Shown here: positions 1 through 61,468 of the stretch, in pieces
Position numbering within the stretch: position 1 is the first letter of the stretch
Layout of the letters: each line of letters opens with the position of its first letter
From: an uncultured Anaerolineae bacterium
GTDB lineage: Bacteria > Chloroflexota > Anaerolineae > DAOTYC01
Length of the DNA stretch: 61,468 nt
Assembly (NCBI GenBank): GCA_964589015.1
Contig: CAZPTF010000001.1
Location: 1-61,468, forward strand
Direction: 5' to 3'
Notes under the pieces: model-generated
Databases searched by the model: none
The model's input: the letters and a program-made list of their open reading frames with translations, nothing else
What the model was told of the DNA's origin: nothing
Program-made: the position numbers and the translations under genes

Positions 1-186
1 GAGACCGGGCTTCGGAAGGCCTGTCCTGTCCGCAAATGGGGCTTCATGAGCCCGAACCTCCCGGATTGACCCGCTTTTCGGTGCAAGGGTCGTTTGCCCC
101 AATGGCGGGCTCGGTTTTTTAACAAGGCTCCGTACGCGGGGTCCCGCGGCGAGGGCCGTATTCACACTCAAAACCCCACCCTCAAA

Positions 187-645
187 ATGACATCTACCAG
201 AATCGAACTCTCATTCAACAAGATCAACCGGCTTTCGGACCTGGCAGACCTGGCTGAGGTGCTTTTTCCATGCAATCGCAACCACCAGCACGCGTTCCTT
301 GTCGTCTGGCTGGCCATCAAATGGGCCGACCACGGCATAGTGCCTAACTTGGCCGAGGTCGCCCATGAACACGCCATCTCCCGCCGCACCCTGGAGCGCA
401 TCCGAGCGAAGATGAGAAGGATGGGCTTGATCGACCATGTCTCACGGTTCAACGCGAAGCACGGTTATCGGGAGGGATGGGTGCTATCGGGCCGATTTGA
501 GTCTGGACTCCGGATGCTGGCGCAGAAGGCTGAGTCCCTGCGATACGATTCCGCCGCGGCCAAGGACAAGGAGAGCCTCTTGATCCAGCTCGCGGAGGCG
601 CGCAAATCCGTGCTCACACAACCGCGGACAGAGCAACAGCCATAA
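187..645 (+). CDS. small HTH / winged-helix-like DNA-binding protein (hypothetical regulator)
   Basis: The ORF is 94..645 with a non-ATG start; the first ATG is at 187. It has an HTH-like stretch 'HAISRRTLERIRAKMRRMGLIDHV'. No family assignment is possible by eye. Confidence 0.55.
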   Translation: MTSTRIELSFNKINRLSDLADLAEVLFPCNRNHQHAFLVVWLAIKWADHGIVPNLAEVAHEHAISRRTLERIRAKMRRMGLIDHVSRFNAKHGYREGWVLSGRFESGLRMLAQKAESLRYDSAAAKDKESLLIQLAEARKSVLTQPRTEQQP

Positions 646-763
646 GGTGTCCAACCTGTACTTCATCGAGAGTTCACTTCGTATCTCCGCCTCTGACTAG
701 GTGCTGTTATCACGACAAGGTCTTCTGCAGGAAGGCACGCAGAAGTGTCCTGCGGGACTTTCC

Positions 764-3544
764 TCAGTTCGCCAGGGCTGCGATCTCTGTCTCATATAGC
801 GGGCGATCGTAGATCCGCAATTCATCGAGCCACCCAGCATAGCCTGCATTCGGATTGTAGATCGGCTCGCCAGCCGACCCACCGATTCTTGTTTGCACGG
901 GAGTCGTTTCAGGCCTTACTCGAAACGGGGCCGACGCGACTGGCCGTCCGTCGAGATACGCTTTTACGACCATTCCATCTTTCCGACGAATGAAAGCGAC
1001 ATGATGCCATGTTCCGTCCACGACCAAGTGGCCAGGGATGGCTGCTTGCACGTTGCCCTCACCGCTCTGATACAGTAGTAAGACCGCGGGCGATTGCCCA
1101 ACAGACACGATGAGCGATTCAGAGTCGTTTCCTGGAGTACGCGCATTGTTGGGGGCCCAGGAGTGAATGATGTAGTTCCCGGTATCCGTCGACTTCATCC
1201 AGAATGCGATGGTGTAGTCTTTGGCGCCCAGCACAAGAGGACGCGTGAGCGTTACTGAGTCACGAGCACCGTCGAACTTCGCGGCCCACCCGACACGTCC
1301 ACTGCCAAATCTCAGACCATTGCTGGCGATCCCGTGATTCTGGGTCGCACTCGAGTCACGTACATCACCTTCGAAGCGGTAATGGACGATCATTCCCTCG
1401 TCCAGGCGGGCGGGCAGACCGGCAGTTCTGCCGTCCGACGGAGCTCTGAGGTAAGTCCGTAACTCGTCTACCCAGCAGGTTGCAAGGACAGCGGCACATA
1501 GCACCGTTGCCATCACTACGACGAGTCGCTTTCGACGTCTTCGTATCCCGCGGCCAATGGCTACGACGTCGTCGTATATTGGCGATGCTGGGTATCGCTC
1601 CAAAAACACCCGAACAGCCCGCAGGTTCGGTGACGCCTGAAGCTGTTCCCAGGCCTGTTGCTCTCCCGGGTAGCGCAGATCGTAGATCCGGCGGTTTGCT
1701 TCGTCCTTATATTTGAGCAACGGGCCTTCGCGGATGTAGCGCTCATACTGCTCAATCGTGTGCAACTTAGTGGCCGTGGCCCAGGCCCTCTCCTCGCGAA
1801 GCTCGCGGAGGCGCCGCTCGGCAGCCTTCGTTTCCAGCCGCAGCGGAGATTCTCGCAGGTACCCCTCGTAGGCCTCGATCGTGTCTGCCTCCCGGGCCTC
1901 CTGCCAGAGCCTCGCCTCCCGCTTCTCCGTGGCGATGCGGGCGTCGATCAGCTCCATCAGCTTCTGACTCGCCACCTCCCGGTACGTCCCCAGGCCCTCC
2001 GCCTTCAGGTACCGATCGTACGATGCCTCCGTGTTCTCGCGGCACGCCTCCTCCCACAACAACCGGTCTGCCGCCAACCGCCGCGCCCGGTCCGACAGTC
2101 GCAGCAGCACGCTCGCCTGAACTCCCGCCACACGATCCGCATGTCCGGCCGTCCATTCCTCGTGCAGGTGCCGAATCTCCTGCGGCGTGGCCGGCTCCGC
2201 CTTCCGACCGCAATACCAGTCCACCAGGTGCCGCAGCACCCGCTGGTCATCTCCCTGCCACACCGGACCCGACTCACGCAGCTCAGCGGTTCCCATCTGG
2301 TCCGGATGCCGCACCGCCTGCCCCAACTCCTGGGCGGAACTCCACCGCTCATCCGAATCCTGGGCCATCGCCCGAGCGATGACAAGATCCAGAGCCCTGG
2401 AGACATCCGAACGGATCTCGCTCAACGACCGGTAGGTCCCCCGCGGCTGACGACCCGCCAGCATCTCGTAGAACATCACCCCCAGCGAATACAGGTCCGC
2501 TCGGCGGTCCACCTCCTCCCCGGTCTCCTGCTCCGGTGCCATGTAGAATGGGGTCCCCAGCGTCCCAGACGTCACGTACACCCGATCCGTTCCCAACGCC
2601 CGGGCGATCCCGAAGTCCGTCAGCTTGATAAGGCCCAGATCCCCGCTCACCAGCACGTTCTCCGGCTTCACGTCCCGGTGGATGGTCATCTCATGGGCAT
2701 ACGCCAAGGCACTACACAGGGCTTGGGCAATCTGCTGGAACTCCTCCAGCGTCACCGGCCGCTGGGCCCGACGACGCCCGTTCAGCCAGTCCCGGAGCGT
2801 CTGGCCCGCCACGTACTCCATGGTGAAGAAGTGCAGCTGGCGAGCGCGGTCTTCCTCGTACTCGTACACCCGCACAATGTGGGGGTGCGCCAGCATCTGG
2901 CTGGTGATCACCTCGTCCCGGAACCGGGCCAGGACTTCCGGCCGGTGCGCCAGGTGCGAGGCGATCACCTTCATGGCCCGGTCCGCCCCCAGCTTGGTGT
3001 CACGCACTTTGTAGACTTGGCCCATCCCGCCCTGACCCAGCACGGCCAGCACCTCGAACCGATCGGCAATCAGCGACCCCACCTCCAGCGGTCCGCCGAC
3101 ACTCGGACCCTGCTCGCCCACTGGCACACCGTCCCGGATCGTCACCCCGAACCCCGGCGTCGACGGCGGGGCCAGCATACGCGCGTCGCTCAAGGTCGGC
3201 ACGTCCTGGACTTCGGGTACACGCGGCACTTTGACGCCCCCATTGCTCGACCCCAAACCGCTACCCAGGTGTCTGTTCTGCCCATCTGATTCATCTTCGA
3301 GTTGACGGGCGGTTGCCCCACGACGCGAACTCAGTCGTTCCTTACTGTCGCCCAGGATTTCTCGTTCGATGGCGGCCGCTTCCTCCGCAGCGAGAAGCAG
3401 CGACTCCTGCGCGGCCGCAAGGTGGCTCAAATCCTCATCAGAAATCGCTCCGTTACTCTGAATCTGCATGACGAATTCACGATACTTCGCGTGAGAATCG
3501 CTCTTCATCACTTCTGTGTCCTTCATCAGCCTCGATCTATCCAA
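764..3544 (-). CDS. Ser/Thr protein kinase with helical repeats, one TM helix and a C-terminal LamG/concanavalin-like domain
   Basis: Hanks kinase motifs are 'GQGGMGQVYKV', 'IHRDVKPENVLV', 'DFGIAR' and 'YMAPE'. Four ~35-aa 'W..A....T.E.Y.RYL' repeats occupy aa 497-662. A TM helix is 'LVVVMATVLCAAVLATCWV'. The C-terminus ends 'GWLDELRIYDRPLYETEI', typical of LamG_3. The ORF opens with TTG at 3544; the first ATG is at 3526. Confidence 0.9.
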   Translation of the reverse strand: MDRSRLMKDTEVMKSDSHAKYREFVMQIQSNGAISDEDLSHLAAAQESLLLAAEEAAAIEREILGDSKERLSSRRGATARQLEDESDGQNRHLGSGLGSSNGGVKVPRVPEVQDVPTLSDARMLAPPSTPGFGVTIRDGVPVGEQGPSVGGPLEVGSLIADRFEVLAVLGQGGMGQVYKVRDTKLGADRAMKVIASHLAHRPEVLARFRDEVITSQMLAHPHIVRVYEYEEDRARQLHFFTMEYVAGQTLRDWLNGRRRAQRPVTLEEFQQIAQALCSALAYAHEMTIHRDVKPENVLVSGDLGLIKLTDFGIARALGTDRVYVTSGTLGTPFYMAPEQETGEEVDRRADLYSLGVMFYEMLAGRQPRGTYRSLSEIRSDVSRALDLVIARAMAQDSDERWSSAQELGQAVRHPDQMGTAELRESGPVWQGDDQRVLRHLVDWYCGRKAEPATPQEIRHLHEEWTAGHADRVAGVQASVLLRLSDRARRLAADRLLWEEACRENTEASYDRYLKAEGLGTYREVASQKLMELIDARIATEKREARLWQEAREADTIEAYEGYLRESPLRLETKAAERRLRELREERAWATATKLHTIEQYERYIREGPLLKYKDEANRRIYDLRYPGEQQAWEQLQASPNLRAVRVFLERYPASPIYDDVVAIGRGIRRRRKRLVVVMATVLCAAVLATCWVDELRTYLRAPSDGRTAGLPARLDEGMIVHYRFEGDVRDSSATQNHGIASNGLRFGSGRVGWAAKFDGARDSVTLTRPLVLGAKDYTIAFWMKSTDTGNYIIHSWAPNNARTPGNDSESLIVSVGQSPAVLLLYQSGEGNVQAAIPGHLVVDGTWHHVAFIRRKDGMVVKAYLDGRPVASAPFRVRPETTPVQTRIGGSAGEPIYNPNAGYAGWLDELRIYDRPLYETEIAALAN

Positions 3545-3711
3545 CTGGCCGGAGTCAAGCCAGTCCTAAAGCGGCAGCTCCGCCTGACAGGAGCGATGAA
3601 TGACAGAATCTCACATCGCCACCAGGCAGAGCGAAGTGGAAGACGACGCTCAACTATTGCCTGCACTCACCATTACCAGGATTCGAGCATGCATCTCAGG
3701 AGCTCTACTCG

Positions 3712-6700
3712 TTATTGCATTTCCGAAATCAATCCGGCACAAACCACGCCAGCCAACACCAATGCAGCAAGGTTGAACAAGACCGGCCCAGCAGCGCTTC
3801 GCACCCGTTTCTGCCTTCGGACTGAAATGATGAGCGCGCCGGCGAATAATGAGGCCGCCAACGCTGGTATCCAGGAGTTTCCCGGCGACAGGTAGGACAC
3901 GCCAGAGCCCTTCCAGTCAAACTGGTAGACTCCAGCGCTGATCATGGCCAGGATCAGCCACGCACCCGGTAACGCGAACATCGCGCGTCCTCTCGATGTG
4001 TTCACTCCACCTGTCACCAGAAACGATGCGAGTCCAATGGCCGATACAATCAATAGAAGAACAATCGCGCCGCGGTAGCTGGCCCAGTCGGATGGAAGCT
4101 TAAGCTCCACCGCCAATTCGCGGGCAGCGTACACGGCAGCGCCCGCGACCGCACCGAACCACACAATGCTGAAGGCTGCCCCTGCGATTTCTCGCCCCCA
4201 GCCTCGCGGCTTGCTTATGCCGCCAGTGGCTCGCAAGAGGAGTCGTGATACGGCAACACCAACACCAAGCGCTACACCACCGAGGATCCAGCTGCTGGGA
4301 TCCTCCAACCGTGGCATCACGAAGAATACGAAGCAGGCGAAAACGACGACTCCCTTGGATATCAATCGCTGATACGGTTGGTCCCCGTGTGTGGCGATGC
4401 TGACTTGTCCATGGATTGGCAGGAGAAACACGAATCCCGCGAAGATGCCGGCAAGGAACGTGGCTACAGAAAGCACTGTAACCCTCGCCACCAGCAGTGC
4501 CGTTCTGAGATCCTCCTGTCCGACATGTTGAATCCCTTCTGGACTATGCGCGCTATCTAGTAGAAGGCCATGAGCGGCAGGATCGAATCGATCGAACATC
4601 TGACGAACCACTGGAACGGCAATGCGGCTGCCCTCAGTCGCAAGTGTCTCTGCGAGGTAGCCAGCCAATGGCAACAGGAATACCCATGCGATGACAATTG
4701 GCCACACGCGTAAGTACTCACGCCACTGTTTTGCGTGAACAATCAACGTTCCAACGGCCGCAAGCCCTCCGCCCAACATCAGCATCTTGGGGATCACACG
4801 CCAATCCCACCAGGTGAATCCGGTTTCCCGACGCATCATCACCAAGGCGGCGGCTCCAAACGCCAATGCATGACAGCCAATGATCCACGCACGCCGCCCT
4901 GGAAGCACGGGTGCAGCCGCCCGCGCATGCAGAACTCCCAATGCGAAACCCAGTACAGCCCACGTTAACGTAACCACATACGTCGTCGAGAGGAGCGGCG
5001 ATATACCTGCCGTCACGAAGAAGACAACCGAAAACCAGGCAGCTGCCCAATACGCCCGCTTCGGCCAGCGTTGACGCGTCTCTTCGGCGAGCGATCGATA
5101 GTACTCCTCCCTCCTTTCACGACATTTCTCTGGCTCGCGCTGCAGCGCCGACGACACTTGGCCCGCAACTTCCCAGGCTGCCATTGCGTCGGCCCACTTG
5201 TGGGCCTGCTCGGAGGTTTCTGCAATCCGCTTCTGTTCCTCTACCAGGTTAAGCGCCGCGCTCTCGAATTCCGCATTGGCCGGCAACAGTTCGCGCAACT
5301 CCGCGAGTTCTGCAGGGCTCCACTCTCCACGATCCCATTTGCAGAGGAGGGCGGGCAACCTTTCAATCGCGTGTCCGACTGCTTCCGTCGCGGCAGCAAG
5401 GTCGGCAGGGGCCTCGTGCCCGGTCCAGGTCGCCGCCTCGTCCAGCAGTCGCTTCGCGTCTTGGTATTCCGCCAACCGCCCATATTTCCTGCATCGAAGA
5501 GATTCCACAATCTCTTCCACCGCACTACAGAATCGCCTCCGTACCGTGACACCATCCGTAAGCTCTCCTCGCGTCCACTCCTCGTGCGTGAAGACAGATG
5601 ATGCGATGACGCTGAGGCGTGACCAGGAAGCCAAGTCTCGGCTCTCTCGAGCCTGCTCCAAGTCTCGTCTGAGTTCTTGGCGGAACTGGCTCTCCAGCTC
5701 TTGAAACGTGGTGGGAATCTCCTTGTCTTCTGCCGCGATACCAGCCTCTTCCGTCGCGCCTCTTTGAGGAAGCATCCAACGAAGCTTTTCGAGCAGACTT
5801 GTGTCCCATGCCCGTGCCAGGATTGAACTTCGGATGTCCGAAACCAGCCTGCTTCTTTCGGCGATACGAGCGTCAAGTCGGCAAACGAGCTCTGCGGCCT
5901 TTGTGATTTGCGACTCGTGAGCTCCCGAGTCCTCGCCTAGATCGCCCAACATGTGTTTGGCAGTTGCGAACGCCTTCTGTGACGCGGCACTCTCGGCGTT
6001 GCGCAAACACTCTTGTGCGGACCGGTACGCGCCGAGGTTCACACCGCAATGACCGCAGTGAGAAACGCCTCGACGCGTTTCCTCTCCACAATGAGGGCAC
6101 GGGTGGAGACTCCCCTCCCCGCACTTCTCACAATGCCTCTTGTCATCGCGATTGAACTGGCCACAGTCGAGGCAACGCCAATACCCTGCAGGTGTTTCCA
6201 TCTCAGCATCGTACACGGGTCCGGACACGTGAGACGTCTGGAGGGCCAGACGCAAATCGGCCGCATGCTGATAGCGTTGCTCGGGGTCCTTCTTGAGCGC
6301 CTTGATCAAGACGGGTCTCAGGCCAGGGGGCACTTCGCTCTCACGAAAGAACTCAGCGCTCTCGCCACTGAGACAGAACCAAATCGTAGCCGCCAGTCCA
6401 TAGATGTCGGCGCGGTGGTCGACCGTCGACGCATCTCGTTCCTGTTCCGGCGCCCCAAAACCAAACGAGCGCATCTGCGCCCCTGGGAGCGTGAGGAGCT
6501 TGTTGCTCTCATTTGTCTCGCGGGCCAGGCCAAAGTCGACGAGTCGAGGTTCCAGATCCTCATCCAGCAGAACATTGGCAGGCTTGACATCACGGTGGAT
6601 TATGCCGCGATCGTGAGCGTATTTCAGGGCACCGGACAACTTGATGCCGAACTCGATGACTCGTTCCGGCGCCATTGGGCCGTTGAACCGAACATAGTGG

Positions 6701-7191
6701 AACAAATCCAGCGGCGGATTCGGAAACCGTTCCGTCCACCCTTCCGGATTGGCCGCCTCAGACTGCGGGGGGCCGGGCACGTACTCCATCACAATAAAGG
6801 GGCCCGCGTCGTCCTCACCTCGCTCAAACACATGAACAATATGGTGATGCGAAAGCCTCGCGATCGTCTCGGCCTCGACATTGAACCTTTCCCGTGCCTG
6901 TCTGTCTGCAAGGAGTTCCCGCGATAATCGTTTCAGCGCTACCCAGCGTCCGCGCAGATTCATATCCCGGGCAAGATAGACCTGGCCCATCCCCCCTCCA
7001 CCGATGCGGCAGCAAATCTCATACCGGTCAGCCCCAGCCGGTCTCGCTGGACCTCCGTCCGGAATCGTCACCGCGAAGTCACCTGGGGAACCACCGATCA
7101 GCGGACGAGCCGCCACGTCTGCGATCGTGGGGACCGGTTCATCCGTGCTGGCCGTTCGCCGTCCTCCCAAGGGCGGTTTGTCCTCTGTCAC
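3712..7191 (-). CDS. Ser/Thr protein kinase fused to a double zinc ribbon and a large polytopic (~14 TM) C-terminal membrane domain
   Basis: Kinase motifs are 'IGGGGMGQVYLA', 'IIHRDVKPANVLL' and 'DFGLAR'. The zinc ribbons are 'CLDCGQF..CEKCG..CPHCGEE..CGHCG'. The C-terminal ~500 aa is a run of hydrophobic helices. The GTG start overlaps the upstream stop (GTGA at 7188-7191). Confidence 0.9.
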   Translation of the reverse strand: MTEDKPPLGGRRTASTDEPVPTIADVAARPLIGGSPGDFAVTIPDGGPARPAGADRYEICCRIGGGGMGQVYLARDMNLRGRWVALKRLSRELLADRQARERFNVEAETIARLSHHHIVHVFERGEDDAGPFIVMEYVPGPPQSEAANPEGWTERFPNPPLDLFHYVRFNGPMAPERVIEFGIKLSGALKYAHDRGIIHRDVKPANVLLDEDLEPRLVDFGLARETNESNKLLTLPGAQMRSFGFGAPEQERDASTVDHRADIYGLAATIWFCLSGESAEFFRESEVPPGLRPVLIKALKKDPEQRYQHAADLRLALQTSHVSGPVYDAEMETPAGYWRCLDCGQFNRDDKRHCEKCGEGSLHPCPHCGEETRRGVSHCGHCGVNLGAYRSAQECLRNAESAASQKAFATAKHMLGDLGEDSGAHESQITKAAELVCRLDARIAERSRLVSDIRSSILARAWDTSLLEKLRWMLPQRGATEEAGIAAEDKEIPTTFQELESQFRQELRRDLEQARESRDLASWSRLSVIASSVFTHEEWTRGELTDGVTVRRRFCSAVEEIVESLRCRKYGRLAEYQDAKRLLDEAATWTGHEAPADLAAATEAVGHAIERLPALLCKWDRGEWSPAELAELRELLPANAEFESAALNLVEEQKRIAETSEQAHKWADAMAAWEVAGQVSSALQREPEKCRERREEYYRSLAEETRQRWPKRAYWAAAWFSVVFFVTAGISPLLSTTYVVTLTWAVLGFALGVLHARAAAPVLPGRRAWIIGCHALAFGAAALVMMRRETGFTWWDWRVIPKMLMLGGGLAAVGTLIVHAKQWREYLRVWPIVIAWVFLLPLAGYLAETLATEGSRIAVPVVRQMFDRFDPAAHGLLLDSAHSPEGIQHVGQEDLRTALLVARVTVLSVATFLAGIFAGFVFLLPIHGQVSIATHGDQPYQRLISKGVVVFACFVFFVMPRLEDPSSWILGGVALGVGVAVSRLLLRATGGISKPRGWGREIAGAAFSIVWFGAVAGAAVYAARELAVELKLPSDWASYRGAIVLLLIVSAIGLASFLVTGGVNTSRGRAMFALPGAWLILAMISAGVYQFDWKGSGVSYLSPGNSWIPALAASLFAGALIISVRRQKRVRSAAGPVLFNLAALVLAGVVCAGLISEMQ

Positions 7192-9065
7192 GACTTGTCC
7201 TCGCTTTCCTCGCCCGCCTGGTTGGGTTCTCTCTCGCGACTGTCCACGTCCTTCGGCGGCGGAGGTGGGGAGAGCTGTAGGAGGTGCCCGCCACCAGCCA
7301 CGATCTGAGGCCTTGTGGCCTCGGCTCGCTTGGCCATGACATTTCCGAACTGCTTGACAGCCTCATCCATTAACCGCCCGATTTGACGACGATCCTGCCC
7401 CAAGACCTGCACTAGACGCTCCTCGAACTGTGCACGCATGGTGAGCATTTCTTGGAGGCCTGCGGCACGCTTCATCTCCACCAACACGGGACCCAACTGT
7501 GGATTCGACTGGAGCATGATCGCAAGCACTGAATCGCCTGTCAGCCCCAGCTCAGCGACCGTCCGTGCCCACTCCACCTGACGCCGCAGTGCAGCGTCCT
7601 GTTGTTGGTTCTGCAGTTCAAGCAGGCCCCGGATTTTGTCCTGCTGCAACTGCTGACGTCTTCTTGTCTTCTCCTCCTCGATATGGATATTCAGCTGCTC
7701 GTCCGCCTCCAGTTGGGTGCGTTCGTGATCGCGAAGCTCAGCATCACGTTCGGTGCTGCGTCGTTGCGCTTCCAGACCGGCCATGTCTCGCGCTTCGTCT
7801 GTCTTCGCTGTTTCGGAAATCTCATGCTGCTTCAGATCCTCCTCCGTAGAAGCAGCATCACGTAGGTCACCGGCAGCGATCCCCCGACGCTTCTTGGCAA
7901 TACCAACCTGCTCCTGCAGATCGTCCACGGCCACTCGATCGGCCACCGTTTGGCCTCGGCGAAAGCGAAGTCGCTCATACTCAGGACAGTTGAACTGGAA
8001 TGCGACCACCTGATCGATGGAGATGCCGTACAAATCCAGCGAGTGGGCCATCGCCCTTGCGATGTCTTCCTTGACGCGGTCTCTGACTTCAGTTGTGTCA
8101 TAGAGCGCCTGTGCTGTTTCGTTCCGGATCGCCGCGCGAACTGCCATCTCGAACTCATTCCGCAGACGACCGAAGAGATCGGCGATCTTGAAGTCGAAAG
8201 CCAATCCGCCGGCGCGCTCCACTTCGCGGCGGAGGCCTTTATTGGCAAAAAAGCGTCCGAGAAGCCAGCTCCGTTCGTGCTTCTGCAACGTCGACCACGC
8301 TTTCTGTTCATGATCGCGGAAACGCTCGTGCGACATGATGAGGTTCACCTCCAGCCGGACGGGGTCTTCACATTGAAGTCGCAGCTGCACTTCCACTCCA
8401 CCCAGAAGATCATCCGACGTTCGGAGATTCTGGGAAGAGAGCGCAGCTCGCATAGCAGTTCTCCAATGGGCAAGCGACACCGTGGCTTCTTCGCGATACT
8501 GCGTATCTTCGGCAAGTTGCGTCAGTGCTTCCTCCAACTGCTTACTCATCTTGATAGTAGATGGGCTGCCTTCCTTTCCCTTCTCCACGAGCCTGTACTC
8601 GGCCAGAGTATCCGCGTCCGGAAGCACGAATGTCGCCAAGAAGGGCGCGGCAGGCACTTCGCAGATCGTCACCAGGCCGCCGCGCAGCGATCCGAGGAAT
8701 GCATTCAACACTCCGCCTTTGGTACCGCGACGAGTGAGACTGTACAGGCCCGGCTCGACGAACAACGGCTCCCTGCCGTCGGCGCACACAACTGCTCTGC
8801 GGCCAGATGGAACAACCAAGCGTCTCTCACCAGGAAGGAAGCCAGCGGGCAATGAAGGGTGAACGGACACGCGAGCGATTTCGATCTTCTGGTCCTGAGC
8901 CGCACTTGTCGCCCTCGCAATCGTGGCGAGGATTGTCTCTTTATCTTCACTCGCCGACTTTGGCTTAGCCAATTCGACTCCGCAATAAATGCAGACTTGA
9001 CCCTCCTTCGGAGTCTGCCTCTTGCAACGCGGGCACTCTTCCTTTTCCATCGGACACTTCCTCAT
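7188..9065 (-). CDS. zinc-ribbon protein with an SPFH/band-7 (flotillin/YdjI)-like domain and a long E/R/Q-rich coiled coil
   Basis: N-terminal zinc ribbon 'CPRCKRQ...CIYCG'. SPFH-like segments are 'VVPSGRRAVVCADGREPLFVEPGLY' and 'AMAHSLDLYGISIDQVVAFQF'. The ORF opens at 9128, but the ATG at 9065 forms an ATGA overlap with the upstream stop, so it is taken as the start. Confidence 0.8.
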   Translation of the reverse strand: MRKCPMEKEECPRCKRQTPKEGQVCIYCGVELAKPKSASEDKETILATIARATSAAQDQKIEIARVSVHPSLPAGFLPGERRLVVPSGRRAVVCADGREPLFVEPGLYSLTRRGTKGGVLNAFLGSLRGGLVTICEVPAAPFLATFVLPDADTLAEYRLVEKGKEGSPSTIKMSKQLEEALTQLAEDTQYREEATVSLAHWRTAMRAALSSQNLRTSDDLLGGVEVQLRLQCEDPVRLEVNLIMSHERFRDHEQKAWSTLQKHERSWLLGRFFANKGLRREVERAGGLAFDFKIADLFGRLRNEFEMAVRAAIRNETAQALYDTTEVRDRVKEDIARAMAHSLDLYGISIDQVVAFQFNCPEYERLRFRRGQTVADRVAVDDLQEQVGIAKKRRGIAAGDLRDAASTEEDLKQHEISETAKTDEARDMAGLEAQRRSTERDAELRDHERTQLEADEQLNIHIEEEKTRRRQQLQQDKIRGLLELQNQQQDAALRRQVEWARTVAELGLTGDSVLAIMLQSNPQLGPVLVEMKRAAGLQEMLTMRAQFEERLVQVLGQDRRQIGRLMDEAVKQFGNVMAKRAEATRPQIVAGGGHLLQLSPPPPPKDVDSREREPNQAGEESEDKS

Positions 9066-10768
9066 AAAGCCAAATTGTTCTTCGCAAACTCCAGCAGATC
9101 CAACGGTGCTGTCACCGGCCACCAGCACATGCTTGAGCCATCACGCAGTCCCATCGACTTGCCGGCGTCAAGCTTCGCCCACGGCCCACCGTTGTCAGCA
9201 TTCCAGAGGGCGAGTTGGCCAGAGCGATCGCGCCCCCAGAAGAACCACAACGCACGTCTTGGCGACGCGCAAGGGGCAAGATCCGTTGGTATCGCCCCAC
9301 TGACAAAGAGGTAGGCAAGGTTGTGAAGGCCTGGGTCCTGACGAACCAACCAGACAGCATGGACTTCGCCCTTCTGACCGCGTAGACGCACCTGAAACCT
9401 CACGACGTTCGCGAGATGAATCTCATCTCCATCCGCCAGCACGTTTCGCTTGCCTCGTTCAAGTCGGTCTTCATTCACCCAAATCCCATTCGTGCTCTGA
9501 TCTTCAATCCATGCACGTCCATTCTCTATGCAGATCAGCCCATGACAACGAGAAATGCGACCCTCCTGGTACGGGTCGGGACTGTAGGGCCGCAAGAGCC
9601 ATCGCACCGTTGGCACGCCGCCACGCCCAAGCCCGCAAATGCGCGCGTGGGAAACCAGCGCGGTACGGGGGGATTCGTCGGGCGGGCGGAGATGCGCGAC
9701 AGCATCAAACTCGCAGACGTCCCCACACGCATCCAACGGCGCGACGGGCGGTTCAGCTTGATCGTGCGGCGCAGTCAGCTTGAGCCGCCGATTGAACGGC
9801 ACGTCCTCCTGGAGATGAACCAACTGCCATCGTTCCCCGATTTCACTTAATGATTCATCCGGCGGCAGCCCCAGTAAGCCTGGCTGGCCAGGAGCATTCC
9901 CCATGATGATGACATCACCTCCCGCTTCGATGTGACCTCGACCCCTTGCATCCTCCGGATCGTCCACACGCAAAACGCAAGATCCCTGATAGCGACCGAT
10001 CGGAACGCGTCGTCCATCCGTCAACTCAACGAGGAGCCTCAAGACATCTGCACCGGCCGTATGTGGAATAAATCTGAGCGGCTGGGTTTCGCAGACCTGA
10101 AGGGGATCGATGGAAGCGACGATATCCCGAGGTGCCTCGAAGAGACCCGCCTCCGCAGCAATGCGAACCCGGACGGGCAGCGGCAGGTGGCGGTTTGTCA
10201 GGCGAAGCCTTAGCAGGCCGTGTCGTCCCTTTTGCAGGCGAGGGCTGGGTTCACATTCGAGCAAGACGGGCGCTCCCCCTTGACCCATCTCCCCGTGCAC
10301 CCCTGGGGACGTCAACCCTTGTAGTCCGTCCACGATTGCGGCCGACGGACTTGCCAATACCGATGGCAGCGATGCCGAAACGCCCTCAAACCGCAGTCGC
10401 ATCGCATCATCCAGCTCTCCTTCGACTGCAGCCACCTTGGGTACATACTGACTCGGCTCGTCACCCATGGCGTCCAACATGCGGACCGGGTCCATTGCAC
10501 GCTCATCGCAGTGGGCAGCTTCCTGCACCGTACCGCGTTCGAGATCCCCTTGCAGGTCCTGGTCTTCGACAGCCGGCGCTGCTGCCTCGTCAATCCGCGG
10601 TGCTTCTTGAATTGCAGTCCGACAATATGGGCAGAACGCAGCCTCCTGCGGAAGGAGGCAACCACACGCCTGGTTTGTGCATGAAACTAGCGCAACGCCG
10701 CACCCAGGGCACTCAACAGCATCCCCGGGCAGAGGAACTCCACACATGAGGCACTTGCCGCGTTCCAT
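9062..10768 (-). CDS. double zinc-ribbon / FHA-domain protein
   Basis: N-terminal ribbons 'CLMCGVP..CPGCG..C..CPYC'. FHA signature 'GRISRCHGLICIENGRAWIEDQSTNGIWVNEDRL...GDEIHLANVVRFQV'. It starts 9 nt after the upstream kinase stop. Confidence 0.88.
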   Translation of the reverse strand: MERGKCLMCGVPLPGDAVECPGCGVALVSCTNQACGCLLPQEAAFCPYCRTAIQEAPRIDEAAAPAVEDQDLQGDLERGTVQEAAHCDERAMDPVRMLDAMGDEPSQYVPKVAAVEGELDDAMRLRFEGVSASLPSVLASPSAAIVDGLQGLTSPGVHGEMGQGGAPVLLECEPSPRLQKGRHGLLRLRLTNRHLPLPVRVRIAAEAGLFEAPRDIVASIDPLQVCETQPLRFIPHTAGADVLRLLVELTDGRRVPIGRYQGSCVLRVDDPEDARGRGHIEAGGDVIIMGNAPGQPGLLGLPPDESLSEIGERWQLVHLQEDVPFNRRLKLTAPHDQAEPPVAPLDACGDVCEFDAVAHLRPPDESPRTALVSHARICGLGRGGVPTVRWLLRPYSPDPYQEGRISRCHGLICIENGRAWIEDQSTNGIWVNEDRLERGKRNVLADGDEIHLANVVRFQVRLRGQKGEVHAVWLVRQDPGLHNLAYLFVSGAIPTDLAPCASPRRALWFFWGRDRSGQLALWNADNGGPWAKLDAGKSMGLRDGSSMCWWPVTAPLDLLEFAKNNLAL

Positions 10769-10777
10769 TACCCTCGT

Positions 10778-12631
10778 CTACACCTCTCTTTGCCTGCTCT
10801 CAGCTGCAAATGGACCCGCGTCAGTAGCCTGGGCAAACCTTCGAACGAGGCATTCGGCCGCAAACACCAATCTCGCTCCAACCTGATCGGACCGAAGACC
10901 GGCGAATTTCGGATACCGTCCACACACACGCAGTGCTTCTGTGGAGCGGCACGCCCAATTGCCTCCGCGAACCACCAGGCTTCCCTCAAGCGGACGTGGT
11001 GCGCTGATGTACTTCGCGTCTGAATCCAGGGGCGCAAACCGACTGGAAGTCCATTCCGCAACGTTCCCGAGAACGTCGATGAGTCCCCATGCATTTGCGC
11101 GGCACAACTCGGGCAATTGGGGCCCGCTCGAGTCAAAAACTGCGCAGTTTCCTGCGCACGCGCCGTCCTTCCACCAGTAGTTCGACCCAGTCCCCGCTCT
11201 CGCCATGTACTCCCACTCTGCCTCTGTTGGCAACCGGTAATCAACTTCCTCGCGAAGTTGCAGCCACGCGCATATCCACTCCACGTCACATGCGCTCACG
11301 TACACACACGGAGCCGTCTGTGGAGGAGGCTTGGCACGTAGCAATTGTGCAAATGAACGGTCGCGTGCAAGCGAGCGAACGGCCGCATTGGAGTCACTGG
11401 CGGCCGCCCGCAGGAACATCGACACAACATGATTCGTAATAGGGAAGGTCGCCGCGTACATGGGCTCGCTTATGGACACCAACTGCTGTGGTCGTTCATC
11501 AGTGGTTCCCGCCTCCTCTTCATTCGCAGCCCCCATCCAGAAGCGGCCGGGGGGAATGAGTGAGAACACGATGCCAAGGTGATCAGTCCACGTCAGTGGG
11601 AGTCCCAGCAATTCAGCGCATCTCGCTCTCTCCTCACAGGCAACTCTCGGAGAGTCGATCAGTTTCGTCTCGACTCGTGCAGCCTCAGAACTCGATTTGC
11701 CAAACCCATCCAGTCCATGCTGACGCTTCTGACCATCCAAGGCAGACACGTCGCCGCCCATCGCACGCACCTGCAGCAACACTGTCTCGATTAGCGGTAG
11801 CAGGTCGTCCGTGCTCTGCGCCCTTTGGCTGAGGGAGGCCGTGGCACGTGTATAGACCTCGTCACATGACGCCGCCAGCCCGATTTGAACAGTAGATGGC
11901 AGTTCATCGCGCCCGGCGGGCAACCTGCCCGTAAGTAGCTGAAACCATATCACTCCAAACGAGTAAATGTCGCATCGATGGTCACCGCCTTCGCCTTGCA
12001 GCAACTCGGGCGGCATGTACGCAAGCGTCCCGCGGAGCGAAGAAGAGTCCGATCTGTTCAGTGAAATCGACTGAAGAACAGACTGCTGTGCGGCATGCGT
12101 GCATTTCCCAAGACCGAAGTCAGCAAGCTTGACTCGACCTTCTTCGTCAAGCAGAACATTCTGTGGCTTGACGTCGTAGTGTATCACTCCATGTTCGTGC
12201 GCATATCCAAGAGCGCTCAGGAGTTGTTTGGCAATACGGGCCGAAGTCTCGACGGGAAGGCCAGCCTGGGGAATGAAGTCCGAAAGCGTTGTTCCTTGTA
12301 TGAACTCCATTGCCAGGTATGGGGGATCGGAGAAGGGATCGGCGTCAAAGAGTGCGACGATGTTAGGGTGGCTCAGCAATTCTACAGCGAGTGCTTCGCT
12401 CTGCAGCAACCGAATGAAGACTGACTCGGTGGGAATTTTGACCGCAGCGAGGCGATGGTCAAACAGGTGGTGGTTTGCGCGCCAGACTTCCCCGAAGGTG
12501 CCTCGCCCGACGCGGTGCTGCAACACCCACGAGCCAAGTCTTGTTCCGCGGCCCCACAGAGCATTTACTGTTCCGTCTGCCGACATCTGTCTCGTCTTAC
12601 CGACACCGCCACGTGCGGCGATCGTATTCAA
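10778..12631 (-). CDS. Ser/Thr protein kinase fused to a formylglycine-generating-enzyme (FGE-sulfatase/SUMF1-like) domain
   Basis: Kinase motifs are 'GRGTFGEVWRA', 'HYDVKPQNVLL' and 'DFGLGK'. FGE-type motifs are 'LPTEAEWEYMARAG', 'NAWGLIDVLGNVAEW' and 'RGGNW'. The ORF start is TTG at 12631; an alternative ATG lies at 12586. Confidence 0.9.
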   Translation of the reverse strand: MNTIAARGGVGKTRQMSADGTVNALWGRGTRLGSWVLQHRVGRGTFGEVWRANHHLFDHRLAAVKIPTESVFIRLLQSEALAVELLSHPNIVALFDADPFSDPPYLAMEFIQGTTLSDFIPQAGLPVETSARIAKQLLSALGYAHEHGVIHYDVKPQNVLLDEEGRVKLADFGLGKCTHAAQQSVLQSISLNRSDSSSLRGTLAYMPPELLQGEGGDHRCDIYSFGVIWFQLLTGRLPAGRDELPSTVQIGLAASCDEVYTRATASLSQRAQSTDDLLPLIETVLLQVRAMGGDVSALDGQKRQHGLDGFGKSSSEAARVETKLIDSPRVACEERARCAELLGLPLTWTDHLGIVFSLIPPGRFWMGAANEEEAGTTDERPQQLVSISEPMYAATFPITNHVVSMFLRAAASDSNAAVRSLARDRSFAQLLRAKPPPQTAPCVYVSACDVEWICAWLQLREEVDYRLPTEAEWEYMARAGTGSNYWWKDGACAGNCAVFDSSGPQLPELCRANAWGLIDVLGNVAEWTSSRFAPLDSDAKYISAPRPLEGSLVVRGGNWACRSTEALRVCGRYPKFAGLRSDQVGARLVFAAECLVRRFAQATDAGPFAAESRQREV

Positions 12632-13914
12632 CGTAAGCCGTGTTCGGGCTCCCGAACCCTAGAAAACGCTTCCACTCTACCAACAATGCCGAAGCCGGAC
12701 AAAAAGAACCTGTACGGCCCTTCCCATACCGGCAAGTGCTGCGCAAGTACTGCGTTATCAGTACGTTGAACGGGCAGTCGTCTTCTCCCAGTAGCTCTTA
12801 TCCTCCAAGCCCGCGTGCTCTCCTTGCCGGTCGTCCACGGGAGACCGGACCGTCGTCCTCAGGGGGCTGACCTTCATGCAAGGCGTTCAGCTGAACACGG
12901 AAACCTCCGGTAGTCGTGCCTCGCGATCGCTGTGGCGGCAGACCCTCACGTGCAAGGTGCCCGATACGCAGCTGCCCTCGTCGTCGGCGGTGTCCCGATG
13001 GCTGCGGGATGGACGTGATTGCTTTTCCTCTTCCGCCTCCCGGCGACACCGCCACCTCAAATCTACCCGAAATACCCCTCAGCACCCAAGTTCGATTGCC
13101 GCCGGTTTGCAGATCGTGAAGCGGCATCCGTAGAAATACGTACTCGCCGTCTCGTGGGCGCTGCCCAGGACTGCGCCCAGGAGTGATGACGCGAAGCGTC
13201 TCCGGGTCTGTTTGGGAAAGACGCAAATTCGCAGAGTGACCGTGGGGACCGGATGGTACGTGGAAGCGTGCCAACAAGTCCGATAACAGGTGGCGCGATC
13301 CGCGCCCCGGCGCACGCGAGCGGCGGCATGCAGCAGGCCGGAGCCGATGGGGCGGAGTCATACGTCATAATCTCTTGCGGGCGGGCTAGTTAAGACCCGG
13401 CCCTCGGTACTCCTGATCAGCATGGCGGCATTCGAGTTGACGTTGAGTCTCGATGGCGCGGAATTTGACGTGGCGGATGAGCTGGTCAGTGGTGGACCGG
13501 CTCTGGGGAGCCCCGACGCACCGTAACCCTTATAAACCCCGGCGCATTCACCACTGTTCAATCCTCACACGAGCGCACGCAATGTGCCCACGGCGATGCG
13601 TCCTTCGGGACCTCGCCTGAGGATCTTTCACGTGACAGCGCTCCGGCCCCGGCCGATGGCCATCATGAAGCGGATCCTCGACGAGAATTCGGGATTGGCA
13701 ACACGCCAGCCCATGATTTCAGTAGATCGTTCTCTGTTCATACATCAAGTACCACTTCTCGACGAGCAAGCTCACCAAGCCTCGCGGGGCGTTCTCACAA
13801 GTAAGTCCTGCCAATCGCAACGTCATCGCGGCGTCACCAGTGTCTATCAGGCGTCGGGTACGCTGCAGTTGCTGGCCGTGGCTTTCCTGGGTCTCTTGAA
13901 GCAGGAGCAACACC

Positions 13915-14595
13915 ATGGGTCCTTACGATCCGCTGCAGGCCTCGATGGCTCGCTACCGCAAACGCAAGGTGCTCTCGCTGTACGGCGTCACCCCGGGGCT
14001 GGAGTACAACCGCGCACACGGAGGCTATCGATCGCCGGGCGAGGAGTGCTTCTTGGGATCGCCGGCGCCTCCCGGGTCAACCGAATACGACCCACATCCA
14101 GGCTTCTTCGATCCACCGCGGCCGGAATACGATCCGCCGCAGTACGCCGCCGAGCAAGGCGGCCACTTCTGGACACCTCAACCCCGACGGTTCCGCCCGC
14201 AGCAGGGACCCCTCATCGAGGAAGAGCCTCAGCCCACGTACGACGACATGCTGCGGGTTCAGGCGATGATGGATGCCATCCAGGCCGAGCGGGAGCTGGA
14301 GGCAGCCGCAGACGCAAGCCCGAATCCCTCACCCGACACGGAACTCACCGACAGAATGGCAGACTTCAACGAAGCAACTCCCCACGGCGACGTTTTCAGC
14401 GTCGCTGATGATCGGGAAGCTGCCCTCCTGGCCGAGGAGCCTCTCAACGAGTCCGCATCTCCGATGGACCTGGAACAGCTTGTCGCCAGCGCAGAAATGC
14501 CTGAACCGCCGCTGCCGCCGCCGGCCGAGGAAGATCCGTTCGAAGATCCCCTGTTTCGGCAGATGATGGATCCGTTCGGCCCGATGCCCATGTAG
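13915..14595 (+). CDS. Pro/Asp/Glu-rich low-complexity protein (hypothetical)
   Basis: An AGGAG sits ~9 nt upstream of the ATG. The composition is acidic and Pro-rich, unlike the Arg-rich shadow frames around it. No recognisable domain. Confidence 0.5.
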   Translation: MGPYDPLQASMARYRKRKVLSLYGVTPGLEYNRAHGGYRSPGEECFLGSPAPPGSTEYDPHPGFFDPPRPEYDPPQYAAEQGGHFWTPQPRRFRPQQGPLIEEEPQPTYDDMLRVQAMMDAIQAERELEAAADASPNPSPDTELTDRMADFNEATPHGDVFSVADDREAALLAEEPLNESASPMDLEQLVASAEMPEPPLPPPAEEDPFEDPLFRQMMDPFGPMPM

Positions 14596-14817
14596 ATGCC
14601 TGGAATGCGTGCGCGGCTGGCTGGGCTCCACGGCCAATACGCCACCTGGCTCCCTCAACCATCAGGCAGCCGGGCGCACTGCGTCCGGCCATTCCACTCA
14701 CGTACCACTGACATCTAATGAAAAACGACCCGATGCGCGTGCATCGGGCAAATAGTGTGACGACACCATGCATGCTGTGACATGGTGTCGTCTGAACCCC
14801 ATGAGGAGGATGTGAAC

Positions 14818-16452
14818 ATGGAGACAATTCGAGCAAGCGTGAATTCGAGGCTGCTGACCAAGGCGAGCCGACTGTTCACTGGCACGCTGGCCGGCAGGAT
14901 CATCGAGATCCTGCAGAACGCCCGGCGGGCGGGGGCGAGCATGGTGGAGATCACCAACAAAAACGGAGAAGTCACGGTCCAGGACAACGGCCAGGGCATA
15001 GCGGACTTCCGCAAACTCCTCGACCTGGGCGGCTCCGGCTGGGAGGAATCCTTCGAGCAGAGCGAAGACCCGGCGGGCGTCGGGCTGTTCTGCCTGGCGC
15101 CCCGGGCGGTGTGCATCCGGTCGCTGGGCGGTGTCGCCTGTATCGCGGGCGACGGCTGGACCGGCGCACCCGTGACCGTTCGGCCGGCCCCGGAGCCGAT
15201 CCACGGCACGCGACTGCAATTTCAGGACGAGCCGTGGGACGACGCCACGGTGGAGCCGCTCGCGGTCTTTACGGGGATGGACGTCACGGTTGACGGCCAG
15301 GCGTGTGCCAAGAAGCCGTTCGTTTCGGAACAGGCGGCGCACTATCCCGAACTGGGCTGTCGGATTGAGGTTCGCGAAGTACACGCCCTTGAGCCCTGGC
15401 AGGAGCGGGTCCTATCCCCCCTCAGCTACGGCGACTGCGTGCTGGTCAACTTCCACGGCCAGACGCTGAGCCTGAACTATCGCCCTGTGGCCGAGCGCGG
15501 CCTGCGGTACCTGGTCGACCTGGACGGGCAGCCCACGGGCATCCGGCTCATGCTGCCCGCGCGCACGCGCATCGTGGAGAACCAGGCGTTCGACCAGCTC
15601 AAGGCGGCACTGGAGCGAGAGGCCTACCGCTACCTCCAGAAGCGCGGTCACCATCGGCTGCCCTACAAGCAGTATCTGCGGGCCCGTGAGCTCGGCATCG
15701 AGATACCGGAAGCCACGCCGACGTTTCAGGTGGGGCTGCTTGGATGCTGTGATCCGCCGGAACCGATCGAAGTGAAGATGCCCGATGGGTTCCCGCTGGC
15801 GCGGTGCTACCGGTTCGATCCAAACTTCCCCGGTGGAGCCGAGGCAGACGAGGCCAATGCCCATCTCCTGGCCGCACTGGGACGCTTTGAGGAGCCGTTT
15901 GTTCCGGTGAGCATCCACAAGGACTACGACGGCTATTCCTGGTCGCAGCTGCCGACGATTGAGAGGGTTGAGGTGCACGCCGGCAAGGGCCTGCACGATT
16001 CGTGGATCTGGTCCGGGACGATCGATTGCGTGAAGTCCCTCAGAATCACGGCTCACACGAGTGACGGGAAGGCGTTCTCGTCTGCGGTCTGCATGGCCAA
16101 GGAATCGCCCACAAAGGCCGAGGTGACCTCGGCAGAGGATCACGTGCTGGTGACGCCGGAAGCGGAGCATCGGGTTGACACAGAGCAGATCTGGTATCAC
16201 CTCGGCGGCTGGTGGAACGAGGGCGACACTTACGATACGCAGTTGTCGCAGTTCAGCGAAGAGCTGGACCGCTTCTGGCTGAACCTGAGAGGCCCGGACG
16301 AGCAGCTCCGGCTGAGCATCCTCGCGGCGCTGGACTCTATTGAGTCCGAGTGGGCGGCCGTCCTCGTCACTCGAGACGGCTGCGTAGAAATCGAGTACGC
16401 GGACCGTTCCACGAAGACCATTCAACCCCCCACCGCAATCTCCACGGAGTAG
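14818..16452 (+). CDS. GHKL-superfamily (HATPase_c-like) ATPase, function unknown
   Basis: N-box 'IIEILQNARRAGAS' and G1 box 'VQDNGQGI', then 'GGSGW...DPAGVGLF'. The start is placed at the ATG preceded by 'GAGGAGGA' (the ORF opens at 14782). Confidence 0.8.
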   Translation: METIRASVNSRLLTKASRLFTGTLAGRIIEILQNARRAGASMVEITNKNGEVTVQDNGQGIADFRKLLDLGGSGWEESFEQSEDPAGVGLFCLAPRAVCIRSLGGVACIAGDGWTGAPVTVRPAPEPIHGTRLQFQDEPWDDATVEPLAVFTGMDVTVDGQACAKKPFVSEQAAHYPELGCRIEVREVHALEPWQERVLSPLSYGDCVLVNFHGQTLSLNYRPVAERGLRYLVDLDGQPTGIRLMLPARTRIVENQAFDQLKAALEREAYRYLQKRGHHRLPYKQYLRARELGIEIPEATPTFQVGLLGCCDPPEPIEVKMPDGFPLARCYRFDPNFPGGAEADEANAHLLAALGRFEEPFVPVSIHKDYDGYSWSQLPTIERVEVHAGKGLHDSWIWSGTIDCVKSLRITAHTSDGKAFSSAVCMAKESPTKAEVTSAEDHVLVTPEAEHRVDTEQIWYHLGGWWNEGDTYDTQLSQFSEELDRFWLNLRGPDEQLRLSILAALDSIESEWAAVLVTRDGCVEIEYADRSTKTIQPPTAISTE

Positions 16453-16561
16453 TGAATCCAGGATCACGTGTTTCAGGTGGGTTGCCTTCCTGTGCCGGGA
16501 CCCCGCGCGCGTCCCGAGCCGGAACCGGGCATCCGCCAAGAGAAGAACGGAGGTGATATGC

Positions 16562-16783
16562 ATGTCTGAAGCACTGAAGAAGGTTGATTGGGACCTGCTG
16601 CACCAGCAGAAGCTCGCCTTGTTGAAGATGCTGGAGCGGCAGCGAAAGGGCTCGCCGGAAGCGGAGGCGATATCCGGGATCATCCATCTACTGGACGCGA
16701 TCCAGGACGAGGCGGCTGATGCCGGGACGTGGTCATTCCCCGGGGAAAACGAGACGAAGGAGGTGCCGCATGGTCAGGAATGA
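16562..16783 (+). CDS. small hypothetical protein (73 aa)
   Basis: 'GGAGGTGA' lies 8 nt upstream of the ATG at 16562. The composition is helical and acidic. It overlaps the next gene by 14 nt. Confidence 0.55.
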   Translation: MSEALKKVDWDLLHQQKLALLKMLERQRKGSPEAEAISGIIHLLDAIQDEAADAGTWSFPGENETKEVPHGQE

Positions 16784-17060
16784 AATCTGGGCTGGCGTCG
16801 TTCCTAGCATCCTCTACGAGGCCTACCCGGACCAGGACCTGCTGCCGATCGAGCCGCCCCGCCCTGGCGAGACCATCGGTGAGTTCAAGCTGCGCGCCGA
16901 GGACGCCGGCGACACTCTCTTCCTCTTCCTCTGCCGCGAGGCGGACGACGAGATCGATGTCGAGGAGTACCTCGCGCGGCTGGATCGCGCCATTCGGGAC
17001 ATCGAATGCGTGCGAGCTGCATTCCGGGCCCGATGCGTCACACCGATTCCCAGGACTTGA
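16770..17060 (+). CDS. small acidic hypothetical protein (96 aa)
   Basis: The ATG at 16770 is preceded by 'GAAGGAGG'. The ORF opens at 16719 with an Arg-rich, non-credible extension. Confidence 0.6.
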   Translation: MVRNEIWAGVVPSILYEAYPDQDLLPIEPPRPGETIGEFKLRAEDAGDTLFLFLCREADDEIDVEEYLARLDRAIRDIECVRAAFRARCVTPIPRT

Positions 17061-17138
17061 AGTCCAGACGTTACCTACTGTGATGGCACGCCCAGCGTAT
17101 GAGGCGTGCCATCTCAGGCACGAATTGGAGGTGTAATC

Positions 17139-17861
17139 ATGGCATGGAGACCGAGTGAGTATCTGTTGGAAGGTGAGCTGGACAACACCACGCCCGGCAA
17201 GGTCACGGGCTGGATGCGGTTCGCCGGTCTGAACAACAAGGTGACCTTTGATCTGAAGGGTAACTTCCACCGTGACATCCGCGGCGCGAAGATCCGGCTG
17301 ACCGGCCCTGGATCGCAGAACGACGTAGAAGCCGAGGGCTACATGGCGGGCTTCTGCTGTCAGCAGGTTGGGAACGTCGGCGACATCACCGCCGGCCGGG
17401 AGCCGCGCGACTACTTGGCCTACCCGTACATCGAGTGGTACTCCAAGGAGAATGGCCGGGTGGTCGTTGAGCTGGACCCGGAGCAGGTCGAGGTCATCGG
17501 CCGGCCGATTCCGGCCCTTGAAAGCGACCCGATCTCGCGCGAGCAGCAGGCGCAGAACATGGCCAACTTCCTCGCGGAGTTGAGCCGGAAAGCGGGCGTT
17601 CCCGCCATCGCGCCCGGCCAGCGGCTCGTGTCGGATCCAGCCTTCACGCATTGGGTGGTGGCCGAGGGGCATGTGGTTGGTGAGGCCCGCGAGGTCCAGG
17701 CGGAGAAGAACGGCACGTGCTTCGCGTACGTCCGGCTCTTCAACATGCCCGAGATGGCCGAGTACGGCACCGTCGAGGGTAAGCATCTTCGCGAGAAGAC
17801 AAAGGTCTTGGTAGCTGGCCACACGAATGCCGATGGTTTCGCGGAGGGGGTGCAGCCATGA
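17139..17861 (+). CDS. hypothetical protein (240 aa)
   Basis: The ATG at 17139 is preceded by 'TTGGAGGTG'. The composition looks protein-like. No recognised motif. Confidence 0.7.
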   Translation: MAWRPSEYLLEGELDNTTPGKVTGWMRFAGLNNKVTFDLKGNFHRDIRGAKIRLTGPGSQNDVEAEGYMAGFCCQQVGNVGDITAGREPRDYLAYPYIEWYSKENGRVVVELDPEQVEVIGRPIPALESDPISREQQAQNMANFLAELSRKAGVPAIAPGQRLVSDPAFTHWVVAEGHVVGEAREVQAEKNGTCFAYVRLFNMPEMAEYGTVEGKHLREKTKVLVAGHTNADGFAEGVQP

Positions 17862-18097
17862 ACCAGGCCGACGCGCTTGTCATGGTAATCGGCGGGGTGG
17901 CCCATGTTCTTGTCCGAACGCCGCGTATCACCGTTGAGGTCCGCGACTACGACGTGGACGGCTGCGACGATAACAAACTTTGGACGGACGAGAACGGCGA
18001 CCGCTGCGTGCGGTACTTCGTCACACACGACATCAACCCGCCTGCCAATCCGAATGGGTCTGCCGACACAGTGAACACACCAATGGTCGGCGACTGA
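17858..18097 (+). CDS. small hypothetical protein, paralog of 22913..23119
   Basis: ATGA overlap with the upstream gene. It shares 'MNQ...V.V.DYDV(D/E)GCD.....D..G......THD' with the 22913 gene. Confidence 0.65.
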   Translation: MNQADALVMVIGGVAHVLVRTPRITVEVRDYDVDGCDDNKLWTDENGDRCVRYFVTHDINPPANPNGSADTVNTPMVGD

Positions 18098-18208
18098 TTC
18101 CCGCAACTGAGCAGTAGCTTGTTTTTGTGAGCCGGTGCGTTGCCGGGGTGGTCCCGCTGCGCGCCGGCTCAGTGTTTTTCGGCTCAATTGAGCCAAGGAG
18201 GTATTCCG

Positions 18209-19471
18209 ATGTCCGTTTCATCAACACAGACTCGTACGGCCTGCGTCACCGTGACCCGGGCCAGCCTGATCCTCGCATTGGATCGCGCCCGCCAGGTCGT
18301 TCCATCACGTTTTCCGAAGCCGATTCTCACCTGTGTGCGGCTGGAGGCCTCGGAAGACCTGCTGCGGATCCAGGCCACGGACGGGGAACTGTCGCTCTTC
18401 ACGCACGTTCCCGCCGAGGGTGAACTCCCAGCTTGCGTGGTTCCCTGCACGGAACTCGCCCGGCGCCTCAAAACGTCCAGGCAAGGTGAGTGCAGCCTGA
18501 CGCTGTCAGAGGATGGGCAGCAGCTCATCCTGAATGGCGGGCGCGTGGAACACGCACTCCGCACCCTGCCGCCTGAGGAGTTCCCGGTGGTCCCGGTCCA
18601 GTACGAAGGCGACGCCATCGAGGCGAACGCCGCCGAGCTGGTACGGGCCCTCAAGGTCACCGGCGTCGGCGTGGCCCGTGAGCCCGGCCGGTACGCCCTG
18701 GATGCTGTCCTGCTCGAATCCGGCGAGGAGGGCACACGGCTGGTGGCCACAGACGGCCGGCGCCTGGTCACGGTGGAGCTCCGCGAGGCTGACGAACTGG
18801 ACGGCAAAGCTCTGCTTCCGCAGCGGTTCTGCCGTCTCATCGAGAAGTTCACGGCCCGTGCCGCGGATTTCCTGGTCCTGGCTGTCCAGCGCCGGCCGGA
18901 CGAAAAGGGCGAGACACTCCCCGGGCGCATTTTCGCGGCAGGCCCGGACTGGCTGCTCTCGGGATTTGAAAGCGAGGGACGTTTCCCAGTTTACCGGGAT
19001 GTGGTGCCGCGGAATCACTCCCGGTTCGCGATCAATCGTACGGCCTTGCTCGAAACACTCCAGGAAGTGGCGCTGGCCGTGCACGAGGAAAGCCGGATGG
19101 TGCGCGTGGACCTGTACGCCGATCGTGTGCGGCTGATGGCGCAGGCTCCCGAGGTCGGGATGTCCGAGGCCGGCCTGCCGGCCGAGTTCCTGGGGGGCTC
19201 GGATCCCGAGATCCACACGGCGTTCAACCCGCATTTCCTGATGGATGCGATCAAGACGATCGAGAGCGACGAGATCGTGATCGACGTGGCCCAAAACGGC
19301 TACGGCTCGGACCGCAAGGTTTTCGCAAAGGCTGCACTGTTATACGCCCGACATGACCCGAGCGTGCGCTGGGTCATCATGCCGATCAACCCGGGCCTCG
19401 AACCCACGCGGGAGAATCTCGGCTCAAATTACCCCGAAAATCTTAAAGATGAGGCCGCAGACGCCGCCTGA
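18209..19471 (+). CDS. dnaN: DNA polymerase III beta sliding-clamp (DnaN)-like protein, probably an element-encoded paralog
   Basis: DnaN-like N-terminus 'L..AL..A..VV..R...PIL.CVRLEA....L.I.ATDGELSL' and C-terminal 'RWVIMPI'. 'AAGGAGG' lies upstream of the ATG at 18209. There is no dnaA or recF context. Confidence 0.8.
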   Translation: MSVSSTQTRTACVTVTRASLILALDRARQVVPSRFPKPILTCVRLEASEDLLRIQATDGELSLFTHVPAEGELPACVVPCTELARRLKTSRQGECSLTLSEDGQQLILNGGRVEHALRTLPPEEFPVVPVQYEGDAIEANAAELVRALKVTGVGVAREPGRYALDAVLLESGEEGTRLVATDGRRLVTVELREADELDGKALLPQRFCRLIEKFTARAADFLVLAVQRRPDEKGETLPGRIFAAGPDWLLSGFESEGRFPVYRDVVPRNHSRFAINRTALLETLQEVALAVHEESRMVRVDLYADRVRLMAQAPEVGMSEAGLPAEFLGGSDPEIHTAFNPHFLMDAIKTIESDEIVIDVAQNGYGSDRKVFAKAALLYARHDPSVRWVIMPINPGLEPTRENLGSNYPENLKDEAADAA

Positions 19472-19497
19472 TTCGGCGGCAGGAAGGAAAGACTCTG

Positions 19498-19752
19498 ATG
19501 CGACTCCAAGACCCATTCTGCCCCGATTGCGGTGAGCCGGCCAATGGGACGGTCGAGCGCCTTACCGGTCGGGCGGATTTCAACCAGGAGCCCGGCCCGG
19601 GCGTCGACGTCGATTACGGCGGCTGGACCGAGATCTGGTGGGACGACCAGCGCACCATCCTGGAGCACGAAGGCGAGCCGGAAGGCCCGGACAACCGGCC
19701 ACTGGTCTGCTGTCCCAACGGCCACATCTGGCCGACCGTGATCGAGCGGTAG
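19498..19752 (+). CDS. small zinc-ribbon protein (84 aa)
   Basis: Cys pairs 'CPDCGEP' and 'CCPNGH'. 'GGAAGGAAAG' lies upstream of the ATG. The composition looks protein-like. Confidence 0.6.
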   Translation: MRLQDPFCPDCGEPANGTVERLTGRADFNQEPGPGVDVDYGGWTEIWWDDQRTILEHEGEPEGPDNRPLVCCPNGHIWPTVIER

Positions 19753-20203
19753 CCTCACCGCACTCTCCCCTTTTGCAGAGATGGCCAGAACAGCCGTTTC
19801 GGCAGTCTGAAGCTCCGAACCCTGGCACCGCGTTCCCATCGTCACCCGCCGCGGCGGAATTGACGCGGCACTCATCATCCGGGTCCGTGGATGCCAGCCT
19901 CACATTGGTAATCCGGGCGTCCCGCTGCGCCAGCAAGTAATCGATGTGCCAGTGCAGTCGCACGGCGCCGCGCACGTGTCGTAGCACGCGTGCTCGCAAG
20001 CTTCGCGAGGCACGCCCGGTGTAGATATACGTGCCCGCGGCAAAGTGGATCACGCCGAGGGCGCCCACTTTCACCCTGATGGGCCGACGCAGCTCGATCC
20101 ACAGCTGATACACGCCCGCATCCGGCCACGCGTCGAGTGCGGGTGTGAACGTCGGCCCTACATGGTCTTTCAAACTGCGTTTCACGTAACCATCGTACCC
20201 CAA
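19580..20203 (-). CDS. GIY-YIG superfamily nuclease, DUF123-like
   Basis: DUF123-type motifs are 'GTYIYTGRA', 'RVLRHVR......HWHIDYLL' and 'GFGASDC..GCSGHL'. The start is non-ATG (TTG 20203 or GTG 20185). The conserved part ends near 19778. The last ~66 codons are Arg-rich and overlap the convergent gene 19498..19752. Confidence 0.7.
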   Translation of the reverse strand: MGYDGYVKRSLKDHVGPTFTPALDAWPDAGVYQLWIELRRPIRVKVGALGVIHFAAGTYIYTGRASRSLRARVLRHVRGAVRLHWHIDYLLAQRDARITNVRLASTDPDDECRVNSAAAGDDGNAVPGFGASDCRNGCSGHLCKRGECGEATARSRSARCGRWDSRPVAGCPGLPARLRAPGWCAGRPTRSRSSRRNRRRRPGRAPG

Positions 20204-20219
20204 TCACAGGAGTAACCCA

Positions 20220-21794
20220 ATGAACGAGTCCTTTCGACAGACTTTGACCGACTACATCCTCTCCGGCCACGCGTACCTGCACGCGCACACCCCGGAAAAA
20301 ACCCGCTTCGTGCAGGAACTCAAGGAAGTCGCCGCAGAACTGCCCCCCGATGGCCGCCCGATCTTCGTCTGGTCGCCCGCAACTGGATGGCAGGACACCG
20401 AAGGGAAGCCCGCCAAGACCGAATCCGGCGCCGAACTCGGGCCCCCGAATCCCCAGATGGCGCCCCAGCAGATCCTGGAGCTGCCGGAGGAAGCTCTGTT
20501 TGTGCTCAAGGACTTCGGCTGCTACATGCAGTCTCGGACGTTTGCCTATTTTGACATTGTGCTCGCGTGGCTCAGCGAAATCCGGGACGTCCTGGCCCAC
20601 ACCGGCCGGACCGTGCTCTTCGTCGGCGTGGATTTTGAGATTCCGCCGGCGCTGCAGCACGATGTGACCACGATCGAGTTCAAGCTGCCGAATGATGCGG
20701 CCATCGAAAAAGCCGTGCGTTTCGTCAGCGAGGACCACTCGATCGACGAAGATGCGATGCCGTGCATTGTGAGGGCCTGCCGGGGCATGACCCAGCAGCA
20801 GGTCGAGGACCGCACTGCCCTGGCGTTGAGGAAGTTCAAGCAGCTTGGCCAGGACGCGGCCCGGCTCATTTTGAACGAGAAAGCCGAGGTCATCCGCAGG
20901 ACAGGGCTGCTGGACTACCGGGATCCTCCGGCCGGCGGCCTGGACCTGATCGGCGGCTGGGACAACGTCAAGAAGCACGTGCAACTCGATAAGCCGTGCT
21001 TCACGACCGAGGCCCGGCAGTTCGGCATCGAGTTCCCAAGGGGCCTGCTGCTGGTCGGCATCTCCGGCGGCGGCAAGACTCAGATGAGCCTCTGCATCGC
21101 AAGCTTTTTGAATCTGCCGCTCATCCAGCTGGATGTCGGCAGCCTCATGAGCAAGTGGGTGGGTGAGTCCGAACGCAACATGCGCGAGGCCATCCGCCTT
21201 CTCGAAGGCCTCGGCTCGTGCGTGCTCCAATTGGACGAAATCGAAAAGGGCTTCGGCGGCGTGGGCGGCGAGTTGGACGGCGGGGCTGCCCAGCGGAGCT
21301 TCGGCATCTTCCTCAAGTGGCTCTCCGACCGCTCGTGCCCCGTGTACGTGGTCGCAACCGCGAACAACATCAAGGCCTTGCCGGTGGAGTTCACCCGCAA
21401 AGGCCGGTTCGACGAGCTGTACGGGGTGTACCTTCCCACTCATGCCGAGCGCCAGGAGATCTTCGGCATCCACCTGCGGCTGCGGAAGCGCGAGCCGGAG
21501 CAGTTCGACCTGGAAGCCCTGGCCCGCAAGACCGAGGGCTACACCGGCGCCGACATCAAGGAAGTGGTACAGCTCGGCCTGAAGCTGGCGTTCCACGCCG
21601 GCGCCGACTTAGCCATCGATCACCTCCTCGCCGCCGTTCCCGAGATCCGGCCACTGTCGAAGACCGACCCCGAGTCGGTCACCGAAGTCACCAAGTGGCT
21701 CGACAGCCACACCAAGCCGGCCGGCAACGGCCACAGCTCACCCCAGCCGATCAATCCCGGCGAGCCGGGACTGAAGCGGCGCGTGACCGTCTGA
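20220..21794 (+). CDS. AAA+ ATPase (classic FtsH/CDC48-type AAA module) with a ~230-aa N-terminal domain
   Basis: Walker A 'GISGGGKT', Walker B 'VLQLDEIEK', and 'ATANNIKALPVEFTRKGRFDE'. AGGAG lies 8 nt upstream of the ATG. Confidence 0.9.
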   Translation: MNESFRQTLTDYILSGHAYLHAHTPEKTRFVQELKEVAAELPPDGRPIFVWSPATGWQDTEGKPAKTESGAELGPPNPQMAPQQILELPEEALFVLKDFGCYMQSRTFAYFDIVLAWLSEIRDVLAHTGRTVLFVGVDFEIPPALQHDVTTIEFKLPNDAAIEKAVRFVSEDHSIDEDAMPCIVRACRGMTQQQVEDRTALALRKFKQLGQDAARLILNEKAEVIRRTGLLDYRDPPAGGLDLIGGWDNVKKHVQLDKPCFTTEARQFGIEFPRGLLLVGISGGGKTQMSLCIASFLNLPLIQLDVGSLMSKWVGESERNMREAIRLLEGLGSCVLQLDEIEKGFGGVGGELDGGAAQRSFGIFLKWLSDRSCPVYVVATANNIKALPVEFTRKGRFDELYGVYLPTHAERQEIFGIHLRLRKREPEQFDLEALARKTEGYTGADIKEVVQLGLKLAFHAGADLAIDHLLAAVPEIRPLSKTDPESVTEVTKWLDSHTKPAGNGHSSPQPINPGEPGLKRRVTV

Positions 21795-21850
21795 TTCCAG
21801 TTCACGGTTCAACAACCTGTAACCCCTTTTTTGAGAACGGAGGAAACACC

Positions 21851-22828
21851 ATGACTACTCTCATTGCGCCTGCATCGCAGGCAAATGCCGCCACGAACAA
21901 CGGCGACACACCCATCAACCTGTTCCAGCTCGGATGCCTGTTTGTCATCCGGGCCTCGTACTGGTCCTGCCGCATCGGCAACGAGCCGCAGGACTTCAAC
22001 CTCTCCAGCTCCGAGATCGAGAGCCGGGCGATTGCCTCGTTCGGCTCCAAGGAACTCATCGACCCGGAGAAAGGCCGGAAGGTCTTCCAGCAGATCGAGA
22101 AGAAGGCAAGGCATGAGCTGAGCAAGTACTCCCAGCCGTTCGCTGCAGCCAATGCGCACTTCGTGCCCTGGGACCATGTTCCGGAGCTGATCGACAAGCT
22201 CGATTGCCTCAAGGAGGAGTTCGAGGAAGCGGTCGGAGACTTCCTGGCGGAGTACCCATACCTGCGGGCCGAGTGGCAGTCCGCCCACCCGGAGGTGCCC
22301 GATGCAGCCTATCCCGGTGCCTCGGACCTGCGCACCAAGTTCCGGCTCGAGTGGCACACCTTCAAGGTGGCCGGGGCTGCATCCGCCATGGCCGTGGATG
22401 ACATCGAGGCTGAGCTGGCCGGCCGGCAGATGCGGGCGGAGCAGCTCGACCAGATGAAGCAGAGCCTGCAGGCCGAATGCCAGCAGTTCGCGGCCGACTA
22501 CGTCATGGCGTTCCGCAAGGAAGTCGCGACGTTCTGCGACCAGGTGATCGATGCGAACGGCAAGGTGCACGGCAAGACCCTGCAGGCTATCCGCCGGAAG
22601 ATCGAGCACTTCCATGCCATGAACATCTTCAATGACTCGGACACCGCCGCGCAGCTCAACGAGCTGAAGATCCAGCTCTTCGGCCTCACCGGCGAGACGC
22701 TCAAGGAGCAGCCGGACCTGGCGGAGAAGCTCAGCCAGGCGTGCGCGGTGCTCAAGCAGGAGCTGCTGGACCCGAACGCCATTTCGTCCCTGACCGGTCG
22801 GTTGAAGCGACGGGTGGTGCTGGACTGA
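21851..22828 (+). CDS. hypothetical protein (325 aa), possibly DUF3150-like
   Basis: The ATG at 21851 is preceded by 'ACGGAGGAA'. The ORF opens at 21218 but that part overlaps the AAA gene out of frame. The helical C-terminal half looks like coiled coil. The family guess is weak. Confidence 0.75.
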   Translation: MTTLIAPASQANAATNNGDTPINLFQLGCLFVIRASYWSCRIGNEPQDFNLSSSEIESRAIASFGSKELIDPEKGRKVFQQIEKKARHELSKYSQPFAAANAHFVPWDHVPELIDKLDCLKEEFEEAVGDFLAEYPYLRAEWQSAHPEVPDAAYPGASDLRTKFRLEWHTFKVAGAASAMAVDDIEAELAGRQMRAEQLDQMKQSLQAECQQFAADYVMAFRKEVATFCDQVIDANGKVHGKTLQAIRRKIEHFHAMNIFNDSDTAAQLNELKIQLFGLTGETLKEQPDLAEKLSQACAVLKQELLDPNAISSLTGRLKRRVVLD

Positions 22829-22912
22829 TTGGGGAAGAACCGGGCGGGCGGGGCGACGCAGTTCCGCTCGCTCGGCTTCCGGGTTTTCAGAACAAAGATC
22901 GGAGGTGTGCAG

Positions 22913-23119
22913 ATGAACCAGGAGATTCTGATTGTGATGGAGGGCGGCCTGATCCAGGAGGTCTACGACATCCCGGCCGGCGTCGTGATTCGCGTGAAGG
23001 ACTACGACGTCGAGGGATGCGACCGGCAGAGGCTGAAGCAGGACCCCGATGGAGAACTGTTCTACGAGTCGGTCTGGACACACGAGGACTCGTGCGGACC
23101 GGCGAACGAGCAGGATTGA
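22913..23119 (+). CDS. small hypothetical protein, paralog of 17858..18097
   Basis: The ATG at 22913 is preceded by 'CGGAGGTG'. It shares the 'DYDVEGCD' core with the 17858 gene. Confidence 0.65.
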   Translation: MNQEILIVMEGGLIQEVYDIPAGVVIRVKDYDVEGCDRQRLKQDPDGELFYESVWTHEDSCGPANEQD

Positions 23120-23161
23120 CCCCCAACCTACAGACCCTCAAGAACAAGAAGGAGGTATACC

Positions 23162-23575
23162 GTGTCACACTACGTGGAATGCAGGCCCGGGTTCAAGGAC
23201 CGGGAAGCCCTGATCGCCGCCCTTGTGGCAGTGGGGTTTGAATGCAGCCAGATCGAGATCCATGAGGAAGCTGTCTCACTGTACGGCTACCAGGGCGATG
23301 AACGGCCTCTGAAGGCCCACGTTGTCATCCGCCGGGAGAATGTCGGTCCCGCCGCCAATGACGTTGGCTGGGAACGGCAGGAGGACGGCACCTTCCGAGC
23401 CTGGATCAGCGATTACGACGGCCGGCATCGCTTCAATCCCGCGATGCAGAACCGGATCAAGCAGGAGTACGCGTTTCAGGCTGTCGCGCGGCAGCAGCGT
23501 GCCCTGGGTCGCACAATCCAGCGCCGCGAACTGGAAAACGGTGAGATCGAGGTGGTGATCGGTGGGTATCGCTGA
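23162..23575 (+). CDS. DUF1257 (Ycf35-like) protein
   Basis: N-terminus 'MSHYVECRPGFKDREALIAALVAVGF......YGYQG......AHVVIRR....', typical of DUF1257. The GTG start is preceded by 'AAGGAGG'. Confidence 0.75.
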   Translation: MSHYVECRPGFKDREALIAALVAVGFECSQIEIHEEAVSLYGYQGDERPLKAHVVIRRENVGPAANDVGWERQEDGTFRAWISDYDGRHRFNPAMQNRIKQEYAFQAVARQQRALGRTIQRRELENGEIEVVIGGYR

Positions 23576-23618
23576 TCATCGCTGCCCATCCCGCCAACAA
23601 AGAGAGGAGAAGACAACC

Positions 23619-23822
23619 ATGCATCAGAAACACATTCGGATGATTATCCGTTCGGACGGATCATGCACGGTCGATGCGATGAACTTCACCGACGCAACCT
23701 GCACGCAAGCCACGCAGCAGATTCTGGCGGCCCTCGGCGCCCTGGTTACGGAGGATCGGCTCAAGCCCGAGGCCCAGCGCCTGCCCCCGCAGGCCAATCC
23801 ACGAATGGAGGGCGCCCGATGA
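23619..23822 (+). CDS. DUF2997-like small protein
   Basis: 'IRMIIRSDGSCTVDAMNFTDATCTQATQQILAALG' matches the DUF2997 pattern (I.I..dG.v..ev.G..G..C...T..le.alG). 'GAGAGGAGAA' lies upstream. Confidence 0.65.
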   Translation: MHQKHIRMIIRSDGSCTVDAMNFTDATCTQATQQILAALGALVTEDRLKPEAQRLPPQANPRMEGAR

Positions 23823-24124
23823 TCAAGCTTCGAATCACTCCCGATGGCCGCATCCGAGGCCTGTGGGAGGACTCGCTGGATCTCCACGAACTGGGTGCGC
23901 TGCGCGTGCGCCGGGCCAGTCACGTGGAGTATGACAACGACCGGCAGTGTTGGTGCGTCCGCAGCGCGACGCCAAAGAGGCGGCTCGACCATTGGCTGCA
24001 CCGTCTGCTGGGGCGACCGGCCAGGCAGGTGCTGCATCAAACTACCACGCGTGCATCCGCGCTGGCGTGGGAACATGACCACTTCGGACCCGATGGACGG
24101 GGCTGGAACTCGTTTCCAGAGTAG
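23819..24124 (+). CDS. small hypothetical protein (101 aa)
   Basis: ATGA overlap with the DUF2997-like gene. It is the last gene of the plus-strand block. Confidence 0.55.
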   Translation: MIKLRITPDGRIRGLWEDSLDLHELGALRVRRASHVEYDNDRQCWCVRSATPKRRLDHWLHRLLGRPARQVLHQTTTRASALAWEHDHFGPDGRGWNSFPE

Positions 24125-24170
24125 CATCCCTCCTGAGCGTTCCCATCCTTTCTCAGTTTCACTTCTCTTT

Positions 24171-24192
24171 CGCGGCCGGCTTTCTGGCCGCG
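24171..24192 (+). terminator. GC-rich hairpin downstream of the plus-strand block (possible terminator)
   Basis: A perfect 7-bp stem CGCGGCC / GGCCGCG with an 8-nt loop, 47 nt after the stop at 24124. There is no clear U-tract. Confidence 0.35.
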
Positions 24193-24569
24193 ATTCCCTC
24201 ACGACGTAGCGAGAGCTATGGAGTGTTGTTCTGGAAATGCGGGCCGGTTGGTCCGATTGGGTGCGAATAGGCTGGCGGTGGGGATATGTCGCTGGCGATG
24301 GACTCACCCGCCAATCGCACGGTAACTCGCGCTCGGTCAAACGGTTATGGCCACTTGGGTTCGGACTCTTGAAACTGGACAAAGTCGAGCTTAAGGTGAC
24401 AGCTGATCGTCGGTTTGCCGCCTACGGACGAATCGCCCCGCAGCCTGATAGAGGTCCGACACAGGCTGTCATATCGACGAATTACCATTTCAATGTGCCG
24501 CATGCCATTCCCAGAGGATCTTGGCGGAGTGCGGCGAGCAAATGTGTGAGGGTTTACGGAGACACGTGC

Positions 24570-26519
24570 ATGAGATCAACTGCCGAAAAAGCCCTGCTGC
24601 TTCTAACCGCCATTCTTGCCGCCACGGCGTGCGTGATTTCGCTGATTACGTATGTGCGAGTCGGCTCGGTTCAACTTCATTCCCCAACCGCCCCTTCAAT
24701 TGACCAGCAGCTAGCAGACTTCAAGAAGCTCGCGTCCTCCCTTCACGATCAATCCGTTCAGATTTCGAGCCTTGCGGGTGGCTCGAACGCACAGCAGACT
24801 CTCGAGTTGCTCCAAGCGATTGAAGCGTCTGAACGACGCCTAAACGACCCGAAGAGCTGGCCCCAAGACCCGGACCAAGCCGTACGTTTTCGGAGCGAGC
24901 TGGACGAATTGCTCAATCGGACACCGCCGCTGCTGCGAACAGCGCTCGCCGATCGCTTCGATCCCCTCCTCTGGTCTGCACAGGCATTCCTGCTCCTCAA
25001 CACTGCGAACGTACCCTCGGACCCTGACGACGACTCGCTGGAGGAAGAAGTCAGGTTGTTGACCGAAGTTGTGCCCAACGGTGTGCCGCATCGGTTGGTG
25101 GGGCGCTTCAAGACATCCGCTGAGCAGATCGTTGGGAGTTCCGCGGTTCAAAGAAAGCGGATCGCGATTGAGTCTGCTCAAGCCGTTCTTCTGGATGGAG
25201 GCGATGCCTCGCTAGCCTGGCTGCATCTCGGCCCGTTTGAAGAAGGCGACGAAGAAATCGCAAAGCTCCGCGGGGAACTGAGAGAACGTGAGATCATCGA
25301 CACATGCAAGTCTTTAGCAAGCCGCATTGATCGAGCTCGACCGATATCCGACCCGCTGGTGAAGCAGATGGTTGCTTCCGACATCCATACGACCGCCATC
25401 ACTTTCAAGGCCGACGCGTTTCTTGACGATACTGGAGCCGCACTCTCTGAATCCACGTTGCAGGAAATCGACAACGTGATTCGGGCAACCACACTACTGC
25501 TGGAGGAGTGCAGCGACGACAATTCCCGACGCAATGCAGCGCGACATCGCGAGTATCAACGCTGGGCACTTCAGCAGATTCGCGATTTTGACGGATGGTA
25601 CTACGATAATGCAGTGAAGGAGATCGAACAGGCGTTCGCATCCTTTGACGAGGCTGATACGGAGTTCATGTGGTACCTGCTCTACGAGTTTCCAGATGTC
25701 ATGAACTTCCTCTCGACAAAGACCGGTGTCGATCTCACATGTCCTGTTCTTACGGTCGAAGAACAACGCAAGATCTATGCCGCTGTACACAGATCGGTGC
25801 GTCCGGGTTGGAATCACGCCGACGCACTCGCCTATCGCACCACGCGCGAAGCGATGGTCAAATACCTATTGCCCATCGAGGAATCGTTGCTCGACCCGCC
25901 CGTGAGAAGCCTCTTCGACAAGGCGTTTCAAAGGGGGTGGACAAAGATCGAGGAGAGTAACGACCAGCTTCACGTGGCAAAGCGGACCGCCGAAGTAGCG
26001 AAAGAGACGCCACTCTCGATTGCCCGAACGCGCTCAGATCCTTACGAGCAGTGGGCGCTGGGGCAGATCCAGAGCTTCAAAGAGGAGTTTGATGCTCGCA
26101 AACAGACCGCCAAGCGCATCTACGAACTCATGACGACGAATGAGCGTGAGACCCTGAACTCCGGAGAAATAGGGTGGTACTCGGGAGTCCACGACATGAT
26201 CGAGTCAACAGGCTGCGTTCATAATCCGGCCGGCGATTACCTCCGTAAGGCGCTGATCGACGCCGTTAAGGCAAAATGGGACGAACGTCAATTCGTCACA
26301 GAGGCTTCCTTTAGGATCGTACGCGACGCGATGGTCAAGTATCTCATTCCCGTGGATACCGCATTTGTCGGGGAGCGAACAGCGGCGTTCCATCGGGGTG
26401 AGTGGTGCCGCGGTTGGAATGAGCTCAGAGGCCGCGGCGAACAATCATGCGTCAAAGAATCGGCCAAAGGCGTCAAGAAGGTCACACGCGACCAGTTGAG
26501 AAACTCGGAGGCACAATGA
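24570..26519 (+). CDS. N-terminally membrane-anchored protein with an internal tandem domain duplication (hypothetical)
   Basis: The ATG at 24570 gives a TM/signal anchor 'ALLLLTAILAATACVISLITYV'. Two ~135-aa repeats (25548-25952 and 26037-26429) share 'Y(Q/E).WAL.QI..F' and 'R(E/D)AMVKYL(L/I)P'. Confidence 0.8.
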   Translation: MRSTAEKALLLLTAILAATACVISLITYVRVGSVQLHSPTAPSIDQQLADFKKLASSLHDQSVQISSLAGGSNAQQTLELLQAIEASERRLNDPKSWPQDPDQAVRFRSELDELLNRTPPLLRTALADRFDPLLWSAQAFLLLNTANVPSDPDDDSLEEEVRLLTEVVPNGVPHRLVGRFKTSAEQIVGSSAVQRKRIAIESAQAVLLDGGDASLAWLHLGPFEEGDEEIAKLRGELREREIIDTCKSLASRIDRARPISDPLVKQMVASDIHTTAITFKADAFLDDTGAALSESTLQEIDNVIRATTLLLEECSDDNSRRNAARHREYQRWALQQIRDFDGWYYDNAVKEIEQAFASFDEADTEFMWYLLYEFPDVMNFLSTKTGVDLTCPVLTVEEQRKIYAAVHRSVRPGWNHADALAYRTTREAMVKYLLPIEESLLDPPVRSLFDKAFQRGWTKIEESNDQLHVAKRTAEVAKETPLSIARTRSDPYEQWALGQIQSFKEEFDARKQTAKRIYELMTTNERETLNSGEIGWYSGVHDMIESTGCVHNPAGDYLRKALIDAVKAKWDERQFVTEASFRIVRDAMVKYLIPVDTAFVGERTAAFHRGEWCRGWNELRGRGEQSCVKESAKGVKKVTRDQLRNSEAQ

Positions 26520-27916
26520 TGCGAACCTCCCGAATCACAATCATCAGCCTGGCGGCTGCCGCTGGGTTGGCCGCACCGGTTCACGCGCAACCCACAGCCA
26601 GCGTGGCTCCGAAGTATGGCAGCCCGTACACCGAAATCAAATCCTGGTACGTACGCTCGGCCACTGCTGATCCGGGCAGTGATCCGGCGACAGAACGACT
26701 TCGTAAGGTGGTCAGGGCACGATACGGCCAACGGGGGCTCGACTGCATCTTCAATAACTTCACCGGCAAGGGTGCCATCGATCCCGCGATTCCCGGAGTG
26801 CAGAAGAATATCCTCCTGGTCGCATCAAGCAACAAGAACGTAAGCCAAGGTGCGGTCCGGACACAGCTGTATGCTAACCATATTCATAATGACCCGCGCT
26901 TCCGTCTCCTCGCCATCAACGAAACCGCGAGAACGCCGTTGGGTAATACCGACAAGGACATTCGTTTCCTTGATCGGCGCACCGGAACCACCCTTCGGAT
27001 TGAATCCAAAGAAGTCGGTCTAAAGTGCCAAGCTAGCGATGCACGCCGGCTGAGAGCACAGATTGACAAGATCGCATGGGAATATCGCCGCAGCGGAGAA
27101 CTCGGCGCGATCATCAATCGCAACAAGCTTCTCCCAGGGATCAGACTATACGCAGCAACGAGAGACGTGCCCGTGTATGAGTGTGTGGTTACCGGCAAGA
27201 CAACTCTCCGCAAGGGGAGAATCCACGTTTCGGATGTGCTGGACGACCTTGCCCGCAGTGCCCGCGTCAGGGGGAGGGTAAGAATGCTGGCGGGAGGGCC
27301 AAGCGCGGGATTAGGGGCTTTGCTATTGGTCCAAAACGCGCCTGCAGCGTACAAGAGTCTGGTTCTCTCGCTGGACGCGACAACGCGAACAAATCAAACC
27401 GTGGTCAACCTAGGCAAGTCGGGATCTCTTGCGCTCTCAGGAGCAGCCATGACCGCTGCGGGAATCAGCGACTTGAGCACCGCAACTACGACGAACGCTA
27501 CCGTACGGGGGTTGCTAACAAAGGTATCGCGCCGTGGCGGCGCCATCGCAGTCGTTGGGTTCCTCGGCGCGGAGGGATTCATGGTGTATGAATACGCTTT
27601 CGGGGAAGTTACGAAACGCGAGTTTGTTACGTCCCAGGCCGGTCTGCTGAGCGGTGTCGGTGGCAGCGTCGCAGGCGCTTGGCTGGGAGCGAAGGCCGGT
27701 GGTCTGTCCGGCTCGGTTTTAGGTCCGGTGGGGACCGTCATCGGCGCTGGCATTGGCGGTATTGCGGGAGGCCTTGGCGGAGGCTACCTTGCGTCCACTC
27801 AGGCGACGCTCGCCGCTGGCAGGTACTACGACTTTAAGGATGCAGAACTCGACAGACGATTCGCGAGTTACGTGTACGCGCTCTATGAAGTCCCTTTAGA
27901 CAGCAGGGATGACTGA
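26516..27916 (+). CDS. secreted protein with a C-terminal glycine-zipper region (hypothetical)
   Basis: ATGA overlap with the upstream gene. Signal peptide 'MMRTSRITIISLAAAAGLAAPVHAQP'. C-terminal 'GGSVAGAWLGAKAGGLSGSVLGPVGTVIGAGIGGIAGGLGGG'. Confidence 0.8.
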   Translation: MMRTSRITIISLAAAAGLAAPVHAQPTASVAPKYGSPYTEIKSWYVRSATADPGSDPATERLRKVVRARYGQRGLDCIFNNFTGKGAIDPAIPGVQKNILLVASSNKNVSQGAVRTQLYANHIHNDPRFRLLAINETARTPLGNTDKDIRFLDRRTGTTLRIESKEVGLKCQASDARRLRAQIDKIAWEYRRSGELGAIINRNKLLPGIRLYAATRDVPVYECVVTGKTTLRKGRIHVSDVLDDLARSARVRGRVRMLAGGPSAGLGALLLVQNAPAAYKSLVLSLDATTRTNQTVVNLGKSGSLALSGAAMTAAGISDLSTATTTNATVRGLLTKVSRRGGAIAVVGFLGAEGFMVYEYAFGEVTKREFVTSQAGLLSGVGGSVAGAWLGAKAGGLSGSVLGPVGTVIGAGIGGIAGGLGGGYLASTQATLAAGRYYDFKDAELDRRFASYVYALYEVPLDSRDD

Positions 27917-28205
27917 TCAAAGCTTGCCTCGTGAGCCGGCCGAGCAACGTTCACGACGCTTGACGAGGAAGTGTGTTTGTCGCGATGTCCAACGCTCTTC
28001 GGTGCGCTTAGACCGTTCAGCGGGCACAATTTGCATGTGGGTCATGTGGTACCACCGACCGAGGTGCACAGACGACGGTCAAATGGATGCTTGTTGCTGA
28101 TTCCGGTGCGTGATGCGAGCTGGCTTGGCAGCGCCGAATCCGTGACATCTACCCGGGCGACATCGCTACAGGCTGCAATAAGCGAATCACCATCGTGCCG
28201 AATCG

Positions 28206-28511
28206 ATGGCTGGCAAGGGCATTTACGCGTCCATCAAGCCCCTTGCGACTGAGGCCCTGTCACGCATACAGGCGGTTCTTCGCAACCGCGGATGCCCTGC
28301 CTTCCCCGCCCGAGCCAGTCGGGGATACACGATCTACTTCGAGGGCCGGGCAGTCTCCCGCATTCGGAAACGCGACGAGTGGTGGGAGGTGCTGTGGTGG
28401 AGCCATCGCGACAAGTGGGAATCCATCGGCGACCTGGGCGGCGCGGATTTCGATACGGTTGAAGAAGCAGCGGAATATGTACTCGATGACCCGATGGGCG
28501 TCTTCTGGTAA
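28206..28511 (+). CDS. small hypothetical protein (101 aa)
   Basis: ATG start, protein-like composition, and only 9 nt before the next gene. Confidence 0.55.
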   Translation: MAGKGIYASIKPLATEALSRIQAVLRNRGCPAFPARASRGYTIYFEGRAVSRIRKRDEWWEVLWWSHRDKWESIGDLGGADFDTVEEAAEYVLDDPMGVFW

Positions 28512-28520
28512 TGAGCAGCT

Positions 28521-29516
28521 ATGAGCACCTCCAAGAAACCGAAGAAACAGCAGAAGAAGCGGCCCCCGCGGCAGAGTCGAGGTTCAGTGGCTCCGAATTC
28601 TGCCCGCGGCACGTCGCCGTCTCCGTCCACTCCTCCTCTTTCCATGTTCAGCGCGGAGCAGGCTCTGCGCGAGCTTCATGAGGCGATGGAGGGTCGGGAC
28701 TTCTCCAGCCAGGGGGAGCTGGAGGCATTTCTTCATGCGTTCAACCAGCGCAGCCTGAGCGCGCCCGACAAAAGCAAGACGCCCAGGGACCCGAAACACG
28801 AAGCCCAGGATCTGGCCTACCAGGCGATGGAGACACCGGATCCGGTCCGGTCGGCCAAGTTGTGCGAAAAGGCGATCGAACTCGATCCGCATTGCGTTGA
28901 TGCGCTCATGCATCTGACCCGGCTGTCCTGCGAGGACGGCGACGAGATGATCGAAAGCATGCGAATGGTGGTGGACATCGGGGAGCGCGGCCTGGGCGGC
29001 AAGACGTACTTCGACGAGAATGCTGGCCACTTCTGGGGTCTCATGGAGACCCGGCCATACATGCGGGCCAGGGCGTATCTTGCCCAGCTGCTCCTGGAGG
29101 CGGGCAGAAACGGGGAAGCCATCGGGCATTACGAAGAGATGCTCCGGCTGAACCCCAATGACAACCAGGGGCTTCGCTATCCGCTTTTGGGACTGTATCT
29201 CTGCGCAGGCAGCACGGACCACGTGCGTCGGCTGTTCAGGGAGTTTGAGGATGAAGGGAGTGCGGTCTTCGCATGGGCTCTTGTCCTGGAGCGTCATCTG
29301 TCAGGCGACGAAAGCGGCGCCGACGAGGCGCTGAAAGAAGCTCGCAAAGGCAACAGGCACGTCGAGAAGTACCTGGCGGGCAAGAAGGCCATCCCCAGGC
29401 AGCTGCCCGCCTTTTACGGCGTCGGCGACGAGAATGAGGCCGTCATGTGCGCGGATGCCATCGGCGATGCCTGGAAGCAGAATCCGGAGGCGGTCGAATG
29501 GCTGAAGCAGAGATGA
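28521..29516 (+). CDS. TPR-like helical-repeat protein with a basic N-terminus
   Basis: N-terminus 'KKPKKQQKKRPPRQ'. TPR-like 'EAIGHYEEMLRLNPNDNQGLRYPLLGLYL'. Confidence 0.75.
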   Translation: MSTSKKPKKQQKKRPPRQSRGSVAPNSARGTSPSPSTPPLSMFSAEQALRELHEAMEGRDFSSQGELEAFLHAFNQRSLSAPDKSKTPRDPKHEAQDLAYQAMETPDPVRSAKLCEKAIELDPHCVDALMHLTRLSCEDGDEMIESMRMVVDIGERGLGGKTYFDENAGHFWGLMETRPYMRARAYLAQLLLEAGRNGEAIGHYEEMLRLNPNDNQGLRYPLLGLYLCAGSTDHVRRLFREFEDEGSAVFAWALVLERHLSGDESGADEALKEARKGNRHVEKYLAGKKAIPRQLPAFYGVGDENEAVMCADAIGDAWKQNPEAVEWLKQR

Positions 29517-29554
29517 CCACCCAGGTTCCTTCTGCCGACTGAAGGGCGCCGCTG

Positions 29555-30472
29555 TCATCTGCGATCAGAGCTGGAGACATCGAGCTTCATTCCGGGTTCC
29601 TCGTCGTCCGGGGCATAGGCCAACACCTGGAGGCAGACGTTGTGTCCCATGTAGCGGCCTTCGATCCAGACGTACGGTCCCTCGATTGGAGGCAGGCCGA
29701 TCGCGCCCCAGCCGAAATCGTCGATCCGCTCAAACGCGGACCGGAGCCTCTCCAGATCCAGAGTGAAATCCGGGGCCACCACCTCGCCATCAGCGGCCCC
29801 GCCCACGAGCTCCACCGGAGTGGGGTACACAGAGACTTCCGACATCACCTCGTCGTCATGGTACCGAAGCCCCAACGGCCCCATTGCACTCTCTGGAGAC
29901 ATGTTCGCGGCCACCACCTCAAACAGGGACTCCACCCACGGCGGAAGGGAGGAATCGCCTTCAAGCCGTGGGCCGGGGAAGAAGAACATACGTCCGGCCT
30001 CCGTCCTGCGCTCGAACTCAGTGGGGTCGGCCCGCAGAAACTCGGCCATCTCGCGCTCGCCGTACTTCTCCAGCCGGTCCGCGAACAGCCCATCCCATGC
30101 TCGCTCATATTCACGCCGGACTTCTTCATACTCGGCCGGCGCCTCTCCGCGGGACCAGAATTCGTCGTCGCCGAGTCCGTGCTTTCTTTCTATGGCCTTC
30201 AGCCGATCCTCCCAGGGACGCAACGCATCCTCTGCGCCCTGGGTGGTGATCTCATCGATGTGAGACGACACAAGGAAGAACCCGGCTTCGGCGGGAAGCA
30301 GGCCGGAATCCCGGATGGCCTGATAGACGGCCAATTGCTGCTCCGCCGTTGACTCCGGCCCGAGCTGCTTCCACTGCTCGGCCCAGCCCGGAACCGTCGC
30401 GGCCTGCTCGAGGATCTCTGCCAGTTTCGATTCGATGCGGTCGAAGGGGGTCTCGTCACTACCAGCCTTCAT
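29555..30472 (-). CDS. acidic hypothetical protein (305 aa)
   Basis: ATG start and protein-like composition. No motif recognised. Confidence 0.7.
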   Translation of the reverse strand: MKAGSDETPFDRIESKLAEILEQAATVPGWAEQWKQLGPESTAEQQLAVYQAIRDSGLLPAEAGFFLVSSHIDEITTQGAEDALRPWEDRLKAIERKHGLGDDEFWSRGEAPAEYEEVRREYERAWDGLFADRLEKYGEREMAEFLRADPTEFERRTEAGRMFFFPGPRLEGDSSLPPWVESLFEVVAANMSPESAMGPLGLRYHDDEVMSEVSVYPTPVELVGGAADGEVVAPDFTLDLERLRSAFERIDDFGWGAIGLPPIEGPYVWIEGRYMGHNVCLQVLAYAPDDEEPGMKLDVSSSDRR

Positions 30473-30774
30473 GGTTCGACTCTCGAATTACGTCGCGCCT
30501 TGGGTTCGCGGTCCTGCTGCCTTCGATATGACGCCTTGTCCAAAGAGTATGCCGGTCTCGTCGACAGGGCAAGGGCTGACGAAGATTTGTTTGATCCGTG
30601 ACAATGGACGATGGTGCGCTTGGGCCGATTTAGCATTCAAGGCTTAATCGAGCCCAGTTACATGGGTCCTATGTTAAGCGTGAGGCAGGTGGCGGATGCG
30701 TCTTGACGTTAGTGCGCTAACCTTGTGGTTGATAGAGATGGAGGTTCGTCGGTCATTGACAAAGAGCCCGGGAG

Positions 30775-31899
30775 TCACGGCGTGCCGATCAGGTTCTGTT
30801 TGCAGTGCTTGGCTTGGACGGCATACCGTGTGCAGATGTCCAGAAAAGGGCGCACGATGAGGTCTTGGGCTACGCTGCCCGGAAGCCGCCAGCTCCCGCC
30901 GTGAAAGTCAAGCTTCCGCGGGAAGGCACAGGCTCGGTAGATGTCACGGACGGCTAGCATCGTTCCCGAGAGCTTCTGACCGCGGGGCTTCGTTATCTTA
31001 GCTGCGGAGAAAACTACGTGCCGGACGCTGAGGCCCTTTGCGAGGGCGACCAGTTGTTCCAGGTCGTCACGTGACTGGGGCTCGATCAGGCCGAGATCCT
31101 CATGCGAGCCGTTTGACCGCGCGGGAGGAAAGAGGGGATCGATACGCAGAACCACCGGAATTCCTGCATCGCGCAGTGCGTGCAAGCCCTCCTTGCGCGC
31201 TGCAATGGACGGAGCACATGGGTCGTACTGCCGACGTGCCTCCTCCCTCCAGAACGCCAGGCTCACCTCGACCACAAACCCGGGCAGATTGCCCTGGTCA
31301 AATGCAGCACGTCTCGGATGGACATTGGGCAGTGATCCCAGTTGTCGGAACAGGTCGACATAACCCAGCTTGACCGACCGCAATGGATCCTTCGTCAGGA
31401 TGGTGACCGTTGTGAACCGTTGGCGGTGCTGCAGGATCTGCTCGAGCGCGAATCGCGTGTGCTTGTACTCGTTCTCCAGCGGCTGGAACGGGTCCGTGCT
31501 GTTGGACAGGTGAATCGGGGCGGGCGGCACACCAAAGCGTTTCAGATCCTCCATGTCTTTGAGAACGAGTCGTTCAAAGCCCTGTTTGGGTGAGGCGGAG
31601 GCCGGTGAGTAGGACGCGGCGTAACAGTATGCGCACTCATGGGCGCAGCCCGTGTACACGTTGATGCAGTAGCGATGGCCGCTCGGGAAACTGGCCTGGT
31701 CGGCGAAAGGGCAATACCACTTGAGCATGCGTGGCCGTGTTGGCTCAACCACGGGTCTCGCAGAGTTGTGCGGCAGGAAGTACAACGCCAGCGCTGCCTG
31801 TTCCTCCGGCGAGAACGCGTCCCATGCGGGCCGGTACTTCTGGTCAAGACGTTCCACCAAGGCAAGCGCTTCGTTGAAGGTTGGAGCCGGCCGAGGCAT
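30775..31899 (-). CDS. radical SAM protein, SplB / 'DNA repair photolyase' (COG1533)-like
   Basis: CX3CX2C 'INVYTGCAHECAYCYA' (Cys codons 31624-31647) and 'STDPFQPLE'. The start is placed at the ATG at 31899, 32 nt after the DUF488 stop. The ORF opens at 32124 but that part overlaps the DUF488 gene. Confidence 0.85.
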   Translation of the reverse strand: MPRPAPTFNEALALVERLDQKYRPAWDAFSPEEQAALALYFLPHNSARPVVEPTRPRMLKWYCPFADQASFPSGHRYCINVYTGCAHECAYCYAASYSPASASPKQGFERLVLKDMEDLKRFGVPPAPIHLSNSTDPFQPLENEYKHTRFALEQILQHRQRFTTVTILTKDPLRSVKLGYVDLFRQLGSLPNVHPRRAAFDQGNLPGFVVEVSLAFWREEARRQYDPCAPSIAARKEGLHALRDAGIPVVLRIDPLFPPARSNGSHEDLGLIEPQSRDDLEQLVALAKGLSVRHVVFSAAKITKPRGQKLSGTMLAVRDIYRACAFPRKLDFHGGSWRLPGSVAQDLIVRPFLDICTRYAVQAKHCKQNLIGTP

Positions 31900-31931
31900 T
31901 CGGAATGTCTCCGTCTCACAGTACACGTCAG

Positions 31932-32384
31932 CTACTGCAGGTGCACGATACGTACACAACCCCACTTCTGTTCCAGGTACTCGGCGACCAGCCTGCGGTG
32001 GCATTGCTCCGGCGAGGCTTCGCTGCAGAGCAAGCAGGCGTCTGCTAGCTGCTCGCGCGTGACGACCGTCTCGATCCGCTGGCTCGTGATGACCTCGAGG
32101 AACCTGGCCTCGTATGTTGACCAATCGATCCGTTTCTTCAGGTAGTCGTCCAGGAGGGACTCCGTTGGCGCCAGTTCTGGAACATAAACGTAGTCAGTGT
32201 CCAGGATGCGCCTGAGGAAGAACTGGAGGTCGTCCCGCTTGGCGAAACCGGCGAGGTGCGAGGTGTTGCGGCGTCGAACGTCGATTACCCGGCGAACACC
32301 AGCTTCCTCGAGCATGCCGAAGAACGTCGCCGCGTCCTTCTTGGCAAAGCCAATCGTGTATACGGTGATCGTCTTGCCCGGCAT
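31932..32384 (-). CDS. DUF488 family protein
   Basis: 'VYTIGFAKKDAATFFGMLEEAGVRRVIDVRR' and 'LLCSEASPEQCHRRLVAEYL'. The ATG at 32384 lies 1 nt after the upstream stop. Confidence 0.85.
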   Translation of the reverse strand: MPGKTITVYTIGFAKKDAATFFGMLEEAGVRRVIDVRRRNTSHLAGFAKRDDLQFFLRRILDTDYVYVPELAPTESLLDDYLKKRIDWSTYEARFLEVITSQRIETVVTREQLADACLLCSEASPEQCHRRLVAEYLEQKWGCVRIVHLQ

Positions 32385-32385
32385 G

Positions 32386-33657
32386 TCACGCACCGCCCTG
32401 GATTGCAGTTTGATCGTGTGCCAACGCGGAGAGGGCCGCTTCCGCCGCCGCACAGTGCTCGAACTTGCTCTCCTTCGCCCTGAACTCGGGTGTGTGGATC
32501 GCCTGGCGGCCGTTTCGCCAGTCCACGCCAAGTGCCTTGTGCAGAAGCTCGTGATACATGACGAAGTCGAGCAGGTACCCCTCGACGTCAGCTCGGTCCA
32601 GGATGCTGCTGACCATCACCGTATCGCGGATGGGATCATAATGGCCGAGCTTACGGCTGCTGAGCGATCGGCTCCAGCTCAAGCGGGGACGCGCCAGGCT
32701 GCCGCCGAAGTACTTGGCATTGACCCGGTCAAAGGATGCCTGGAGATCATGCTGAAGGCCGGCTGTCTGCTCCTCCACGCCGCCCAGCGCCTCCAGTTCG
32801 GCCTGGATGGCCTGGTACTCGTCACTCAAGGCGGCTTCGATGATCGGCTGCCTACTGCCCAGTTTGAAGGCAGCATTGGCGAGCGACTCGAAGAGCTGCT
32901 GTGAAAAGCAGATCATCGGTGTCGCGAGCATGATCCGAGTCCCATTGCGGTACCCGCGGAGTTTGTAGAGCCCGGCGATGGTCCGAAACTCCAGAAACAC
33001 CGCAGGCCGAAAGCGTTGATTACGCTGTATCGCCGCCTCAAACCTGGGACGGGCCCGATCAGCCGCTGCAAGATACGCGTTCAAGTTCTCACGATCCGAG
33101 AAGAACGCCAGCCATCCACGGGCCGCTCGCGTCTGAGCCGTGAGTTCACCGGACGACAGCCCGTTTTCGTTCAGATGCTCCTCGACGCGCTCGCTCATCG
33201 ATTGAATCGAGCTGTGAATCGCGTTCGCCTGTTCCGCCGAGATAGGCTGCGCCAGGCTGCGAAGAATCCGGTCATGGAACGACTTCAGCCCCACCAGAGA
33301 AACGCTTCCCGGGGCTGGGCGATCCGGATCCCGGTTACCCTGCGGAATGATCTCATCGAAGTTCAGGCCGGCCAGGAATTGATAAGCCCTCCGGGTCGGC
33401 GCCGGCAGGTCCTCGAGGGAAACCCCGTGGCTGGCCAGGATCGCGTCCACCTGGCGCAGGGATTCCTCGACGAACCGGCGGAGCTTCTTCCTTCGGTCGG
33501 CTGACAGCGGCCCCGACATGTCGCGGCGCACGGCGTTCGCGATCCTCACCAAGCCTTTGATGTACAGTCTCTCCATGACCGTCTCCATACCGGTCGGGCT
33601 GCCTGGCGTCAAATCACCGATCGCCGAGAACGCCAACGTTGCTTTCGCAATGCTCAT
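32386..33657 (-). CDS. SprT-like (HExxH) zinc-metalloprotease-domain protein with a ~300-aa helical N-terminal region
   Basis: C-terminal 'FDRVNAKYFGGSLARPRLSWSRSLSSRKLGHYDP..DTVMVSSIL....FVMYHELLHK....HTPEF'. The HExxH is at 32539-32553. ATGA overlap with the upstream GHKL gene. Confidence 0.8.
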   Translation of the reverse strand: MSIAKATLAFSAIGDLTPGSPTGMETVMERLYIKGLVRIANAVRRDMSGPLSADRRKKLRRFVEESLRQVDAILASHGVSLEDLPAPTRRAYQFLAGLNFDEIIPQGNRDPDRPAPGSVSLVGLKSFHDRILRSLAQPISAEQANAIHSSIQSMSERVEEHLNENGLSSGELTAQTRAARGWLAFFSDRENLNAYLAAADRARPRFEAAIQRNQRFRPAVFLEFRTIAGLYKLRGYRNGTRIMLATPMICFSQQLFESLANAAFKLGSRQPIIEAALSDEYQAIQAELEALGGVEEQTAGLQHDLQASFDRVNAKYFGGSLARPRLSWSRSLSSRKLGHYDPIRDTVMVSSILDRADVEGYLLDFVMYHELLHKALGVDWRNGRQAIHTPEFRAKESKFEHCAAAEAALSALAHDQTAIQGGA

Positions 33658-35180
33658 GGGGCAACTTGGACGTCCTCCGTTGGGGCGGTGGTTAGCGATT
33701 CACGCAGCTCGTTCCAACGCTGAGCGTTGTCTGCAACCCATCGGGCGAGGCGCGCACCCATGAGCTCGCACTCTCCACCAAACGCTACGCCGTGCCCGGA
33801 GACCTTCTCATGCGAGCACTCGTGGATGATCAGGGCGAGCGTACGTTCGCCCAACGGGTCTTCCCAAATGAAATCTGCCTCAGTGTTGAGCCTCATGGTA
33901 CCGCTGCTATACGCCGCAGCCGCATTGCCGCCACGAACCCGCTCACAGCGGACGGGTTTTGCCACAAGAGCCGAGGCGATTTCCTCGAAGGCTGCCATGC
34001 ACAGTCGCTGCCTTTGGGTCGCGGGCGGGAAGCCGCGGTCCGTACGGAAGTGTGGCTTGCAGACCTGATCGTGCACCTGGGCAACGGTTGCAGCGTCTCT
34101 CAGGAGCTCGCTCACTCCTGCAGGCAGCGCCCCACGGTTGACGGGCGCGTATCCTCGGTACTCTAGCTCCTGAGACTCACTCACGTCGTCCGGATCGAAC
34201 GGATCGCGTCTGACAATCCGACCGGGATCAGCGCCAGTGACCGACGCAATAAGCGTCTTCCGGCCTTCTTCGCTCAGCTTGGCCGCATTCTCACGGTTGT
34301 CCTTGATCTCAGGGGGAGCGTCATCGTTGTCATTCATGTACCGCACGTACTCGTCGCTCAAAGGCTCGATGAGCTGCGCGATCAGTCCATTCTTGTACGG
34401 CTCCGGCAGCATGTTCCGCTCAACGTCGAGAGGCGTCTTTTGGAGGACATTGATATCGAAGGGGAGGGTCCACGGAGCCGCATCGACAGGTATCCCCAAT
34501 TCAAAGATCATCGGGATGTCGCCGTGGTTGTCGTGAATCTCGACGGATGTTTCTCGTTGGTGCCGACGAATGCGCTCGGATCGGGGATCGTACGTTACCG
34601 TCTGGAGCTTGACCTTTGGAATGATCCGCCTGGGACGTCGCGGAGGGATCTCGTGCCCGTTAACGATGACTCGCACGCCCCCTGGCAGTATGAGGGAGTT
34701 GAAGTATGTGGACAGTTCATCGAACCCCTCGCCGTCATGGCGCAACAAGCCGTCGAGCTGCATTCCGGCTACGGCTTTTCGAACGGAGCTGATCTGGCAG
34801 CCGTCAGCGTTGAATAGCAGCCGGTGCTTCAATGTGCGAATCTCCGCGGACTCTGCAATGGCAAGAACATCGATGAGTCCCTGGCCGAAACGGCCTCGCG
34901 TTTCTGGGTGCAGGTCGCTTGTGGACGATCCGACACGCCGGAGAATCCCGGGTTCGTCGCACCCACACCCATCATCCACACACGTGACCTCGAAAGCTCG
35001 CAAACCGGCTGCGTCACGTCTCGTACCCTTCGCGAGTCGGCAGGTCAGCTCAACGGTCGCTGCCTTCGCGTCGAGGCTGTTCGCGAGCAGTTCCTTCAGA
35101 ATCACGGCGAGCGCACGACAGCGAACAAGCGCAGCACGCTTCTTCACGTCCACACCAAAACGCTCCCTGTACTGAGCCAT
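33654..35180 (-). CDS. GHKL-superfamily ATPase (MORC/MutL-like N-terminal fold), function unknown
   Basis: N-box 'LKELLANSLDA' (35067-35093), 'VDDGCGC' and 'GRFGQGLI'. The ATG at 35180 is preceded by 'GAAGGAGAG'. Confidence 0.85.
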   Translation of the reverse strand: MAQYRERFGVDVKKRAALVRCRALAVILKELLANSLDAKAATVELTCRLAKGTRRDAAGLRAFEVTCVDDGCGCDEPGILRRVGSSTSDLHPETRGRFGQGLIDVLAIAESAEIRTLKHRLLFNADGCQISSVRKAVAGMQLDGLLRHDGEGFDELSTYFNSLILPGGVRVIVNGHEIPPRRPRRIIPKVKLQTVTYDPRSERIRRHQRETSVEIHDNHGDIPMIFELGIPVDAAPWTLPFDINVLQKTPLDVERNMLPEPYKNGLIAQLIEPLSDEYVRYMNDNDDAPPEIKDNRENAAKLSEEGRKTLIASVTGADPGRIVRRDPFDPDDVSESQELEYRGYAPVNRGALPAGVSELLRDAATVAQVHDQVCKPHFRTDRGFPPATQRQRLCMAAFEEIASALVAKPVRCERVRGGNAAAAYSSGTMRLNTEADFIWEDPLGERTLALIIHECSHEKVSGHGVAFGGECELMGARLARWVADNAQRWNELRESLTTAPTEDVQVAP

Positions 35181-35230
35181 CCGACTCTCCTTCAGCTTAC
35201 AACCCTTCGGAACGATCCCCTGACACGATG

Positions 35231-35260
35231 AATCACGCCGCGGTTCGAGGCAGCGTGATT
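35231..35260 (-). promoter_or_regulatory. inverted repeat in the leader of the GHKL operon
   Basis: Perfect 8-bp arms AATCACGC / GCGTGATT (35231-35238 and 35253-35260) with a 14-nt spacer, 50-80 nt upstream of the ATG at 35180. It could be an operator or an RNA hairpin. Confidence 0.25.
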
Positions 35261-35450
35261 GCCCTAGCATATGGGTCTTCGCAAACGGCTTTCAGTAGTA
35301 TGCGCCCTTCTCGATTTCTGACTGTGGCCACACCTTGGAAATACCACTACGTATGCGTGTGCATGCCGTCCGATTGTACGCACTGAATCGTGGAGCGCAA
35401 CGGTCCAGGCCAAGTTGGATTCCCGGCGGGCGGATGATCGACTCATCGCT

Positions 35451-35738
35451 TTAGCCGCACAAGCTGCCGATGATCACGAGGATCACAGCACCGATCAGGA
35501 TGTACCCGAAGACGGCACCACCCGATGTTCCGCCGTCGGACGTCGAAATCGGCACACGCACGGGTTCGATGCCGTTGCGCGGCGGCTTCGAGTGCATACG
35601 CCGAAGGGGTTTGCCGCCCTGTTGGACGAGCCTCCAGGGCTTACCGCAGGAATGACATCGCCACTCATACCCGAATCCCGCATTCTTCGGGAAGTGCATC
35701 CGCCGCCCGCAATCACATCTGCCTGCCAAGTGTGACAT
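35451..35738 (-). CDS. small zinc-ribbon protein with a C-terminal TM helix
   Basis: 'CDCG...CHSCG' and 'AVFGYILIGAVILVIIGSLCG'. The ATG at 35738 is preceded by 'CAGGAGAA'. Confidence 0.6.
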   Translation of the reverse strand: MSHLAGRCDCGRRMHFPKNAGFGYEWRCHSCGKPWRLVQQGGKPLRRMHSKPPRNGIEPVRVPISTSDGGTSGGAVFGYILIGAVILVIIGSLCG

Positions 35739-36337
35739 TTGTGTTCTCCTGAAGAAACTGAGCTGAGTCTTTGCGCTCCATGTTGGCCAGCACCAGCCAA
35801 CGAGAGGTGCCGCCGCACTGGCGTTCCGTGAGCTCTGTGTCCACGAGACGGCATCACCCATCCTGGCCTCTCCGACGCCGCCATCGATCGGCCGGGAGTC
35901 CAAGGGACTCTTTGGCTCCCGCCGCCCGTATGGTATTCGGACGCGCGCCGCACCGAATGACGAGCCGCTGACGGCTCGATTCTTCCGTTAGGTCAGCCTA
36001 TCCGTGGCCAGGAACATGGACGCACGTGTCCGTTAAGCCCGGCTGAAGGTGCGTTTCGAAGCTCATCCGGCAGGGAGGGCACTACGCACTGACGACGGCC
36101 AGCTGCGTGAGCTGCACTGCTACCTCCCTACGATCTGAGCCGATCTCGGTTAGACGCTCTGACGGCGGCATGCGATTTTGATGTATCGCCTTGGCGATAG
36201 CACAACCCACTCTTGAGCGAGAATCCGTAGTCGCTGTACCAGGGGACGACTCCATTCCAAGAAAGGGCCTTGCGCGCTGGCCAGCTTCGCGCTACGATGG
36301 ACCGGGAGCCTGGATACACGGAAAGGTGGGTTGGATC

Positions 36338-36640
36338 ATGACTATCAGAATGCGAAGCCCGGTCGCAGTCTTGTCGGCAGCAGCGATCCTGCTCTTCACG
36401 AACTCCCCGGCCCTTGGCCTGTGGGTCGAAGGCAGCAGCATGATCGAGTGGACCTGGTCTCTCAGGACGGAGCACATCACTGGTGCTGCGATCGCGGTGA
36501 TCGCGTTGTTGCTGATATTGTTGCACTCACCTGCCCTGAGGAACGCGCCGCGGCTGCAGCGAGCCCGTCGTTGCCCCGTCTGCGATGAGGAGCTCCGGCC
36601 GAAGGGGCGGTACTGTCCGACGTGTGGGAGTCGAGTTTGA
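36338..36640 (+). CDS. small two-TM protein with a C-terminal zinc ribbon
   Basis: 'VAVLSAAAILLF', 'AAIAVIALLLILL' and 'CPVCDEEL...YCPTCG'. The ATG at 36338 is preceded by 'GAAAGGTGGG'. Confidence 0.6.
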   Translation: MTIRMRSPVAVLSAAAILLFTNSPALGLWVEGSSMIEWTWSLRTEHITGAAIAVIALLLILLHSPALRNAPRLQRARRCPVCDEELRPKGRYCPTCGSRV

Positions 36641-36662
36641 AATGGCGCCGTACTTGGATTGG

Positions 36663-37514
36663 CTACGCGGAGGTCGTGCGCGTTGGATCGCGATCACTGT
36701 CGCCGCTCGCCGTCGAGCCAGCACCACGGGCGTGAAGTTGACGATTGAAGCGAAGCCTCTCCCAAAAACGGCGCAATCGATCCGTGTCCCGTACTGTAAT
36801 CTGCCTGCGAAAGTGAAAGACGTCATTTCGCAATTCGTTGATTCGCTTAAGGTCCGCGTCAACGAGCTCACGCTGGCAGCGGAAGAACGGTTCGAACCTT
36901 GCCCAGCGGTCGCGCGAGCACATGATATCCAGGTATTGGCTAAAGCTCAGGTCCTTCAGGTCGCGGATAGGCTTCGCCTTCGGTTGAGTGAGTTCCTTGA
37001 ACACGTCCTCTCGCTCTTCGTCCGTCAACAGCGTCTCGATGACATCGCGCAGGTCGAGTTCTATTTCGTAAAGGAGCACAAAGGCCTCCGCGAAGTCGTT
37101 CAGCCTACCAAAAACGTCCGCCGTGGTCAGAATGCCGATTAGGTTGTCAGGGGCTCCGACGAGAACGTAGTCAATCCTACTCCAGTCGGTCGCCTTGTCC
37201 GTGTCGATGTACGTCTCGGGCGAAATGAAGACCGGCTCGTCCATGCAATCTCGGACTGTCAACTCCGTCGCGTCGAGCTTATTGCCGCGTAGGTCGAGCG
37301 CCCGCTTGCCGAACGACTGCCACGAGAAGATTCCGCTGATCTCACCTTCGCTGTTCCTCACTGGAATCTGCGAGAAACCCTCGTCGATCATCTGCTCTAA
37401 AGCGCTCCACACCAAGTCGTCTTCATGGGCAATGACCACCTCCTGTCCTGAAGGAAGGAGTGCATGCGCAGGACCGAAGGGGCCTGGCCGGCGATTTGGA
37501 AATCCTCGCGTCAT
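36663..37514 (-). CDS. CBS-pair domain protein with a C-terminal HEPN-like (Rx4H) domain
   Basis: CBS-like 'VVIAHEDDLVWSALEQMIDEGFSQIPVRNSEGEISGIFS' and 'VGAPDNLIGILTTADVF'. C-terminal 'INELRNDVFHFRRQ' fits the R-x4-H HEPN motif. ATGA overlap with the GmrSD stop. Confidence 0.8.
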   Translation of the reverse strand: MTRGFPNRRPGPFGPAHALLPSGQEVVIAHEDDLVWSALEQMIDEGFSQIPVRNSEGEISGIFSWQSFGKRALDLRGNKLDATELTVRDCMDEPVFISPETYIDTDKATDWSRIDYVLVGAPDNLIGILTTADVFGRLNDFAEAFVLLYEIELDLRDVIETLLTDEEREDVFKELTQPKAKPIRDLKDLSFSQYLDIMCSRDRWARFEPFFRCQRELVDADLKRINELRNDVFHFRRQITVRDTDRLRRFWERLRFNRQLHARGAGSTASGDSDRDPTRTTSA

Positions 37515-39607
37515 GTCGTGGCAACCAGATACGCTTGCCTGATCATTGGCAACGCCTTCTCGATGTCGTCTGCTTCACGAATCGGAATCGAAACGCCCCC
37601 TTCATACTGCGCATAGAACAGGAACTTCCACTGTGTGGCATCCTGGGCTATTCCTGATGGATCATCGACCTCGTTAAAATCCAGTGGCAGCAGCAAGTTG
37701 ATGCGGTGTTTCCGAGGGAGCACTTCAAGGAAGAAGCCAGGGGCGTGGTAGCTGACCGACTTCTGCTCGGCTAGCTCGATGATATCACCGTCCATCTCTT
37801 GAATGCGCTTTCTGAGCAACTCGAAGAGCATCCTGGCGATTGTGCTCATCTTCACCTTTGCCACGTCACGTCGTTCCGCGAGTGCTCGCATTTCGATCTG
37901 CTCTGCGGCATCGATGAGCGATTGATCTACGACAAGTCGGGGCCACACCTGCAAAGCTTGCTGCGCCAGCTGCTGGCCGCGACACTGCATCTCATCCGCG
38001 GTCCACTGGGGTTGTTCCCGTACGAATCGATTCAAACGAACAGAGCTCTCTGCGAAGCCGCCGGAGATCGACTTCTTCTCTTCGAATGGCCTATCGGAGT
38101 AGGTGCTGTTGTAACCCGTTAATGTCAGGTTACCGAGGCGGTGCAGCCAATCCTTCTGGACCTCGCGCCATTCCTCCCCCAGCATCTTCCGCCACTCCGG
38201 CGAGAGCTTCTCATTCTGAGGCATGATGTGCTCGATCGAGAACTTGCTCGTATCCGTTGGCTCCTTGTTTCCATGATTTTCCAAGCGATCGAGCAGGTGC
38301 GTGCAGACGCGAAGACCGTACAAGTCGCGTTCCTCTACGGCCTTTCGGAACTCGACATCATCTGGAAACCGATAGTTGTCACGTTGTCGCGCGAGTCCAA
38401 CCGTGAGGCTCTCGAACGGACGGTCCTGGTCGAGGCGATATGCGAGATTCGCGAACGTCTGCCAGTAACCCCGGGTCTGCTCCCCACAGATGGCCCGCCG
38501 GAAGACGTAGCTCTCGATCAGCTCGATGGCTTTGACGAACTCGGCTTCGCTCAGCGTTCCGTTGTGATCGTGCAAATCGTACAACCGCATCACGAGCGTC
38601 GCTGGAACGTCCACCAACCGGCGTAAGCGGGCGAGGGGTTCACGCAGCGCTTGGGCTGCGTCGGCGCCGATGCTGAACGCGGCGTGGTACCGAGCGAAGC
38701 GCAGGAGGTCCTGCAGGAAACCATCGAGGTTCTCAACTTCAGATCCGATCGCCCCAAAAAGCCGGCGGAAAGCGAAGTAAATCTCGTCAGCCTTCTCTTG
38801 CTTGCTGGCTTGGGTGCGGAGGGCGATATAGTCGCGCACGAAGGCGTCGAATGTCTTTTCCGATCCGCGGAAAAGGCTCTCTATCTTGCTCCAGTACGTT
38901 TCGTACAGGCGCGTCTGTTCTCGTTCCGGCAACCGCATCAGGATGAAATTGCGAATCAAGTCAGACTGGCTAAGGTCCATGCCTGTCGAGTTCAGACTCT
39001 CGAAGATCAGCTGCGGATCGTCGGTGCCCCTATCCAGCGTGACGTCAACGACGACGAGGCGTCCGATGCCTTTGTAGACCTCCTCCGGGTCGGCATCGGC
39101 GAGCTGCTCCCGGAAGAAATCGTAGTTGTCGCGGATCCGCTCGGAGGCCTCGGCCGGAAGATCCAGTCCTTCAAGTAGGGCATTCAGCGTGGCTTGGTCG
39201 TGCCTCCGTAGGACCAACTTGTGCTCACGACTCCCTTCCTCTTGCACGTTCTTGAGAAAGTACGCTTCCACGCGCTTGACGGTCGGCCCGTCCTCCGTGC
39301 CCGTCCATTCGATCTCCCGGATGTGGTCCCGGAGCGCTGTAAGCAGTAACGTCAGCGTTGTCACCCGCTGTTGACCATCGATGAGCAGCCACCGCGTGAA
39401 TCCGGCCGATGAGTCCCCTGTGGATACATAAACGACCGAGCCGAGGAAATGCCCACGCTCAGTGGTATCAGACGCAATCTGGAGGATGTCCTTCCACAAC
39501 TGCTCGCACTCGGCTTCGGTCCAGCTGTAGTCCCGCTGAAAGACCGGGATCACGAACTGCGTGGTGCCGTTAATGATCTTTGTGAATGGGCGGTCAATCG
39601 CTTTCAT
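37511..39607 (-). CDS. GmrSD-family type IV restriction enzyme (DUF262 + DUF1524) with an extra C-terminal domain
   Basis: DUF262 'FVIPVFQRDYSWTEAECEQLWKDI'. DUF1524/HNH-like 'FSIEHIMPQN....W...HRLGNLTLTGYN'. Confidence 0.88.
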   Translation of the reverse strand: MKAIDRPFTKIINGTTQFVIPVFQRDYSWTEAECEQLWKDILQIASDTTERGHFLGSVVYVSTGDSSAGFTRWLLIDGQQRVTTLTLLLTALRDHIREIEWTGTEDGPTVKRVEAYFLKNVQEEGSREHKLVLRRHDQATLNALLEGLDLPAEASERIRDNYDFFREQLADADPEEVYKGIGRLVVVDVTLDRGTDDPQLIFESLNSTGMDLSQSDLIRNFILMRLPEREQTRLYETYWSKIESLFRGSEKTFDAFVRDYIALRTQASKQEKADEIYFAFRRLFGAIGSEVENLDGFLQDLLRFARYHAAFSIGADAAQALREPLARLRRLVDVPATLVMRLYDLHDHNGTLSEAEFVKAIELIESYVFRRAICGEQTRGYWQTFANLAYRLDQDRPFESLTVGLARQRDNYRFPDDVEFRKAVEERDLYGLRVCTHLLDRLENHGNKEPTDTSKFSIEHIMPQNEKLSPEWRKMLGEEWREVQKDWLHRLGNLTLTGYNSTYSDRPFEEKKSISGGFAESSVRLNRFVREQPQWTADEMQCRGQQLAQQALQVWPRLVVDQSLIDAAEQIEMRALAERRDVAKVKMSTIARMLFELLRKRIQEMDGDIIELAEQKSVSYHAPGFFLEVLPRKHRINLLLPLDFNEVDDPSGIAQDATQWKFLFYAQYEGGVSIPIREADDIEKALPMIRQAYLVATT

Positions 39608-39811
39608 AGGCGCTCTCTTCTGGATTGCTCATCTTTTGGTGTTCTCTCGCAGCTGTACGCTCATTGAACAGCGTGTTCCTCGTGATTCCACGCATGGATA
39701 AGCGCTCATGGCGAGTCGACAAGCCCGTTCTCGTTAGGAAGTGCCTAGGCGGAGTCGAGATTACTTCAGACTTCTGCACCATGGTATAGAATCCGGTCCG
39801 ACGAGCGGCCA

Positions 39812-40597
39812 TCATGTCCGCTCCGACCTTGCGGGTTCTGGCCAGTCGCCAGCCTCGACACGTTGGCGTATCCGCTCCAAGAGAAGGCGCTCATTGGACC
39901 TCATTAGCACATAGCGGTCGTATGTTCGGCCGCCGTGGCTGCGCCGTTCTGGTTCAAGCCGACGGCTGGCGACGGTGTACGCCTGGTTAAGGCTGTCGAC
40001 GCGTGCCGTCACAACCCCTTCTTCGACTGAAATACGATCGGCATCGATTCTCATCACATCAGCTTCACGTTCCACTGGATAGCAGGTGGAAACCTGAATG
40101 CGTACGTCGGCACGGACGTCACAGCATTCAAGCCTGTCCGCTTTGCCCGGCTTCATTTCAAGCTGGCCCACCAGCCGGACCGTCACGCGCCAGGGCGAAT
40201 CCTTGGCCTGATTGCGAAGCAGGGTGTCGAGTTCGGCGGCCTTTAACGCAACGGCGAAGATCTCGCCCGAGCTAAGGACGAGAAAGCGGTCTCGACTGCT
40301 CTTCCACTGTACGCCGGGCGGTGGCAGTGCTCCAAATCGCGAGCGCACTGTTTCTTCCTCCCGGATCGCGTTCCATGCCCAGTGAAGTTGGCTGTCCGAG
40401 AGCTCGATACTCGTTTCGCGGAACTCTCCTCGCACTCCCGCGGCCCAATTTGAGTAGGCCAAGCCGTTATCTGCGCGTGCAAGGCGCTCAGTCCAATCAA
40501 AACCGGCGGTAATCAGTTGCCCGAGGATGTGACTGTGGTCTTCCATGTTGACTCTTTGGTGATAGTCACCGTGCTGCTCTTCGTTCAGCGCGGCCAT
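39812..40597 (-). CDS. hypothetical protein (261 aa), third gene of the helicase trio
   Basis: The ATG at 40597 lies 1 nt after the upstream TAG, with GGGAG ~9 nt upstream. No motif recognised. Confidence 0.65.
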   Translation of the reverse strand: MAALNEEQHGDYHQRVNMEDHSHILGQLITAGFDWTERLARADNGLAYSNWAAGVRGEFRETSIELSDSQLHWAWNAIREEETVRSRFGALPPPGVQWKSSRDRFLVLSSGEIFAVALKAAELDTLLRNQAKDSPWRVTVRLVGQLEMKPGKADRLECCDVRADVRIQVSTCYPVEREADVMRIDADRISVEEGVVTARVDSLNQAYTVASRRLEPERRSHGGRTYDRYVLMRSNERLLLERIRQRVEAGDWPEPARSERT

Positions 40598-40598
40598 T

Positions 40599-41303
40599 CT
40601 ACGCACTCCCACCGCTAGCCCGCCGGTTCGGTGATTCTCCCCGCCAGGAGAAGTGCAAGAACTCCTCATCCCGCGGCCGAATGGAGCGGTTCCAGCGTGC
40701 CTGTTTCATGTCCCTTAGGAATCTGTGTTCGCACCACAGATGTGGGTAGAAATGCCGAAAGACGAAACGAGAGAATCGCCCGATGCTCACCGGTCCTGCG
40801 ACCGCACAGCGGCAATGCGCCCACAGCATATGCACGTGGGTCGCCGAGTGATCATCATCCTCGTGTTGTGAGTCAAAGTCGAAGCGTAACGGTGTTCGCA
40901 ACCGGAGATAATCCGCCCCTTCGCTCTCATACGTGTCAACAACATCAAGCATCGGGTCCTGTGCCAATAGGGCTGGATCGACGTCATAGGGACATGGATA
41001 GAAGCAGAGCCGATGCCGAACGAGTGTGTTTCCACGAAAATCGTACGAGAGCTGTATCAGGGCCCCGTCCGCCAGAACAACCAAGTAGTCCTGTGACTCC
41101 AGAAGAGCGCGATACTCATCGATGCTCGCGAACGCGAAGTCCGTGAGCCGACCCGTTCTTGCCGCCAAGCGCTGCGAAGTGATCCTAGTCAGACTCGGTT
41201 CGGGATGCTGCGGCACAACGGGATTAGCAGTAAGCGCCACCCCTTGGTTCACCAAGAGGTCGGCATAATCCCGCATCTCCGCCATAAGCTGACTAGGCGT
41301 CAT
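40599..41303 (-). CDS. hypothetical protein (234 aa), possibly DUF2290-like
   Basis: The ATG at 41303 is preceded by 'GGAGTGAGGGGG' and overlaps the helicase stop by 11 nt. It has a His-rich stretch 'HEDDDHSATHVHMLWAHC'. The family guess is from memory and needs an HMM check. Confidence 0.7.
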   Translation of the reverse strand: MTPSQLMAEMRDYADLLVNQGVALTANPVVPQHPEPSLTRITSQRLAARTGRLTDFAFASIDEYRALLESQDYLVVLADGALIQLSYDFRGNTLVRHRLCFYPCPYDVDPALLAQDPMLDVVDTYESEGADYLRLRTPLRFDFDSQHEDDDHSATHVHMLWAHCRCAVAGPVSIGRFSRFVFRHFYPHLWCEHRFLRDMKQARWNRSIRPRDEEFLHFSWRGESPNRRASGGSA

Positions 41304-43437
41304 TTGCCCCCTCACTCCTGAAGAATCGCTTGAGCGCCTCTCGCATCTCAGGGGGCAAACTCTCGATAGCCATGTCCCCGGCCTCAACGGCCTCGACGAA
41401 TTCCTGCAGCGTTTTCTGAACTCGGTCGATCTTCGCCCGTTCGCTGGCAGTCCTTTCCCGATGGATCATCCGCATGCGTGCCAGCTCAGCACCAGTCGGT
41501 ACGGTGAAATCCAGTTTGTAATCATGCGTCCGGACCGCCTCGACTTCCGCGATAAGTTCTTCCATGTCTGCGCCGACTCCGTAGAGGCGAACCCATGCAC
41601 GTGAACGTGTGATCGCAGTAAAGAGGATGTTCCTCACCTTGATGAGCTCGTGGCCGCCGACGCAGTATTGGCTGTTGAGGACGTACACCATCGGCGCCTC
41701 ATTACCCTTCGCGCGATAGATGTTTGCAAGCGCAACAGATCCCTTCGCAAAGATCTCATCGGCACTGGTCGAGACGCCTGCGATATGCGACCGGATGCCG
41801 CGTTGCGCCAACGCATTCATCACGACGGCCGCCCGGCGTTTGGCAGTAAGCACGTTGGGTAGGATGATGAGAATGTCGTCGGGTTCGAGTTCGTCCTCTG
41901 TGAGATTGCGTTGTATTTCCGCCGCGACAGTCTCGGCCTGGTGATTCTCGTCGTCGAGCTTCTGGCAGCGAATTGCATCACCTCGATTCAGATGCGTCGC
42001 AAAATAGGCAGGATAGCTACTCTCCGATCGCTTCAGGCTGACCTGCTCTCCGGGATCGGGGCTTCCATCAAGCACCGTGTATCCGATCTCAGACCACAAG
42101 CCGGGGTCGTCAAACAACTGTACCAAGCCCCCGTCGCGGTAGATTCCGAAGCCAAGCGAGTGAGCGAGCGTCAGAGCCCACGGCGTGTTGCGATAGCAGA
42201 CTGGTAAGGTGATGTCTTGGCGGGGCTCGCCAGCTGTGTTGGCCAACTGGATCCGTGGTCTGCCGGTCGAGTCCTTGCCAAACAGATCTTCGAGGGGCGG
42301 CATGCTCGTGTCGGAGAGATTCTGGAGCTCATCGTACGCCCAGATGAGCCGCTTCGGGTCGTTCGTGAAATCGTACACAAGGTGGAAAAAAGACCACGGA
42401 AGGTCCTGAGCTTCATCTATCAAGACGGCGTCGTAAATCGGTTCGACACTTCGCCCTTTCGTGGCAGACAGAAGTTCCCGGCAAATCCCGTGGAATGCCT
42501 CGTTCATACCGTACGTCGTCTTTGCGTAGAGGTAGTTACGCGGAGGAACGCCGATACTCTCAGCCATCTGGGCGTAAGCGCCCGGCTTGGAAGCGCTGCC
42601 CCAAGCATGGATGATCTTCAGCCGGTCCCAGTTCGGCTCGTCATTCGAATGCTCGAATGAGAAGCGGCGCACCAGATCGGTGAGCTGCTGGTAAAGCGAG
42701 CGCGTGTGGAACGTCAGGGCTATGTTCCAATCGGGGTTCTGCGCATGCAAGTAAGCAGCCTTCAGCGCCAGGACGACGGTCTTGCCGGATCCAGCCAACC
42801 CACGAATGCGTTGCGGGCCGATCGGTGTTTCGATCGCCGCTCGCTTTTGCCACTGATCGAGATTCGCGATTTCTCGCTCGATTTCGCGCATGATGGCGCC
42901 GCGCGAATCGCCACGAGTTAATTTGGCTCGCTTCTTGCTTGGCTTGATCGTCGTGACCCGCTGGAGTGCGGCGTTGAGTGGACGCTGGTACTGGGCGTCA
43001 AACTGCTCAGAGTTGCCCAACACCGCGCTGAGGTTCCCTGGCCCTGCCACCACCAGATCACGACCAGCGGGGACCTGGAGATTGTCCGGGAAGAAGCTGA
43101 TCACGTTGATTGGTATGGCCAGATCGCGTCGGTGACGCAGCGCCAGGTGCCGCCCCAGGTTCGTCTGCATGGCGAAGTAGAGGGTGTCCTGCTTCTCCTG
43201 CACGCGATCCCAGAATTCATCGTTCGGCGGCTGGCCTGCTCCATTGCCCACGGCGAACACGACCAAACCAAACTGATCGCATACGAGCAGCGCCTCGACG
43301 AAGATGCTCTCATCCGCGGACGACAGGACCGGGTAGCCGATGTAAAGCGTGCCATCGACGTTGAACCCCTCGATCAACTCGACGAGCTGATTCGTCACCA
43401 TCGGGTTCTTCGTCTGACCGTATACGACTTCAAGCAT
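41293..43437 (-). CDS. superfamily-1 (UvrD/DUF2075-like) helicase with a degenerate NERD-like N-terminal domain
   Basis: Walker A 'GLAGSGKTVVLA', 'VLIDEAQDLP', and C-terminal 'LFTAITRSRAWV'. The ATG at 43437 is preceded by AAAGG; the ORF opens with GTG at 43446. Confidence 0.88.
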   Translation of the reverse strand: MLEVVYGQTKNPMVTNQLVELIEGFNVDGTLYIGYPVLSSADESIFVEALLVCDQFGLVVFAVGNGAGQPPNDEFWDRVQEKQDTLYFAMQTNLGRHLALRHRRDLAIPINVISFFPDNLQVPAGRDLVVAGPGNLSAVLGNSEQFDAQYQRPLNAALQRVTTIKPSKKRAKLTRGDSRGAIMREIEREIANLDQWQKRAAIETPIGPQRIRGLAGSGKTVVLALKAAYLHAQNPDWNIALTFHTRSLYQQLTDLVRRFSFEHSNDEPNWDRLKIIHAWGSASKPGAYAQMAESIGVPPRNYLYAKTTYGMNEAFHGICRELLSATKGRSVEPIYDAVLIDEAQDLPWSFFHLVYDFTNDPKRLIWAYDELQNLSDTSMPPLEDLFGKDSTGRPRIQLANTAGEPRQDITLPVCYRNTPWALTLAHSLGFGIYRDGGLVQLFDDPGLWSEIGYTVLDGSPDPGEQVSLKRSESSYPAYFATHLNRGDAIRCQKLDDENHQAETVAAEIQRNLTEDELEPDDILIILPNVLTAKRRAAVVMNALAQRGIRSHIAGVSTSADEIFAKGSVALANIYRAKGNEAPMVYVLNSQYCVGGHELIKVRNILFTAITRSRAWVRLYGVGADMEELIAEVEAVRTHDYKLDFTVPTGAELARMRMIHRERTASERAKIDRVQKTLQEFVEAVEAGDMAIESLPPEMREALKRFFRSEGANDA

Positions 43438-43467
43438 CGTAAGCACCTTTCAAATGGCCACCGGTCG

Positions 43468-46400
43468 TCAGCCGGCTGTGGAGGCCACTTCCGCCGGTTC
43501 TGCGAACTGGGCGAGGATCAATTCGCGTGTACGGAACGTGTCCCAGCGGGCGATTTCGTATTTGGCGGCGGTGGGGAAATCCTCAAGAATGAAAGACATC
43601 TCCGACGCGGTCAGGCCGAGGATGTCCCGGGCGACGATGGCGTCTAGCTCGGCGCGTGCCTTAAGCCGCTCCTCTTCGTCCTCGATCGAACCCGGCTCCG
43701 ACCCAGCCACCCAGCCGTCGGCAGCCAGTTGCCGCCAGAGTGGGACCATCTCGGGGCCGCAGCATGTCAGGCCGGCTGCGAGTTCGACACATCGCCGGGC
43801 ATACGGCTTATCGTCCACAAGAGTCGGAAACGGCATGCTGTCCATGGTCGTGTAGGACATCTTGAGGCTCACCTTTCGCCGGATGAGGTAGTCCATGCTG
43901 AAAGAATTCGCCACTGTAAGCCACAACAGCATCTGCCACGGCAGCATCTGCCACGGCAGGCCATTCTCGAAAAGGAGTGTTGGCACCTTGTCGCCGGCTA
44001 CTGTGTGAGGAGGAATGATTGCCGCAACCAGGCTCCTTTCGTTCGTGGGGCTTGCGACATCGCAGAAGCCAATTCGGAAGCATCGAACTCGCTCAAGCAC
44101 CTTCTCAGGCAGCTTGTCCTCAGCAATGCACCACTGCGGCTGGATTCTCTTACGGGGATCTCCGAACGAATAGTCGTCCCAGACAGCGGATCGACCACGC
44201 CCGGAGACGTAGCCCTTTGCACGGTGATCGAACTGGGCAACCATTCGCCCCTCATACACTGGAAGCCCGTCGCCATCGGAGTTGAACAGGTCTCGGTTCG
44301 TTCCCATGTCGACTTCGCGCATGTACTTGCGAACAGGTCGCCACCGTTTCGTGTCACCAAACTTCGGCCAGCGGTCATAGACTTTCACAGAGACGTCCAC
44401 CGCCTCCTGAGATTCCAGCTCGGGAATGGCGAGGGCCGCCGGCGAAAACTCGCGAATCAGCCGGACGTCCATGAGCAGGCGCTTCCCCATAGTGGGCGAT
44501 AGCTCTGCCAGGGACGCGATGCGAAACGCCGTTGGAAACCGACTCGTCCTACCGCCGATCGCGGCGACGTAAAGGCAGAATTTCGTGCGTCCGTCGATGT
44601 TAGGGAACCAGATTCCGCGCAGATTCTCAAAGCCAAGCAAGAGCTCCAACTCCGTGTCATCGTACAAGTGTCGCCTAATCGCGGCAGCGTTGGGACCGTT
44701 GTACAGGTTCTCCGGAGTGAGCTGGGCCGCTCGACAACCGGTGTTCGTCCAATCCAGCGCCGTCTCGACGAACATGCGATAGACGTTGAAATCACCCTTA
44801 CCCAGGTTGCCCTTGGCGAAGAGTCGGTAACGCCCGCTGCGCTTGATGAAGTGTACGCTTGCGTAGAGGTCGCGGCGGTTCTGCTCCCATGCGGCTTTGA
44901 TCTGCGGATTCTCGCTCAACTCGGCGACAATGCGCTCCTGCTCGTCCTTCTCGCTGAAGCGGATCTGGGGATCGTATTGGGCGAAGAACTCCTTGAGGTC
45001 CGGGCTTAGGGTGTCCCAGGGCGGATTCCCTAGCATCAGGTCGAAGCCGCCACTCCAGCCGCTGTGGCCATCAGCGTTTGCACTCTCCTCTGGGAGCTGG
45101 AAGACGTCGGGAAAGCCGAGGTGCGGGTGGAAGAACCGGTAATGCTCCGCGAGACGCCGGATCTCCTGTTTCATCCACGGGACGATGTCATGCGGGTTCG
45201 CTTCGATGCGGCGGAACACGGATTCCGTGATAGCGTCGTCGAATTCCCGCGTCTTCGTCCAGACGAATGCTGCGCACCAGGCGTCAGCGAGCAGGTGGGC
45301 GCTTTCGTAGCCTGAAGACTCGATGAGTTCAGTATATCGCTGCGCTTTCGCCTCGACGTCGGCAAGCGAATCGTCACTCATCGCGTCAAGCGTGGCAAAG
45401 GTCTGCGGCATGTTGCCAAGCTTGAGCCACGGAAGTGCTCCCTCGAAGGTGAACAACGCCTGGCCGCCCCGTTCATCCTTGTTTCGCTTTTTGAAAGCTG
45501 TGCATAGCTCCTTGTTATCGCCCTCGATTGCGTTGAATGCGTCGTCTGGAACGCCGTCCTTGAGCAAACGCGGCGTGGCTCCAATCAATGAGTTGCCGCA
45601 CTTGATGTGGTGGTCGAGGAAGGTGAGCGGCTTGCCTGGCTCCAACGCCTCCATCCATAGCGACACCTTGCAGAGCTCGACGGCCATCGGGTTGATGTCG
45701 ACGCCATAAATGCAGCGACGGATCACATCACGAAGCGCATGCTGGTGGTCAGCGGGGGTCGGCTCCAGCTCGCCTGTGCGAACGCGCGCGAGATGGCGGG
45801 ATAGGCGGTGAGCAGCTGCAATCAGGAAGTGCCCCGAGCCGCTGGCCGGGTCGCAGACCTTCAGGCTCAGGATGGCCTCTTCTGCCTCGTCGCCTTTCTT
45901 GCCCTTCAGCGCGTCCTTCACGACCGGCTCGAGGGCAGAGTCGAGAAGACACTGCACCAGCGAATCGGGCGTGTAGTACGAGCCGCTGGTCTTTCGCTCG
46001 CTCCCGGCCACGGTGAGCAGGTTGAACGAGCGGGCGTGGGCGTCCATATCGGGTTGCAGTTCAAGCAGGGACTCGTAGACCGAGCCGAGCTCTTCGGAGC
46101 CGAGATTGCGGTAATCGACGCCGCGGAGGACCTTGTCCCGCTCAACATAGGCGAGCGAGCGGATGGCAGCGAGCAGATCATCGTTGCGGATGAGCACGGG
46201 CCCTGCGACCGTGTCGCCGTCTTTGCCCACCGGGCCGAGCAGGTCGGGCGTGGACTTGCGGGACCAGAGGAATGAGCCGAGACCCGCCAGCCCGAGCTGC
46301 GGGCAACCTTCCTTGTGGCCGAGGGCGTCGAAGACGAGCGAGAGCGTGTGCCACAGGTCGGCGTGTTTCGAGCCACGCATCTTCGTGGCCAGTTCGCGCA

Positions 46401-47379
46401 GGCGACGCGTTGAGTAGTGCTGATCGAAGAGGTTGCAGGCATCCTCGGATGCGTCCGGGGGATGGAGCAGCTCGCGGTCTTCGGCGACAAACAAGAACAG
46501 CAGGCGGTACACGATCCGCAGGAGTTGTCGATAGTAGTCCTGCGTCGAGAGTTCGCCCTTCTCTAACTTGACCCGCAAGTGCTCGTTGCGTGGGTGGCCG
46601 ACAAAGCCGCGTCCCAGGGCTTCGATTGCTCGGGTGACGCCGGTGCGGAGATCGGCCAGGACGCGCGTGCCCTGCTCCTGAGCGAGCTTGCTCCACGTTT
46701 CGAGCCAGAACTCGTCGGGTTTGTCACCCTCAACGCGAGACTGGTGGCAGAGCATCCAGAGCAACGCGAAGTCGGCGTAGACCTCGCCTTCCATCATTGC
46801 TTCGACGTCGAACTCGACGTAGGCCTGGCGCGAAAGCGCCAGATTGTCGCGCAGTATGCGAAGCTGAAGCCCGTTCGACAGGAACGCCCACAGGTGGTCG
46901 TCAGAGCGGTTGAGGAACTCCTGCACCATGCTGTGTGGGCTGGCCGTGGCGGCGCCACGCACACCCTTGGTGCGGCGGTCGAGGGGCAGCTTGCAGCCGA
47001 TCAGGTGCAGCGGCACGCGGTGCCAGAAGCGCTCAATGGGGTAGACTTTGCCTTCGATCTCGGGCGACTTTGATGTTGTCAGTCGGCCGAAGCCCAGTTC
47101 CTGGAAGAGCGGTAGGAGCCATCGTTCGCGCGTTGGCACGGCGCCGCTCTCGTCACTGTCCGGAATGGCCTCACGGGCTTCCTGGAACACCTTCCAGTGC
47201 TTGAGCAGCCGAGTCCATGTCTGGCTGACAGCCTCATTGAGCTTGGTCGATGGGGGAAGGTGATAGGCATCGGGCGAAATACCCTCGACTTGGAGAGACG
47301 CGATGCGCTGGAGGATGTCCGGCGGCAGCATCGCGCCTTCGGAACGAATCGTCTGGAACTGTTCATTCTTACGCGCCAT
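43468..47379 (-). CDS. drmMI: large N6-adenine DNA methyltransferase (Eco57I/PglX-like); DISARM class-1 DrmMI-like
   Basis: Motif I 'VCDPASGSGHFLIAAA' and motif IV 'MLGNPPWD'. It is 1303 aa and its start overlaps the SNF2 gene stop by 11 nt. Confidence 0.85.
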   Translation of the reverse strand: MARKNEQFQTIRSEGAMLPPDILQRIASLQVEGISPDAYHLPPSTKLNEAVSQTWTRLLKHWKVFQEAREAIPDSDESGAVPTRERWLLPLFQELGFGRLTTSKSPEIEGKVYPIERFWHRVPLHLIGCKLPLDRRTKGVRGAATASPHSMVQEFLNRSDDHLWAFLSNGLQLRILRDNLALSRQAYVEFDVEAMMEGEVYADFALLWMLCHQSRVEGDKPDEFWLETWSKLAQEQGTRVLADLRTGVTRAIEALGRGFVGHPRNEHLRVKLEKGELSTQDYYRQLLRIVYRLLFLFVAEDRELLHPPDASEDACNLFDQHYSTRRLRELATKMRGSKHADLWHTLSLVFDALGHKEGCPQLGLAGLGSFLWSRKSTPDLLGPVGKDGDTVAGPVLIRNDDLLAAIRSLAYVERDKVLRGVDYRNLGSEELGSVYESLLELQPDMDAHARSFNLLTVAGSERKTSGSYYTPDSLVQCLLDSALEPVVKDALKGKKGDEAEEAILSLKVCDPASGSGHFLIAAAHRLSRHLARVRTGELEPTPADHQHALRDVIRRCIYGVDINPMAVELCKVSLWMEALEPGKPLTFLDHHIKCGNSLIGATPRLLKDGVPDDAFNAIEGDNKELCTAFKKRNKDERGGQALFTFEGALPWLKLGNMPQTFATLDAMSDDSLADVEAKAQRYTELIESSGYESAHLLADAWCAAFVWTKTREFDDAITESVFRRIEANPHDIVPWMKQEIRRLAEHYRFFHPHLGFPDVFQLPEESANADGHSGWSGGFDLMLGNPPWDTLSPDLKEFFAQYDPQIRFSEKDEQERIVAELSENPQIKAAWEQNRRDLYASVHFIKRSGRYRLFAKGNLGKGDFNVYRMFVETALDWTNTGCRAAQLTPENLYNGPNAAAIRRHLYDDTELELLLGFENLRGIWFPNIDGRTKFCLYVAAIGGRTSRFPTAFRIASLAELSPTMGKRLLMDVRLIREFSPAALAIPELESQEAVDVSVKVYDRWPKFGDTKRWRPVRKYMREVDMGTNRDLFNSDGDGLPVYEGRMVAQFDHRAKGYVSGRGRSAVWDDYSFGDPRKRIQPQWCIAEDKLPEKVLERVRCFRIGFCDVASPTNERSLVAAIIPPHTVAGDKVPTLLFENGLPWQMLPWQMLLWLTVANSFSMDYLIRRKVSLKMSYTTMDSMPFPTLVDDKPYARRCVELAAGLTCCGPEMVPLWRQLAADGWVAGSEPGSIEDEEERLKARAELDAIVARDILGLTASEMSFILEDFPTAAKYEIARWDTFRTRELILAQFAEPAEVASTAG
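43927..43959 (-). repeat. perfect in-frame 15-bp tandem duplication inside the methyltransferase gene
   Basis: The unit catctgccacggcag occurs twice (43930-43944 and 43945-43959) and is preceded by a partial 'cag'. It encodes 'LPWQM-LPWQM-L'. Confidence 0.9.
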
Positions 47380-50245
47380 GTGATCGCGCCTCCTGCTCTG
47401 CTGGCGGCAGTAGAATGAAACAGCCCAACAGGTCCGGTGGAAGCACCGGCTCGACCGCGACGCGTCCCTTCATCTTGGCGGACTTGCGCACACGGGTATG
47501 GGCGTCAAGAAGCAGTTCCGCCCGGTGCTTCGCCAGCTTGGCCAGGTGAGGTTCAAGCGGCGCCGCATGAGAGACGAGGTGGGTAACCTGCGCCGTGACC
47601 AGCGATGGGGGGACGTTCGCCGACGGCTTGGCCTGAAGCAGTTCATCGGCGTCCTTTTCGTCGAGCCAGTTTGGCTGCTCGGGGGTACCGGTGAAGGCGA
47701 GGGCCCTGATCTCCTCGGCCAGCATGCAATGACCGGTTTCGCCACGCAGCTTCACGATCAGGTGGTAGCGGAAGCGTACGAGCAAGAGGGATGTCTTCTC
47801 TCGCACGGCGTCGGTGCGGATGGCGCCGCAGCGCTTCGCGATTATGCGCTCACCTTCGGCCGCCACCTCATCGAGGGCAGTCTCCAGTACGTACGAAGCC
47901 AGGCCTTCGATGATCGGGTGCGTGCGACTCAGGTAAATGATTCTCTCGTCGACAGGCAATTCAAAGCGGCCGACAAACGGTTCGTCCCGGCCAATCGCGT
48001 TGCGAAGGGCTCGGGGCGTCTCCTTCCCGAGCGTGACCTCAATTTGGCCCGACCGTTTCTGCTTCAGTGGAACGCCGGCAAGATGGAGCACATCCTCCAC
48101 GAAGTTCTTCGTGGTTGGGCCCGCGCCGATGGCTTCGCGGATTGCGGCGAGTTCCGCCGCTGCCTCCTCCTTCTTGATGGAAAGCTGGGCGAAGCGCGAG
48201 CGAGAGCGTTTTTCCTTGTCCTTGACGTCGTCCCACTTGGCATGCAAGTCTTCGCGTTGGGGTTTGAAGAACTCCTCGAAGCCAGGCAAGTACGGTCCGG
48301 CAATACCTGACGACTCCCGAAGCAGCATTCCCTCAAACAGGGCTTCAATCACGTCTTCGCTGTTTCCGGGAACCGCCACTGAGATGCCCAGATCGCTCTT
48401 GATCTGCTTGTGCTTTCGGAGGAGCACATCAAGCACGACGCCGTCGATCTGGTTGTCCTTGCCGAAGTACGTGAGTACGCGAACAGTATCGCGCGGCTGA
48501 CCGAAGCGGTCGACGCGTCCTTCACGCTGTTCATGCCGAGTGGGATTCCAGGACAGGTCGTAGTGCATAACGGCGTCGAACTCGTCTTGCAGGTTGATTC
48601 CCTCGCTCAGGCAGTCCGTACAGACGAGGACGCGTGAATCGTGCTCTGCAAGTTGTTTGATTCGATCCTCGCGCTCTTTCGGAGGGAGCATTCCGGTGAC
48701 GGCAGCAACTTCGACGCCTTGTTTCTTGAATGCTGCACGAAGGTGCTCGGCCAGGTATTCCGCCGTGTCGACAAACCGGCAGAAGAGAATCGGATGATGC
48801 CCAGCATCGAGAAGTTCTTTGACGAGCTTGATGCCCTTGTTCAGCTTCTCGTCCTTCTTGCTCTCGAGCTTCTCGGCTTCGCGGGCGAAGGATCGGAGGC
48901 GGTCTCGTAGTGAGCGGTCTGCGGATTCGTCCGCGGCATCGCCGCCAGGCGTGAAGTCGATGCCCTCGACGGTATCCAGGTCCTCCTGGTCCAACACTGC
49001 ACGCCGGCCAAGTTCGTCAGCGTCTTCGGGCGTCTCCGAATCGGCAGTGGCGGCTCGATTTCGGAGCGTCGACGCGGCTGCACGAGGGCTGGAAGCGAGC
49101 GACCGAAGAAGAGCAAGGGCCGACCACCAACGAACGCGCCGATGCCGTCCCGATCCACTCTTGTCGGCGACCATCTCCTGCGCGAACGCGAAGACCTTTT
49201 GGAAGAAAGCCTTGTACTCTGGACTCAACGCGTATGTGTCTTCTTTATCCTTGCGGTCTGGAAACGAAGTCTCGGCAAGGTAGTCACGAATATCGGCCCG
49301 GCGGCGCTGGATGAGATGGTCCGCGAGCTGCGCACGAATTGCGGCCCGCTCGTCTGTTTCAAGATCGGATGGAATCGAACCAAAATCGGCCCTCAAGAGC
49401 CCGAGCAGCGATCGAAACGCCGCCTCATTACCGCTGTGCGGTGTGGCTGTGACGAGAATCAGGTGGCGGTTGTCGTCAGCCGAAATGCGCTTCACGAGCT
49501 CGTGACGCGCCTGTCGTGCGCGGCCGGCCTTGTCGGCAATCGTGCACGTGTGGGCCTCATCCACGATCACTAGTTCCGGGCAGGCGCGAATGAAATCGTC
49601 CCTGCGACGCTCCGACTTGATGAAGTCGGTTGAGACGATCACCGCTGGATAACGGTCGAATAGCGATTCACCCGGACGGCATGAGCGTTCGAGCCGTTGC
49701 ACGGTTGAACTCAGTACGAGCTCCGCATCAATATGGAATTTCTGATGCAGCTCTCGCTGCCATTGCTCCGCCAGGTGTGGTGGGCATAGGACCGCGAGAC
49801 GGGTTGCCTCGCCTCGATCGAGCAGTTCGCGTGCGACCAAACTCGCTTCAATCGTCTTCCCGATACCGACATCGTCTGCAACGAGCAGCCGCACCGGGTC
49901 CAGCCGCATCGCCATCAGGAGCGGCACAAGCTGGTACGGACGTGGTTCAACGGCGATTCGACCGAAAGATCGGAACGGACCAGCCGCTGCCCTAGTGGAC
50001 AGCCTTGCTGCGTCTCGCAGCAAGCGACACGAGTGATAGTCGCCTGGCGAATCCGGGCTGGGTGGGCTGAAAGTCGACGGGACCACATCTTCGATGGCCG
50101 GCAAGACCGTCGTAATTTCGTCATCCAGCCCGCCAATCGGACGAACAACGAGCAAGTCGTCGGTCGAATCAGGCAGCACGACCCATTCACGGCCACGCAC
50201 TCGGACGAGGGCGCCCGAAGGAAGCGATCCAGCTACGGTCGTCAT
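47369..50245 (-). CDS. drmD: SNF2-family helicase; DISARM class-1 DrmD-like
   Basis: Motifs 'DDVGIGKTIEA', 'VIVDEAHTC', 'LVCTDCLSEGINLQ' and 'WNPTRHEQREGRVDRFGQ'. The ATG at 50245 forms an ATGA overlap with the upstream stop; the ORF opens with TTG at 50293. Confidence 0.88.
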   Translation of the reverse strand: MTTVAGSLPSGALVRVRGREWVVLPDSTDDLLVVRPIGGLDDEITTVLPAIEDVVPSTFSPPSPDSPGDYHSCRLLRDAARLSTRAAAGPFRSFGRIAVEPRPYQLVPLLMAMRLDPVRLLVADDVGIGKTIEASLVARELLDRGEATRLAVLCPPHLAEQWQRELHQKFHIDAELVLSSTVQRLERSCRPGESLFDRYPAVIVSTDFIKSERRRDDFIRACPELVIVDEAHTCTIADKAGRARQARHELVKRISADDNRHLILVTATPHSGNEAAFRSLLGLLRADFGSIPSDLETDERAAIRAQLADHLIQRRRADIRDYLAETSFPDRKDKEDTYALSPEYKAFFQKVFAFAQEMVADKSGSGRHRRVRWWSALALLRSLASSPRAAASTLRNRAATADSETPEDADELGRRAVLDQEDLDTVEGIDFTPGGDAADESADRSLRDRLRSFAREAEKLESKKDEKLNKGIKLVKELLDAGHHPILFCRFVDTAEYLAEHLRAAFKKQGVEVAAVTGMLPPKEREDRIKQLAEHDSRVLVCTDCLSEGINLQDEFDAVMHYDLSWNPTRHEQREGRVDRFGQPRDTVRVLTYFGKDNQIDGVVLDVLLRKHKQIKSDLGISVAVPGNSEDVIEALFEGMLLRESSGIAGPYLPGFEEFFKPQREDLHAKWDDVKDKEKRSRSRFAQLSIKKEEAAAELAAIREAIGAGPTTKNFVEDVLHLAGVPLKQKRSGQIEVTLGKETPRALRNAIGRDEPFVGRFELPVDERIIYLSRTHPIIEGLASYVLETALDEVAAEGERIIAKRCGAIRTDAVREKTSLLLVRFRYHLIVKLRGETGHCMLAEEIRALAFTGTPEQPNWLDEKDADELLQAKPSANVPPSLVTAQVTHLVSHAAPLEPHLAKLAKHRAELLLDAHTRVRKSAKMKGRVAVEPVLPPDLLGCFILLPPAEQEARSHGA

Positions 50246-53200
50246 TGGCTGCCTCCAAAGATGTCGCGGTACTGCCGAAAGACCGCATCCCAATCGGCGG
50301 CATGGTGGAAACGGATGACGAGATAGCCAGCCGCGAGCAGGCAGTCCGTAATTCGTTGATCTTCCGCTTGCTGGTCTGGCTCGTCATGCGGAGGCCCGTC
50401 GACATAAACCGCTGCGTTTGCGTCTTTGTAGAAGAAATCTGCGCGGGTGCGGCACGCGCTGATGAGGTGCTGACCGTGGGATGGGACGCGCAACCGCTTT
50501 TCCTCGACCTTGCGGAGCCACTTCTTCTCAAGTTGAGAATCGCAGCCCTGATTAAGCGCCGCCAGTAGGTCTTCACGCGTTTGCCGCCCGGGAGCCGTCC
50601 TTACGGTCGCTTGGGCAAGATCCCGCAGAACGTCAATGACCTTTTTGCGATCGATGATGCGGTGATCCAATTGGTTTCCGTATTCGAGGAGGCAGTCGTA
50701 GCAAGCCGCCTCGCAGCCGACTCCGTTTCCTGCCTCGCCGCCATGATCCTCACCGGTATCAGGGTCAAAGTGGCAGATCTCGATCGCCGTCCGAGCGATG
50801 CGACTCAGCGCATCTGCGTCCTCCACGAGTTGACGAAGGACACCAGCGCCGCCTTCTGCTGCTTCGTAGAAGAACAGCAAGCGTCGATCGTCACGGGAGG
50901 GCATGGCCTCTGCGGCAAGCTCTTCGGGTTCAAGCTGATACAACTGCTGGATCGCTTGCTTCAAGGCCGACTGCAACGATGCCATCACCGACGCGTCGTG
51001 GCGGACCTCGAACTCAACTGTCAGCGCATTGCGGCGGTCTTCAACATAAGGAACGACCCGCTCCACCCGCCGAGACATCGGATCATCTCGATCACCATCC
51101 TCCACTTCGCGGTTTCGAGCCCAATAGCCGCGTTCGACATCAAGCAGGAACCCCTTCTCGTTGGGATTGGAGCGCCGGAGCCACCCCAGGTTGACTCGCC
51201 AGATCGTCGCCGTGTCACCGTATTTGAGGGTGGCAATGTGACAAGGTCCGGACGCGACCTCTGCGGTTCGTACATCGGGAATAGCATCGACGTCCGAGAA
51301 GCGAAAGCTCGTGCGTATTTCGTAACCGATACGCTGTCTCTCTTCCTCGTCTGACGTGATTCTGTCCTTACGCCTGGCGGTAACGTTCTGCAAACGTACC
51401 ATCTCCCGAATCTCGTCTCGGGGATACAGCGGTTGATGACAATTGTCGCAGATGTCCACACCCGGCCCACTCGCGACGAGGTGCCCGTAGCCACAAACCG
51501 AGCAGGCCTTCATCGTTGCTTTCGTTAGGTCTTGTCCCTCCCTGTCGAAGGCCAGATTAACCTTGTTGATGACGTAACGTGCACCCTCGTGATAGACGAG
51601 TGCTTGCGGTCCAAACTCAGAAATGGCCAAGAAACGCGGGCGGGAGAGGTATTCGTCTCTTCCTCTTCGCCCACGACGTGCCGGAATGAACGCTGAGAGC
51701 GGCAGTCGCGGAAAGCTGTAGCCAGGCAGAAACGCCTCGCTGGCGAAGTACCGGTAGCTGTAGAAGTCGCCTTCTATAACTCCTTGGGGGCTGGTGAGCA
51801 GCTGAATCTGTGATTCCGCTTGCGCTCGAAGCCGCTTCGCTCGCTCCCGGTCAATTGCAGGTCGACTATGGTCACCAATCACCTGGTTCTGCAAGTGGCG
51901 CTGCTGAACGGCGGCCTTGTAGAGGCTTCGCCATCTTGTGCACGCCTCATCAAAGGTCTGAGGCAGTCGTGCAAGCACATCGTCAACCCAATCGTCCCGG
52001 TACCACGGGGCTTCGCCAAGCTCGGGCCCGATGCGCTGCAGCAGCGTTTTGGCGCGCTCCAGCGCGCGCAGGCGCACAGTAGCATCCCGTAGCCGCTCCT
52101 CGATCTCTGACTTCAGTGGCAACGACAAATCGTCCTCCGTAACGACGAGAACATCGGTAAGCGTCTGGCCCAGGTTCATTTGGGCCTCAGACAGCCACAC
52201 CGCATGAACGTGAGCTTGAATCAGGTCGCGGTTCAGGAGATCGAGTCGGGGCGCGGACACAGCTCCGCAGACCATGCCATTGGGATGTCGGAAGTAATAC
52301 TGATCGTGAGGACTGAAGCCCGAACAGTACGTGTACACGAGCGCCGGCTGCCCGCTGCGCCCTGCGCGCCCACTCCGTTGGGCATAGTTAGCTGGCGTGG
52401 GGGGCACGTTTCGCATGTTGACCACGTTGAGCTGAGCGATATCGACGCCCAACTCCATGGTTGGCGAACAGAACAAGATCGGGAGGTCACCGGCGCGGAA
52501 CCGCTGCTCCCGTTCAATCCGCACATCGGAAGGAACTTGAGCCGTGTGCTCGCGTGCTTCGAGACCGGCACCACTGTCGGCGAACGTCTTGTAGAACTCC
52601 ACAAAGTACTGGTTGGCTGCTCGGTCAACGTCGGTCTCGCGGGTAACTCGCAAGGGATCGACAAGCGGACAAGAACCGTCTCCGGCCCTCCAGTGCATTA
52701 CGGATGCAGGGACTTGGTAGCCAGGGACATCACCACCTTGTCGGGGTGATCGCACCTCTTCAACAAGTCCCCACTTCTTGAGCCCCTGAAAGAGGTCCGC
52801 CACGATTGTCGCCGTGTCGTCGAGCGTAAGCTGCCCCTCCGTGTGCGTCATTACGCCAGGACGGCGGAGATACAGCCCGAAGTTGCTTTGAGGCGAGACG
52901 AATATGTCCTCATGCCGCTCACGTGCGCCACGGCTCCGAGGCCACGCGACGCCAGCTCGCTCCATGGTGGCGGGGTCTTCGATGACCCAAGGGTCTCGTA
53001 GACGCTGCCGGCTCTGTTCGCTGATACGCTCTTGATATGTCGGGTTCAGCGTATCTTCTTTGACGGCGAGGCTACGCCGCATATGGTCGAGCAGCGTCCG
53101 GATCACGTCGGCGCGCTGAGCTGCGGTCGAGGCAATCAACGTGGCGTGCGCGTGGCGGTCCTGCCAAAACTGCATGTCGCAGGCAGCGTCATCCAGGCCA

Positions 53201-55428
53201 AGATACTCGATACGCAACAGCCCGCATTGCTCAAGGTTGGGGGAGGTGACACGCCAGCCGCGCTGCAGATCGCGGTAAAGGAAGTAAGCGAGAACAGAAC
53301 GCAGTGCACGCCGGGTTTCCTGCAAGGCGGGGCCACGGATTTCAGGATCATTGGCGTACAAGTCGATGGGCAAATCCATGGCGCGTTCGACATGCTGCAC
53401 GAGTTCGTCGTACGCCAGGCCCGCTTCCCCAACGCGCTGCATGGCCCGGAATAACGCAGATCGAATCAGGCCAACTTCAACAAAGTCGTTGAAATGCCCG
53501 GCTTGTAGCGAGGCGTCCTGTCGATTGTCTGTGAAGCTAAGCAGCTTGCGTGCTTTGTCTTCGAGGGTTTCTTCAACCCTAAGCTTTAGAATTGTCGAGA
53601 GTGCCAGGACCGACGTCGCTGTGCTTCGACCATCTACGCCGATTGTCGCGAGTTTTGAGAGGTCAGACCGCTGCCGTGCACTGTACGCCACGCTGCATTC
53701 AGGATTCAGGCAGAAGCGAAACGGCGTCGGAACGAATGCGAAGGCGAGGCCGTTTTCGGCCGGCCGACCATTCGGCGCAAGTCGCATGATCTCTGGCACC
53801 GGTTGCTTACGTTTGACGCGTCGAGTGCCGTCCGGACGTGTCTCGATCCAGTCGTCAGGAATGCGCTCCATCACGTCTTCGAAATCGCCGGTCCATGGAT
53901 GCTCACTCGAGAAATACAGGTAGCCCGTCTCGTACTCCTCGGAGATCGTCCGCTCGAATCTCTCCTTCGGGATGACCGGATCGTCCTTGCCGTGTATGGG
54001 TCGATCGACGCGATAGTAGGGCTGGCCACACTCGCGGCAGAAGACGAGCGGAAGCAAGATGCGATCACGGTCGCCCGGGACAAACTGCTGGCCACGAAGC
54101 GTCAAGAACCTTCGGTCCTCGGGCTCGAGGGATGACCAGATGGTATCTCCGCGTGTGATGAACTGGTGCAGTCGAAACGGGAAAAGTGGAAACCCGGTTT
54201 CATCGTCCAGCAGGCTGGCGCCGGCACGCAGGCAGTCTTGGACTGCGTGCTCTGCGGCAGCTCGATCACTATTCGTCAAGGTCGCTAATTCAAGTGCGGC
54301 CCCTTCGTCTCCGCTGATCGCTCGGGGCGTCTGACGTACCAGCTTCCCCGTGCATTCCTCGCGCCTTAGCCCAAAGACCGACTCAATCCAGGAAGCCAGC
54401 GCGTTCTCGCGAAACTCCTCGGCCTTGCCGGGTATCTGGCTCGGGTCAAGCACGACCGAACGTAGCGAATCGACATTATTGGCTGAATCAAAGTCGATGT
54501 CCGCGGTGATACGCCGCAGGCTCTCGCCGACAACCTGCTGAGGTCCAACTTCTTGGCCGAAAACCTCCGAAGCAACCGCCGCGACTGTCCGCGCCTGGGC
54601 TTCGCTATCGCCTTCCGAGGCCATCGTTGCCGAGGTTCCAATGCAGATCAGGTCGTCCCCGCTGAACGCCTCCCGGCACCGGCGAACTAGCATCGCTACA
54701 TCGGCGCCTTGACGCCCGCGATACGTGTGCAGCTCGTCCAAGATCAAAAACCGGAGGTTGCTTGCGTGTTCCACCAGCTGGCGTTCATCTACCCGCGTCA
54801 GAATGAGTTCGAGCATCACGTAGTTGGTGAGCAGAATGTCCGGCGGCTCGCGGAGAATGCGCTCCCGAGCAGCTGCATCCTCCTGCCCCGTGTAGCGGGC
54901 GTACGTAACCGGCGAGGTCCCCTCCCCGTATCCCAGCTTCAGGAACTTGTCGAGCTCCTCTTTTTGGCTGTTCGCCAGCGCATTCATCGGATAGACGACA
55001 ATCGCCTGCACCCCGCGGCCGGTGCCGTTTCGCAAAACGTAATCCACGGCGGGAATGATGTAGGCCAGGCTCTTGCCCGACCCCGTGCCTGTCGTGAGAA
55101 CGTAGGGCAAGCTCCGCTGGGCCAAACGGATCGCCTCAGTTTGGTGGCGGTGCAGCCGCAGAGGTCTGCCGTAGGGATCTTGAACCGTCTTCATTCGAAA
55201 CATCCTGCTGCACTCGGGCTGCAGGACTCCACTCTGCACGAGCTCGTCGACGGTCTCGCCCGTTTCGAACGCCGGGTTCAGCTGCAGGAGCGGTTCGGGC
55301 CAGAGCAGGCCCTGCTCAATCTCGGCGGTTACAGCCTGAAGAATGCGTTCGTCCCCGATGCGTATGAAGCTCCGAATATACGCCGCGTAGTCCGCGACGA
55401 CACGACGATGAAGTTCAAACACGTCCAT
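50242..55428 (-). CDS. drmA: 1728-aa fusion of DExH helicase, DUF1998-like Cys-rich domain and C-terminal DUF559/Vsr-like endonuclease; DrmA+DrmB-like
   Basis: Helicase motifs 'TGTGSGKS', 'LILDELHTY', 'GTSATM' and 'YAQRSGRAGR'. DUF1998-like Cys clusters 'CSVCGYG....CDNCH' and 'GCEAACYDCLLEYGNQ'. C-terminal 'ADFFYKDANAAVYVDGPPHD......D..R...L...GYLVIRFHH'. Confidence 0.85.
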   Translation of the reverse strand: MDVFELHRRVVADYAAYIRSFIRIGDERILQAVTAEIEQGLLWPEPLLQLNPAFETGETVDELVQSGVLQPECSRMFRMKTVQDPYGRPLRLHRHQTEAIRLAQRSLPYVLTTGTGSGKSLAYIIPAVDYVLRNGTGRGVQAIVVYPMNALANSQKEELDKFLKLGYGEGTSPVTYARYTGQEDAAARERILREPPDILLTNYVMLELILTRVDERQLVEHASNLRFLILDELHTYRGRQGADVAMLVRRCREAFSGDDLICIGTSATMASEGDSEAQARTVAAVASEVFGQEVGPQQVVGESLRRITADIDFDSANNVDSLRSVVLDPSQIPGKAEEFRENALASWIESVFGLRREECTGKLVRQTPRAISGDEGAALELATLTNSDRAAAEHAVQDCLRAGASLLDDETGFPLFPFRLHQFITRGDTIWSSLEPEDRRFLTLRGQQFVPGDRDRILLPLVFCRECGQPYYRVDRPIHGKDDPVIPKERFERTISEEYETGYLYFSSEHPWTGDFEDVMERIPDDWIETRPDGTRRVKRKQPVPEIMRLAPNGRPAENGLAFAFVPTPFRFCLNPECSVAYSARQRSDLSKLATIGVDGRSTATSVLALSTILKLRVEETLEDKARKLLSFTDNRQDASLQAGHFNDFVEVGLIRSALFRAMQRVGEAGLAYDELVQHVERAMDLPIDLYANDPEIRGPALQETRRALRSVLAYFLYRDLQRGWRVTSPNLEQCGLLRIEYLGLDDAACDMQFWQDRHAHATLIASTAAQRADVIRTLLDHMRRSLAVKEDTLNPTYQERISEQSRQRLRDPWVIEDPATMERAGVAWPRSRGARERHEDIFVSPQSNFGLYLRRPGVMTHTEGQLTLDDTATIVADLFQGLKKWGLVEEVRSPRQGGDVPGYQVPASVMHWRAGDGSCPLVDPLRVTRETDVDRAANQYFVEFYKTFADSGAGLEAREHTAQVPSDVRIEREQRFRAGDLPILFCSPTMELGVDIAQLNVVNMRNVPPTPANYAQRSGRAGRSGQPALVYTYCSGFSPHDQYYFRHPNGMVCGAVSAPRLDLLNRDLIQAHVHAVWLSEAQMNLGQTLTDVLVVTEDDLSLPLKSEIEERLRDATVRLRALERAKTLLQRIGPELGEAPWYRDDWVDDVLARLPQTFDEACTRWRSLYKAAVQQRHLQNQVIGDHSRPAIDRERAKRLRAQAESQIQLLTSPQGVIEGDFYSYRYFASEAFLPGYSFPRLPLSAFIPARRGRRGRDEYLSRPRFLAISEFGPQALVYHEGARYVINKVNLAFDREGQDLTKATMKACSVCGYGHLVASGPGVDICDNCHQPLYPRDEIREMVRLQNVTARRKDRITSDEEERQRIGYEIRTSFRFSDVDAIPDVRTAEVASGPCHIATLKYGDTATIWRVNLGWLRRSNPNEKGFLLDVERGYWARNREVEDGDRDDPMSRRVERVVPYVEDRRNALTVEFEVRHDASVMASLQSALKQAIQQLYQLEPEELAAEAMPSRDDRRLLFFYEAAEGGAGVLRQLVEDADALSRIARTAIEICHFDPDTGEDHGGEAGNGVGCEAACYDCLLEYGNQLDHRIIDRKKVIDVLRDLAQATVRTAPGRQTREDLLAALNQGCDSQLEKKWLRKVEEKRLRVPSHGQHLISACRTRADFFYKDANAAVYVDGPPHDEPDQQAEDQRITDCLLAAGYLVIRFHHAADWDAVFRQYRDIFGGSQ

Positions 55429-55437
55429 GGAATGCCT

Positions 55438-55638
55438 CTATCGTTTCGGCGCCTTACGCTTGGCAAGGTCGGTGAGCACCGTTGCGAGTTCCTTCTTAGA
55501 ATAAAGCCGGTAGCCTGTGATCGGGTGCCGACGTGCCTGCAGCTTGCCCGCCCGATCCCACCGGCGCATCGTGTCCTTGCTTACGCCCAGGAACTCGGCA
55601 GCCTCGCCGACCGTCAGGTACTCGTTGAGTTTCGCCAC
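55438..55638 (-). CDS. MerR/excisionase-type HTH_17 DNA-binding protein (66 aa)
   Basis: 'LTVGEAAEFLGVSKDTMRRWDRAGKLQARRHPITGYRLYSKKEL'. The GTG start is preceded by GGGGAG. It ends 9 nt before the DrmA-like gene. Confidence 0.8.
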   Translation of the reverse strand: MAKLNEYLTVGEAAEFLGVSKDTMRRWDRAGKLQARRHPITGYRLYSKKELATVLTDLAKRKAPKR

Positions 55639-56126
55639 GGCAATGCTCCCCGAGGGTTAGGCAGCATTATGCAATAGGTCGGCGTCGCGGTCCAGGGGTA
55701 GAGCCGGACTGGCCGTTCGTGTTAATGCGGGCACGGCTATCCGGAAGAGCCGTCGCGCGGCGACCAAGCCCGCCCGACGCTGCTCAAATGTCGACGACGA
55801 CTCCACTCGGTCCCAAACCATGGTCGGGCCCCCGTCATCTCCGGGATCCTCGTGGGCGGACCACACAATCGCGGTGGCTCCACCAGCCGGAAACCGGTCG
55901 ACGAGTCGGAATGCCGACTGGAACGGCTCGTCGGCGGACGTCTGGGCTGGGCCGTTCGAAACGTAACGTATTCATTGATAGATGTTTACGGAATGCTCTC
56001 CTCCCCCCAGCAAACGTGATTGTCTGGCTCAGCTACAGCCGCATCCGCACGGCGCGAACCCAGGTCCCACAGGACGTTACCGGCCTTCGTGACGTGCTCT
56101 GATGACGGGCTCTCCTGCGGAAGAAA

Positions 56127-56159
56127 CATGCTTGACACATCAAGCATGCTTGATATGTT
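56127..56159 (+). promoter_or_regulatory. sigma70-like promoter with embedded palindromic operator upstream of the XRE/pAgo operon
   Basis: -35 TTGACA (56132-56137), a 16-nt spacer, and -10 TATGTT (56154-56159). The palindrome CATGCTTGA-caca-TCAAGCATG spans 56127-56148 and overlaps the perfect 14-mer palindrome TCAAGCATGCTTGA (56140-56153). The SD GGAGGA is at 56170-56175 and the ATG at 56184. Confidence 0.55.
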
Positions 56160-56183
56160 ACGCAAAAATGGAGGATTCACCGG

Positions 56184-56531
56184 ATGCATTGCTTGGGACC
56201 AATGCTCGCAGAAGCTCGCACCCGTAAGAGGCTCAGCCAGCGTGCCGTGGAGGCAGAAACGGGGATTTCGAACGCTTACCTGAGCCAGATTGAAGGCGGC
56301 AAGGTTCGCAAACCGTCGCCGACCATGCTTCACAAGCTCGCCGAGCTCTACGAGTTGGACTACGCCACGGTACTTGATTGGGCCGGTTACCCTGTGCCTT
56401 CAGCAGAATCGCGCAAACAAGCATCGCGACTCGCAGCACGCATCGGCCCAACCACGGAGAAGGAGGAAGACGCGATCGCCGAGTACCTAGCCTTCCTGCG
56501 GTCAAAGAAGCGGAAGGGAGGAAGTAAGTGA
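56184..56531 (+). CDS. XRE (Cro/CI)-family HTH transcriptional regulator
   Basis: 'LSQRAVEAETGISNAYLSQIEGGKVRKPSPTMLHKLAELY'. A strong SD precedes the start. Its stop overlaps the next start (GTGA). Confidence 0.88.
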   Translation: MHCLGPMLAEARTRKRLSQRAVEAETGISNAYLSQIEGGKVRKPSPTMLHKLAELYELDYATVLDWAGYPVPSAESRKQASRLAARIGPTTEKEEDAIAEYLAFLRSKKRKGGSK

Positions 56532-57463
56532 TCTGGTCAATCTCAGCGAGCCGGACCTTCCGCCGTTGCCAGCGACAGTGGTACTTCAAGAGCCTAGTGG
56601 CAAACGCCAACGCGAAGAAGGATCCAGTTCGTCGAAGGGCATACCTGCTCAGCAAGCTTCAGAGCATCTGGGCGTGGCGTGGCCAGATCGTAGATAGTGT
56701 CATCAGCGACCGTCTTGTTCGAGCGATCAACGCGGGTGGTACGATTACGCTTGCTGACGCAAGAGCTGAGGCCCGTCGTCTGTTTGATCTTCAGTTGGCT
56801 TTCGCCCGAGAGCATCGGCTGCACGAGCCGGGCATGTCGGTCACCAAGGCCGGCGATGCGTTTGCGGCTTTCTACTGCATGGAATACGACGGCGAAATAG
56901 ACGACAATGAGATCGAACGGGCGTGGCAGGACGTGGAAATGGCGCTAGGCACGCTCTACAAACTCCGGGACGTCGCCGACGCAATGAAGTCCGCACGATA
57001 TTTGGTGGCTCAACGCGCTCTCTGCTTCAGCCATTCGGGCGAAACCGTTCGTGCGGTGCCCGATTTGATCGCGTTCCACGATGATCAGCCACCAATGATC
57101 ATTGACTGGAAGGTCCACACCCTTGGTCAGCATGAGGCTTGGCTCCAGCTCGGCACTTACGCCGTCGCGCTGGCCTTGTGCAGCCCGCACAACGATTTCC
57201 CACAGGGCAGGCAGTGGGTTGCCACCGACATCCGGCTGCTGGAGGTCCAACTACTCACGGGTGTGGTTAGACAGCATCACGTCACTGAAGAATCGGCCCG
57301 CGATATTGACGCCTACATTGCCGATAGCGTCAATCAAATCCGCCTGGCCATGCAACGCAAGGACAAACGTGCATTGGCACCTGAGGACTTCCCGACGACA
57401 TCGTATGCCGAGGCGTGCTCTTGGTGTCCCTACAAGGTGCTATGTTGGGAGGAAGAGGTGTGA
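56528..57463 (+). CDS. PD-(D/E)xK nuclease, Cas4/RecB/AddB-like with four Fe-S-type cysteines
   Basis: 'VPDLIAF' (D179), 'IIDWKV' (D193-x-K195) and 'WLQLGTYAVA' (QhxxY). The cysteines are C14 and 'CSWCPYKVLC' (C297, C300, C306). Confidence 0.82.
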   Translation: MIWSISASRTFRRCQRQWYFKSLVANANAKKDPVRRRAYLLSKLQSIWAWRGQIVDSVISDRLVRAINAGGTITLADARAEARRLFDLQLAFAREHRLHEPGMSVTKAGDAFAAFYCMEYDGEIDDNEIERAWQDVEMALGTLYKLRDVADAMKSARYLVAQRALCFSHSGETVRAVPDLIAFHDDQPPMIIDWKVHTLGQHEAWLQLGTYAVALALCSPHNDFPQGRQWVATDIRLLEVQLLTGVVRQHHVTEESARDIDAYIADSVNQIRLAMQRKDKRALAPEDFPTTSYAEACSWCPYKVLCWEEEV

Positions 57464-59838
57464 CGACACTGCGTATGAACACGTTTCCTATCACGAACCT
57501 CTCCGAGCTTGTCTCCGAGTACCGGCTGTATCGCATTCGTGGGCTTCGAGCCGGTCACCCGGAGTACTTCCAGAACAAGCAGATTCTCATCAGAAAGCTC
57601 AGCTACAGACTTCGTAGCCCGGTGACCGTCATCGAACGGGACGGAGAGCCCTATCTTGTCCTCCGCGCTGATACGAGTGAGCCTCCGTCGCCTTTCGTTC
57701 TTATCCGAACCAATGTCCTTTTTGACCAGTGCCCTGGTAGCTTCGAACTCGATTACACGAAGCGGTCACAGGACAACGACGAGATCTGCCTGCGGTTCTT
57801 GAATTTCATGCTGCAGCATCCTCTGTCTCAGTCTCCCTCGCTCTGGCAGCCAGGCGCCGGACAACCCTTCTTTCTGAAGGAGCCCGCAGAGAAGCAGCGT
57901 GGAATAGATAGGTATATTGGATTTGCGGTCCGGGCGATCATAACGCCTGACGGAGGGATGGGACTCTGCGTTGACTTGCGGACGAAGTTTGTGGCGAGCA
58001 GCCCGCTGCCCGCCACGGTTTCGCGAGATCAGTTCAGACGATGGAAGGGGCGCCACTGTATCTACAGGTATGGCCATCAGTGGTTCGATGTTCAATTGAG
58101 CGAGTTGTCTGACCTGACGGTATCAGAGACTCTGATCCCACTCAAAGGTGAGCAAGTACCTCTTGCGGATTTCATAATCGCGCAGGCACGGAAGCCGATC
58201 CCAAGAGAGCTTGCGGACCTGCCGCATGACGGTTCGGTATTGCTGTACGACAACAACAGACGCGAGACCCGTGCAGCACCGACATCGCTTTGCTACCCAG
58301 TTTTTGACACTCAGAGCAGTGAGGTGCAGCGTAACCACCGTAAAGCAGTGCCGCCACCACACCTGCGATACAGCCAGATTCTGCGTTTTGTCCGGGAGCA
58401 CTTACGGGAGCTCAGATTCGGTCGTACGCTTGTACGTGTAGCGTCGCAACCCCTGTCCCTCCCGCAGAAGATGTTCACGGTGCCTGATCTTGAGTTCGGG
58501 AACGGCAAGGTCTTGTCTGTACGCGGCACACCGGGGGCAGCCCACGTCAGCCTAGACAGTCTCGGACGACACCGCAGCGCGCTGCTACGCGATAGGTCAG
58601 CCGGATTCTACCTCACTGACCCCCTGCATCGGCAATATTTCATGTTGCCGCAGAGCATCGCAGATAGTGCCGGCGAGCGGTACCGACACGATCTTGCAGA
58701 TGCGGTGGATTCATTGTTTCCCCAAGAGCACGGCTACGATCCCGTTGTCGTCACATACAACGATCGCCGAGCCAGGACGTTCCTTGAGCAAGGTAAGGCG
58801 ATCCTGGAGGCCGCTCGGGAACACTGCCCAAAACCCGGTTATGCGCTGGTGATGATCCACGAGACGCAGGATCGGCGCATCCGTCAACACGATCAACTGG
58901 CCGCAATGGTCATTCGCGAGCTACGTGGCTTGGACGTGATTGCTGCGGTCAACCACTCGTCAATGGTGACTGACTGCTACGAGATGGTGCATCTTGGGAA
59001 TGGGTCGCCCCGCTACGAGCCTTGCCGGAGACACAGGGGCAAGCTCGCCGGATACTTGCGTAACGTGGCGTTGAACAAAGTGTTGCTAACAAGCGAACGA
59101 TGGCCATTCGTGCTCGCCACGCCGCTGCACGCTGATGTCACCGTAGGTATCGATGTGAAAGAGAACACCGCTGGCTTCACAGTAGTTGCGTCGCGTGGGC
59201 GGATCATCCGCACGCAGTGCTTTGAGTCCAGTCAGCGAGAGAAGTTGCTTGCGGGACAAATCACAAAGCATCTAGTGGATCTGATCTCCGCGGAACGAGC
59301 GTCCATCCCGGAGCCGCTCCGACACATCGTAGTGCACCGGGATGGCCGTGCATTCGACACGGAACTCGAAGGCGCGCAGCGTGCCCTACAGGTGCTTCGA
59401 GACACCGGGATCGCGGACGCCAATTCGACCATGACCGTATTGGAGATAACGAAGTCATCGCTTGTCCCGGCGCGTGTGTTTGAGGTTACTCGTCGCCAGA
59501 ACGGGCGCGACTGGGTAGAAAACCCGCAGGTTGGAACGTACTACATCAACAATGCCGGCGAAGGGTATCTCTGTGCGACAGGCCGTGCCTTCCCGCGAGA
59601 TGGAACAGTGCAGCCGCTTCATGTCCGCTGTGTAACGGAAGGTCTGGATTTCGAGAAATGCTTGGAAGATCTCTATGCGCTGACCACGCTGGCGTGGACA
59701 CGTCCGGAGGATTGCACACGATATCCAATCACGATCAAACTGACCGACCGTCGTCTTGGCGAGGATGCAGGGGAGTACGACGCAGATGCCTTGGAGTTCG
59801 ACGAGCAGAGAATAGCAGTGAAGGAGACGACCACATGA
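57460..59838 (+). CDS. long prokaryotic Argonaute (pAgo) with an apparently complete DEDD PIWI tetrad
   Basis: PIWI signatures, numbered from the ORF opening at 57415: 'VTVGIDVKE' (D580, 59152-59154), 'SQREKLL' (E609), 'IVVHRDGR' (D643, 59341-59343), 'GTYYINNAGEGYLCATG' and 'YPITIKLTDRRL' (D778, 59746-59748). The GTG at 57460 overlaps the nuclease stop (GTGA) after 'GGGAGGAAGAGG'; an alternative ATG lies at 57475. Confidence 0.85.
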   Translation: MTTLRMNTFPITNLSELVSEYRLYRIRGLRAGHPEYFQNKQILIRKLSYRLRSPVTVIERDGEPYLVLRADTSEPPSPFVLIRTNVLFDQCPGSFELDYTKRSQDNDEICLRFLNFMLQHPLSQSPSLWQPGAGQPFFLKEPAEKQRGIDRYIGFAVRAIITPDGGMGLCVDLRTKFVASSPLPATVSRDQFRRWKGRHCIYRYGHQWFDVQLSELSDLTVSETLIPLKGEQVPLADFIIAQARKPIPRELADLPHDGSVLLYDNNRRETRAAPTSLCYPVFDTQSSEVQRNHRKAVPPPHLRYSQILRFVREHLRELRFGRTLVRVASQPLSLPQKMFTVPDLEFGNGKVLSVRGTPGAAHVSLDSLGRHRSALLRDRSAGFYLTDPLHRQYFMLPQSIADSAGERYRHDLADAVDSLFPQEHGYDPVVVTYNDRRARTFLEQGKAILEAAREHCPKPGYALVMIHETQDRRIRQHDQLAAMVIRELRGLDVIAAVNHSSMVTDCYEMVHLGNGSPRYEPCRRHRGKLAGYLRNVALNKVLLTSERWPFVLATPLHADVTVGIDVKENTAGFTVVASRGRIIRTQCFESSQREKLLAGQITKHLVDLISAERASIPEPLRHIVVHRDGRAFDTELEGAQRALQVLRDTGIADANSTMTVLEITKSSLVPARVFEVTRRQNGRDWVENPQVGTYYINNAGEGYLCATGRAFPRDGTVQPLHVRCVTEGLDFEKCLEDLYALTTLAWTRPEDCTRYPITIKLTDRRLGEDAGEYDADALEFDEQRIAVKETTT

Positions 59839-60194
59839 GCGGAATCGAGGTACATCCGGGCGTGTATTCGAAGATTCGCGCTTACGCGGAGCTTGTAGAT
59901 CGAGTGTTGGGCGAACTGCGCCGGGGACACGTGTCCGATACGGGTGTTCAGCGGCTGCGACTTAGCTCGCTACTGATGGCCGTTGGCGACGGTGAACGAA
60001 TTAGTGCGGACGCGAAATTGCTGGAATGGATGCTTCGCGAAGGCGGATGCCCCTCCCCCAAGCGGTTGAACGAGATGGGGCATCAACTGGATTCGGGCGA
60101 CTCCTCGCCAGAGCTGTTGATTGATCTTGAGTCACTGGCCAAGACTTTGGAACGGGAGCGCGCAAGCGCCTTCGCGAGGATGCGCGGACGATGA
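59835..60194 (+). CDS. hypothetical protein (119 aa), pAgo-operon accessory
   Basis: ATGA overlap with the pAgo stop. The composition is helical and protein-like. No motif recognised. Confidence 0.65.
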   Translation: MSGIEVHPGVYSKIRAYAELVDRVLGELRRGHVSDTGVQRLRLSSLLMAVGDGERISADAKLLEWMLREGGCPSPKRLNEMGHQLDSGDSSPELLIDLESLAKTLERERASAFARMRGR

Positions 60195-61345
60195 CGCTGG
60201 ACGAGTACATTCGCGGAGTGACAAGCCAGCTTGAGCGACGTGTCCGAGAGCTGCGTATGCGAATTCATCGGCAGCTTCCAAGGGACTACGACGCGCTGGC
60301 GCAGAAATGCCGAGAGAAGCTAGATGGTGTACTGGTCGACCTTCGCTCTGTTCGTGACGAATACGCCGACGTAGATAGTCAGCCGGCTCGATTGCGACAC
60401 CTCAGACGAACGGTGTCGGACCTCAGCCAGCTTGAGACAGTAGCCGTCGCGGCGCTGGATCGTGCGAGAGAAGACGATCATTACCTAAACGAGTTGCTGT
60501 ATCGAATCACTCGCGAGATCGGGTATCCGCTTATAACACCGGTTGTCACCACGCTGTCGAGTGAGTACTTCCACATTTACCCCGACTTCAACCTCTTGTG
60601 CGTGCCCCTCAGCGAGGGGAAGTTCTTGCTACACCTGCCAGATCTTTATCATGAGCTGGCTCACCCGCTTCTAGTTGTTCGTGATGAACCACTAGTTGAG
60701 TCTTTCCAACGCGCTCAGGATGCTTGCCTGGCGCAAGTGCTATCCTACTTGCAGGGTGAGAAAACGAAGGCGGGGCGGCGGCGATCACCGGATTCGTTGA
60801 GCTACCAGATCGAACTGTGGGAGCTGACCTGGATCCGTTCGTGGCTGGACGAGTTCATGTGCGATCTTTTCGCAGTGTACACATTGGGGCCCGCTTTCGC
60901 GTGGTCGCATCTGCATCTCTCAATGCTGCGTGGTCAGGATCCCTTTGAAGTTCCAAGGCTGCAGTTTTCAAGTCACCCAGCAGACGATGCGCGGATGCAA
61001 ACGATGCTTGTCGGCCTAGCTCAATCCGGGTTCGAACAGGGCGCTGGTGAGATCGAGGAAGCTTGGCGGTCCTTTCTGTGTAGCTGCGGCGCGAGCGCGG
61101 AACCTGAATATGGGCACTGCTTTCCCGCACCGTTACTGGCTACCATTGCGGGAGCGACGCGACGGGGTATCGCGGGAATGAAGTGCCGATTGGCGGAGCC
61201 ATCAACTTCGGATCCCGTGCATCTGTGTCTGTCAGACGCGTGGCGGGAGTTTCGGCGCGATCCATCCGGATACCCCCAATGGGAGGAAACCTGTGTGCGC
61301 GAACGGCTCATAAGCAACGGAGTTGGTCGAGTTATTCGTGGCTAG
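60191..61345 (+). CDS. hypothetical HExxH (zincin-like) protein (384 aa), pAgo-operon accessory
   Basis: ATGA overlap with the upstream gene. 'LYHELAHPL' (60650-60664) is followed ~63 aa later by 'WLDEFMCDLFAVYTLGPAF', a possible gluzincin third ligand. Confidence 0.75.
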   Translation: MTLDEYIRGVTSQLERRVRELRMRIHRQLPRDYDALAQKCREKLDGVLVDLRSVRDEYADVDSQPARLRHLRRTVSDLSQLETVAVAALDRAREDDHYLNELLYRITREIGYPLITPVVTTLSSEYFHIYPDFNLLCVPLSEGKFLLHLPDLYHELAHPLLVVRDEPLVESFQRAQDACLAQVLSYLQGEKTKAGRRRSPDSLSYQIELWELTWIRSWLDEFMCDLFAVYTLGPAFAWSHLHLSMLRGQDPFEVPRLQFSSHPADDARMQTMLVGLAQSGFEQGAGEIEEAWRSFLCSCGASAEPEYGHCFPAPLLATIAGATRRGIAGMKCRLAEPSTSDPVHLCLSDAWREFRRDPSGYPQWEETCVRERLISNGVGRVIRG

Positions 61346-61468
61346 CGCGACGTCCTCGCACGGATGCTGTCGCAAGAGGCGCTTCAGCTGGTGTCGCCGG
61401 GCGGGTTGAATTAGGCCACCGGTGGGCGGGTTAAAACCGGCCAGTTTTCCTTCCTTCCATATACAACA

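Follow-up and report, generated by a model that had tools for sequence, protein, structure and literature searches.

A cluster of four genes in a 61,468-nt stretch of DNA from an uncultured Anaerolineae bacterium (the window, analysed at its full length) appears to be a composite. Three of the genes, G2, G3 and G4, form a clade-restricted trio that may repair DNA-protein crosslinks or adducts within a mobile-element and defence island, and the GHKL ATPase gene upstream, G1, would be a later, unrelated neighbour. We favour this composite reading tentatively, at somewhat less than an even chance. The features discussed here are the following.

33654..35180, minus strand: G1, a 508-aa GHKL ATPase with a C-terminal small zincin-like domain
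32386..33576, minus strand: G2, about 396 aa from its probable start at M28, with an SprT-like zincin domain
31932..32384, minus strand: G3, a 150-aa DUF488 protein of the 'active N3' (N3a) subclade
30775..31899, minus strand: G4, a 374-aa radical SAM protein of the COG1533 ('DNA repair photolyase'/SplB-like) assemblage
36338..36637, plus strand: a small membrane and zinc-ribbon protein, divergent and upstream of G2, used as a context marker

The first-pass annotation described an array of four tightly packed minus-strand genes. This array is present in the ORF list, and every motif quoted for it is borne out in the translations: ELLANSLDA, DDGCG and GRFGQG in G1; FDRVNAKYFGGSL, YHELLHK and HTPEF in G2; VYTIGF, VIDVRR, LLCSE and CHRR in G3; and CAHECAYC and DPFQPLE in G4. 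All four domain assignments also survive at the family level, where HMM, profile and structure evidence agree. The 1-nt gap between G2 and G3 at 32385 is seen in the letters as 'TGAcATG', and the 32-nt spacer between G3 and G4 (31900-31931) is confirmed and contains GGAGA. The proposed ATGA overlap of G1 and G2 can likewise be read ('ccccATGAgc' at 33657-33654), but it needs the first ATG of the longest G2 ORF (32386-33657, 423 aa). The N-termini of a 31-member family alignment begin at M28 of the window protein ('MERLYIKGLV'), GGAG lies 6 nt upstream of this ATG, and the AlphaFold model has a pLDDT of about 50 over residues 1-27. A 77-nt gap is therefore the more likely junction, with G2 spanning 32386-33576, and 'translational coupling' of the two genes is probably an artefact of start-codon choice. 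Starts of the other genes lie at 35180 for G1 (family-consistent 'MAQYRERF' within the longest ORF, 33654-35270), at M50 of ORF 31932-32531 for G3 and at M76 of ORF 30775-32124 for G4. No terminator-like or promoter-like sites above shuffle expectation occur between the four genes, an Rfam search of the locus gives no match, and no GC shift is seen there.

G1 consists of a Bergerat fold and an S5-like transducer domain followed by a zincin-like domain. Pfam HATPase_c_3 matches all 25 family members examined, although the window protein itself, at 24.7 bits, is just under the cut-off of 25. Residues E30, N34, D37, D69xGxG and GRFGxG are invariant in the family. Foldseek searches with the AF2 model (pLDDT 88) return TRAP1/Hsp90, MORC2/3 and MutL/PMS2 (E 4e-12 to 1e-6). 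The protein is like these transducer-containing GHKL ATPases, and like the sacsin-like ones, in all Bergerat motifs and in its GHKL and S5-like transducer fold. It also matches the sacsin N-terminal domain weakly in NCBIfam, and four relatives match Pfam SACS, a link to prokaryotic sacsin-like ATPases. In place of the MutL endonuclease, the MORC CW/coiled-coil module or the Hsp90 C-terminal domain, G1 carries the zincin-like motif H453-E454-x-x-H457-x4-G462-H463 (HECxHx4GH), which is invariant in the family. Because G1 has this zincin of its own besides that of G2, the locus encodes two putative metalloproteases rather than the single one first recognised.

The G1 family is small (65 clusters found) and resides largely in Planctomycetota and Myxococcota metagenome bins with variable neighbours. 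Initially all four genes were taken as a single system, and it is conceivable that they are one machine, in which the GHKL ATPase, as an ATP-powered clamp or remodeller, would hand substrates over to the proteases and the radical SAM enzyme. The shared strand, the 0-77 nt spacing and the lack of a detectable terminator agree with this idea, and the gene order is kept in six contig copies. However, these copies are all 100% identical and are one lineage, which provides no independent evidence. None of 10 other independent G1 loci has G2, G3 or G4 within 6-10 kb, no relative of G1 occurs at any of the 86 other G2 loci, and beyond this contig lineage G1 was not found at any locus of G2 or G4. In sister loci the position of G1 is taken by a Cys-rich gene of 120-136 aa, found directly upstream of G2 in L025, L006 and L029 (33 nt away in L025 and L006). 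The 36338..36637 marker, which has weak Pfam DZR/zinc-ribbon matches, is also divergent and upstream of G2 in L025, L006 and L033 (39-52% identity by tblastn), and only in this window are G1 and a 95-aa ORF (35451-35738) located between the two. A second GHKL protein (GHKL2, 14782-16452 in the window) recurs in L026, L027 and L189 at 2-6 kb from the G4 orthologue, and a GHKL and radical SAM theme may thus exist. Still, GHKL2 does not adjoin the trio and shows no relationship to G1 outside the ATP-binding motifs. Synteny has already largely refuted a four-gene machine, which we regard as very improbable. G1 is best read as a separate gene, typical of mobile-element or conflict islands, that came to lie upstream of the trio in this contig lineage alone. 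G1 and the trio may share a transcript, and the common strand, spacing and lack of a detectable terminator mean that G1 may have been functionally recruited there.

G2 combines two domains. The N-terminal domain, about 270 aa of helices and beta-sheet, has no relatives in Pfam or the PDB. The C-terminal domain (residues about 300-415) is a zincin of the SprT/Wss1/minigluzincin type with the motif H369-E370-x-x-H373 ... H388. PF10263 matches 7 of 31 family members (alignment A2), and the window protein is below every Pfam threshold. An hhalign comparison with the Spartan SprT domain gives a probability of 78% (E 1.8e-5), and the motifs align with 6mdx in phmmer. The AF2 model (pLDDT 87) finds selecase, abylysin, Spartan (6mdw), Wss1 and phage SprT-like proteins in Foldseek; Spartan, Wss1, minigluzincins and phage SprT-like proteins have the same small zincin fold and are its best structural matches. 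The domain shares the N-terminal helix 'F..VN..YF.G.L' with SprT, Spartan (SPRTN) and Wss1 proteins (PF10263), and its third His lies 15 residues past the second, as in Spartan. Unlike Spartan, G2 has the conserved N-terminal domain and lacks the zinc-binding and ubiquitin/PCNA-interaction modules of Spartan; its activity on DNA-protein crosslinks is putative. The SprT fold and motifs are a hint of repair. The family is large, with 655 clusters at E<=1e-30.

G4 has the CX3CX2C core (C85, C89 and C92) that it shares with SplB and other COG1533 proteins. Four more cysteines (C63, C78, C356 and C366) are invariant in alignment A3; together with a conserved N-terminal extension, they are to our knowledge not a feature of SPL. 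Pfam Radical_SAM matches all 25 family members sampled, with the window protein at 24.8 bits against a cut-off of 29.5. The best NCBIfam matches, to the PA0069 (E 2e-18) and Rv2578c (E 2e-10) families, are partial and below equivalog level, at 66 bits (cut-off 360) and 41 bits (cut-off 430). Two family members match Pfam SPL weakly, and profile searches of the PDB with G4 give no match, including no PDB sequence match to SPL. The label 'SplB-like' consequently holds at the COG1533 or superfamily level and fails at the level of the SPL, PA0069 and Rv2578c models, whose cut-offs are far above the G4 scores; identity with SPL is rejected, a point against repair. At least 792 relatives carry the JGI annotation 'DNA repair photolyase', and membership of the COG1533/PA0069 assemblage hints at repair.

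The association of G2, G3 and G4 is real and recurs outside this contig, but it is confined to G2 relatives of at least 40% identity. At least seven diverged contigs (G2 40-60% identical) have G2 and G4 side by side, whether or not G3 is present. L025 has all three genes in the order G2-G3-G4 (60, 70 and 69% identity), G2 and G4 are adjacent in L026, L030 and L031, and they overlap by 23 nt in the P0082/P0211 contig. Linkage falls steeply with G2 identity, from 5 of 9 assessable loci at 50% or more to 1 of 14 at 40-50% and 0 of 47 below 40%; this last count is also a point against repair. Beyond close relatives, then, the four families do not co-occur as a set, and the trio does so in part. 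In the G2 tree the linked loci group in a single clade, all but L189, which belongs, like L035, to the sister clade. Beside G2, the loci L029, L033, L052 and L035 retain deletion scars of either G3 or G4. These patterns are best explained by a trio already present in the ancestor of one Planctomycetota (Phycisphaerae-type) clade of genomes and elements. Since linkage is clade-restricted and repeatedly lost, G2 clearly works without G3 and G4.

The same observations allow a reading with no functional link, in which four independent enzymes are adjacent through shared local gene-order ancestry in a gene-dense, rearranging island. G1 is clearly independent, G2-G4 linkage is limited to related sequences, G3 and G4 are lost while G2 is kept, and most G4 orthologues are solo. 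Yet adjacency persists although flanking genes vary among the linked loci, and the spacing is tight (1 nt, 32 nt and the 23-nt overlap). L189 retains the three families but in the order G4-DUF488-G2, the reverse of that here, and its DUF488, only 28% identical to G3, is not an orthologue; without selection for proximity, such an arrangement is difficult to account for. The absence of any functional link is judged quite unlikely. L189 also has a second SPL-like gene next door (PF20903, 26.7 bits).

G3 matches PF04343 (77.2 bits, cut-off 22.2) and PF22751 DUF488-N3a (48.7 bits, cut-off 27), and its YTIG, DVR and LLCSE...CHR motifs are conserved across relatives. It is best read as a Cys-based phosphoesterase-type protein of the rhodanese-phosphatase superfamily. 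Burroughs and Aravind reportedly predicted in 2023 that the RapZ-C/DUF488/DUF4326 clade processes DNA ends in nucleic-acid-modifying conflict systems. G3 also matches PADLOC PDC-M45C over its full length (E 9e-63), and a 54%-identical Allochromatium relative lies inside a type III CRISPR locus; both observations speak against repair.

These matches raise the possibility that the trio, with or without G1, is a mobile-element conflict system. In a defence version, radical SAM chemistry could damage or modify invading DNA with the protease as effector. An anti-restriction or anti-defence system, by analogy with ArdC, is just as conceivable. ArdC-type proteins combine a ssDNA-binding domain and an SprT-like metalloprotease and are found on conjugative plasmids. 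G2 is similarly a two-domain protein with a C-terminal SprT-like zincin in a mobile-element context, and L006 has both ArdC and a G2 orthologue, but the N-terminal domain of G2 is not ArdcN (no Pfam match) and most G2 relatives are chromosomal single genes.

The surroundings fit a conflict role in several respects. The large defence region reported next door is present, with GmrSD, a DUF2290-helicase pair, a DrmMI/type IIG enzyme, a DpdE/DrmD-like protein, a DruE-like protein and a class II pAgo. The window trio resides between this island and a mobile-element backbone in common with the ArdC-bearing L006. Tight packing beside a defence island stands, and membership of all four genes in one set does not. 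Defence genes adjoin the trio in L025 as well, which is near PglZ, and this adjacency in both copies is a further point against repair. CHAT and DisA_N genes adjoin G1 relatives on a cyanobacterial plasmid, and G2 relatives are found on conjugative cyanobacterial plasmids. However, PADLOC models match none of G1, G2 and G4, and no relatives of G1 or G2 were found in IMG/VR. PDC-M45 itself is a three-gene cassette (hypothetical protein, long DUF488 and short DUF488) seen in Allochromatium pAt1; G3 is a clear match to component C, but it is solo here, between a protease and a radical SAM enzyme, and components A and B are absent. PDC systems are also candidates, nominated through embedding in known defence loci (bioRxiv 10.1101/2024.01.29.577857). 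Housekeeping neighbours (GH57, aldo-keto reductase, hydrolases and nitroreductases) prevail at most of 87 G2 loci and at solo G4 loci. A conflict system is therefore rather unlikely. The claim that no four-gene system of this composition has been described holds for PADLOC and the searchable literature.

The most likely role of the trio is an undescribed DNA-damage repair module, specifically for DNA-protein or DNA-peptide crosslinks. Spartan and Wss1 trim crosslinked protein, and G2 would do so in the same manner. The photoproduct-lyase-like G4 might then reverse the residual methylene-bridged base adduct by 5'-deoxyadenosyl-radical chemistry, and G3 may clean up phosphate or phosphotyrosyl-type DNA ends. 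The domain identities, trio recurrence and rearrangement, G1 independence and island context are observed; we infer that DNA is the substrate, in what order the proteins act and by what chemistry. Among the four families, we know of an experimental link to DNA only for SprT/Spartan homologues.

The occurrence of repair-type genes near G2 and G3 relatives is anecdotal. On about 100 conjugative plasmids, a formaldehyde-detoxification island has a G3-like DUF488 (51% identical) flanked by a UvrA paralog and frmR, and some G2 relatives are near ImuB/DnaE2 or near RecA and a RecD-like helicase, both hints of repair. For the most part, relatives of G2 and of G4 are single genes in ordinary chromosomal surroundings, which is the pattern expected of repair enzymes.

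The four genes under study, annotated at first pass as a GHKL ATPase, a SprT-like zincin, a DUF488 protein and a radical SAM enzyme (G1 to G4), are consecutive open reading frames on the minus strand of the window. All of the motifs quoted for them are found in the translations.

33654-35180, minus: G1, GHKL ATPase, 508 aa, family-consistent start
32386-33657, minus: G2, SprT-like zincin, 423 aa as the longest ORF, with a probable start at 33576 instead
31932-32384, minus: G3, DUF488 protein, 150 aa, family-consistent start
30775-31899, minus: G4, radical SAM protein, 374 aa, family-consistent start

Read from the DNA, the junctions are an ATGA at 33657-33654, a TGAcATG that leaves 1 nt (32385) between G2 and G3, and, before G4, a spacer of 32 nt that contains a GGAGA. 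The ATGA proposed to couple G1 to G2 is present as sequence, but the coupling itself is doubtful. In a 31-sequence alignment, the N-termini of G2 relatives align at M28 of the window protein ('MERLYIKGLV'), a GGAG lies 6 nt 5' of this ATG, and residues 1-27 have low confidence in the structure model. G2 therefore probably starts at 33576. This start would leave a real gap of approximately 77 nt after G1, and the apparent coupling is then probably an artefact of choosing the longest ORF. GC content is flat throughout the four-gene region, and there is no signal above shuffle expectation between the four genes. Scans of 30.3-36.8 kb for Rfam families, repeats, promoters and terminators returned no Rfam match and nothing informative.

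The assignment of G1 as a GHKL ATPase stands. Bergerat motifs I-III are invariant in its family (E30, N34, D37, D69, G71, G73 and G96-G101). The window protein alone falls just below the Pfam HATPase_c_3 cut-off (24.7 bits versus 25), and all 25 aligned family members match this model. A structure model (pLDDT 88) gives Foldseek matches to TRAP1/Hsp90, MORC2/3 and MutL/PMS2 that cover both the GHKL and the transducer domain (E 4e-12 to 1e-6). The C-terminal stretch of about 120 residues (window 33654-34015) has a feature that was overlooked earlier, an invariant HECxHx4GH motif formed by H453-E454-C-x-H457-x4-G462-H463. The predicted topology of this region, a helix, three strands and a helix, would fit a zincin. 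No Pfam model matches residues 261-508 and no PADLOC model matches the C-terminal domain. A relationship to the G2 zincin was rejected at profile level (hhalign probability 0.8%). G1 is thus a putative fusion of a GHKL ATPase with a metalloprotease, and its C-terminus a putative second zincin at the locus.

The complete set of four genes was seen only in six copies of the window contig from a metagenome. These copies are 100% identical and so do not provide independent evidence. G1 was traced to seven genome loci, three further contigs and relatives on plasmids. After removal of duplicates, 10 independent loci remained, and G2, G3 and G4 are absent from every one of them. Their G1 neighbours vary and include DUF3631, another GHKL protein with a kinase, and DisA_N with CHAT. 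Conversely, G1 is absent from every G2 or G4 locus outside the window. In three comparison loci (L025, L006 and L029) the position that G1 takes in the window, upstream of G2, is held by a small Cys-rich gene of 120-136 aa, and a conserved zinc-ribbon membrane gene (window 36338-36637) marks a common upstream boundary. The conserved four-gene operon of the first-pass annotation should therefore be downgraded, as co-occurrence of all four genes in diverged genomes was not found. That the four form a single machine, as originally proposed, is contradicted by this synteny and is very unlikely. The record is corrected accordingly: the GHKL-zincin fusion is not part of the association among the other three genes. 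Its family is small (65 clusters) and found in variable mobile-element and conflict contexts. This separate, rare family of conflict-island genes merits its own study.

G2, G3 and G4 present a different picture. A set of 87 distinct loci was anchored on G2, and 70 have sufficient flanking sequence to be judged. An intact G4 adjoins G2 in six of the 70: five of nine loci in which G2 is at least 50% identical to the window protein, one of 14 at 40-50%, and none of 47 below 40%. The linked loci are arranged as follows.

L025: G2-G3-G4 (60, 70 and 69% identity)
L026, L030 and L031: G2-G4
P0082/P0211, a 5.5-kb JGI contig: a 45%-identical G2 overlaps a 63%-identical G4 by 23 nt (P0082 recognised by its length and the size of its contig)
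L189: reversed order, G4 (57%), DUF488 (28% identical to G3), G2 (40%)

Four further pairs of G2 and G4 homologues (P0032/P0201, P0035/P0206, P0045/P0226 and P0037/P0299) are suggested to share a contig, since contigs of the same size occur in both match lists; their sources also overlap, except for P0037/P0299. Other loci carry remnants. Fragments of G3, G4 or both directly follow G2 in L029 (5238-5327), L033 (8181-8333) and L052 (606-727), and a decayed DUF488 C-terminus in which CHR has become CPR directly precedes G2 in L035 (6774-6953). Such in-place fragments beside an intact G2 are deletion scars that record repeated loss of G3 and G4 with retention of G2, which argues that G2 is functionally autonomous. 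A tree of G2 places the linked and scarred loci in one clade, except for L189 and L035, which fall in its sister clade. Flanking genes vary between the linked loci, and the adjacency is kept in diverged loci with different flanks, a different order or both. G2-(G3)-G4 is an ancestral association that recurs inside one Planctomycete clade. Its survival through rearrangement and replacement of the DUF488 gene argues for selection. That the adjacency reflects pure chance or common ancestry is unlikely, and the changed gene order in L189 weakens this explanation.

The gene that follows G4 (305 aa) and the ORF that precedes G1 (95 aa) have no relatives in any fetched locus and were rejected as members of the association, and the 307-aa and 163-aa genes that adjoin G4 in L026 and L027 are missing from the window. 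Neighbours of the distant G2 clades show no common theme (alpha/beta-hydrolase, BNR/sortilin-like and nitroreductase genes). Scans of IMG/VR found no relatives of G1 or G2, and radical SAM matches there are only 24-36% identical, none of them near DUF488, G1 or G2. Next to the L189 genes lies a divergently oriented second radical SAM gene (6641-7747, minus; Pfam SPL 26.7 versus 27 bits), and an HU-like gene is found nearby, as in L025.

The SprT-like assignment of G2 is borne out by both its catalytic motif and its small zincin fold. H369, E370, H373 and H388, which make up HExxH and, downstream of it, the third zinc-ligand histidine, are invariant across 31 family sequences. These motifs align with those of Spartan (6mdx), including the conserved N-terminal helix that precedes HExxH. 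The window protein itself has no Pfam match even at E<=10, and seven of the 31 family members match PF10263 SprT-like (best E 1.2e-5). Alignment to the Spartan SprT domain by hhalign has a probability of 78% (E 1.8e-5) with the motifs in register. In the structure model (pLDDT 87), residues 300-415 or so superpose on the minigluzincins selecase (TMt 0.61-0.73) and abylysin, on Spartan 6mdw (probability 1.0, 24% identity) and on Wss1 5xbv, and many phage SprT-like proteins or models also match. As no more than about 100 of the 423 residues align, the Foldseek E-values are weak (0.03-2). Residues 28-300 make up a conserved domain of helices and beta-sheet for which PDB and Pfam contain no relative. 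Searching PDB sequences with G2, G3 and G4, both as single sequences and as profiles, gave nothing useful beyond the weak Spartan match, and G4 had no match. The G2 family comprises 655 clusters (50% identity) at E<=1e-30.

G4 is a radical SAM protein, and its description as SplB-like is valid at the superfamily level only. The cysteines C85, C89 and C92 of the [4Fe-4S]/SAM motif (CX3CX2C) are invariant. PF04055 Radical_SAM is matched by all 25 family members aligned, with the window protein itself at 24.8 bits versus a cut-off of 29.5. PF20903 SPL is barely detectable, in just two of the 25 (E 0.002). The nearest curated models are of COG1533 type, PA0069 (66 bits, cut-off 360) and Rv2578c (41 bits, cut-off 430), and scores so far below the cut-offs, together with the lack of a PDB match, place G4 outside the curated SPL, PA0069 and Rv2578c models. 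Four further invariant cysteines (C63, C78, C356 and C366) may provide ligands for a second cluster or for zinc. G4 has at least 792 relatives, over 100 of which are at least 56% identical, and most orthologues are solo genes.

G3 is a clear DUF488 protein, as is E. coli YeaO. It scores 77.2 bits against PF04343 (cut-off 22.2) and 48.7 bits against PF22751 (cut-off 27), and it belongs to the 'active N3' (N3a) subclade. The YTIG, DVR and C-x-E...CHR motifs are conserved; T10, G12, D35, V36, R37, C120, E122, C128, H129 and R130 are invariant among its relatives. Burroughs and Aravind are said to have predicted in 2023 that the clade to which DUF488 belongs processes nucleic-acid ends. About 100 enterobacterial plasmids carry, between a UvrA paralog gene and frmR, a DUF488 gene whose product is 51% identical to G3. 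One example is Klebsiella plasmid pKp55 (L191, NZ_KY887594.1 159778-163692), and the island also holds fghA and an alcohol dehydrogenase gene for formaldehyde detoxification.

G3 also matches the PADLOC candidate component PDC-M45C (E 9e-63). PDC-M45 is a three-gene cassette, A>>B>>C (FAM_01974>>FAM_00888>>FAM_01897; 10.1101/2024.01.29.577857, supplement). Since none of G1, G2, G4 or ten neighbouring genes matches component A or B in PADLOC, the locus is not a member. A full cassette of this type, a hypothetical protein followed by a long and a short DUF488, is present on plasmid pAt1 of Allochromatium tepidum (L190 4720-6444), where it lies inside a type III CRISPR-Cas locus, with csx16/cas1 on one side and csm6 on the other. 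A PADLOC scan of G1-G4 and 19 neighbours matched only G3 among the four, so that the locus does not count among the catalogued defence systems. G2, G3 and G4 might instead serve in mobile-element conflict, as the PDC-M45C match, the CRISPR-embedded DUF488 relative and the location beside a defence island would suggest. However, there is no other PADLOC match among the three and most relatives reside in housekeeping contexts, which makes a conflict function rather unlikely.

The reading we prefer, tentatively and at close to an even chance, is that of a composite locus that contains a DNA-repair trio, G2, G3 and G4. The domain identities, the recurrence of the trio and the independence of G1 rest on observation; that the trio acts on damaged DNA is an inference. 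Zincins of the SprT, Spartan and Wss1 type proteolyse DNA-protein crosslinks. G2 relatives lie near ImuB/DnaE2 and also near RecA with a RecD-like helicase, and most family members are solitary chromosomal genes. The predicted end processing by DUF488 and the relative flanked by UvrA and frmR point the same way. The one COG1533 enzyme to have been characterised reverses a methylene-bridged thymine dimer (PMC3467042). Judging from family annotation and gene neighbours, the substrate of G4 would likewise be a DNA lesion.

In this preferred reading, the predicted protease G2 would trim a crosslinked protein, the radical SAM enzyme G4 would reverse the residual peptide-base adduct, and G3 would clean up the DNA ends. 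It is quite unlikely that the trio goes as far as to be a bacterial pathway, so far undescribed, that removes DNA-protein crosslinks completely, in which proteolysis is followed by direct radical-SAM reversal of a methylene-bridged adduct and DUF488 clean-up, with a GHKL-zincin remodeller also recruited in this contig lineage. If true, it would provide the first function for non-sporulating SPL-like radical SAM enzymes and for DUF488. Bacterial DNA-protein-crosslink repair is poorly understood. To our knowledge, COG1533 'SplB-like' enzymes outside spore-formers and DUF488 are large families without an assigned function. Their recurrent linkage to a SprT-type protease, which extends to a reordered locus whose DUF488 is non-orthologous, yields a testable hypothesis of a protease, a radical lyase and an end-processing enzyme working together. 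The UvrA-adjacent DUF488 in a formaldehyde-resistance island is an independent hint of a role in DNA damage.

Each of the four proteins adds a new member or variant to a known superfamily, and none reaches a curated equivalog model. The locus would be a repair-type gene cluster assembled from known enzyme superfamilies. The trio is absent from PADLOC and from the searchable literature. The latter combines DUF488 with radical SAM nowhere and does not have 'PDC-M45' in main text, and an earlier description of DUF488, radical SAM and SprT together is possible in Burroughs & Aravind 2023.

The window is a mosaic, with a mobile-element-like block on one side of the four genes and, as recognized at first pass, a large defence island on the other. 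The block at window 17106-24124 is held in common with L006 (9800-17173) at 60-89% protein identity and encodes a DnaN-like protein, an AAA ATPase (89%), DUF123, DUF3150, DUF1257 and DUF2997. L006 also encodes ArdC, DUF4365 and DUF499. The common block looks like a Planctomycete mobile-element backbone. The island and other features of the window are listed here.

94-645, plus: HTH-like protein, 183 aa
764-12631, minus: large ORFs with Ser/Thr-kinase domains (PD-T4-6/mad6-like PADLOC matches), between which lie two ORFs of 568-646 aa without a match
14782-16452, plus: second GHKL-type protein, 556 aa, weak HATPase_c_3 match, followed by a small conserved gene at 16562-16762
36663-43437, minus: GmrSD-type (DUF262/DUF1524) enzyme with a 4-nt overlap with a 283-aa CBS-domain gene, adjoined by a UvrD-like helicase and DUF2290 pair that matches PADLOC models
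43468-55428, minus: three giant genes in a row that mix DISARM, Dpd and Druantia components, namely a DrmMI/type IIG methyltransferase-like protein (1303 aa), a DpdE/DrmD-like SNF2 helicase (974 aa, DpdE E 8e-265) and a DruE-like helicase (1728 aa)
56528-57463: 311-aa ORF that precedes and overlaps the Argonaute gene
57415-59838, plus: class II prokaryotic Argonaute (PADLOC pAgo_II, E 3e-293)

The second GHKL protein has only ATP-binding motifs in common with G1 and was rejected as its relative. In L026, L027 and L189, orthologues of this second protein (51-64% identical) are encoded at a distance of 2-6 kb from those of G4, which indicates that these loci have a broader backbone in common. 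Relatives of the HTH-like protein (45-61% identical), which is encoded 30 kb from the trio in the window, are found 0.5-4 kb from G4 or G2 in L027, L030, L031 and L189.

Follow-up and report, generated by a model that had tools for sequence, protein, structure and literature searches.

A probable ARMADA Type I anti-phage operon in a defence island of an uncultured Anaerolineae bacterium

The ARMADA systems (disARM-related Antiviral Defense Array) are related to DISARM by name and by content. ARMADA Type I was named for an array in which a YprA gene is followed by a BrxHII-like helicase gene and then by a PglX-like methylase gene, and in which an active C-terminal Vsr nuclease is predicted (Bell et al., bioRxiv 10.1101/2025.09.15.676423). 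The insertion between RecA1 and RecA2 of the Type I helicase comprises BrxA-like, beta-barrel zinc-module and MarR-like domains, and the OB region of this helicase holds a single inserted zinc module (Bell et al.). Type II has been studied in E. coli, where it confers anti-phage, non-abortive defence that requires every gene, the ATPase motifs and the NPPW motif (Bell et al.); Type II defence has also been reported in EHEC, in a study that attributes the ARMADA II prediction at its locus to DefenseFinder (mBio 2026, PMC13463889).

Two further systems are close to the locus analysed here. DISARM class 1 likewise combines SNF2 and YprA-superfamily helicases with an N6-adenine methylase and a DUF1998 module, and it too is believed to target invading DNA that is unmodified. 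Its helicase and DUF1998, however, are encoded by separate genes, its nuclease is the separate PLD protein DrmC, and an EVE-like domain at the N-terminus and a trigger loop are features of its DrmA; in the present locus, helicase, DUF1998 and a Vsr nuclease share one polypeptide, and the helicase is of another clade. Druantia type III contains DruE, to which the present helicase is closer in sequence than to any other characterised helicase (PADLOC 5.1e-106). Both are large YprA proteins with comparable insertions and a nuclease fused at the C-terminus, and DruE acts on ssDNA-containing intermediates, whereas its nuclease domains are of the PLD type, it has a DruH partner, and neither an SNF2 helicase nor a methyltransferase belongs to the system.

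Gene organization of the locus

ORF calling and translation identified four intact ORFs on the minus strand, spanning positions 43468-55638 (Table 1) of the window, the 61,468-nucleotide stretch of Anaerolineae DNA. PADLOC and Pfam searches of the window ORFs showed this 61-kb region to be a dense defence island. A preliminary description of this DNA had listed consecutive minus-strand genes for an HTH_17 protein, a helicase, an SNF2 helicase and a methyltransferase; all four are present with the domain content claimed, and every motif that it quoted (TGTGSGKS, DELH, QRSGRAGR, AVYVDGPPHD...GYLVIRFHH and NPPW) occurs in the translations. The interval that it gave, 47369-55638, covers three of these genes but leaves out the methyltransferase gene. 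The gene junctions are exactly as it had reported: the SNF2 start codon and the helicase stop codon overlap as ATGA, and the SNF2 and methyltransferase genes share 11 nt (ATGGCGCGTAA). In the JGI public gene call, the SNF2 gene starts 110 codons later than the ATGA-overlapping ATG; alignments with homologues of the protein begin at residues 1-11, in support of the overlapping start. The operon ends were not defined by scans for terminator-like sites (14, vs 14.2 in shuffled controls) or promoter-like sites (6, vs 3.3 in shuffled controls, ~1.6 sd above).

Table 1. Coordinates of the genes and of the helicase-nuclease domains in the window
Feature	Position	Strand	Basis or remark
MerR/HTH_17 DNA-binding protein, 66 aa	55438-55638	-	Ends 9 nt upstream of helicase gene
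ArmC-like YprA-family helicase-nuclease, 1728 aa (probable ARMADA Type I helicase)	50242-55428	-	Pfam DEAD, Helicase_C, MZB, DUF559
RecA1 lobe, residues 94-271, Walker A TGTGSGKS and DELH box	54616-55149	-	Pfam DEAD
Four-cysteine zinc-binding module, C464, C467, C573, C578	53689-54051	-	Inside the ~680-residue RecA1/Helicase_C insertion
RecA2 lobe, C-terminal part, residues 951-1026, motif VI QRSGRAGR	52351-52578	-	Pfam Helicase_C 2.5e-13
Second zinc module, CxxC...CxxC, C1309, C1312, C1327, C1330	51439-51504	-	Upstream of DUF1998
DUF1998 / MrfA zinc-binding (MZB) domain, residues 1485-1580	50689-50976	-	Pfam PF09369 6.7e-11
Vsr/DUF559-type PD-(D/E)xK nuclease domain, residues ~1630-1710	50299-50541	-	Predicted active
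ArmA-like SNF2 (BrxHII/RapA-like) helicase, 958 aa from ATG	47369-50245	-	Pfam SNF2-rel_dom and Helicase_C
ArmB-like PglX/Eco57I-type N6-adenine DNA methyltransferase, 1303 aa	43468-47379	-	Pfam Eco57I and N6_Mtase

The SNF2 protein gave a strong PADLOC match, over its full length, to a model labelled 'DpdE' (PDLC02853; 7.9e-265, 879 bits); it also matched PADLOC DrmD (4.3e-85) and BrxHI/HII (6e-62) and NCBIfam RapA (4.2e-39). The Dpd system raised by the first of these matches was rejected, as no Dpd modification genes are present: a check for DpdA and preQ0 synthesis found no TGT or Que genes in the scanned window ORFs. The other PADLOC DpdE models matched weakly, and the NCBIfam DpdE and DpdJ equivalogs scored far below their cut-offs. 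Evidently, the PDLC02853 model captures SNF2 proteins of the ARMADA type.

The methyltransferase contains motif I (DPASGSG) and motif IV (NPPW) and matches Pfam Eco57I (2.9e-15) and N6_Mtase (5.8e-09). Its match to the PADLOC DrmMI model (PDLC02643, 2.4e-71) is limited to residues 454-788 of 1303, and Type IIG models score alike; the catalytic region is matched by NCBIfam PglX models. The kinship of the SNF2 protein and the methylase with DrmD and DrmMI of DISARM class 1, which the preliminary description had proposed, is borne out at the level of homology by the PADLOC matches.

The small protein encoded upstream of the helicase matches Pfam HTH_17 (3.4e-11) and MerR (2.8e-11) as well as the PADLOC mad1 model (3.4e-12). 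The MADS system (mad1-mad8 with the MAD2 methyltransferase) suggested by the last match was rejected, since this generic HTH protein alone matches mad1 and the NCBIfam MAD2 score was 30.6 bits vs a cut-off of 720. Of 63 genome loci, only 2 have a similar HTH gene ahead of the helicase gene, and for this reason it was rejected as a core ARMADA component; it was found in three of the seven close relatives looked up (the window itself, L084 and L088). The gene is a sporadic accessory that probably encodes a transcriptional regulator of the operon.

Domain architecture of the helicase-nuclease

The largest ORF combines a YprA-family DExH helicase and DUF1998 in one polypeptide, in which the DEAD (2.6e-24), Helicase_C and MZB domains all exceed their Pfam cut-offs (PF09369, 43.2 bits vs 24.2). 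In an alignment of 15 homologues, the RecA1 motifs TGTGSGKS and DELH are invariant, as are the four cysteines of the second zinc module and the DUF1998 cysteines C1552, C1572, C1576 and C1579. The four cysteines within the long insertion are invariant in two alignments (A1 and A4), and the position of this module matches that of the beta-barrel ZBM of Bell et al. An AF2 model placed beta strands at the four-cysteine module, whose fold was not confirmed by Foldseek; the model of the insertion (residues 272-950), in which the BrxA-like and MarR-like domains were sought, is of low confidence (pLDDT 67.8, pTM 0.43), and its Foldseek matches were noise only.

The C-terminal block had been read in the preliminary description as a fused nuclease of the DUF559/Vsr type, and this reading was upheld. 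In a scan of the full-length protein, Pfam DUF559 (residues 1634-1708) scored 20.0 bits, just below the 20.6-bit cut-off, and it reached 25.2 bits, above the same cut-off, in a scan restricted to the C-terminal 137 aa. DUF559 was also detected in the C-termini of 10 of 12 homologues. The AF2 model of the domain has a pLDDT of 89.6; among its compact Foldseek matches, the Vsr-like homing endonuclease I-Bth0305I (3r3p_B) ranks best (probability 0.99, TM 0.67, with a weak E-value of 0.04). A PDB profile search with this domain returned the Vsr-like entries 3hrl and 3r3p at the top, both weakly (E = 0.3-0.7). Residues E1634, Q1653, D1664, D1677, G1678, P1679, H1681 and D1690 are invariant in the homologue alignments. 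The polypeptide ends ~20 residues past this single C-terminal Vsr-type domain. A few family members (L038, L078) have degenerate Vsr motifs, and some lineages may therefore be able to do without the nuclease.

The absence of a PLD nuclease of the DrmC type, also part of the preliminary description, held under several searches. Only two HxK(x)4D strings were found in the six frames of the window, one of them antisense within the SNF2 gene, and neither is followed by GSxN; Pfam scans of the window ORFs detected no PLDc family member, and no PLD gene was found in the neighbourhoods of relatives. Clustering of 2073 neighbouring ORFs from 83 loci, which would have exposed a hidden PLD gene or a fourth conserved gene, yielded no cluster present in >11 loci and none that was PLD-like. 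The proposal that the fused Vsr/DUF559 nuclease takes the nuclease role is retained as a predicted function.

Relationship to ARMADA, DISARM and Druantia

Along its entire length, the YprA helicase shares 67% identity with QDU56729.1 of Aeoliella mucimassa, which is designated an 'ARMADA Type I helicase' in Table S1 of Bell et al. By this pairwise identity, the helicase is assigned to the ARMADA Type I clade; only local similarity, at 23-40% identity, links it to Type II ArmC and DruE. Relatives are encoded in at least 594 species-level genomes, and in a survey of 80 of these loci the order helicase-SNF2-methylase was conserved in nearly all, among Planctomycetota, Actinomycetota, Pseudomonadota, Chloroflexota, Acidobacteriota, Deinococcus and others. 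Among loci with sufficient sequence, nearly all have the SNF2 gene directly downstream of the helicase gene, and the methyltransferase is the conserved third gene; the co-occurrence of the fused helicase with these two genes, which the preliminary description had singled out for survey, proved to be the rule. One cyanobacterial locus (L076) has its helicase gene last, behind those for SNF2 and methylase, which matches the cyanobacterial order described by Bell et al.

In all probability, these genes form an intact ARMADA Type I anti-phage system with its three core genes in canonical order. Gene content, gene order, domains, conserved catalytic residues and the conservation of the trio across phyla are all matters of observation, and the likeness to Type I extends from the three core genes in the same order to the post-RecA1 insertion with a putative zinc module, the fused DUF1998, a lone Vsr-type nuclease, predicted active, at the C-terminus and the lack of a PLD gene. 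The only difference is the extra upstream MerR/HTH_17 gene, which is absent from the description of Bell et al. The E. coli Type II system (armABCD) has a homologous trio, with identities of 26% to ArmA (1.2e-45), 24% to ArmB (9.7e-39) and 23-33% to ArmC, but its order, SNF2, methylase, YprA, is the reverse of that found here (YprA, SNF2, methylase, without ArmD); moreover, its fourth essential gene, armD, encoding a RelE-GajB-like helicase, and the extra EEP and second Vsr domains of its 2113-aa ArmC are absent from the locus.

The preliminary description had interpreted the genes as a non-canonical DISARM class 1 system with a fused DrmA-DrmB and a Vsr nuclease in place of the PLD nuclease DrmC. 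Points in favour of this interpretation are the homology of the SNF2 protein and the methylase to DrmD and DrmMI, the membership of the helicase in the YprA superfamily of DrmA, the presence of a DUF1998 as in DrmB, and the lack of a PLD gene. However, the helicase scores 354 bits against Druantia DruE3 (5.1e-106) and only 51 bits against DrmA (1.3e-14) in PADLOC; the SNF2 protein, although homologous to DrmD, scores 319 bits vs the 610-bit cut-off of the NCBIfam equivalog NF038317 and thus lies below the family threshold; and the NCBIfam DrmA, DrmB and DrmC models gave no match at all. The affinity of the helicase for DruE over DrmA agrees with the phylogeny of Bell et al., in which such helicases fall in the ARMADA-Druantia clade, not in the DISARM-Dpd clade, and a close homologue of the present helicase branches outside the DISARM DrmA clade. 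According to the same study, the fused helicase-DUF1998 is the norm of the YprA family, and the split state is a peculiarity of DISARM. Since fusion is the norm and DruE scores far better, the protein is not a DrmA-DrmB fusion and the locus is not a DISARM variant; the uniform length and very wide spread of the architecture likewise indicate that no local fusion event took place. The DISARM interpretation is very unlikely and, by the criterion set in the preliminary description itself, a classifier's assignment of the genes to another known system, is superseded by ARMADA Type I, a separate, named and widespread system under whose name the 67%-identical homologue is already listed, so that the claim of novelty is not sustained either.

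Another reading is that a DruE helicase gene in a defence island merely has an SNF2 gene and a methyltransferase gene, the latter solitary or Type IIG-like, as unrelated neighbours, the three forming no functional unit. The best PADLOC matches of the helicase are DruE models, the window is densely packed with defence genes, and the best PDB sequence match is 9tu7_Y, a 2108-aa DEAD/DEAH box helicase (6.2e-66), which we take to be a probable DruE-like chain. The translational overlaps joining the three genes and the recurrence of the trio, with its order kept, at nearly all of the 80 loci from many phyla argue against such a chance arrangement; in addition, PADLOC detected no DruH among the neighbours, and the helicase ends in a Vsr/DUF559 domain instead of the C-terminal PLD domains of Druantia III DruE. 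This explanation is extremely unlikely.

A further possibility is a larger functional unit, in which the trio acts together with the genes for a UvrD-like helicase (717 aa) and a DUF2290 protein that follow on the same strand, 21 nt after the methylase stop, and that would fill the role of the UvrD/GajB-like ArmD in Type II. Besides this proximity, the requirement for the UvrD-like ArmD in Type II and weak PADLOC matches of the 717-aa protein to GajB would fit such an extension. Yet the PADLOC model for the helicase of the Helicase-DUF2290 system matches the 717-aa protein from end to end (1.2e-232), the partner protein matches DUF2290, and this pair is a validated stand-alone defence system (Rousset 2022). 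Furthermore, the similarity to E. coli ArmD is confined to 68 residues around the P-loop, Pfam detected no RelE-like N-terminus on the 717-aa protein, and the 80 related loci contain neither gene. The 717-aa helicase was therefore rejected as an ArmD equivalent, the pair is classified by its sequence matches as a separate known system, and a joint action with the trio is highly improbable. Also improbable is a hybrid of five or six genes, in which the Type I system of this lineage would have acquired a dedicated MerR/HTH_17 regulator and might be co-transcribed and coupled with the helicase-DUF2290 pair; if true, such a hybrid would echo the UvrD-like ArmD of Type II.

Proposed mode of action and implications

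For ARMADA Type I, we infer an anti-phage function, as well as every biochemical step set out here, for Type I in general and for this locus; the defence logic of Type II is presumably shared. The methyltransferase would place an m6A mark on a short host motif and would probably also take part in target recognition, as PglX does in BREX. The YprA helicase would engage unmarked foreign DNA and then translocate with ATP; the sites of engagement are probably DNA ends or single-stranded stretches, as demonstrated for the related DrmAB and DruE. The SNF2 motor probably couples recognition to cleavage by remodelling the DNA or tracking along it, and the fused Vsr-type nuclease would nick or cut the DNA, a task that in DISARM falls to the separate PLD nuclease DrmC. 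The resulting defence would be expected to be direct and not abortive.

The architecture highlighted by the preliminary description is the defining one of ARMADA Type I, which was made public in a preprint of September 2025 and occurs in hundreds of species, and its discovery value is small. The case nevertheless indicates that a reading of the sequence alone is able to recover a real class of system, one whose three genes are scattered by older classifiers (PADLOC-DB v2, NCBIfam) over the labels DruE, DpdE and DrmMI. The locus very probably adds an intact example of Type I, from a metagenomic defence island and with a recurrent HTH accessory gene. As a well-preserved operon, it would be a candidate for experimental tests of Type I, including the role of the fused Vsr nuclease as the effector.

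Gene layout and ARMADA Type I identity

The four genes of the unit are consecutive on the minus strand and together occupy 43468-55638 (table below); the stop codon of the large-helicase gene and the start codon of the SNF2 gene share ATGA, and the SNF2 and methylase genes overlap in the 11-nt string ATGGCGCGTAA. The observations of the preliminary description (genes, domains and overlaps) were confirmed by the open reading frames (ORFs), by translations containing all of the motifs quoted and by Pfam; its genes are real, but the range assigned to them ended at 47369, thereby leaving out the methyltransferase. The JGI gene call for the SNF2 gene starts 110 codons too late.

Features of the unit and neighbouring defence genes
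Feature	Coordinates	Strand	Evidence
HTH protein, 66 aa	55438-55638	minus	ORF; Pfam MerR and HTH_17
Large helicase, 1728 aa	50242-55428	minus	ORF; Pfam DEAD, Helicase_C, MZB/DUF1998, DUF559
SNF2 helicase, 958 aa from ATG	47369-50245	minus	ORF; Pfam SNF2-rel_dom and Helicase_C
Methylase, 1303 aa	43468-47379	minus	ORF; Pfam Eco57I and N6_Mtase
UvrD-like helicase, 717 aa	41293-43446	minus	PADLOC "Helicase" PDLC03002, 1.2e-232, full length
DUF2290 protein	40599-41387	minus	PADLOC Helicase-DUF2290 model, full length
GmrSD-type enzyme	37511-39607	minus	GmrSD_N, GmrSD_C, DUF5655; PADLOC Orf5 1e-166, HEC-06
XRE-type HTH, Cas4-like nuclease, class II pAgo	56184-59838	plus	PADLOC (nuclease and pAgo)

The unit was compared with the E. 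coli EDL933 OI-172 locus as the ARMADA Type II reference, including the representative ArmC (WP_000937974.1) of Bell et al. The SNF2 protein matches the SNF2 helicase ArmA (26%, 1.2e-45) and the methylase matches ArmB (24%, 9.7e-39); the large helicase aligns with ArmC only locally, at 33% identity across 255 aa and 23% across 760 aa, which is no better than its match to DruE. In Type II the gene order is the reverse of that in the unit, and the RelE-GajB-like ArmD, as well as an additional EEP domain and a second Vsr domain in the helicase, are Type II features that are absent here; the locus is therefore assigned to ARMADA Type I, of which it is an ordinary, intact member, and this identity is well supported. 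The C-terminus of both Type I and Type II helicases has been described as carrying "a predicted active Vsr-type nuclease" (Bell et al., bioRxiv 10.1101/2025.09.15.676423). The earlier reading of a non-canonical DISARM class 1 variant with a fused endonuclease was partly right in substance, but its DISARM classification and its claim of novelty were wrong.

The fused nuclease and the search for a PLD nuclease

Pfam places DEAD at residues 94-271 of the large helicase, Helicase_C at 951-1026 and MZB/DUF1998 at 1485-1580 (43 bits; cut-off, 24). DUF559 (1634-1708) scored 20.0 bits in the full-length scan, below the cut-off of 20.6, and 25.2 bits when the last 137 residues were scanned alone, a separate scan by which this borderline assignment becomes firm; 10 of 12 homologous C-termini also match DUF559. 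The AF2 model of the C-terminal domain is confident (pLDDT 89.6), and its best compact Foldseek match is 3r3p_B, the Vsr-like homing endonuclease I-Bth0305I (probability 0.99, TM 0.67); 3hrl and 3r3p also head the sequence-profile search against the PDB, both weakly. The active-site residues of E. coli Vsr are E25, D51, H64 and H69. Residues E1634, Q1653, D1664, D1677, G1678, P1679, H1681 and D1690 are invariant among the homologues, and E1634, D1664, D1677 and H1681, in our own reading guided by these Vsr residues, align with acidic or histidine residues of the DUF559/Vsr active site; because these positions are retained, the fused nuclease is predicted to be active. The AF2 model of a 679-residue insertion in the same protein was poor, and a fold search with it was uninformative.

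The absence of a PLD gene, as first proposed, was upheld by motif and family searches. Only two HxK(x)4D strings, one of them antisense inside the SNF2 gene, occur in the six frames of the 61-kb window, neither followed by GSxN; Pfam found no PLDc family in 47 ORFs of the window, and PLD was likewise not found in the neighbourhoods of close relatives.

Conserved core and surrounding genes

The large-protein family is very large and uniform in length (approximately 1725 aa), and at least 594 genomes encode a relative when each species is represented by a single genome. Among the 80 loci retained, which cover Planctomycetota, Actinomycetota (Streptomyces, Mycobacterium, Frankia), Pseudomonadota, Chloroflexota, Acidobacteriota, Deinococcus and others, tblastn places SNF2 and then methylase genes directly downstream in the same order in nearly all with enough sequence; in the cyanobacterial locus L076 the pair lies upstream of the helicase instead. 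When 2073 further ORFs from the neighbourhoods were clustered, neither another conserved partner nor a PLD emerged, and the core is accordingly a cassette of three genes. Upstream of the helicase, an HTH gene of this kind occurs in three of the seven close relatives examined (the window and the related loci L084 and L088) and in only two of 63 more distant genome loci; it is a sporadic accessory, most plausibly encoding a transcriptional regulator. Promoter and terminator scans did not rise clearly above shuffled controls.

Just downstream of the methylase, an ORF of approximately 650 aa without a Pfam match is conserved across six Planctomycetota and Burkholderiales ARMADA I loci (L015, L064, L065, L075, L080 and L083), and a different ORF of approximately 750 aa occurs there in five actinobacterial ARMADA I loci; neither is present in the window, and they may be lineage-specific fourth components. 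The cassette has decayed in two close relatives: the SNF2 gene of L088 (13531-14523) is truncated with no methylase after it, and in L089 (13178-21178) IS66-family transposase genes separate a shortened SNF2 gene from the methylase. Relaxase, resolvase or integrase genes adjoin several relatives' cassettes, which suggests carriage on mobile elements.

The wider context of the unit, which lies on a metagenome contig, is a defence island. The Helicase-DUF2290 pair begins 22 nt past the methylase stop codon on the same strand and may therefore be co-transcribed with the ARMADA genes. Helicase and DUF2290 have been validated as an anti-T7 system in its own right (Rousset et al. 2022), with which the pair is identified by its model matches; neither gene was found in any of the 80 related loci, and the 717-aa helicase has only a P-loop stretch in common with ArmD. 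Downstream of the GmrSD-type gene, with a 4-nt overlap, lies a gene for a 283-aa CBS-domain protein without a defence-model match (pair at 36663-39607, minus). On the other side of the unit (56124-59838, plus), the XRE-type HTH gene is accompanied by genes in which PADLOC detects a Cas4-like PD-(D/E)XK nuclease (Aga_Cas4-like_Nuc, 9.6e-118) and, as pAgo_II (3e-293), a class II prokaryotic Argonaute; an 18-nt near-palindrome just upstream of this set (56129-56164), overlapping a promoter-like site, is probably an operator, and the two ORFs after the Argonaute gene, to 61345, have no family matches.

Elsewhere in the window, a run of large signalling genes (764-12631, minus) encodes an FHA-domain protein and three Ser/Thr protein kinases that carry, respectively, Laminin_G_3, zinc ribbons and an FGE-sulfatase domain. 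Adjacent genes at 18140-22828 (plus) for a DNA polymerase III beta-clamp-like protein, an AAA ATPase and a DUF3150 protein may represent a module of mobile-element or plasmid type; no tRNA gene lies in the window. At 14782-16452 and 30775-35270 are two proteins with weak HATPase_c_3 matches (possibly MORC-like) and one with a weak radical-SAM match, surrounded by several ORFs of 300-540 aa without Pfam or PADLOC matches, which may be uncharacterised defence-island cargo.

Proposed mechanism and classifier labels

In E. coli, Type II defence depends on each of its four genes, on the helicase Walker motifs and on the methylase NPPW motif, and protection is non-abortive (Bell et al.); in EHEC, ARMADA II protects broadly, with the exception of phages whose DNA is hypermodified (PMC13463889). 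DrmAB and DruE, which are related to the ARMADA helicase, engage single-stranded DNA features. By analogy with these systems, the Type I methylase would mark self DNA and probably help target recognition, as in BREX, while the YprA helicase would load on unmodified invading DNA and translocate, the fused Vsr domain would nick or cut the DNA, and the SNF2 motor would assist.

PADLOC-DB v2, used for the defence models, scatters the genes of the unit over several systems. The large protein best matches Druantia DruE3 (5.1e-106, 354 bits) and DrmA only at 1.3e-14 (51 bits), since DruE is the nearest relative of ARMADA helicases (Bell et al., bioRxiv 10.1101/2025.09.15.676423). The methylase matches DrmMI over part of its length (2.4e-71) as well as Type IIG models, and the HTH protein matches mad1; with NCBIfam as the source of equivalog models, no unit protein reached a model's own cut-off (DrmD, 319 bits against 610). 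The SNF2 protein matches PDLC02853, labelled "DpdE", over its full length (7.9e-265, 879 bits), followed by DrmD (4.3e-85), with weak matches to other DpdE models. Because PDLC02853 matches the ARMADA SNF2 protein end to end, older classifiers would mislabel ARMADA genes as parts of Dpd, Druantia or DISARM.

What the first reader, a model, noticed from the sequence alone, without database searches (positions are those of the whole stretch)
56184..61345. Five-gene, fully translationally coupled pAgo operon with two uncharacterised accessory genes
Seen in the sequence:
- Five plus-strand genes are joined exclusively by 4-nt stop/start overlaps: GTGA at 56528, GTGA at 57460, ATGA at 59835 and ATGA at 60191.
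- The central 793-807-aa protein has PIWI signatures, and every DEDD position appears occupied (GIDV, QREK, HRDG, LTDRR).
- The gene before it is a Cas4/AddB-like PD-(D/E)xK nuclease with the QhxxY motif and four Cys.
- The genes after it are a 119-aa protein and a 384-aa HExxH protein with no family I can name.

Established knowledge: pAgos are nucleic-acid-guided defence nucleases. They are often encoded with nucleases, helicases, SIR2/TIR or membrane effectors. Catalytically inactive long-B and short pAgos depend on such partners.

Inference: an apparently active long pAgo is locked stoichiometrically to a Cas4-like nuclease and two unknown proteins, one a putative metalloprotease. I do not recognise this composition as a described pAgo system. 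The nuclease may act as a guide generator and the two unknowns as a sensor/effector or regulator pair.
Basis: partly seen in the sequence, partly recalled or inferred. Interest (0 to 1): 0.82.

Follow-up and report, generated by a model that had tools for sequence, protein, structure and literature searches.

The report
PliAgo-type RNA-cutting Argonaute operon
This is a new member of an already described family of bacterial Argonaute defence operons (the PliAgo type, which uses small DNA guides to cut RNA), but its last two genes, found in every such operon we examined, have never been named or studied and may be the missing half of the system.

Summary
Five + strand genes (56184-61345) are joined by GTGA/GTGA/ATGA/ATGA overlaps.

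- **What it is.** The 792-aa protein is a full-length Argonaute, 33.5% identical to PliAgo. It has an intact DEDD tetrad (D565/E594/D628/D763) and the PliAgo-type MID pocket.
- **What was already known.** The set of XRE regulator, Cas4-like PD-(D/E)XK nuclease and this pAgo clade was published in 2022 (Lisitskaya et al.). PADLOC models the nuclease and the pAgo. The composition is therefore not undescribed.
- **What is not described.** The 119-aa and 384-aa genes are not discussed in any paper I could search.
  - They follow the pAgo in every examined locus with enough sequence (88 loci). These include the published PliAgo and RslAgo loci and the sigma-70-type PnyAgo-group operons.
  - Loci found with the 384-aa protein alone always carry a pAgo upstream (50/50).
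  - The 384-aa protein has an invariant HExxH…ExxCD…HP signature. Its confident model matches no solved or viral structure. It is occasionally fused to a CHAT protease domain.
- **Regulation.** A conserved 16-bp operator overlaps the operon promoter (34/35 loci).

Verdict: a new member of a known kind, carrying two uncharacterised core components. Their protease role is inferred, not shown.

The parts
56132..56159 (+). Sigma-70-type promoter of the operon: TTGACA, 16-nt spacer, TATGTT, with a TG extended -10.
   Evidence: 10 of 12 consensus matches. It is the only + strand promoter-like site in 55600-61468.
56130..56163 (.). Two adjacent copies of a conserved 16-bp operator. GCTTGACACATCAAGC (56130-56145) lies over the -35 box. 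The degenerate GCTTGATATGTTACGC (56148-56163) lies over the -10 box. This is the predicted binding site of the gene-1 repressor.
   Evidence: 18-nt inverted-repeat arms at 56129-56146 and 56147-56164; the motif GCT[TA][GA]-N(0-14)-[TC][TA]AGC lies within 120 nt upstream of gene 1 in 34 of 35 loci, against 2.7% of random 120-nt windows from the same loci.
56184..56531 (+). Gene 1: 115-aa XRE/Cro-type HTH regulator, the predicted autorepressor. It has an N-terminal HTH, an AGYPVP linker and a conserved basic C-terminal helix (EYLxFLRSRKR).
   Evidence: Pfam HTH_31 1.6e-12 and HTH_3 7e-11. PADLOC HTH_VI 2e-9 and capH 5.5e-8. Alignment of 33 orthologues.
56528..57463 (+). Gene 2: 311-aa Cas4/AddB-like PD-(D/E)XK nuclease with four Fe-S cluster cysteines.
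   Evidence: Pfam PDDEXK_1 2.3e-13. PADLOC Aga_Cas4-like_Nuc 'Class II' 9.6e-118. Invariant C14, D179, D193, K195, Q207, Y211, C297, C300, C306 in 72 sequences. It scores below the Cas4 equivalog cut-off (19.3 vs 65 bits).
57460..59838 (+). Gene 3: 792-aa long-A prokaryotic Argonaute of the PliAgo group, predicted to be a DNA-guided RNA endonuclease. The catalytic tetrad is D565/E594/D628/D763. MID-pocket residues are H499/Y532; K760 is also conserved.
   Evidence: PDB 7R8F/7R8K PliAgo, E about 1e-146 over residues 3-782. PADLOC pAgo_II 2.8e-293. Tetrad and MID residues mapped by alignment. Biochemistry of the homologues from PMC9360449.
59835..60194 (+). Gene 4: 119-aa soluble protein of unknown function. 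It is the fastest-evolving gene of the operon and has a conserved C-terminal ER(A/S)xxF(A/R)(R/K)(M/L/I)R motif.
   Evidence: No family hits. An ORF of 117-161 aa lies between the pAgo and gene 5 in 88 of 88 loci. Orthologues are 27-39% identical. The short and long forms are homologous (HHalign 96.4%, E 1.3e-9). No transmembrane segment.
60191..61345 (+). Gene 5: 384-aa mainly alpha-helical soluble protein of an unnamed family. Invariant residues are H154-E155-x-x-H158, E221-x-x-C224-D225 and H262-P263...R268. It is predicted to be a zinc hydrolase, possibly a peptidase.
   Evidence: 942 homologues and 1282 50%-identity clusters, all unnamed. Invariant columns. AlphaFold2 model with mean pLDDT 92.8 and pTM 0.90, showing three short strands before the HExxH helix. 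No Foldseek match with E below 0.1 in PDB or BFVD. CHAT-domain fusions occur within the same operon elsewhere.

Best explanation
The locus is a self-contained PliAgo-type ('D-R', DNA-guided RNA-cleaving) Argonaute defence cassette in a metagenomic, probably planctomycete, chromosome.

**How I think it works**
1. *Regulation.* One sigma-70 promoter carries two copies of a conserved 16-bp operator over its -35 and -10 boxes. Gene 1, an XRE repressor, binds them and keeps the translationally coupled operon at a low, fixed stoichiometry. The anatomy is shown; the binding is inferred.
2. *Guide supply.* Gene 2, a Cas4-like Fe-S nuclease, processes invader DNA into small 5'-phosphorylated DNAs. This is inferred and is the published authors' own untested proposal.
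3. *Targeting.* Gene 3, the Argonaute, loads these DNA guides in its Mg-independent PliAgo-type pocket and slices complementary transcripts. This was shown in vitro for PliAgo and RslAgo. For this protein it is inferred from conserved catalytic and pocket residues.
4. *Accessory pair.* Genes 4 and 5 are not optional extras. Together with the nuclease and the pAgo they form an invariant four-gene core, while the regulator is interchangeable (XRE, or a sigma-70 factor plus a 180-aa protein).

My committed model is that gene 5 is a zinc-dependent hydrolase, most likely a peptidase. I propose that it works with or on the small gene-4 protein as an output or signal-transducing module of the pAgo-nuclease core, rather than as a dedicated partner of the repressor.

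Confidence in the identity of the system is about 0.9. Confidence in the gene 4/5 role is about 0.35.
For: **Identity**
- PDB hit to PliAgo at 1e-146.
- DEDD tetrad conserved.
- H499, Y532 and K760 conserved, with neutral residues at the canonical YKQK positions.
- PADLOC pAgo_II and Aga_Cas4-like_Nuc matches.
- Published operon description and biochemistry.

**Same five genes in the reference loci**
- Pseudooceanicola lipolyticus (L030).
- Runella slithyformis pRUNSL03, carrying RslAgo WP_013921749.1.

**Four-gene core**
- Genes 4 and 5 follow the pAgo in all 36 genome loci that extend far enough.
- The same holds in a distant XRE-type subgroup and in sigma-70-type PnyAgo-group operons on Emticicia and Spirosoma plasmids.
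- Loci retrieved with gene 5 alone have a pAgo upstream in 50 of 50 cases with more than 1.5 kb of flank. They have pAgo plus nuclease in 43 of 43 cases with more than 3 kb.

**Hydrolase idea**
- HExxH, E221/D225 and H262 are invariant at 24-30% pairwise identity.
- The model shows three short strands, then the HExxH helix, then a later helix carrying E221 and D225.
- A small clade has a C-terminal CHAT protease domain fused to gene 5 inside the same operon.
- One member carries a second HExxH-like region.

**Autoregulation**
- Promoter, inverted repeat and operator in 34 of 35 loci.
Against: - No experiment anywhere addresses genes 4 and 5.
- Gene 5 matches no peptidase family by sequence (Pfam, NCBIfam, PHROGs, PADLOC; a PDB profile search).
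- It matches none by fold either: Foldseek against PDB and BFVD gave a best E of 0.2-0.4.
- The truncated core domain modelled poorly (pLDDT 71.6) and also matched nothing.
- HExxH motifs also occur in non-peptidases and can be structural.
- Purified PliAgo and RslAgo slice RNA in vitro without any partner, so genes 4 and 5 are not needed for catalysis itself.
- I could not inspect the model's coordinates, so I do not know whether the conserved His/Glu/Asp residues converge on one site.
- No in vivo defence phenotype has been reported for any D-R pAgo in the papers searched.
Confidence: 0.6

Rival explanations
1. Genes 1 and 5 form an ImmR/ImmA-, DdrO/IrrE- or CapH/CapP-type switch. Gene 5 would be a signal-activated metallopeptidase, triggered for example by ssDNA or by pAgo activity. 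It would cleave the gene-1 repressor near its conserved C-terminal FLR motif and so induce the operon. Gene 4 would modulate the protease.
For: - Gene 1 resembles the PADLOC capH profile over nearly its full length (5.5e-8).
- It has the same HTH-linker-C-terminal helix layout.
- A conserved operator overlaps the promoter.
- Gene 5 has an invariant HExxH and a later E..D..FA..GP stretch that recalls the M78 'E.EAN.FA..L.P' motif (the motif is from my own knowledge).
- The CapP peptidase domain has a three-stranded sheet and His-His-Glu zinc ligands. The gene-5 model has three short strands before its HExxH helix.
Against: - Genes 4 and 5 are equally conserved in sigma-70-type operons that have no XRE gene 1. 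Gene 5 is therefore not tied to that repressor.
- The two genes sit at opposite ends of the operon rather than adjacent, as CapH/CapP pairs do.
- There is no Pfam Peptidase_M78 hit and no Foldseek match to IrrE or CapP structures in the PDB.
- The candidate glutamate lies 63 residues after the HExxH, not about 29 as in CapP.
Confidence: 0.2
2. Genes 4 and 5 are guide-biogenesis or guide-loading cofactors. They would help the Cas4-like nuclease and the pAgo turn duplex invader DNA into single-stranded 5'-P guides. The conserved His/Glu/Asp site would act on nucleic acid or simply hold a structural metal.
For: - They co-occur with both the nuclease and the pAgo in every locus examined, in a fixed, translationally coupled order.
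- D-R pAgos must obtain DNA guides from invaders by an unknown route.
- MbpAgo work proposes that guides derive from dsDNA.
- Gene 5's long helical N-terminal bundle could serve as an interaction scaffold.
Against: - Neither protein has a recognisable nucleic-acid-binding or nuclease fold.
- Gene 5 is acidic (pI 5.7) and gene 4 near neutral.
- Fusion to a CHAT protease domain fits an output role better than guide processing.
Confidence: 0.2
3. The system is a long-B-type abortive-infection system (BPAN-like). The Argonaute would only sense the target, and the PD-(D/E)XK nuclease would be the collateral DNase effector.
For: - A pAgo sits next to a PD-(D/E)XK nuclease, as in BPAN.
- The locus lies in a defence island.
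Against: - BPAN pAgos are catalytically inactive. Here the DEDD tetrad is intact and homologues slice RNA.
- The nuclease is the Cas4-like Fe-S type and precedes the pAgo. BPAN uses a RecB-like bAgaN.
- The closest solved relative is PliAgo, a long-A pAgo.
Confidence: 0.05

Closest known systems
PliAgo / RslAgo operons (PliAgo group of D-R long-A pAgos; Lisitskaya et al. 2022, PMC9360449; PDB 7R8F-7R8K)
   Same: - Same five genes in the same order in the P. lipolyticus and R. slithyformis loci.
- DEDD tetrad, the H/Y MID-pocket residues and K760 all conserved.
- Preceding Cas4-like nuclease and HTH regulator, as published.
   Different: - Only 33.5% identical to PliAgo.
- MID residues R467 and S501 are E468 and M502 here; both positions vary within the group.
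- The paper's text names three genes. The two downstream genes are not discussed in it.
PnyAgo/MbpAgo-group D-R pAgo operons (sigma-70 type)
   Same: - Nuclease, pAgo, a small gene-4-like protein and a gene-5-like protein in the same order.
- The gene-5 signature residues are conserved.
   Different: - The regulator is a sigma-70-family factor plus a 180-aa protein instead of an XRE repressor.
- The pAgo has the standard HKQK-type MID pocket, according to the paper.
- Gene 5 is only 24-26% identical.
CapH/CapP, ImmR/ImmA and DdrO/IrrE repressor-metallopeptidase switches
   Same: - A short XRE repressor with a C-terminal helix, and a palindromic operator at the promoter of an immune operon.
- A co-encoded HExxH protein.
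   Different: - Gene 5 has no detectable sequence or fold similarity to M78 peptidases.
- It is not adjacent to the repressor.
- It persists where the repressor is replaced by a sigma factor.
Type III-E CRISPR 'Craspase' (gRAMP/Cas7-11 with the TPR-CHAT protease Csx29, its substrate Csx30 and an ECF sigma factor). From my own knowledge; not retrieved here.
   Same: - A guide-directed RNA-targeting nuclease is co-encoded with a putative protease, a small partner protein and a transcription factor (sigma-70 in the PnyAgo type).
- A CHAT domain is fused to gene 5 in some operons.
   Different: - There is no homology between the components.
- Guides are DNA, not crRNA.
- Protease activity of gene 5 and any coupling to the pAgo are wholly untested.
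- The window's gene 5 has no CHAT domain.
BPAN (long-B pAgo plus bAgaN nuclease; Song et al. 2023, PMC10620215)
   Same: A long pAgo is co-encoded with a PD-(D/E)XK nuclease, sometimes with an HTH regulator nearby.
   Different: - The BPAN pAgo is inactive and uses RNA guides on DNA targets to unleash a collateral DNase.
- Here the pAgo is catalytically intact and of the DNA-guide, RNA-target clade.

Membership tests
PliAgo-group D-R long-A pAgo | Full-length (N-PAZ-MID-PIWI) homology to PliAgo | tested here: met
   phmmer against PDB: 7R8F/7R8K, E about 1e-146, query 3-782 aligned to chain 2-781. 33.5% identity over 784 aligned columns.
PliAgo-group D-R long-A pAgo | Catalytic DEDD tetrad in PIWI (PliAgo D563/E592/D626/D762) | tested here: met
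   Window D565/E594/D628/D763. All four are conserved in all 36 aligned relatives.
PliAgo-group D-R long-A pAgo | PliAgo-type MID pocket: absolutely conserved His and Tyr (H498, Y530), and no (Y/H/R)KQK motif | tested here: met
   H499 and Y532 are present (36 of 36 sequences). A481/I485/T544 sit at the canonical charged positions. R467 and S501 are E468 and M502, but these two positions vary within the group.
PliAgo-group D-R long-A pAgo | Operon with a preceding PD-(D/E)XK nuclease and an HTH regulator | tested here: met
   Genes 1 and 2. Published description.
PliAgo-group D-R long-A pAgo | DNA-guided RNA cleavage with the cut shifted to 9'/10' | not testable with these tools
   Biochemical property, shown for PliAgo and RslAgo only.
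Cas4 (CRISPR-associated) proper | Score above the Cas4 family cut-off | tested here: not met
   NCBIfam TIGR00372 cas4: 19.3 bits against a cut-off of 65. It is Cas4-like, not Cas4.
Cas4/AddB-like PD-(D/E)XK Fe-S nucleases | D...(D/E)xK and QxxxY catalytic motifs, plus the C...CxxCx5C cysteine set | tested here: met
   D179, D193-W-K195, Q207...Y211, C14 and C297/C300/C306 are at least 96% conserved in 72 sequences. Pfam PDDEXK_1 2.3e-13.
Long-B pAgo BPAN system | Catalytically inactive PIWI | tested here: not met
   Intact DEDD tetrad. BPAN definition.
ImmA/IrrE/CapP (M78) metallopeptidase, for gene 5 | HExxH zinc motif | tested here: met
   H154-E155-L-A-H158, invariant in every alignment made.
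ImmA/IrrE/CapP (M78) metallopeptidase, for gene 5 | Sequence match to the family model | tested here: not met
   No Peptidase_M78 hit for any of 44 members at E up to 10. None in NCBIfam, PHROGs or PADLOC. A PDB profile search returned no peptidase.
ImmA/IrrE/CapP (M78) metallopeptidase, for gene 5 | Fold similarity to solved IrrE/CapP-type domains | tested here: not met
   Foldseek of the pLDDT 92.8 model against PDB gave a best E of 0.38 and no peptidase among the hits. The core-domain model also gave nothing, but its quality was poor.
ImmA/IrrE/CapP (M78) metallopeptidase, for gene 5 | Third zinc ligand, a Glu about 25-30 residues after the HExxH | tested here: inconclusive
   The nearest invariant acidic residues are E221 and D225, 63-67 residues downstream. 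CapP uses E129, 29 residues after H100.
CapH-like XRE repressor, for gene 1 | XRE HTH with a C-terminal helix, and a palindromic operator at its own promoter | tested here: met
   HTH_31/HTH_3. capH profile 5.5e-8. Operator in 34 of 35 loci.
CapH-like XRE repressor, for gene 1 | Cleavage by a partner peptidase on a DNA-damage signal | not testable with these tools
   Needs biochemistry.

The most novel reading that the evidence does not exclude
D-R Argonaute systems would not be simple slicers. They would be four-component RNA-sensing immune machines. When the DNA-guided pAgo recognises a transcript, a new-fold zinc peptidase (gene 5) would be switched on or released. It would cleave the small gene-4 protein or another substrate. 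That cleavage would trigger a transcriptional response (through the XRE or sigma-70 module) or a toxic secondary response. This would be an Argonaute counterpart of the type III-E CRISPR 'Craspase' pathway. In some lineages a CHAT caspase-like domain has been added to the same protein.
Probability: 0.15. Interest if true: 0.85.

Novelty: new member of a known kind. Interest (0 to 1): 0.5.

Why it matters
D-R pAgos (PliAgo, RslAgo, PnyAgo, MbpAgo) are being developed as programmable RNA-cutting tools. The papers I could search report no in vivo role for them.

All published work treats the Argonaute alone, or mentions only the nuclease and the regulator. Here, two further proteins belong to the invariant core of every D-R operon type examined. 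One carries a conserved metal-hydrolase signature on a fold with no match among solved or viral structures.

If these proteins mediate the real output of the system, reconstitutions with pAgo alone miss the biology. The operons of RslAgo and PliAgo, whose pAgos have already been cloned, could be tested directly with single-gene deletions.

The conserved 16-bp operator also gives a ready handle on how the cassette is kept silent.

Tried and rejected
1. **Family searches for genes 4 and 5.** Pfam (single proteins and all 44 family members at E up to 10), NCBIfam, PHROGs and PADLOC gave nothing.
2. **Profile search of the gene-5 family against PDB sequences.** Only coiled-coil noise, E of 0.02 or worse.
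3. **Foldseek of the full gene-5 model.** No match with E below 0.1 against PDB or BFVD.
4. **Re-modelling the putative catalytic core alone (residues 92-262).** Quality dropped to pLDDT 71.6, the strands were lost and nothing matched. This is uninformative rather than negative.
5. **Exhaustive HMM search of 1.8 billion representatives.** It found 1282 clusters, but the 150 best hits listed are all the same family. No bridge to a named family emerged.
6. **Homology search with gene 4 alone.** It found only two proteins because the sequence diverges fast. I recovered the family by position instead.
7. **Shared C-terminal tail in genes 1 and 4.** HHalign shows no relation (probability below 1%), so I dropped the idea.
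8. **BPAN/long-B reading.** Rejected because the tetrad is intact.
9. **True CRISPR Cas4.** Rejected: the score is below the family cut-off and no CRISPR context was found.
10. **A nine-sequence distant alignment** was too divergent for the metagenome scan. I replaced it with four sequences.
11. **Phage collection.** No gene-5 homologue.
12. **Rfam scan of the window.** No hits. No intrinsic terminator was found in 55600-61468.
13. **Literature searches** for pAgo with a metalloprotease, or for in vivo work on D-R pAgo operons, found nothing relevant.

Full report
**1. The observation**

The window carries five + strand ORFs at 56184-56531, 56528-57463, 57460-59838, 59835-60194 and 60191-61345. 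The stop and start codons overlap by 4 nt at every junction: GTGA, GTGA, ATGA, ATGA. Each internal start has a Shine-Dalgarno-like GGAGG, AGGAG or GAGGA 8-12 nt upstream. The pAgo start at 57460 (792 aa) is preferred over the longer 807-aa ORF. It aligns with the N-terminus of PliAgo and matches independent gene calls on identical metagenome contigs.

**2. The three recognisable genes**

- **Gene 1** is an XRE-type HTH protein (Pfam HTH_31 1.6e-12; PADLOC HTH_VI 2e-9 and capH 5.5e-8).
- **Gene 2** is a PD-(D/E)XK nuclease (PDDEXK_1 2.3e-13). It matches PADLOC 'Aga_Cas4-like_Nuc, Class II' at 9.6e-118.
  - Across 72 distinct orthologues, D179, D193-W-K195, Q207...Y211 and the cysteines C14, C297, C300 and C306 are at least 96% conserved.
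  - That is the Cas4/AddB catalytic and Fe-S pattern. The protein still scores far below the Cas4 equivalog cut-off (19.3 vs 65 bits).
- **Gene 3** matches PADLOC pAgo_II at 2.8e-293.
  - Its closest solved relative is 'Argonaute' 7R8F-7R8K (E about 1e-146, residues 3-782). These are the PliAgo entries of Lisitskaya et al. 2022.
  - The PliAgo catalytic residues D563/E592/D626/D762 correspond to D565/E594/D628/D763 here. They are conserved in all 36 relatives aligned.
  - The PliAgo-type guide pocket is present. The two residues the paper calls absolutely conserved (H498, Y530) are H499 and Y532. The canonical (Y/H/R)KQK positions are neutral (A481, I485, T544). K759 is K760.
  - Identity to PliAgo is 33.5%.

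**3. What is already published**

Lisitskaya et al. (PMC9360449) showed that PliAgo and RslAgo use DNA guides to cleave RNA and are inactive on other guide/target combinations. [quoted passage not shown] The pAgo is preceded by a PD-(D/E)XK nuclease 'distantly related to Cas4'. The PliAgo group also has an HTH regulator, and the PnyAgo group a sigma-70 factor. They speculate that the nuclease makes guides or helps degrade targets, and say the biological role is unknown.

The paper's text and the supplements held here say nothing about the two downstream genes. Later papers that mention PliAgo do not discuss them either. As of 2024, in vivo work on pAgos was limited to DNA-targeting proteins. 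Targeted literature searches found nothing on them.

**4. The two unknown genes are core components**

*Family size.* Gene 5 has 942 homologues in the word-indexed search, all 'hypothetical'. It has 1282 clusters at 50% identity in the exhaustive search.

*Genome loci.* Three divergent members (46-55% identical) sit in the same five-gene operon in a Phycisphaerales MAG, a Rivularia genome and an alphaproteobacterial MAG. A genome scan with a pAgo profile gave 36 loci. They come from Planctomycetota, Chloroflexota, Cyanobacteria, Acidobacteriota, Verrucomicrobiota, Alphaproteobacteria, Latescibacterota, Nitrospirota, Bacteroidota and others. Every locus that extends far enough has the HTH gene, the nuclease, the pAgo, an ORF of about 120 aa, and gene 5.

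*The reference loci.* The same holds for the Pseudooceanicola lipolyticus locus that encodes PliAgo itself (L030). It also holds for Runella slithyformis plasmid pRUNSL03. There RslAgo (WP_013921749.1, the accession used in the paper) is followed by two 'hypothetical proteins' of 125 and 378 aa.

*The reverse test.* I searched a metagenome collection with a distant gene-5 subfamily only, about 28-30% identical to the window protein. Of the 80 loci kept, 50 of 50 with more than 1.5 kb upstream carry a pAgo. All 43 with more than 3 kb carry pAgo plus nuclease. These operons again start with an XRE gene. Their pAgo lies between PliAgo and the 8XIH/9WMD protein in similarity.

*Sigma-70-type operons.* On Emticicia and Spirosoma plasmids the order is sigma-70 factor, 180-aa protein, nuclease, an 829-aa pAgo, a protein of 128-132 aa, and a gene-5 homologue of 382-387 aa. 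That pAgo matches 8XIH at 4e-140, so I assign it to the PnyAgo/MbpAgo group.

*Summary of this section.*
- The nuclease, pAgo, gene 4 and gene 5 form an invariant four-gene core. Only the regulator is exchanged.
- A gene-4-like ORF of 117-161 aa is present in 88 of 88 loci that include both the pAgo 3' end and gene 5. The 4-nt overlap is the commonest junction.
- The short and long forms of gene 4 are homologous (HHalign 96.4%, E 1.3e-9).

**5. What genes 4 and 5 look like**

Gene 4 is soluble with no transmembrane segment. It evolves fastest of the five genes (27-39% identity where gene 5 shows 43-55%). It keeps an N-terminal MSxxG/S...Y and a C-terminal ER(A/S)xxF(A/R)(R/K)(M/L/I)R motif in all operon types.

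Gene 5 is soluble and acidic (pI 5.7). With a 44-sequence alignment AlphaFold2 gives a confident model (mean pLDDT 92.8, pTM 0.90). The model has an N-terminal bundle of long helices, then three short strands (118-137). Next comes a helix carrying H154-E155-x-x-H158, then long helices carrying E221, C224 and D225, then a loop with H262-P263. These residues, with W214, W218, R268, W292 and W351, stay invariant at 24-30% pairwise identity across all operon types. That is the pattern expected of a metal-dependent active site.

No search ties the protein to any known family:
- Pfam, NCBIfam, PHROGs and PADLOC.
- A profile search of PDB sequences.
- Foldseek against PDB and BFVD, with a best E of 0.2-0.4.

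A re-modelled core fragment was of poor quality and equally silent. 'Metalloprotease' is therefore an inference from motifs and topology, not a demonstrated membership.

Two hints come from domain fusions. Three clusters of gene-5 homologues carry a C-terminal CHAT (caspase-like protease) domain (Pfam 4.3e-9). They still sit in the same operon. One homologue carries a second HExxH-like region.

**6. Regulation**

The only + strand promoter-like site in the region is TTGACA-16 nt-TATGTT at 56132-56159, with an extended -10 TG. It lies inside an inverted repeat with 18-nt arms (56129-56164). The half-site pattern GCTTGACA-N(4-6)-TTAGC/CAAGC occurs within 120 nt upstream of gene 1 in 34 of 35 loci across phyla, often twice. 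It occurs in 2.7% of random windows from the same loci. In the window, one copy lies over the -35 box and a degenerate copy over the -10 box.

Gene 1 orthologues share the recognition helix (SNAYLSQLE), an AGYPVP linker and a basic C-terminal helix. The simplest reading is autorepression of the whole cassette by gene 1. The cassette appears to move between hosts with its own promoter and operator.

**7. Mechanism and rivals**

*Shown for close homologues.* DNA-guided RNA slicing by the pAgo.

*Inferred from anatomy.* Autorepression by gene 1, and an active Fe-S nuclease.

*Speculative, and shared with the literature.* The nuclease as guide generator.

*Genes 4 and 5.* I favour a role within the core as an output or transducing hydrolase module, probably proteolytic. 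Three observations support this:
- They stay with the pAgo and nuclease when the regulator is swapped.
- Gene 5 carries an invariant HExxH-type signature.
- Gene 5 has acquired a CHAT protease domain in one lineage.

*Main rival.* Genes 1 and 5 could form a CapH/CapP- or ImmR/ImmA-like switch. This is weakened because gene 5 persists without gene 1, the two genes are not adjacent, and gene 5 shows no similarity to M78 peptidases.

*Other rivals.* A guide-biogenesis role cannot be excluded. A BPAN-like abortive-infection reading is contradicted by the intact tetrad.

**8. Context**

- The window is part of a 71-kb metagenome contig (JGI 3300034686). An IS21 IstB gene lies about 415 nt beyond gene 5 in that contig.
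- Immediately upstream, on the other strand, is a large cluster of defence-type genes:
  - a 1728-aa DEAD/MZB/DUF559 helicase that matches DruE;
  - a DpdE/DrmD-like SNF2 helicase;
  - a DrmMI/type IIG-like methyltransferase;
  - a DUF2290-helicase pair;
  - a GmrSD/Orf5-like protein;
  - a 66-aa MerR/mad1-like HTH.
- The far end of the window encodes Ser/Thr kinases with FGE-sulfatase and FHA domains.
- The closest pAgo operons are planctomycete.

**9. Verdict**

This is an ordinary, new member of a known system type. What remains of value is that genes 4 and 5 belong to the invariant core of all D-R pAgo operon types examined, and are untouched in the literature I could search. Interest is moderate (0.5). 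The most novel reading not excluded is a protease-coupled, Craspase-like RNA-sensing pathway, with a probability of about 0.15.

Noticed in passing
window 43468-55428 (- strand): Three very large defence-type genes sit back to back. The first is a 1303-aa DrmMI/type IIG-like methyltransferase. The second is a 974-aa SNF2 helicase (PADLOC DpdE 8e-265, DrmD 4e-85). The third is a 1728-aa DEAD + MrfA Zn-binding (MZB) + DUF559 helicase (PADLOC DruE 5e-106). Together they look like a DISARM/Dpd/Druantia-like hybrid cluster.
   Followed up: partly
window 55438-55638 (- strand): A 66-aa MerR/excisionase-type HTH protein (PADLOC mad1 3e-12) lies between the big helicase and the pAgo operon, divergent from gene 1. 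A weak - strand promoter-like site is at 55694-55666.
   Followed up: no
window 37511-43446 (- strand): Further defence candidates. These are a 698-aa Orf5/HEC-06/GmrSD-like protein (1e-166), a DUF2290 protein (1e-38) and a 717-aa helicase matching PADLOC 'Helicase' PDLC03002 (1e-232). A 285-aa gene between them has no hit.
   Followed up: no
window 764-12631 (- strand): A run of large Ser/Thr protein kinases, one fused to an FGE-sulfatase domain and one to a Laminin_G_3 domain, plus an FHA-domain protein. I take this gene content as suggestive of a planctomycete chromosome.
   Followed up: no
L127 7570-8352 (parent contig, about 415 nt beyond the end of gene 5): In the 71-kb parent contig an IS21-family IstB ATPase gene follows the operon, and the contig ends there. 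The cassette may border a mobile element.
   Followed up: no
L125 8001-9830; L126 8001-9806: Gene-5 homologues of 601-623 aa carry a C-terminal CHAT (caspase-like) domain and still sit last in an HTH-nuclease-pAgo-gene 4 operon. In L125 the nuclease gene appears split into two short ORFs.
   Followed up: partly
P0146 (799 aa): This gene-5 homologue has a C-terminal extension of about 400 aa. The extension contains a second HExxH-like stretch (LHEFLHIEQH ... YADYDADAFAVDV) and has no Pfam hit.
   Followed up: no
L037 and L038 (pAgo at 6001 onwards); L031; L026: In several genomes the cassette is disrupted. The pAgo match stops midway and gene 4 resumes 2-2.4 kb later, with a 327-aa ORF in between (L037, L038). 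The pAgo is truncated in L031. Gene 5 is displaced by about 1.5 kb in L026. These are probably insertion-sequence hits.
   Followed up: no
L124 7444-9623; L123 1-485: The RslAgo operon on pRUNSL03 is followed by genes for a multiubiquitin-domain protein, a ThiF adenylyltransferase and a DUF6527 protein. A multiubiquitin gene also flanks the Spirosoma sigma-70-type operon. A ubiquitin-like conjugation defence module may be a recurrent neighbour.
   Followed up: no
L122 1587-2129; L123 1479-2024: In sigma-70-type D-R pAgo operons, a conserved 180-aa protein with no Pfam hit follows the sigma factor with a 4-nt overlap. It contains an HTH-like stretch (LSIDTLASKLGVAPNLIADLL) and could be an anti-sigma or co-regulator.
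   Followed up: no
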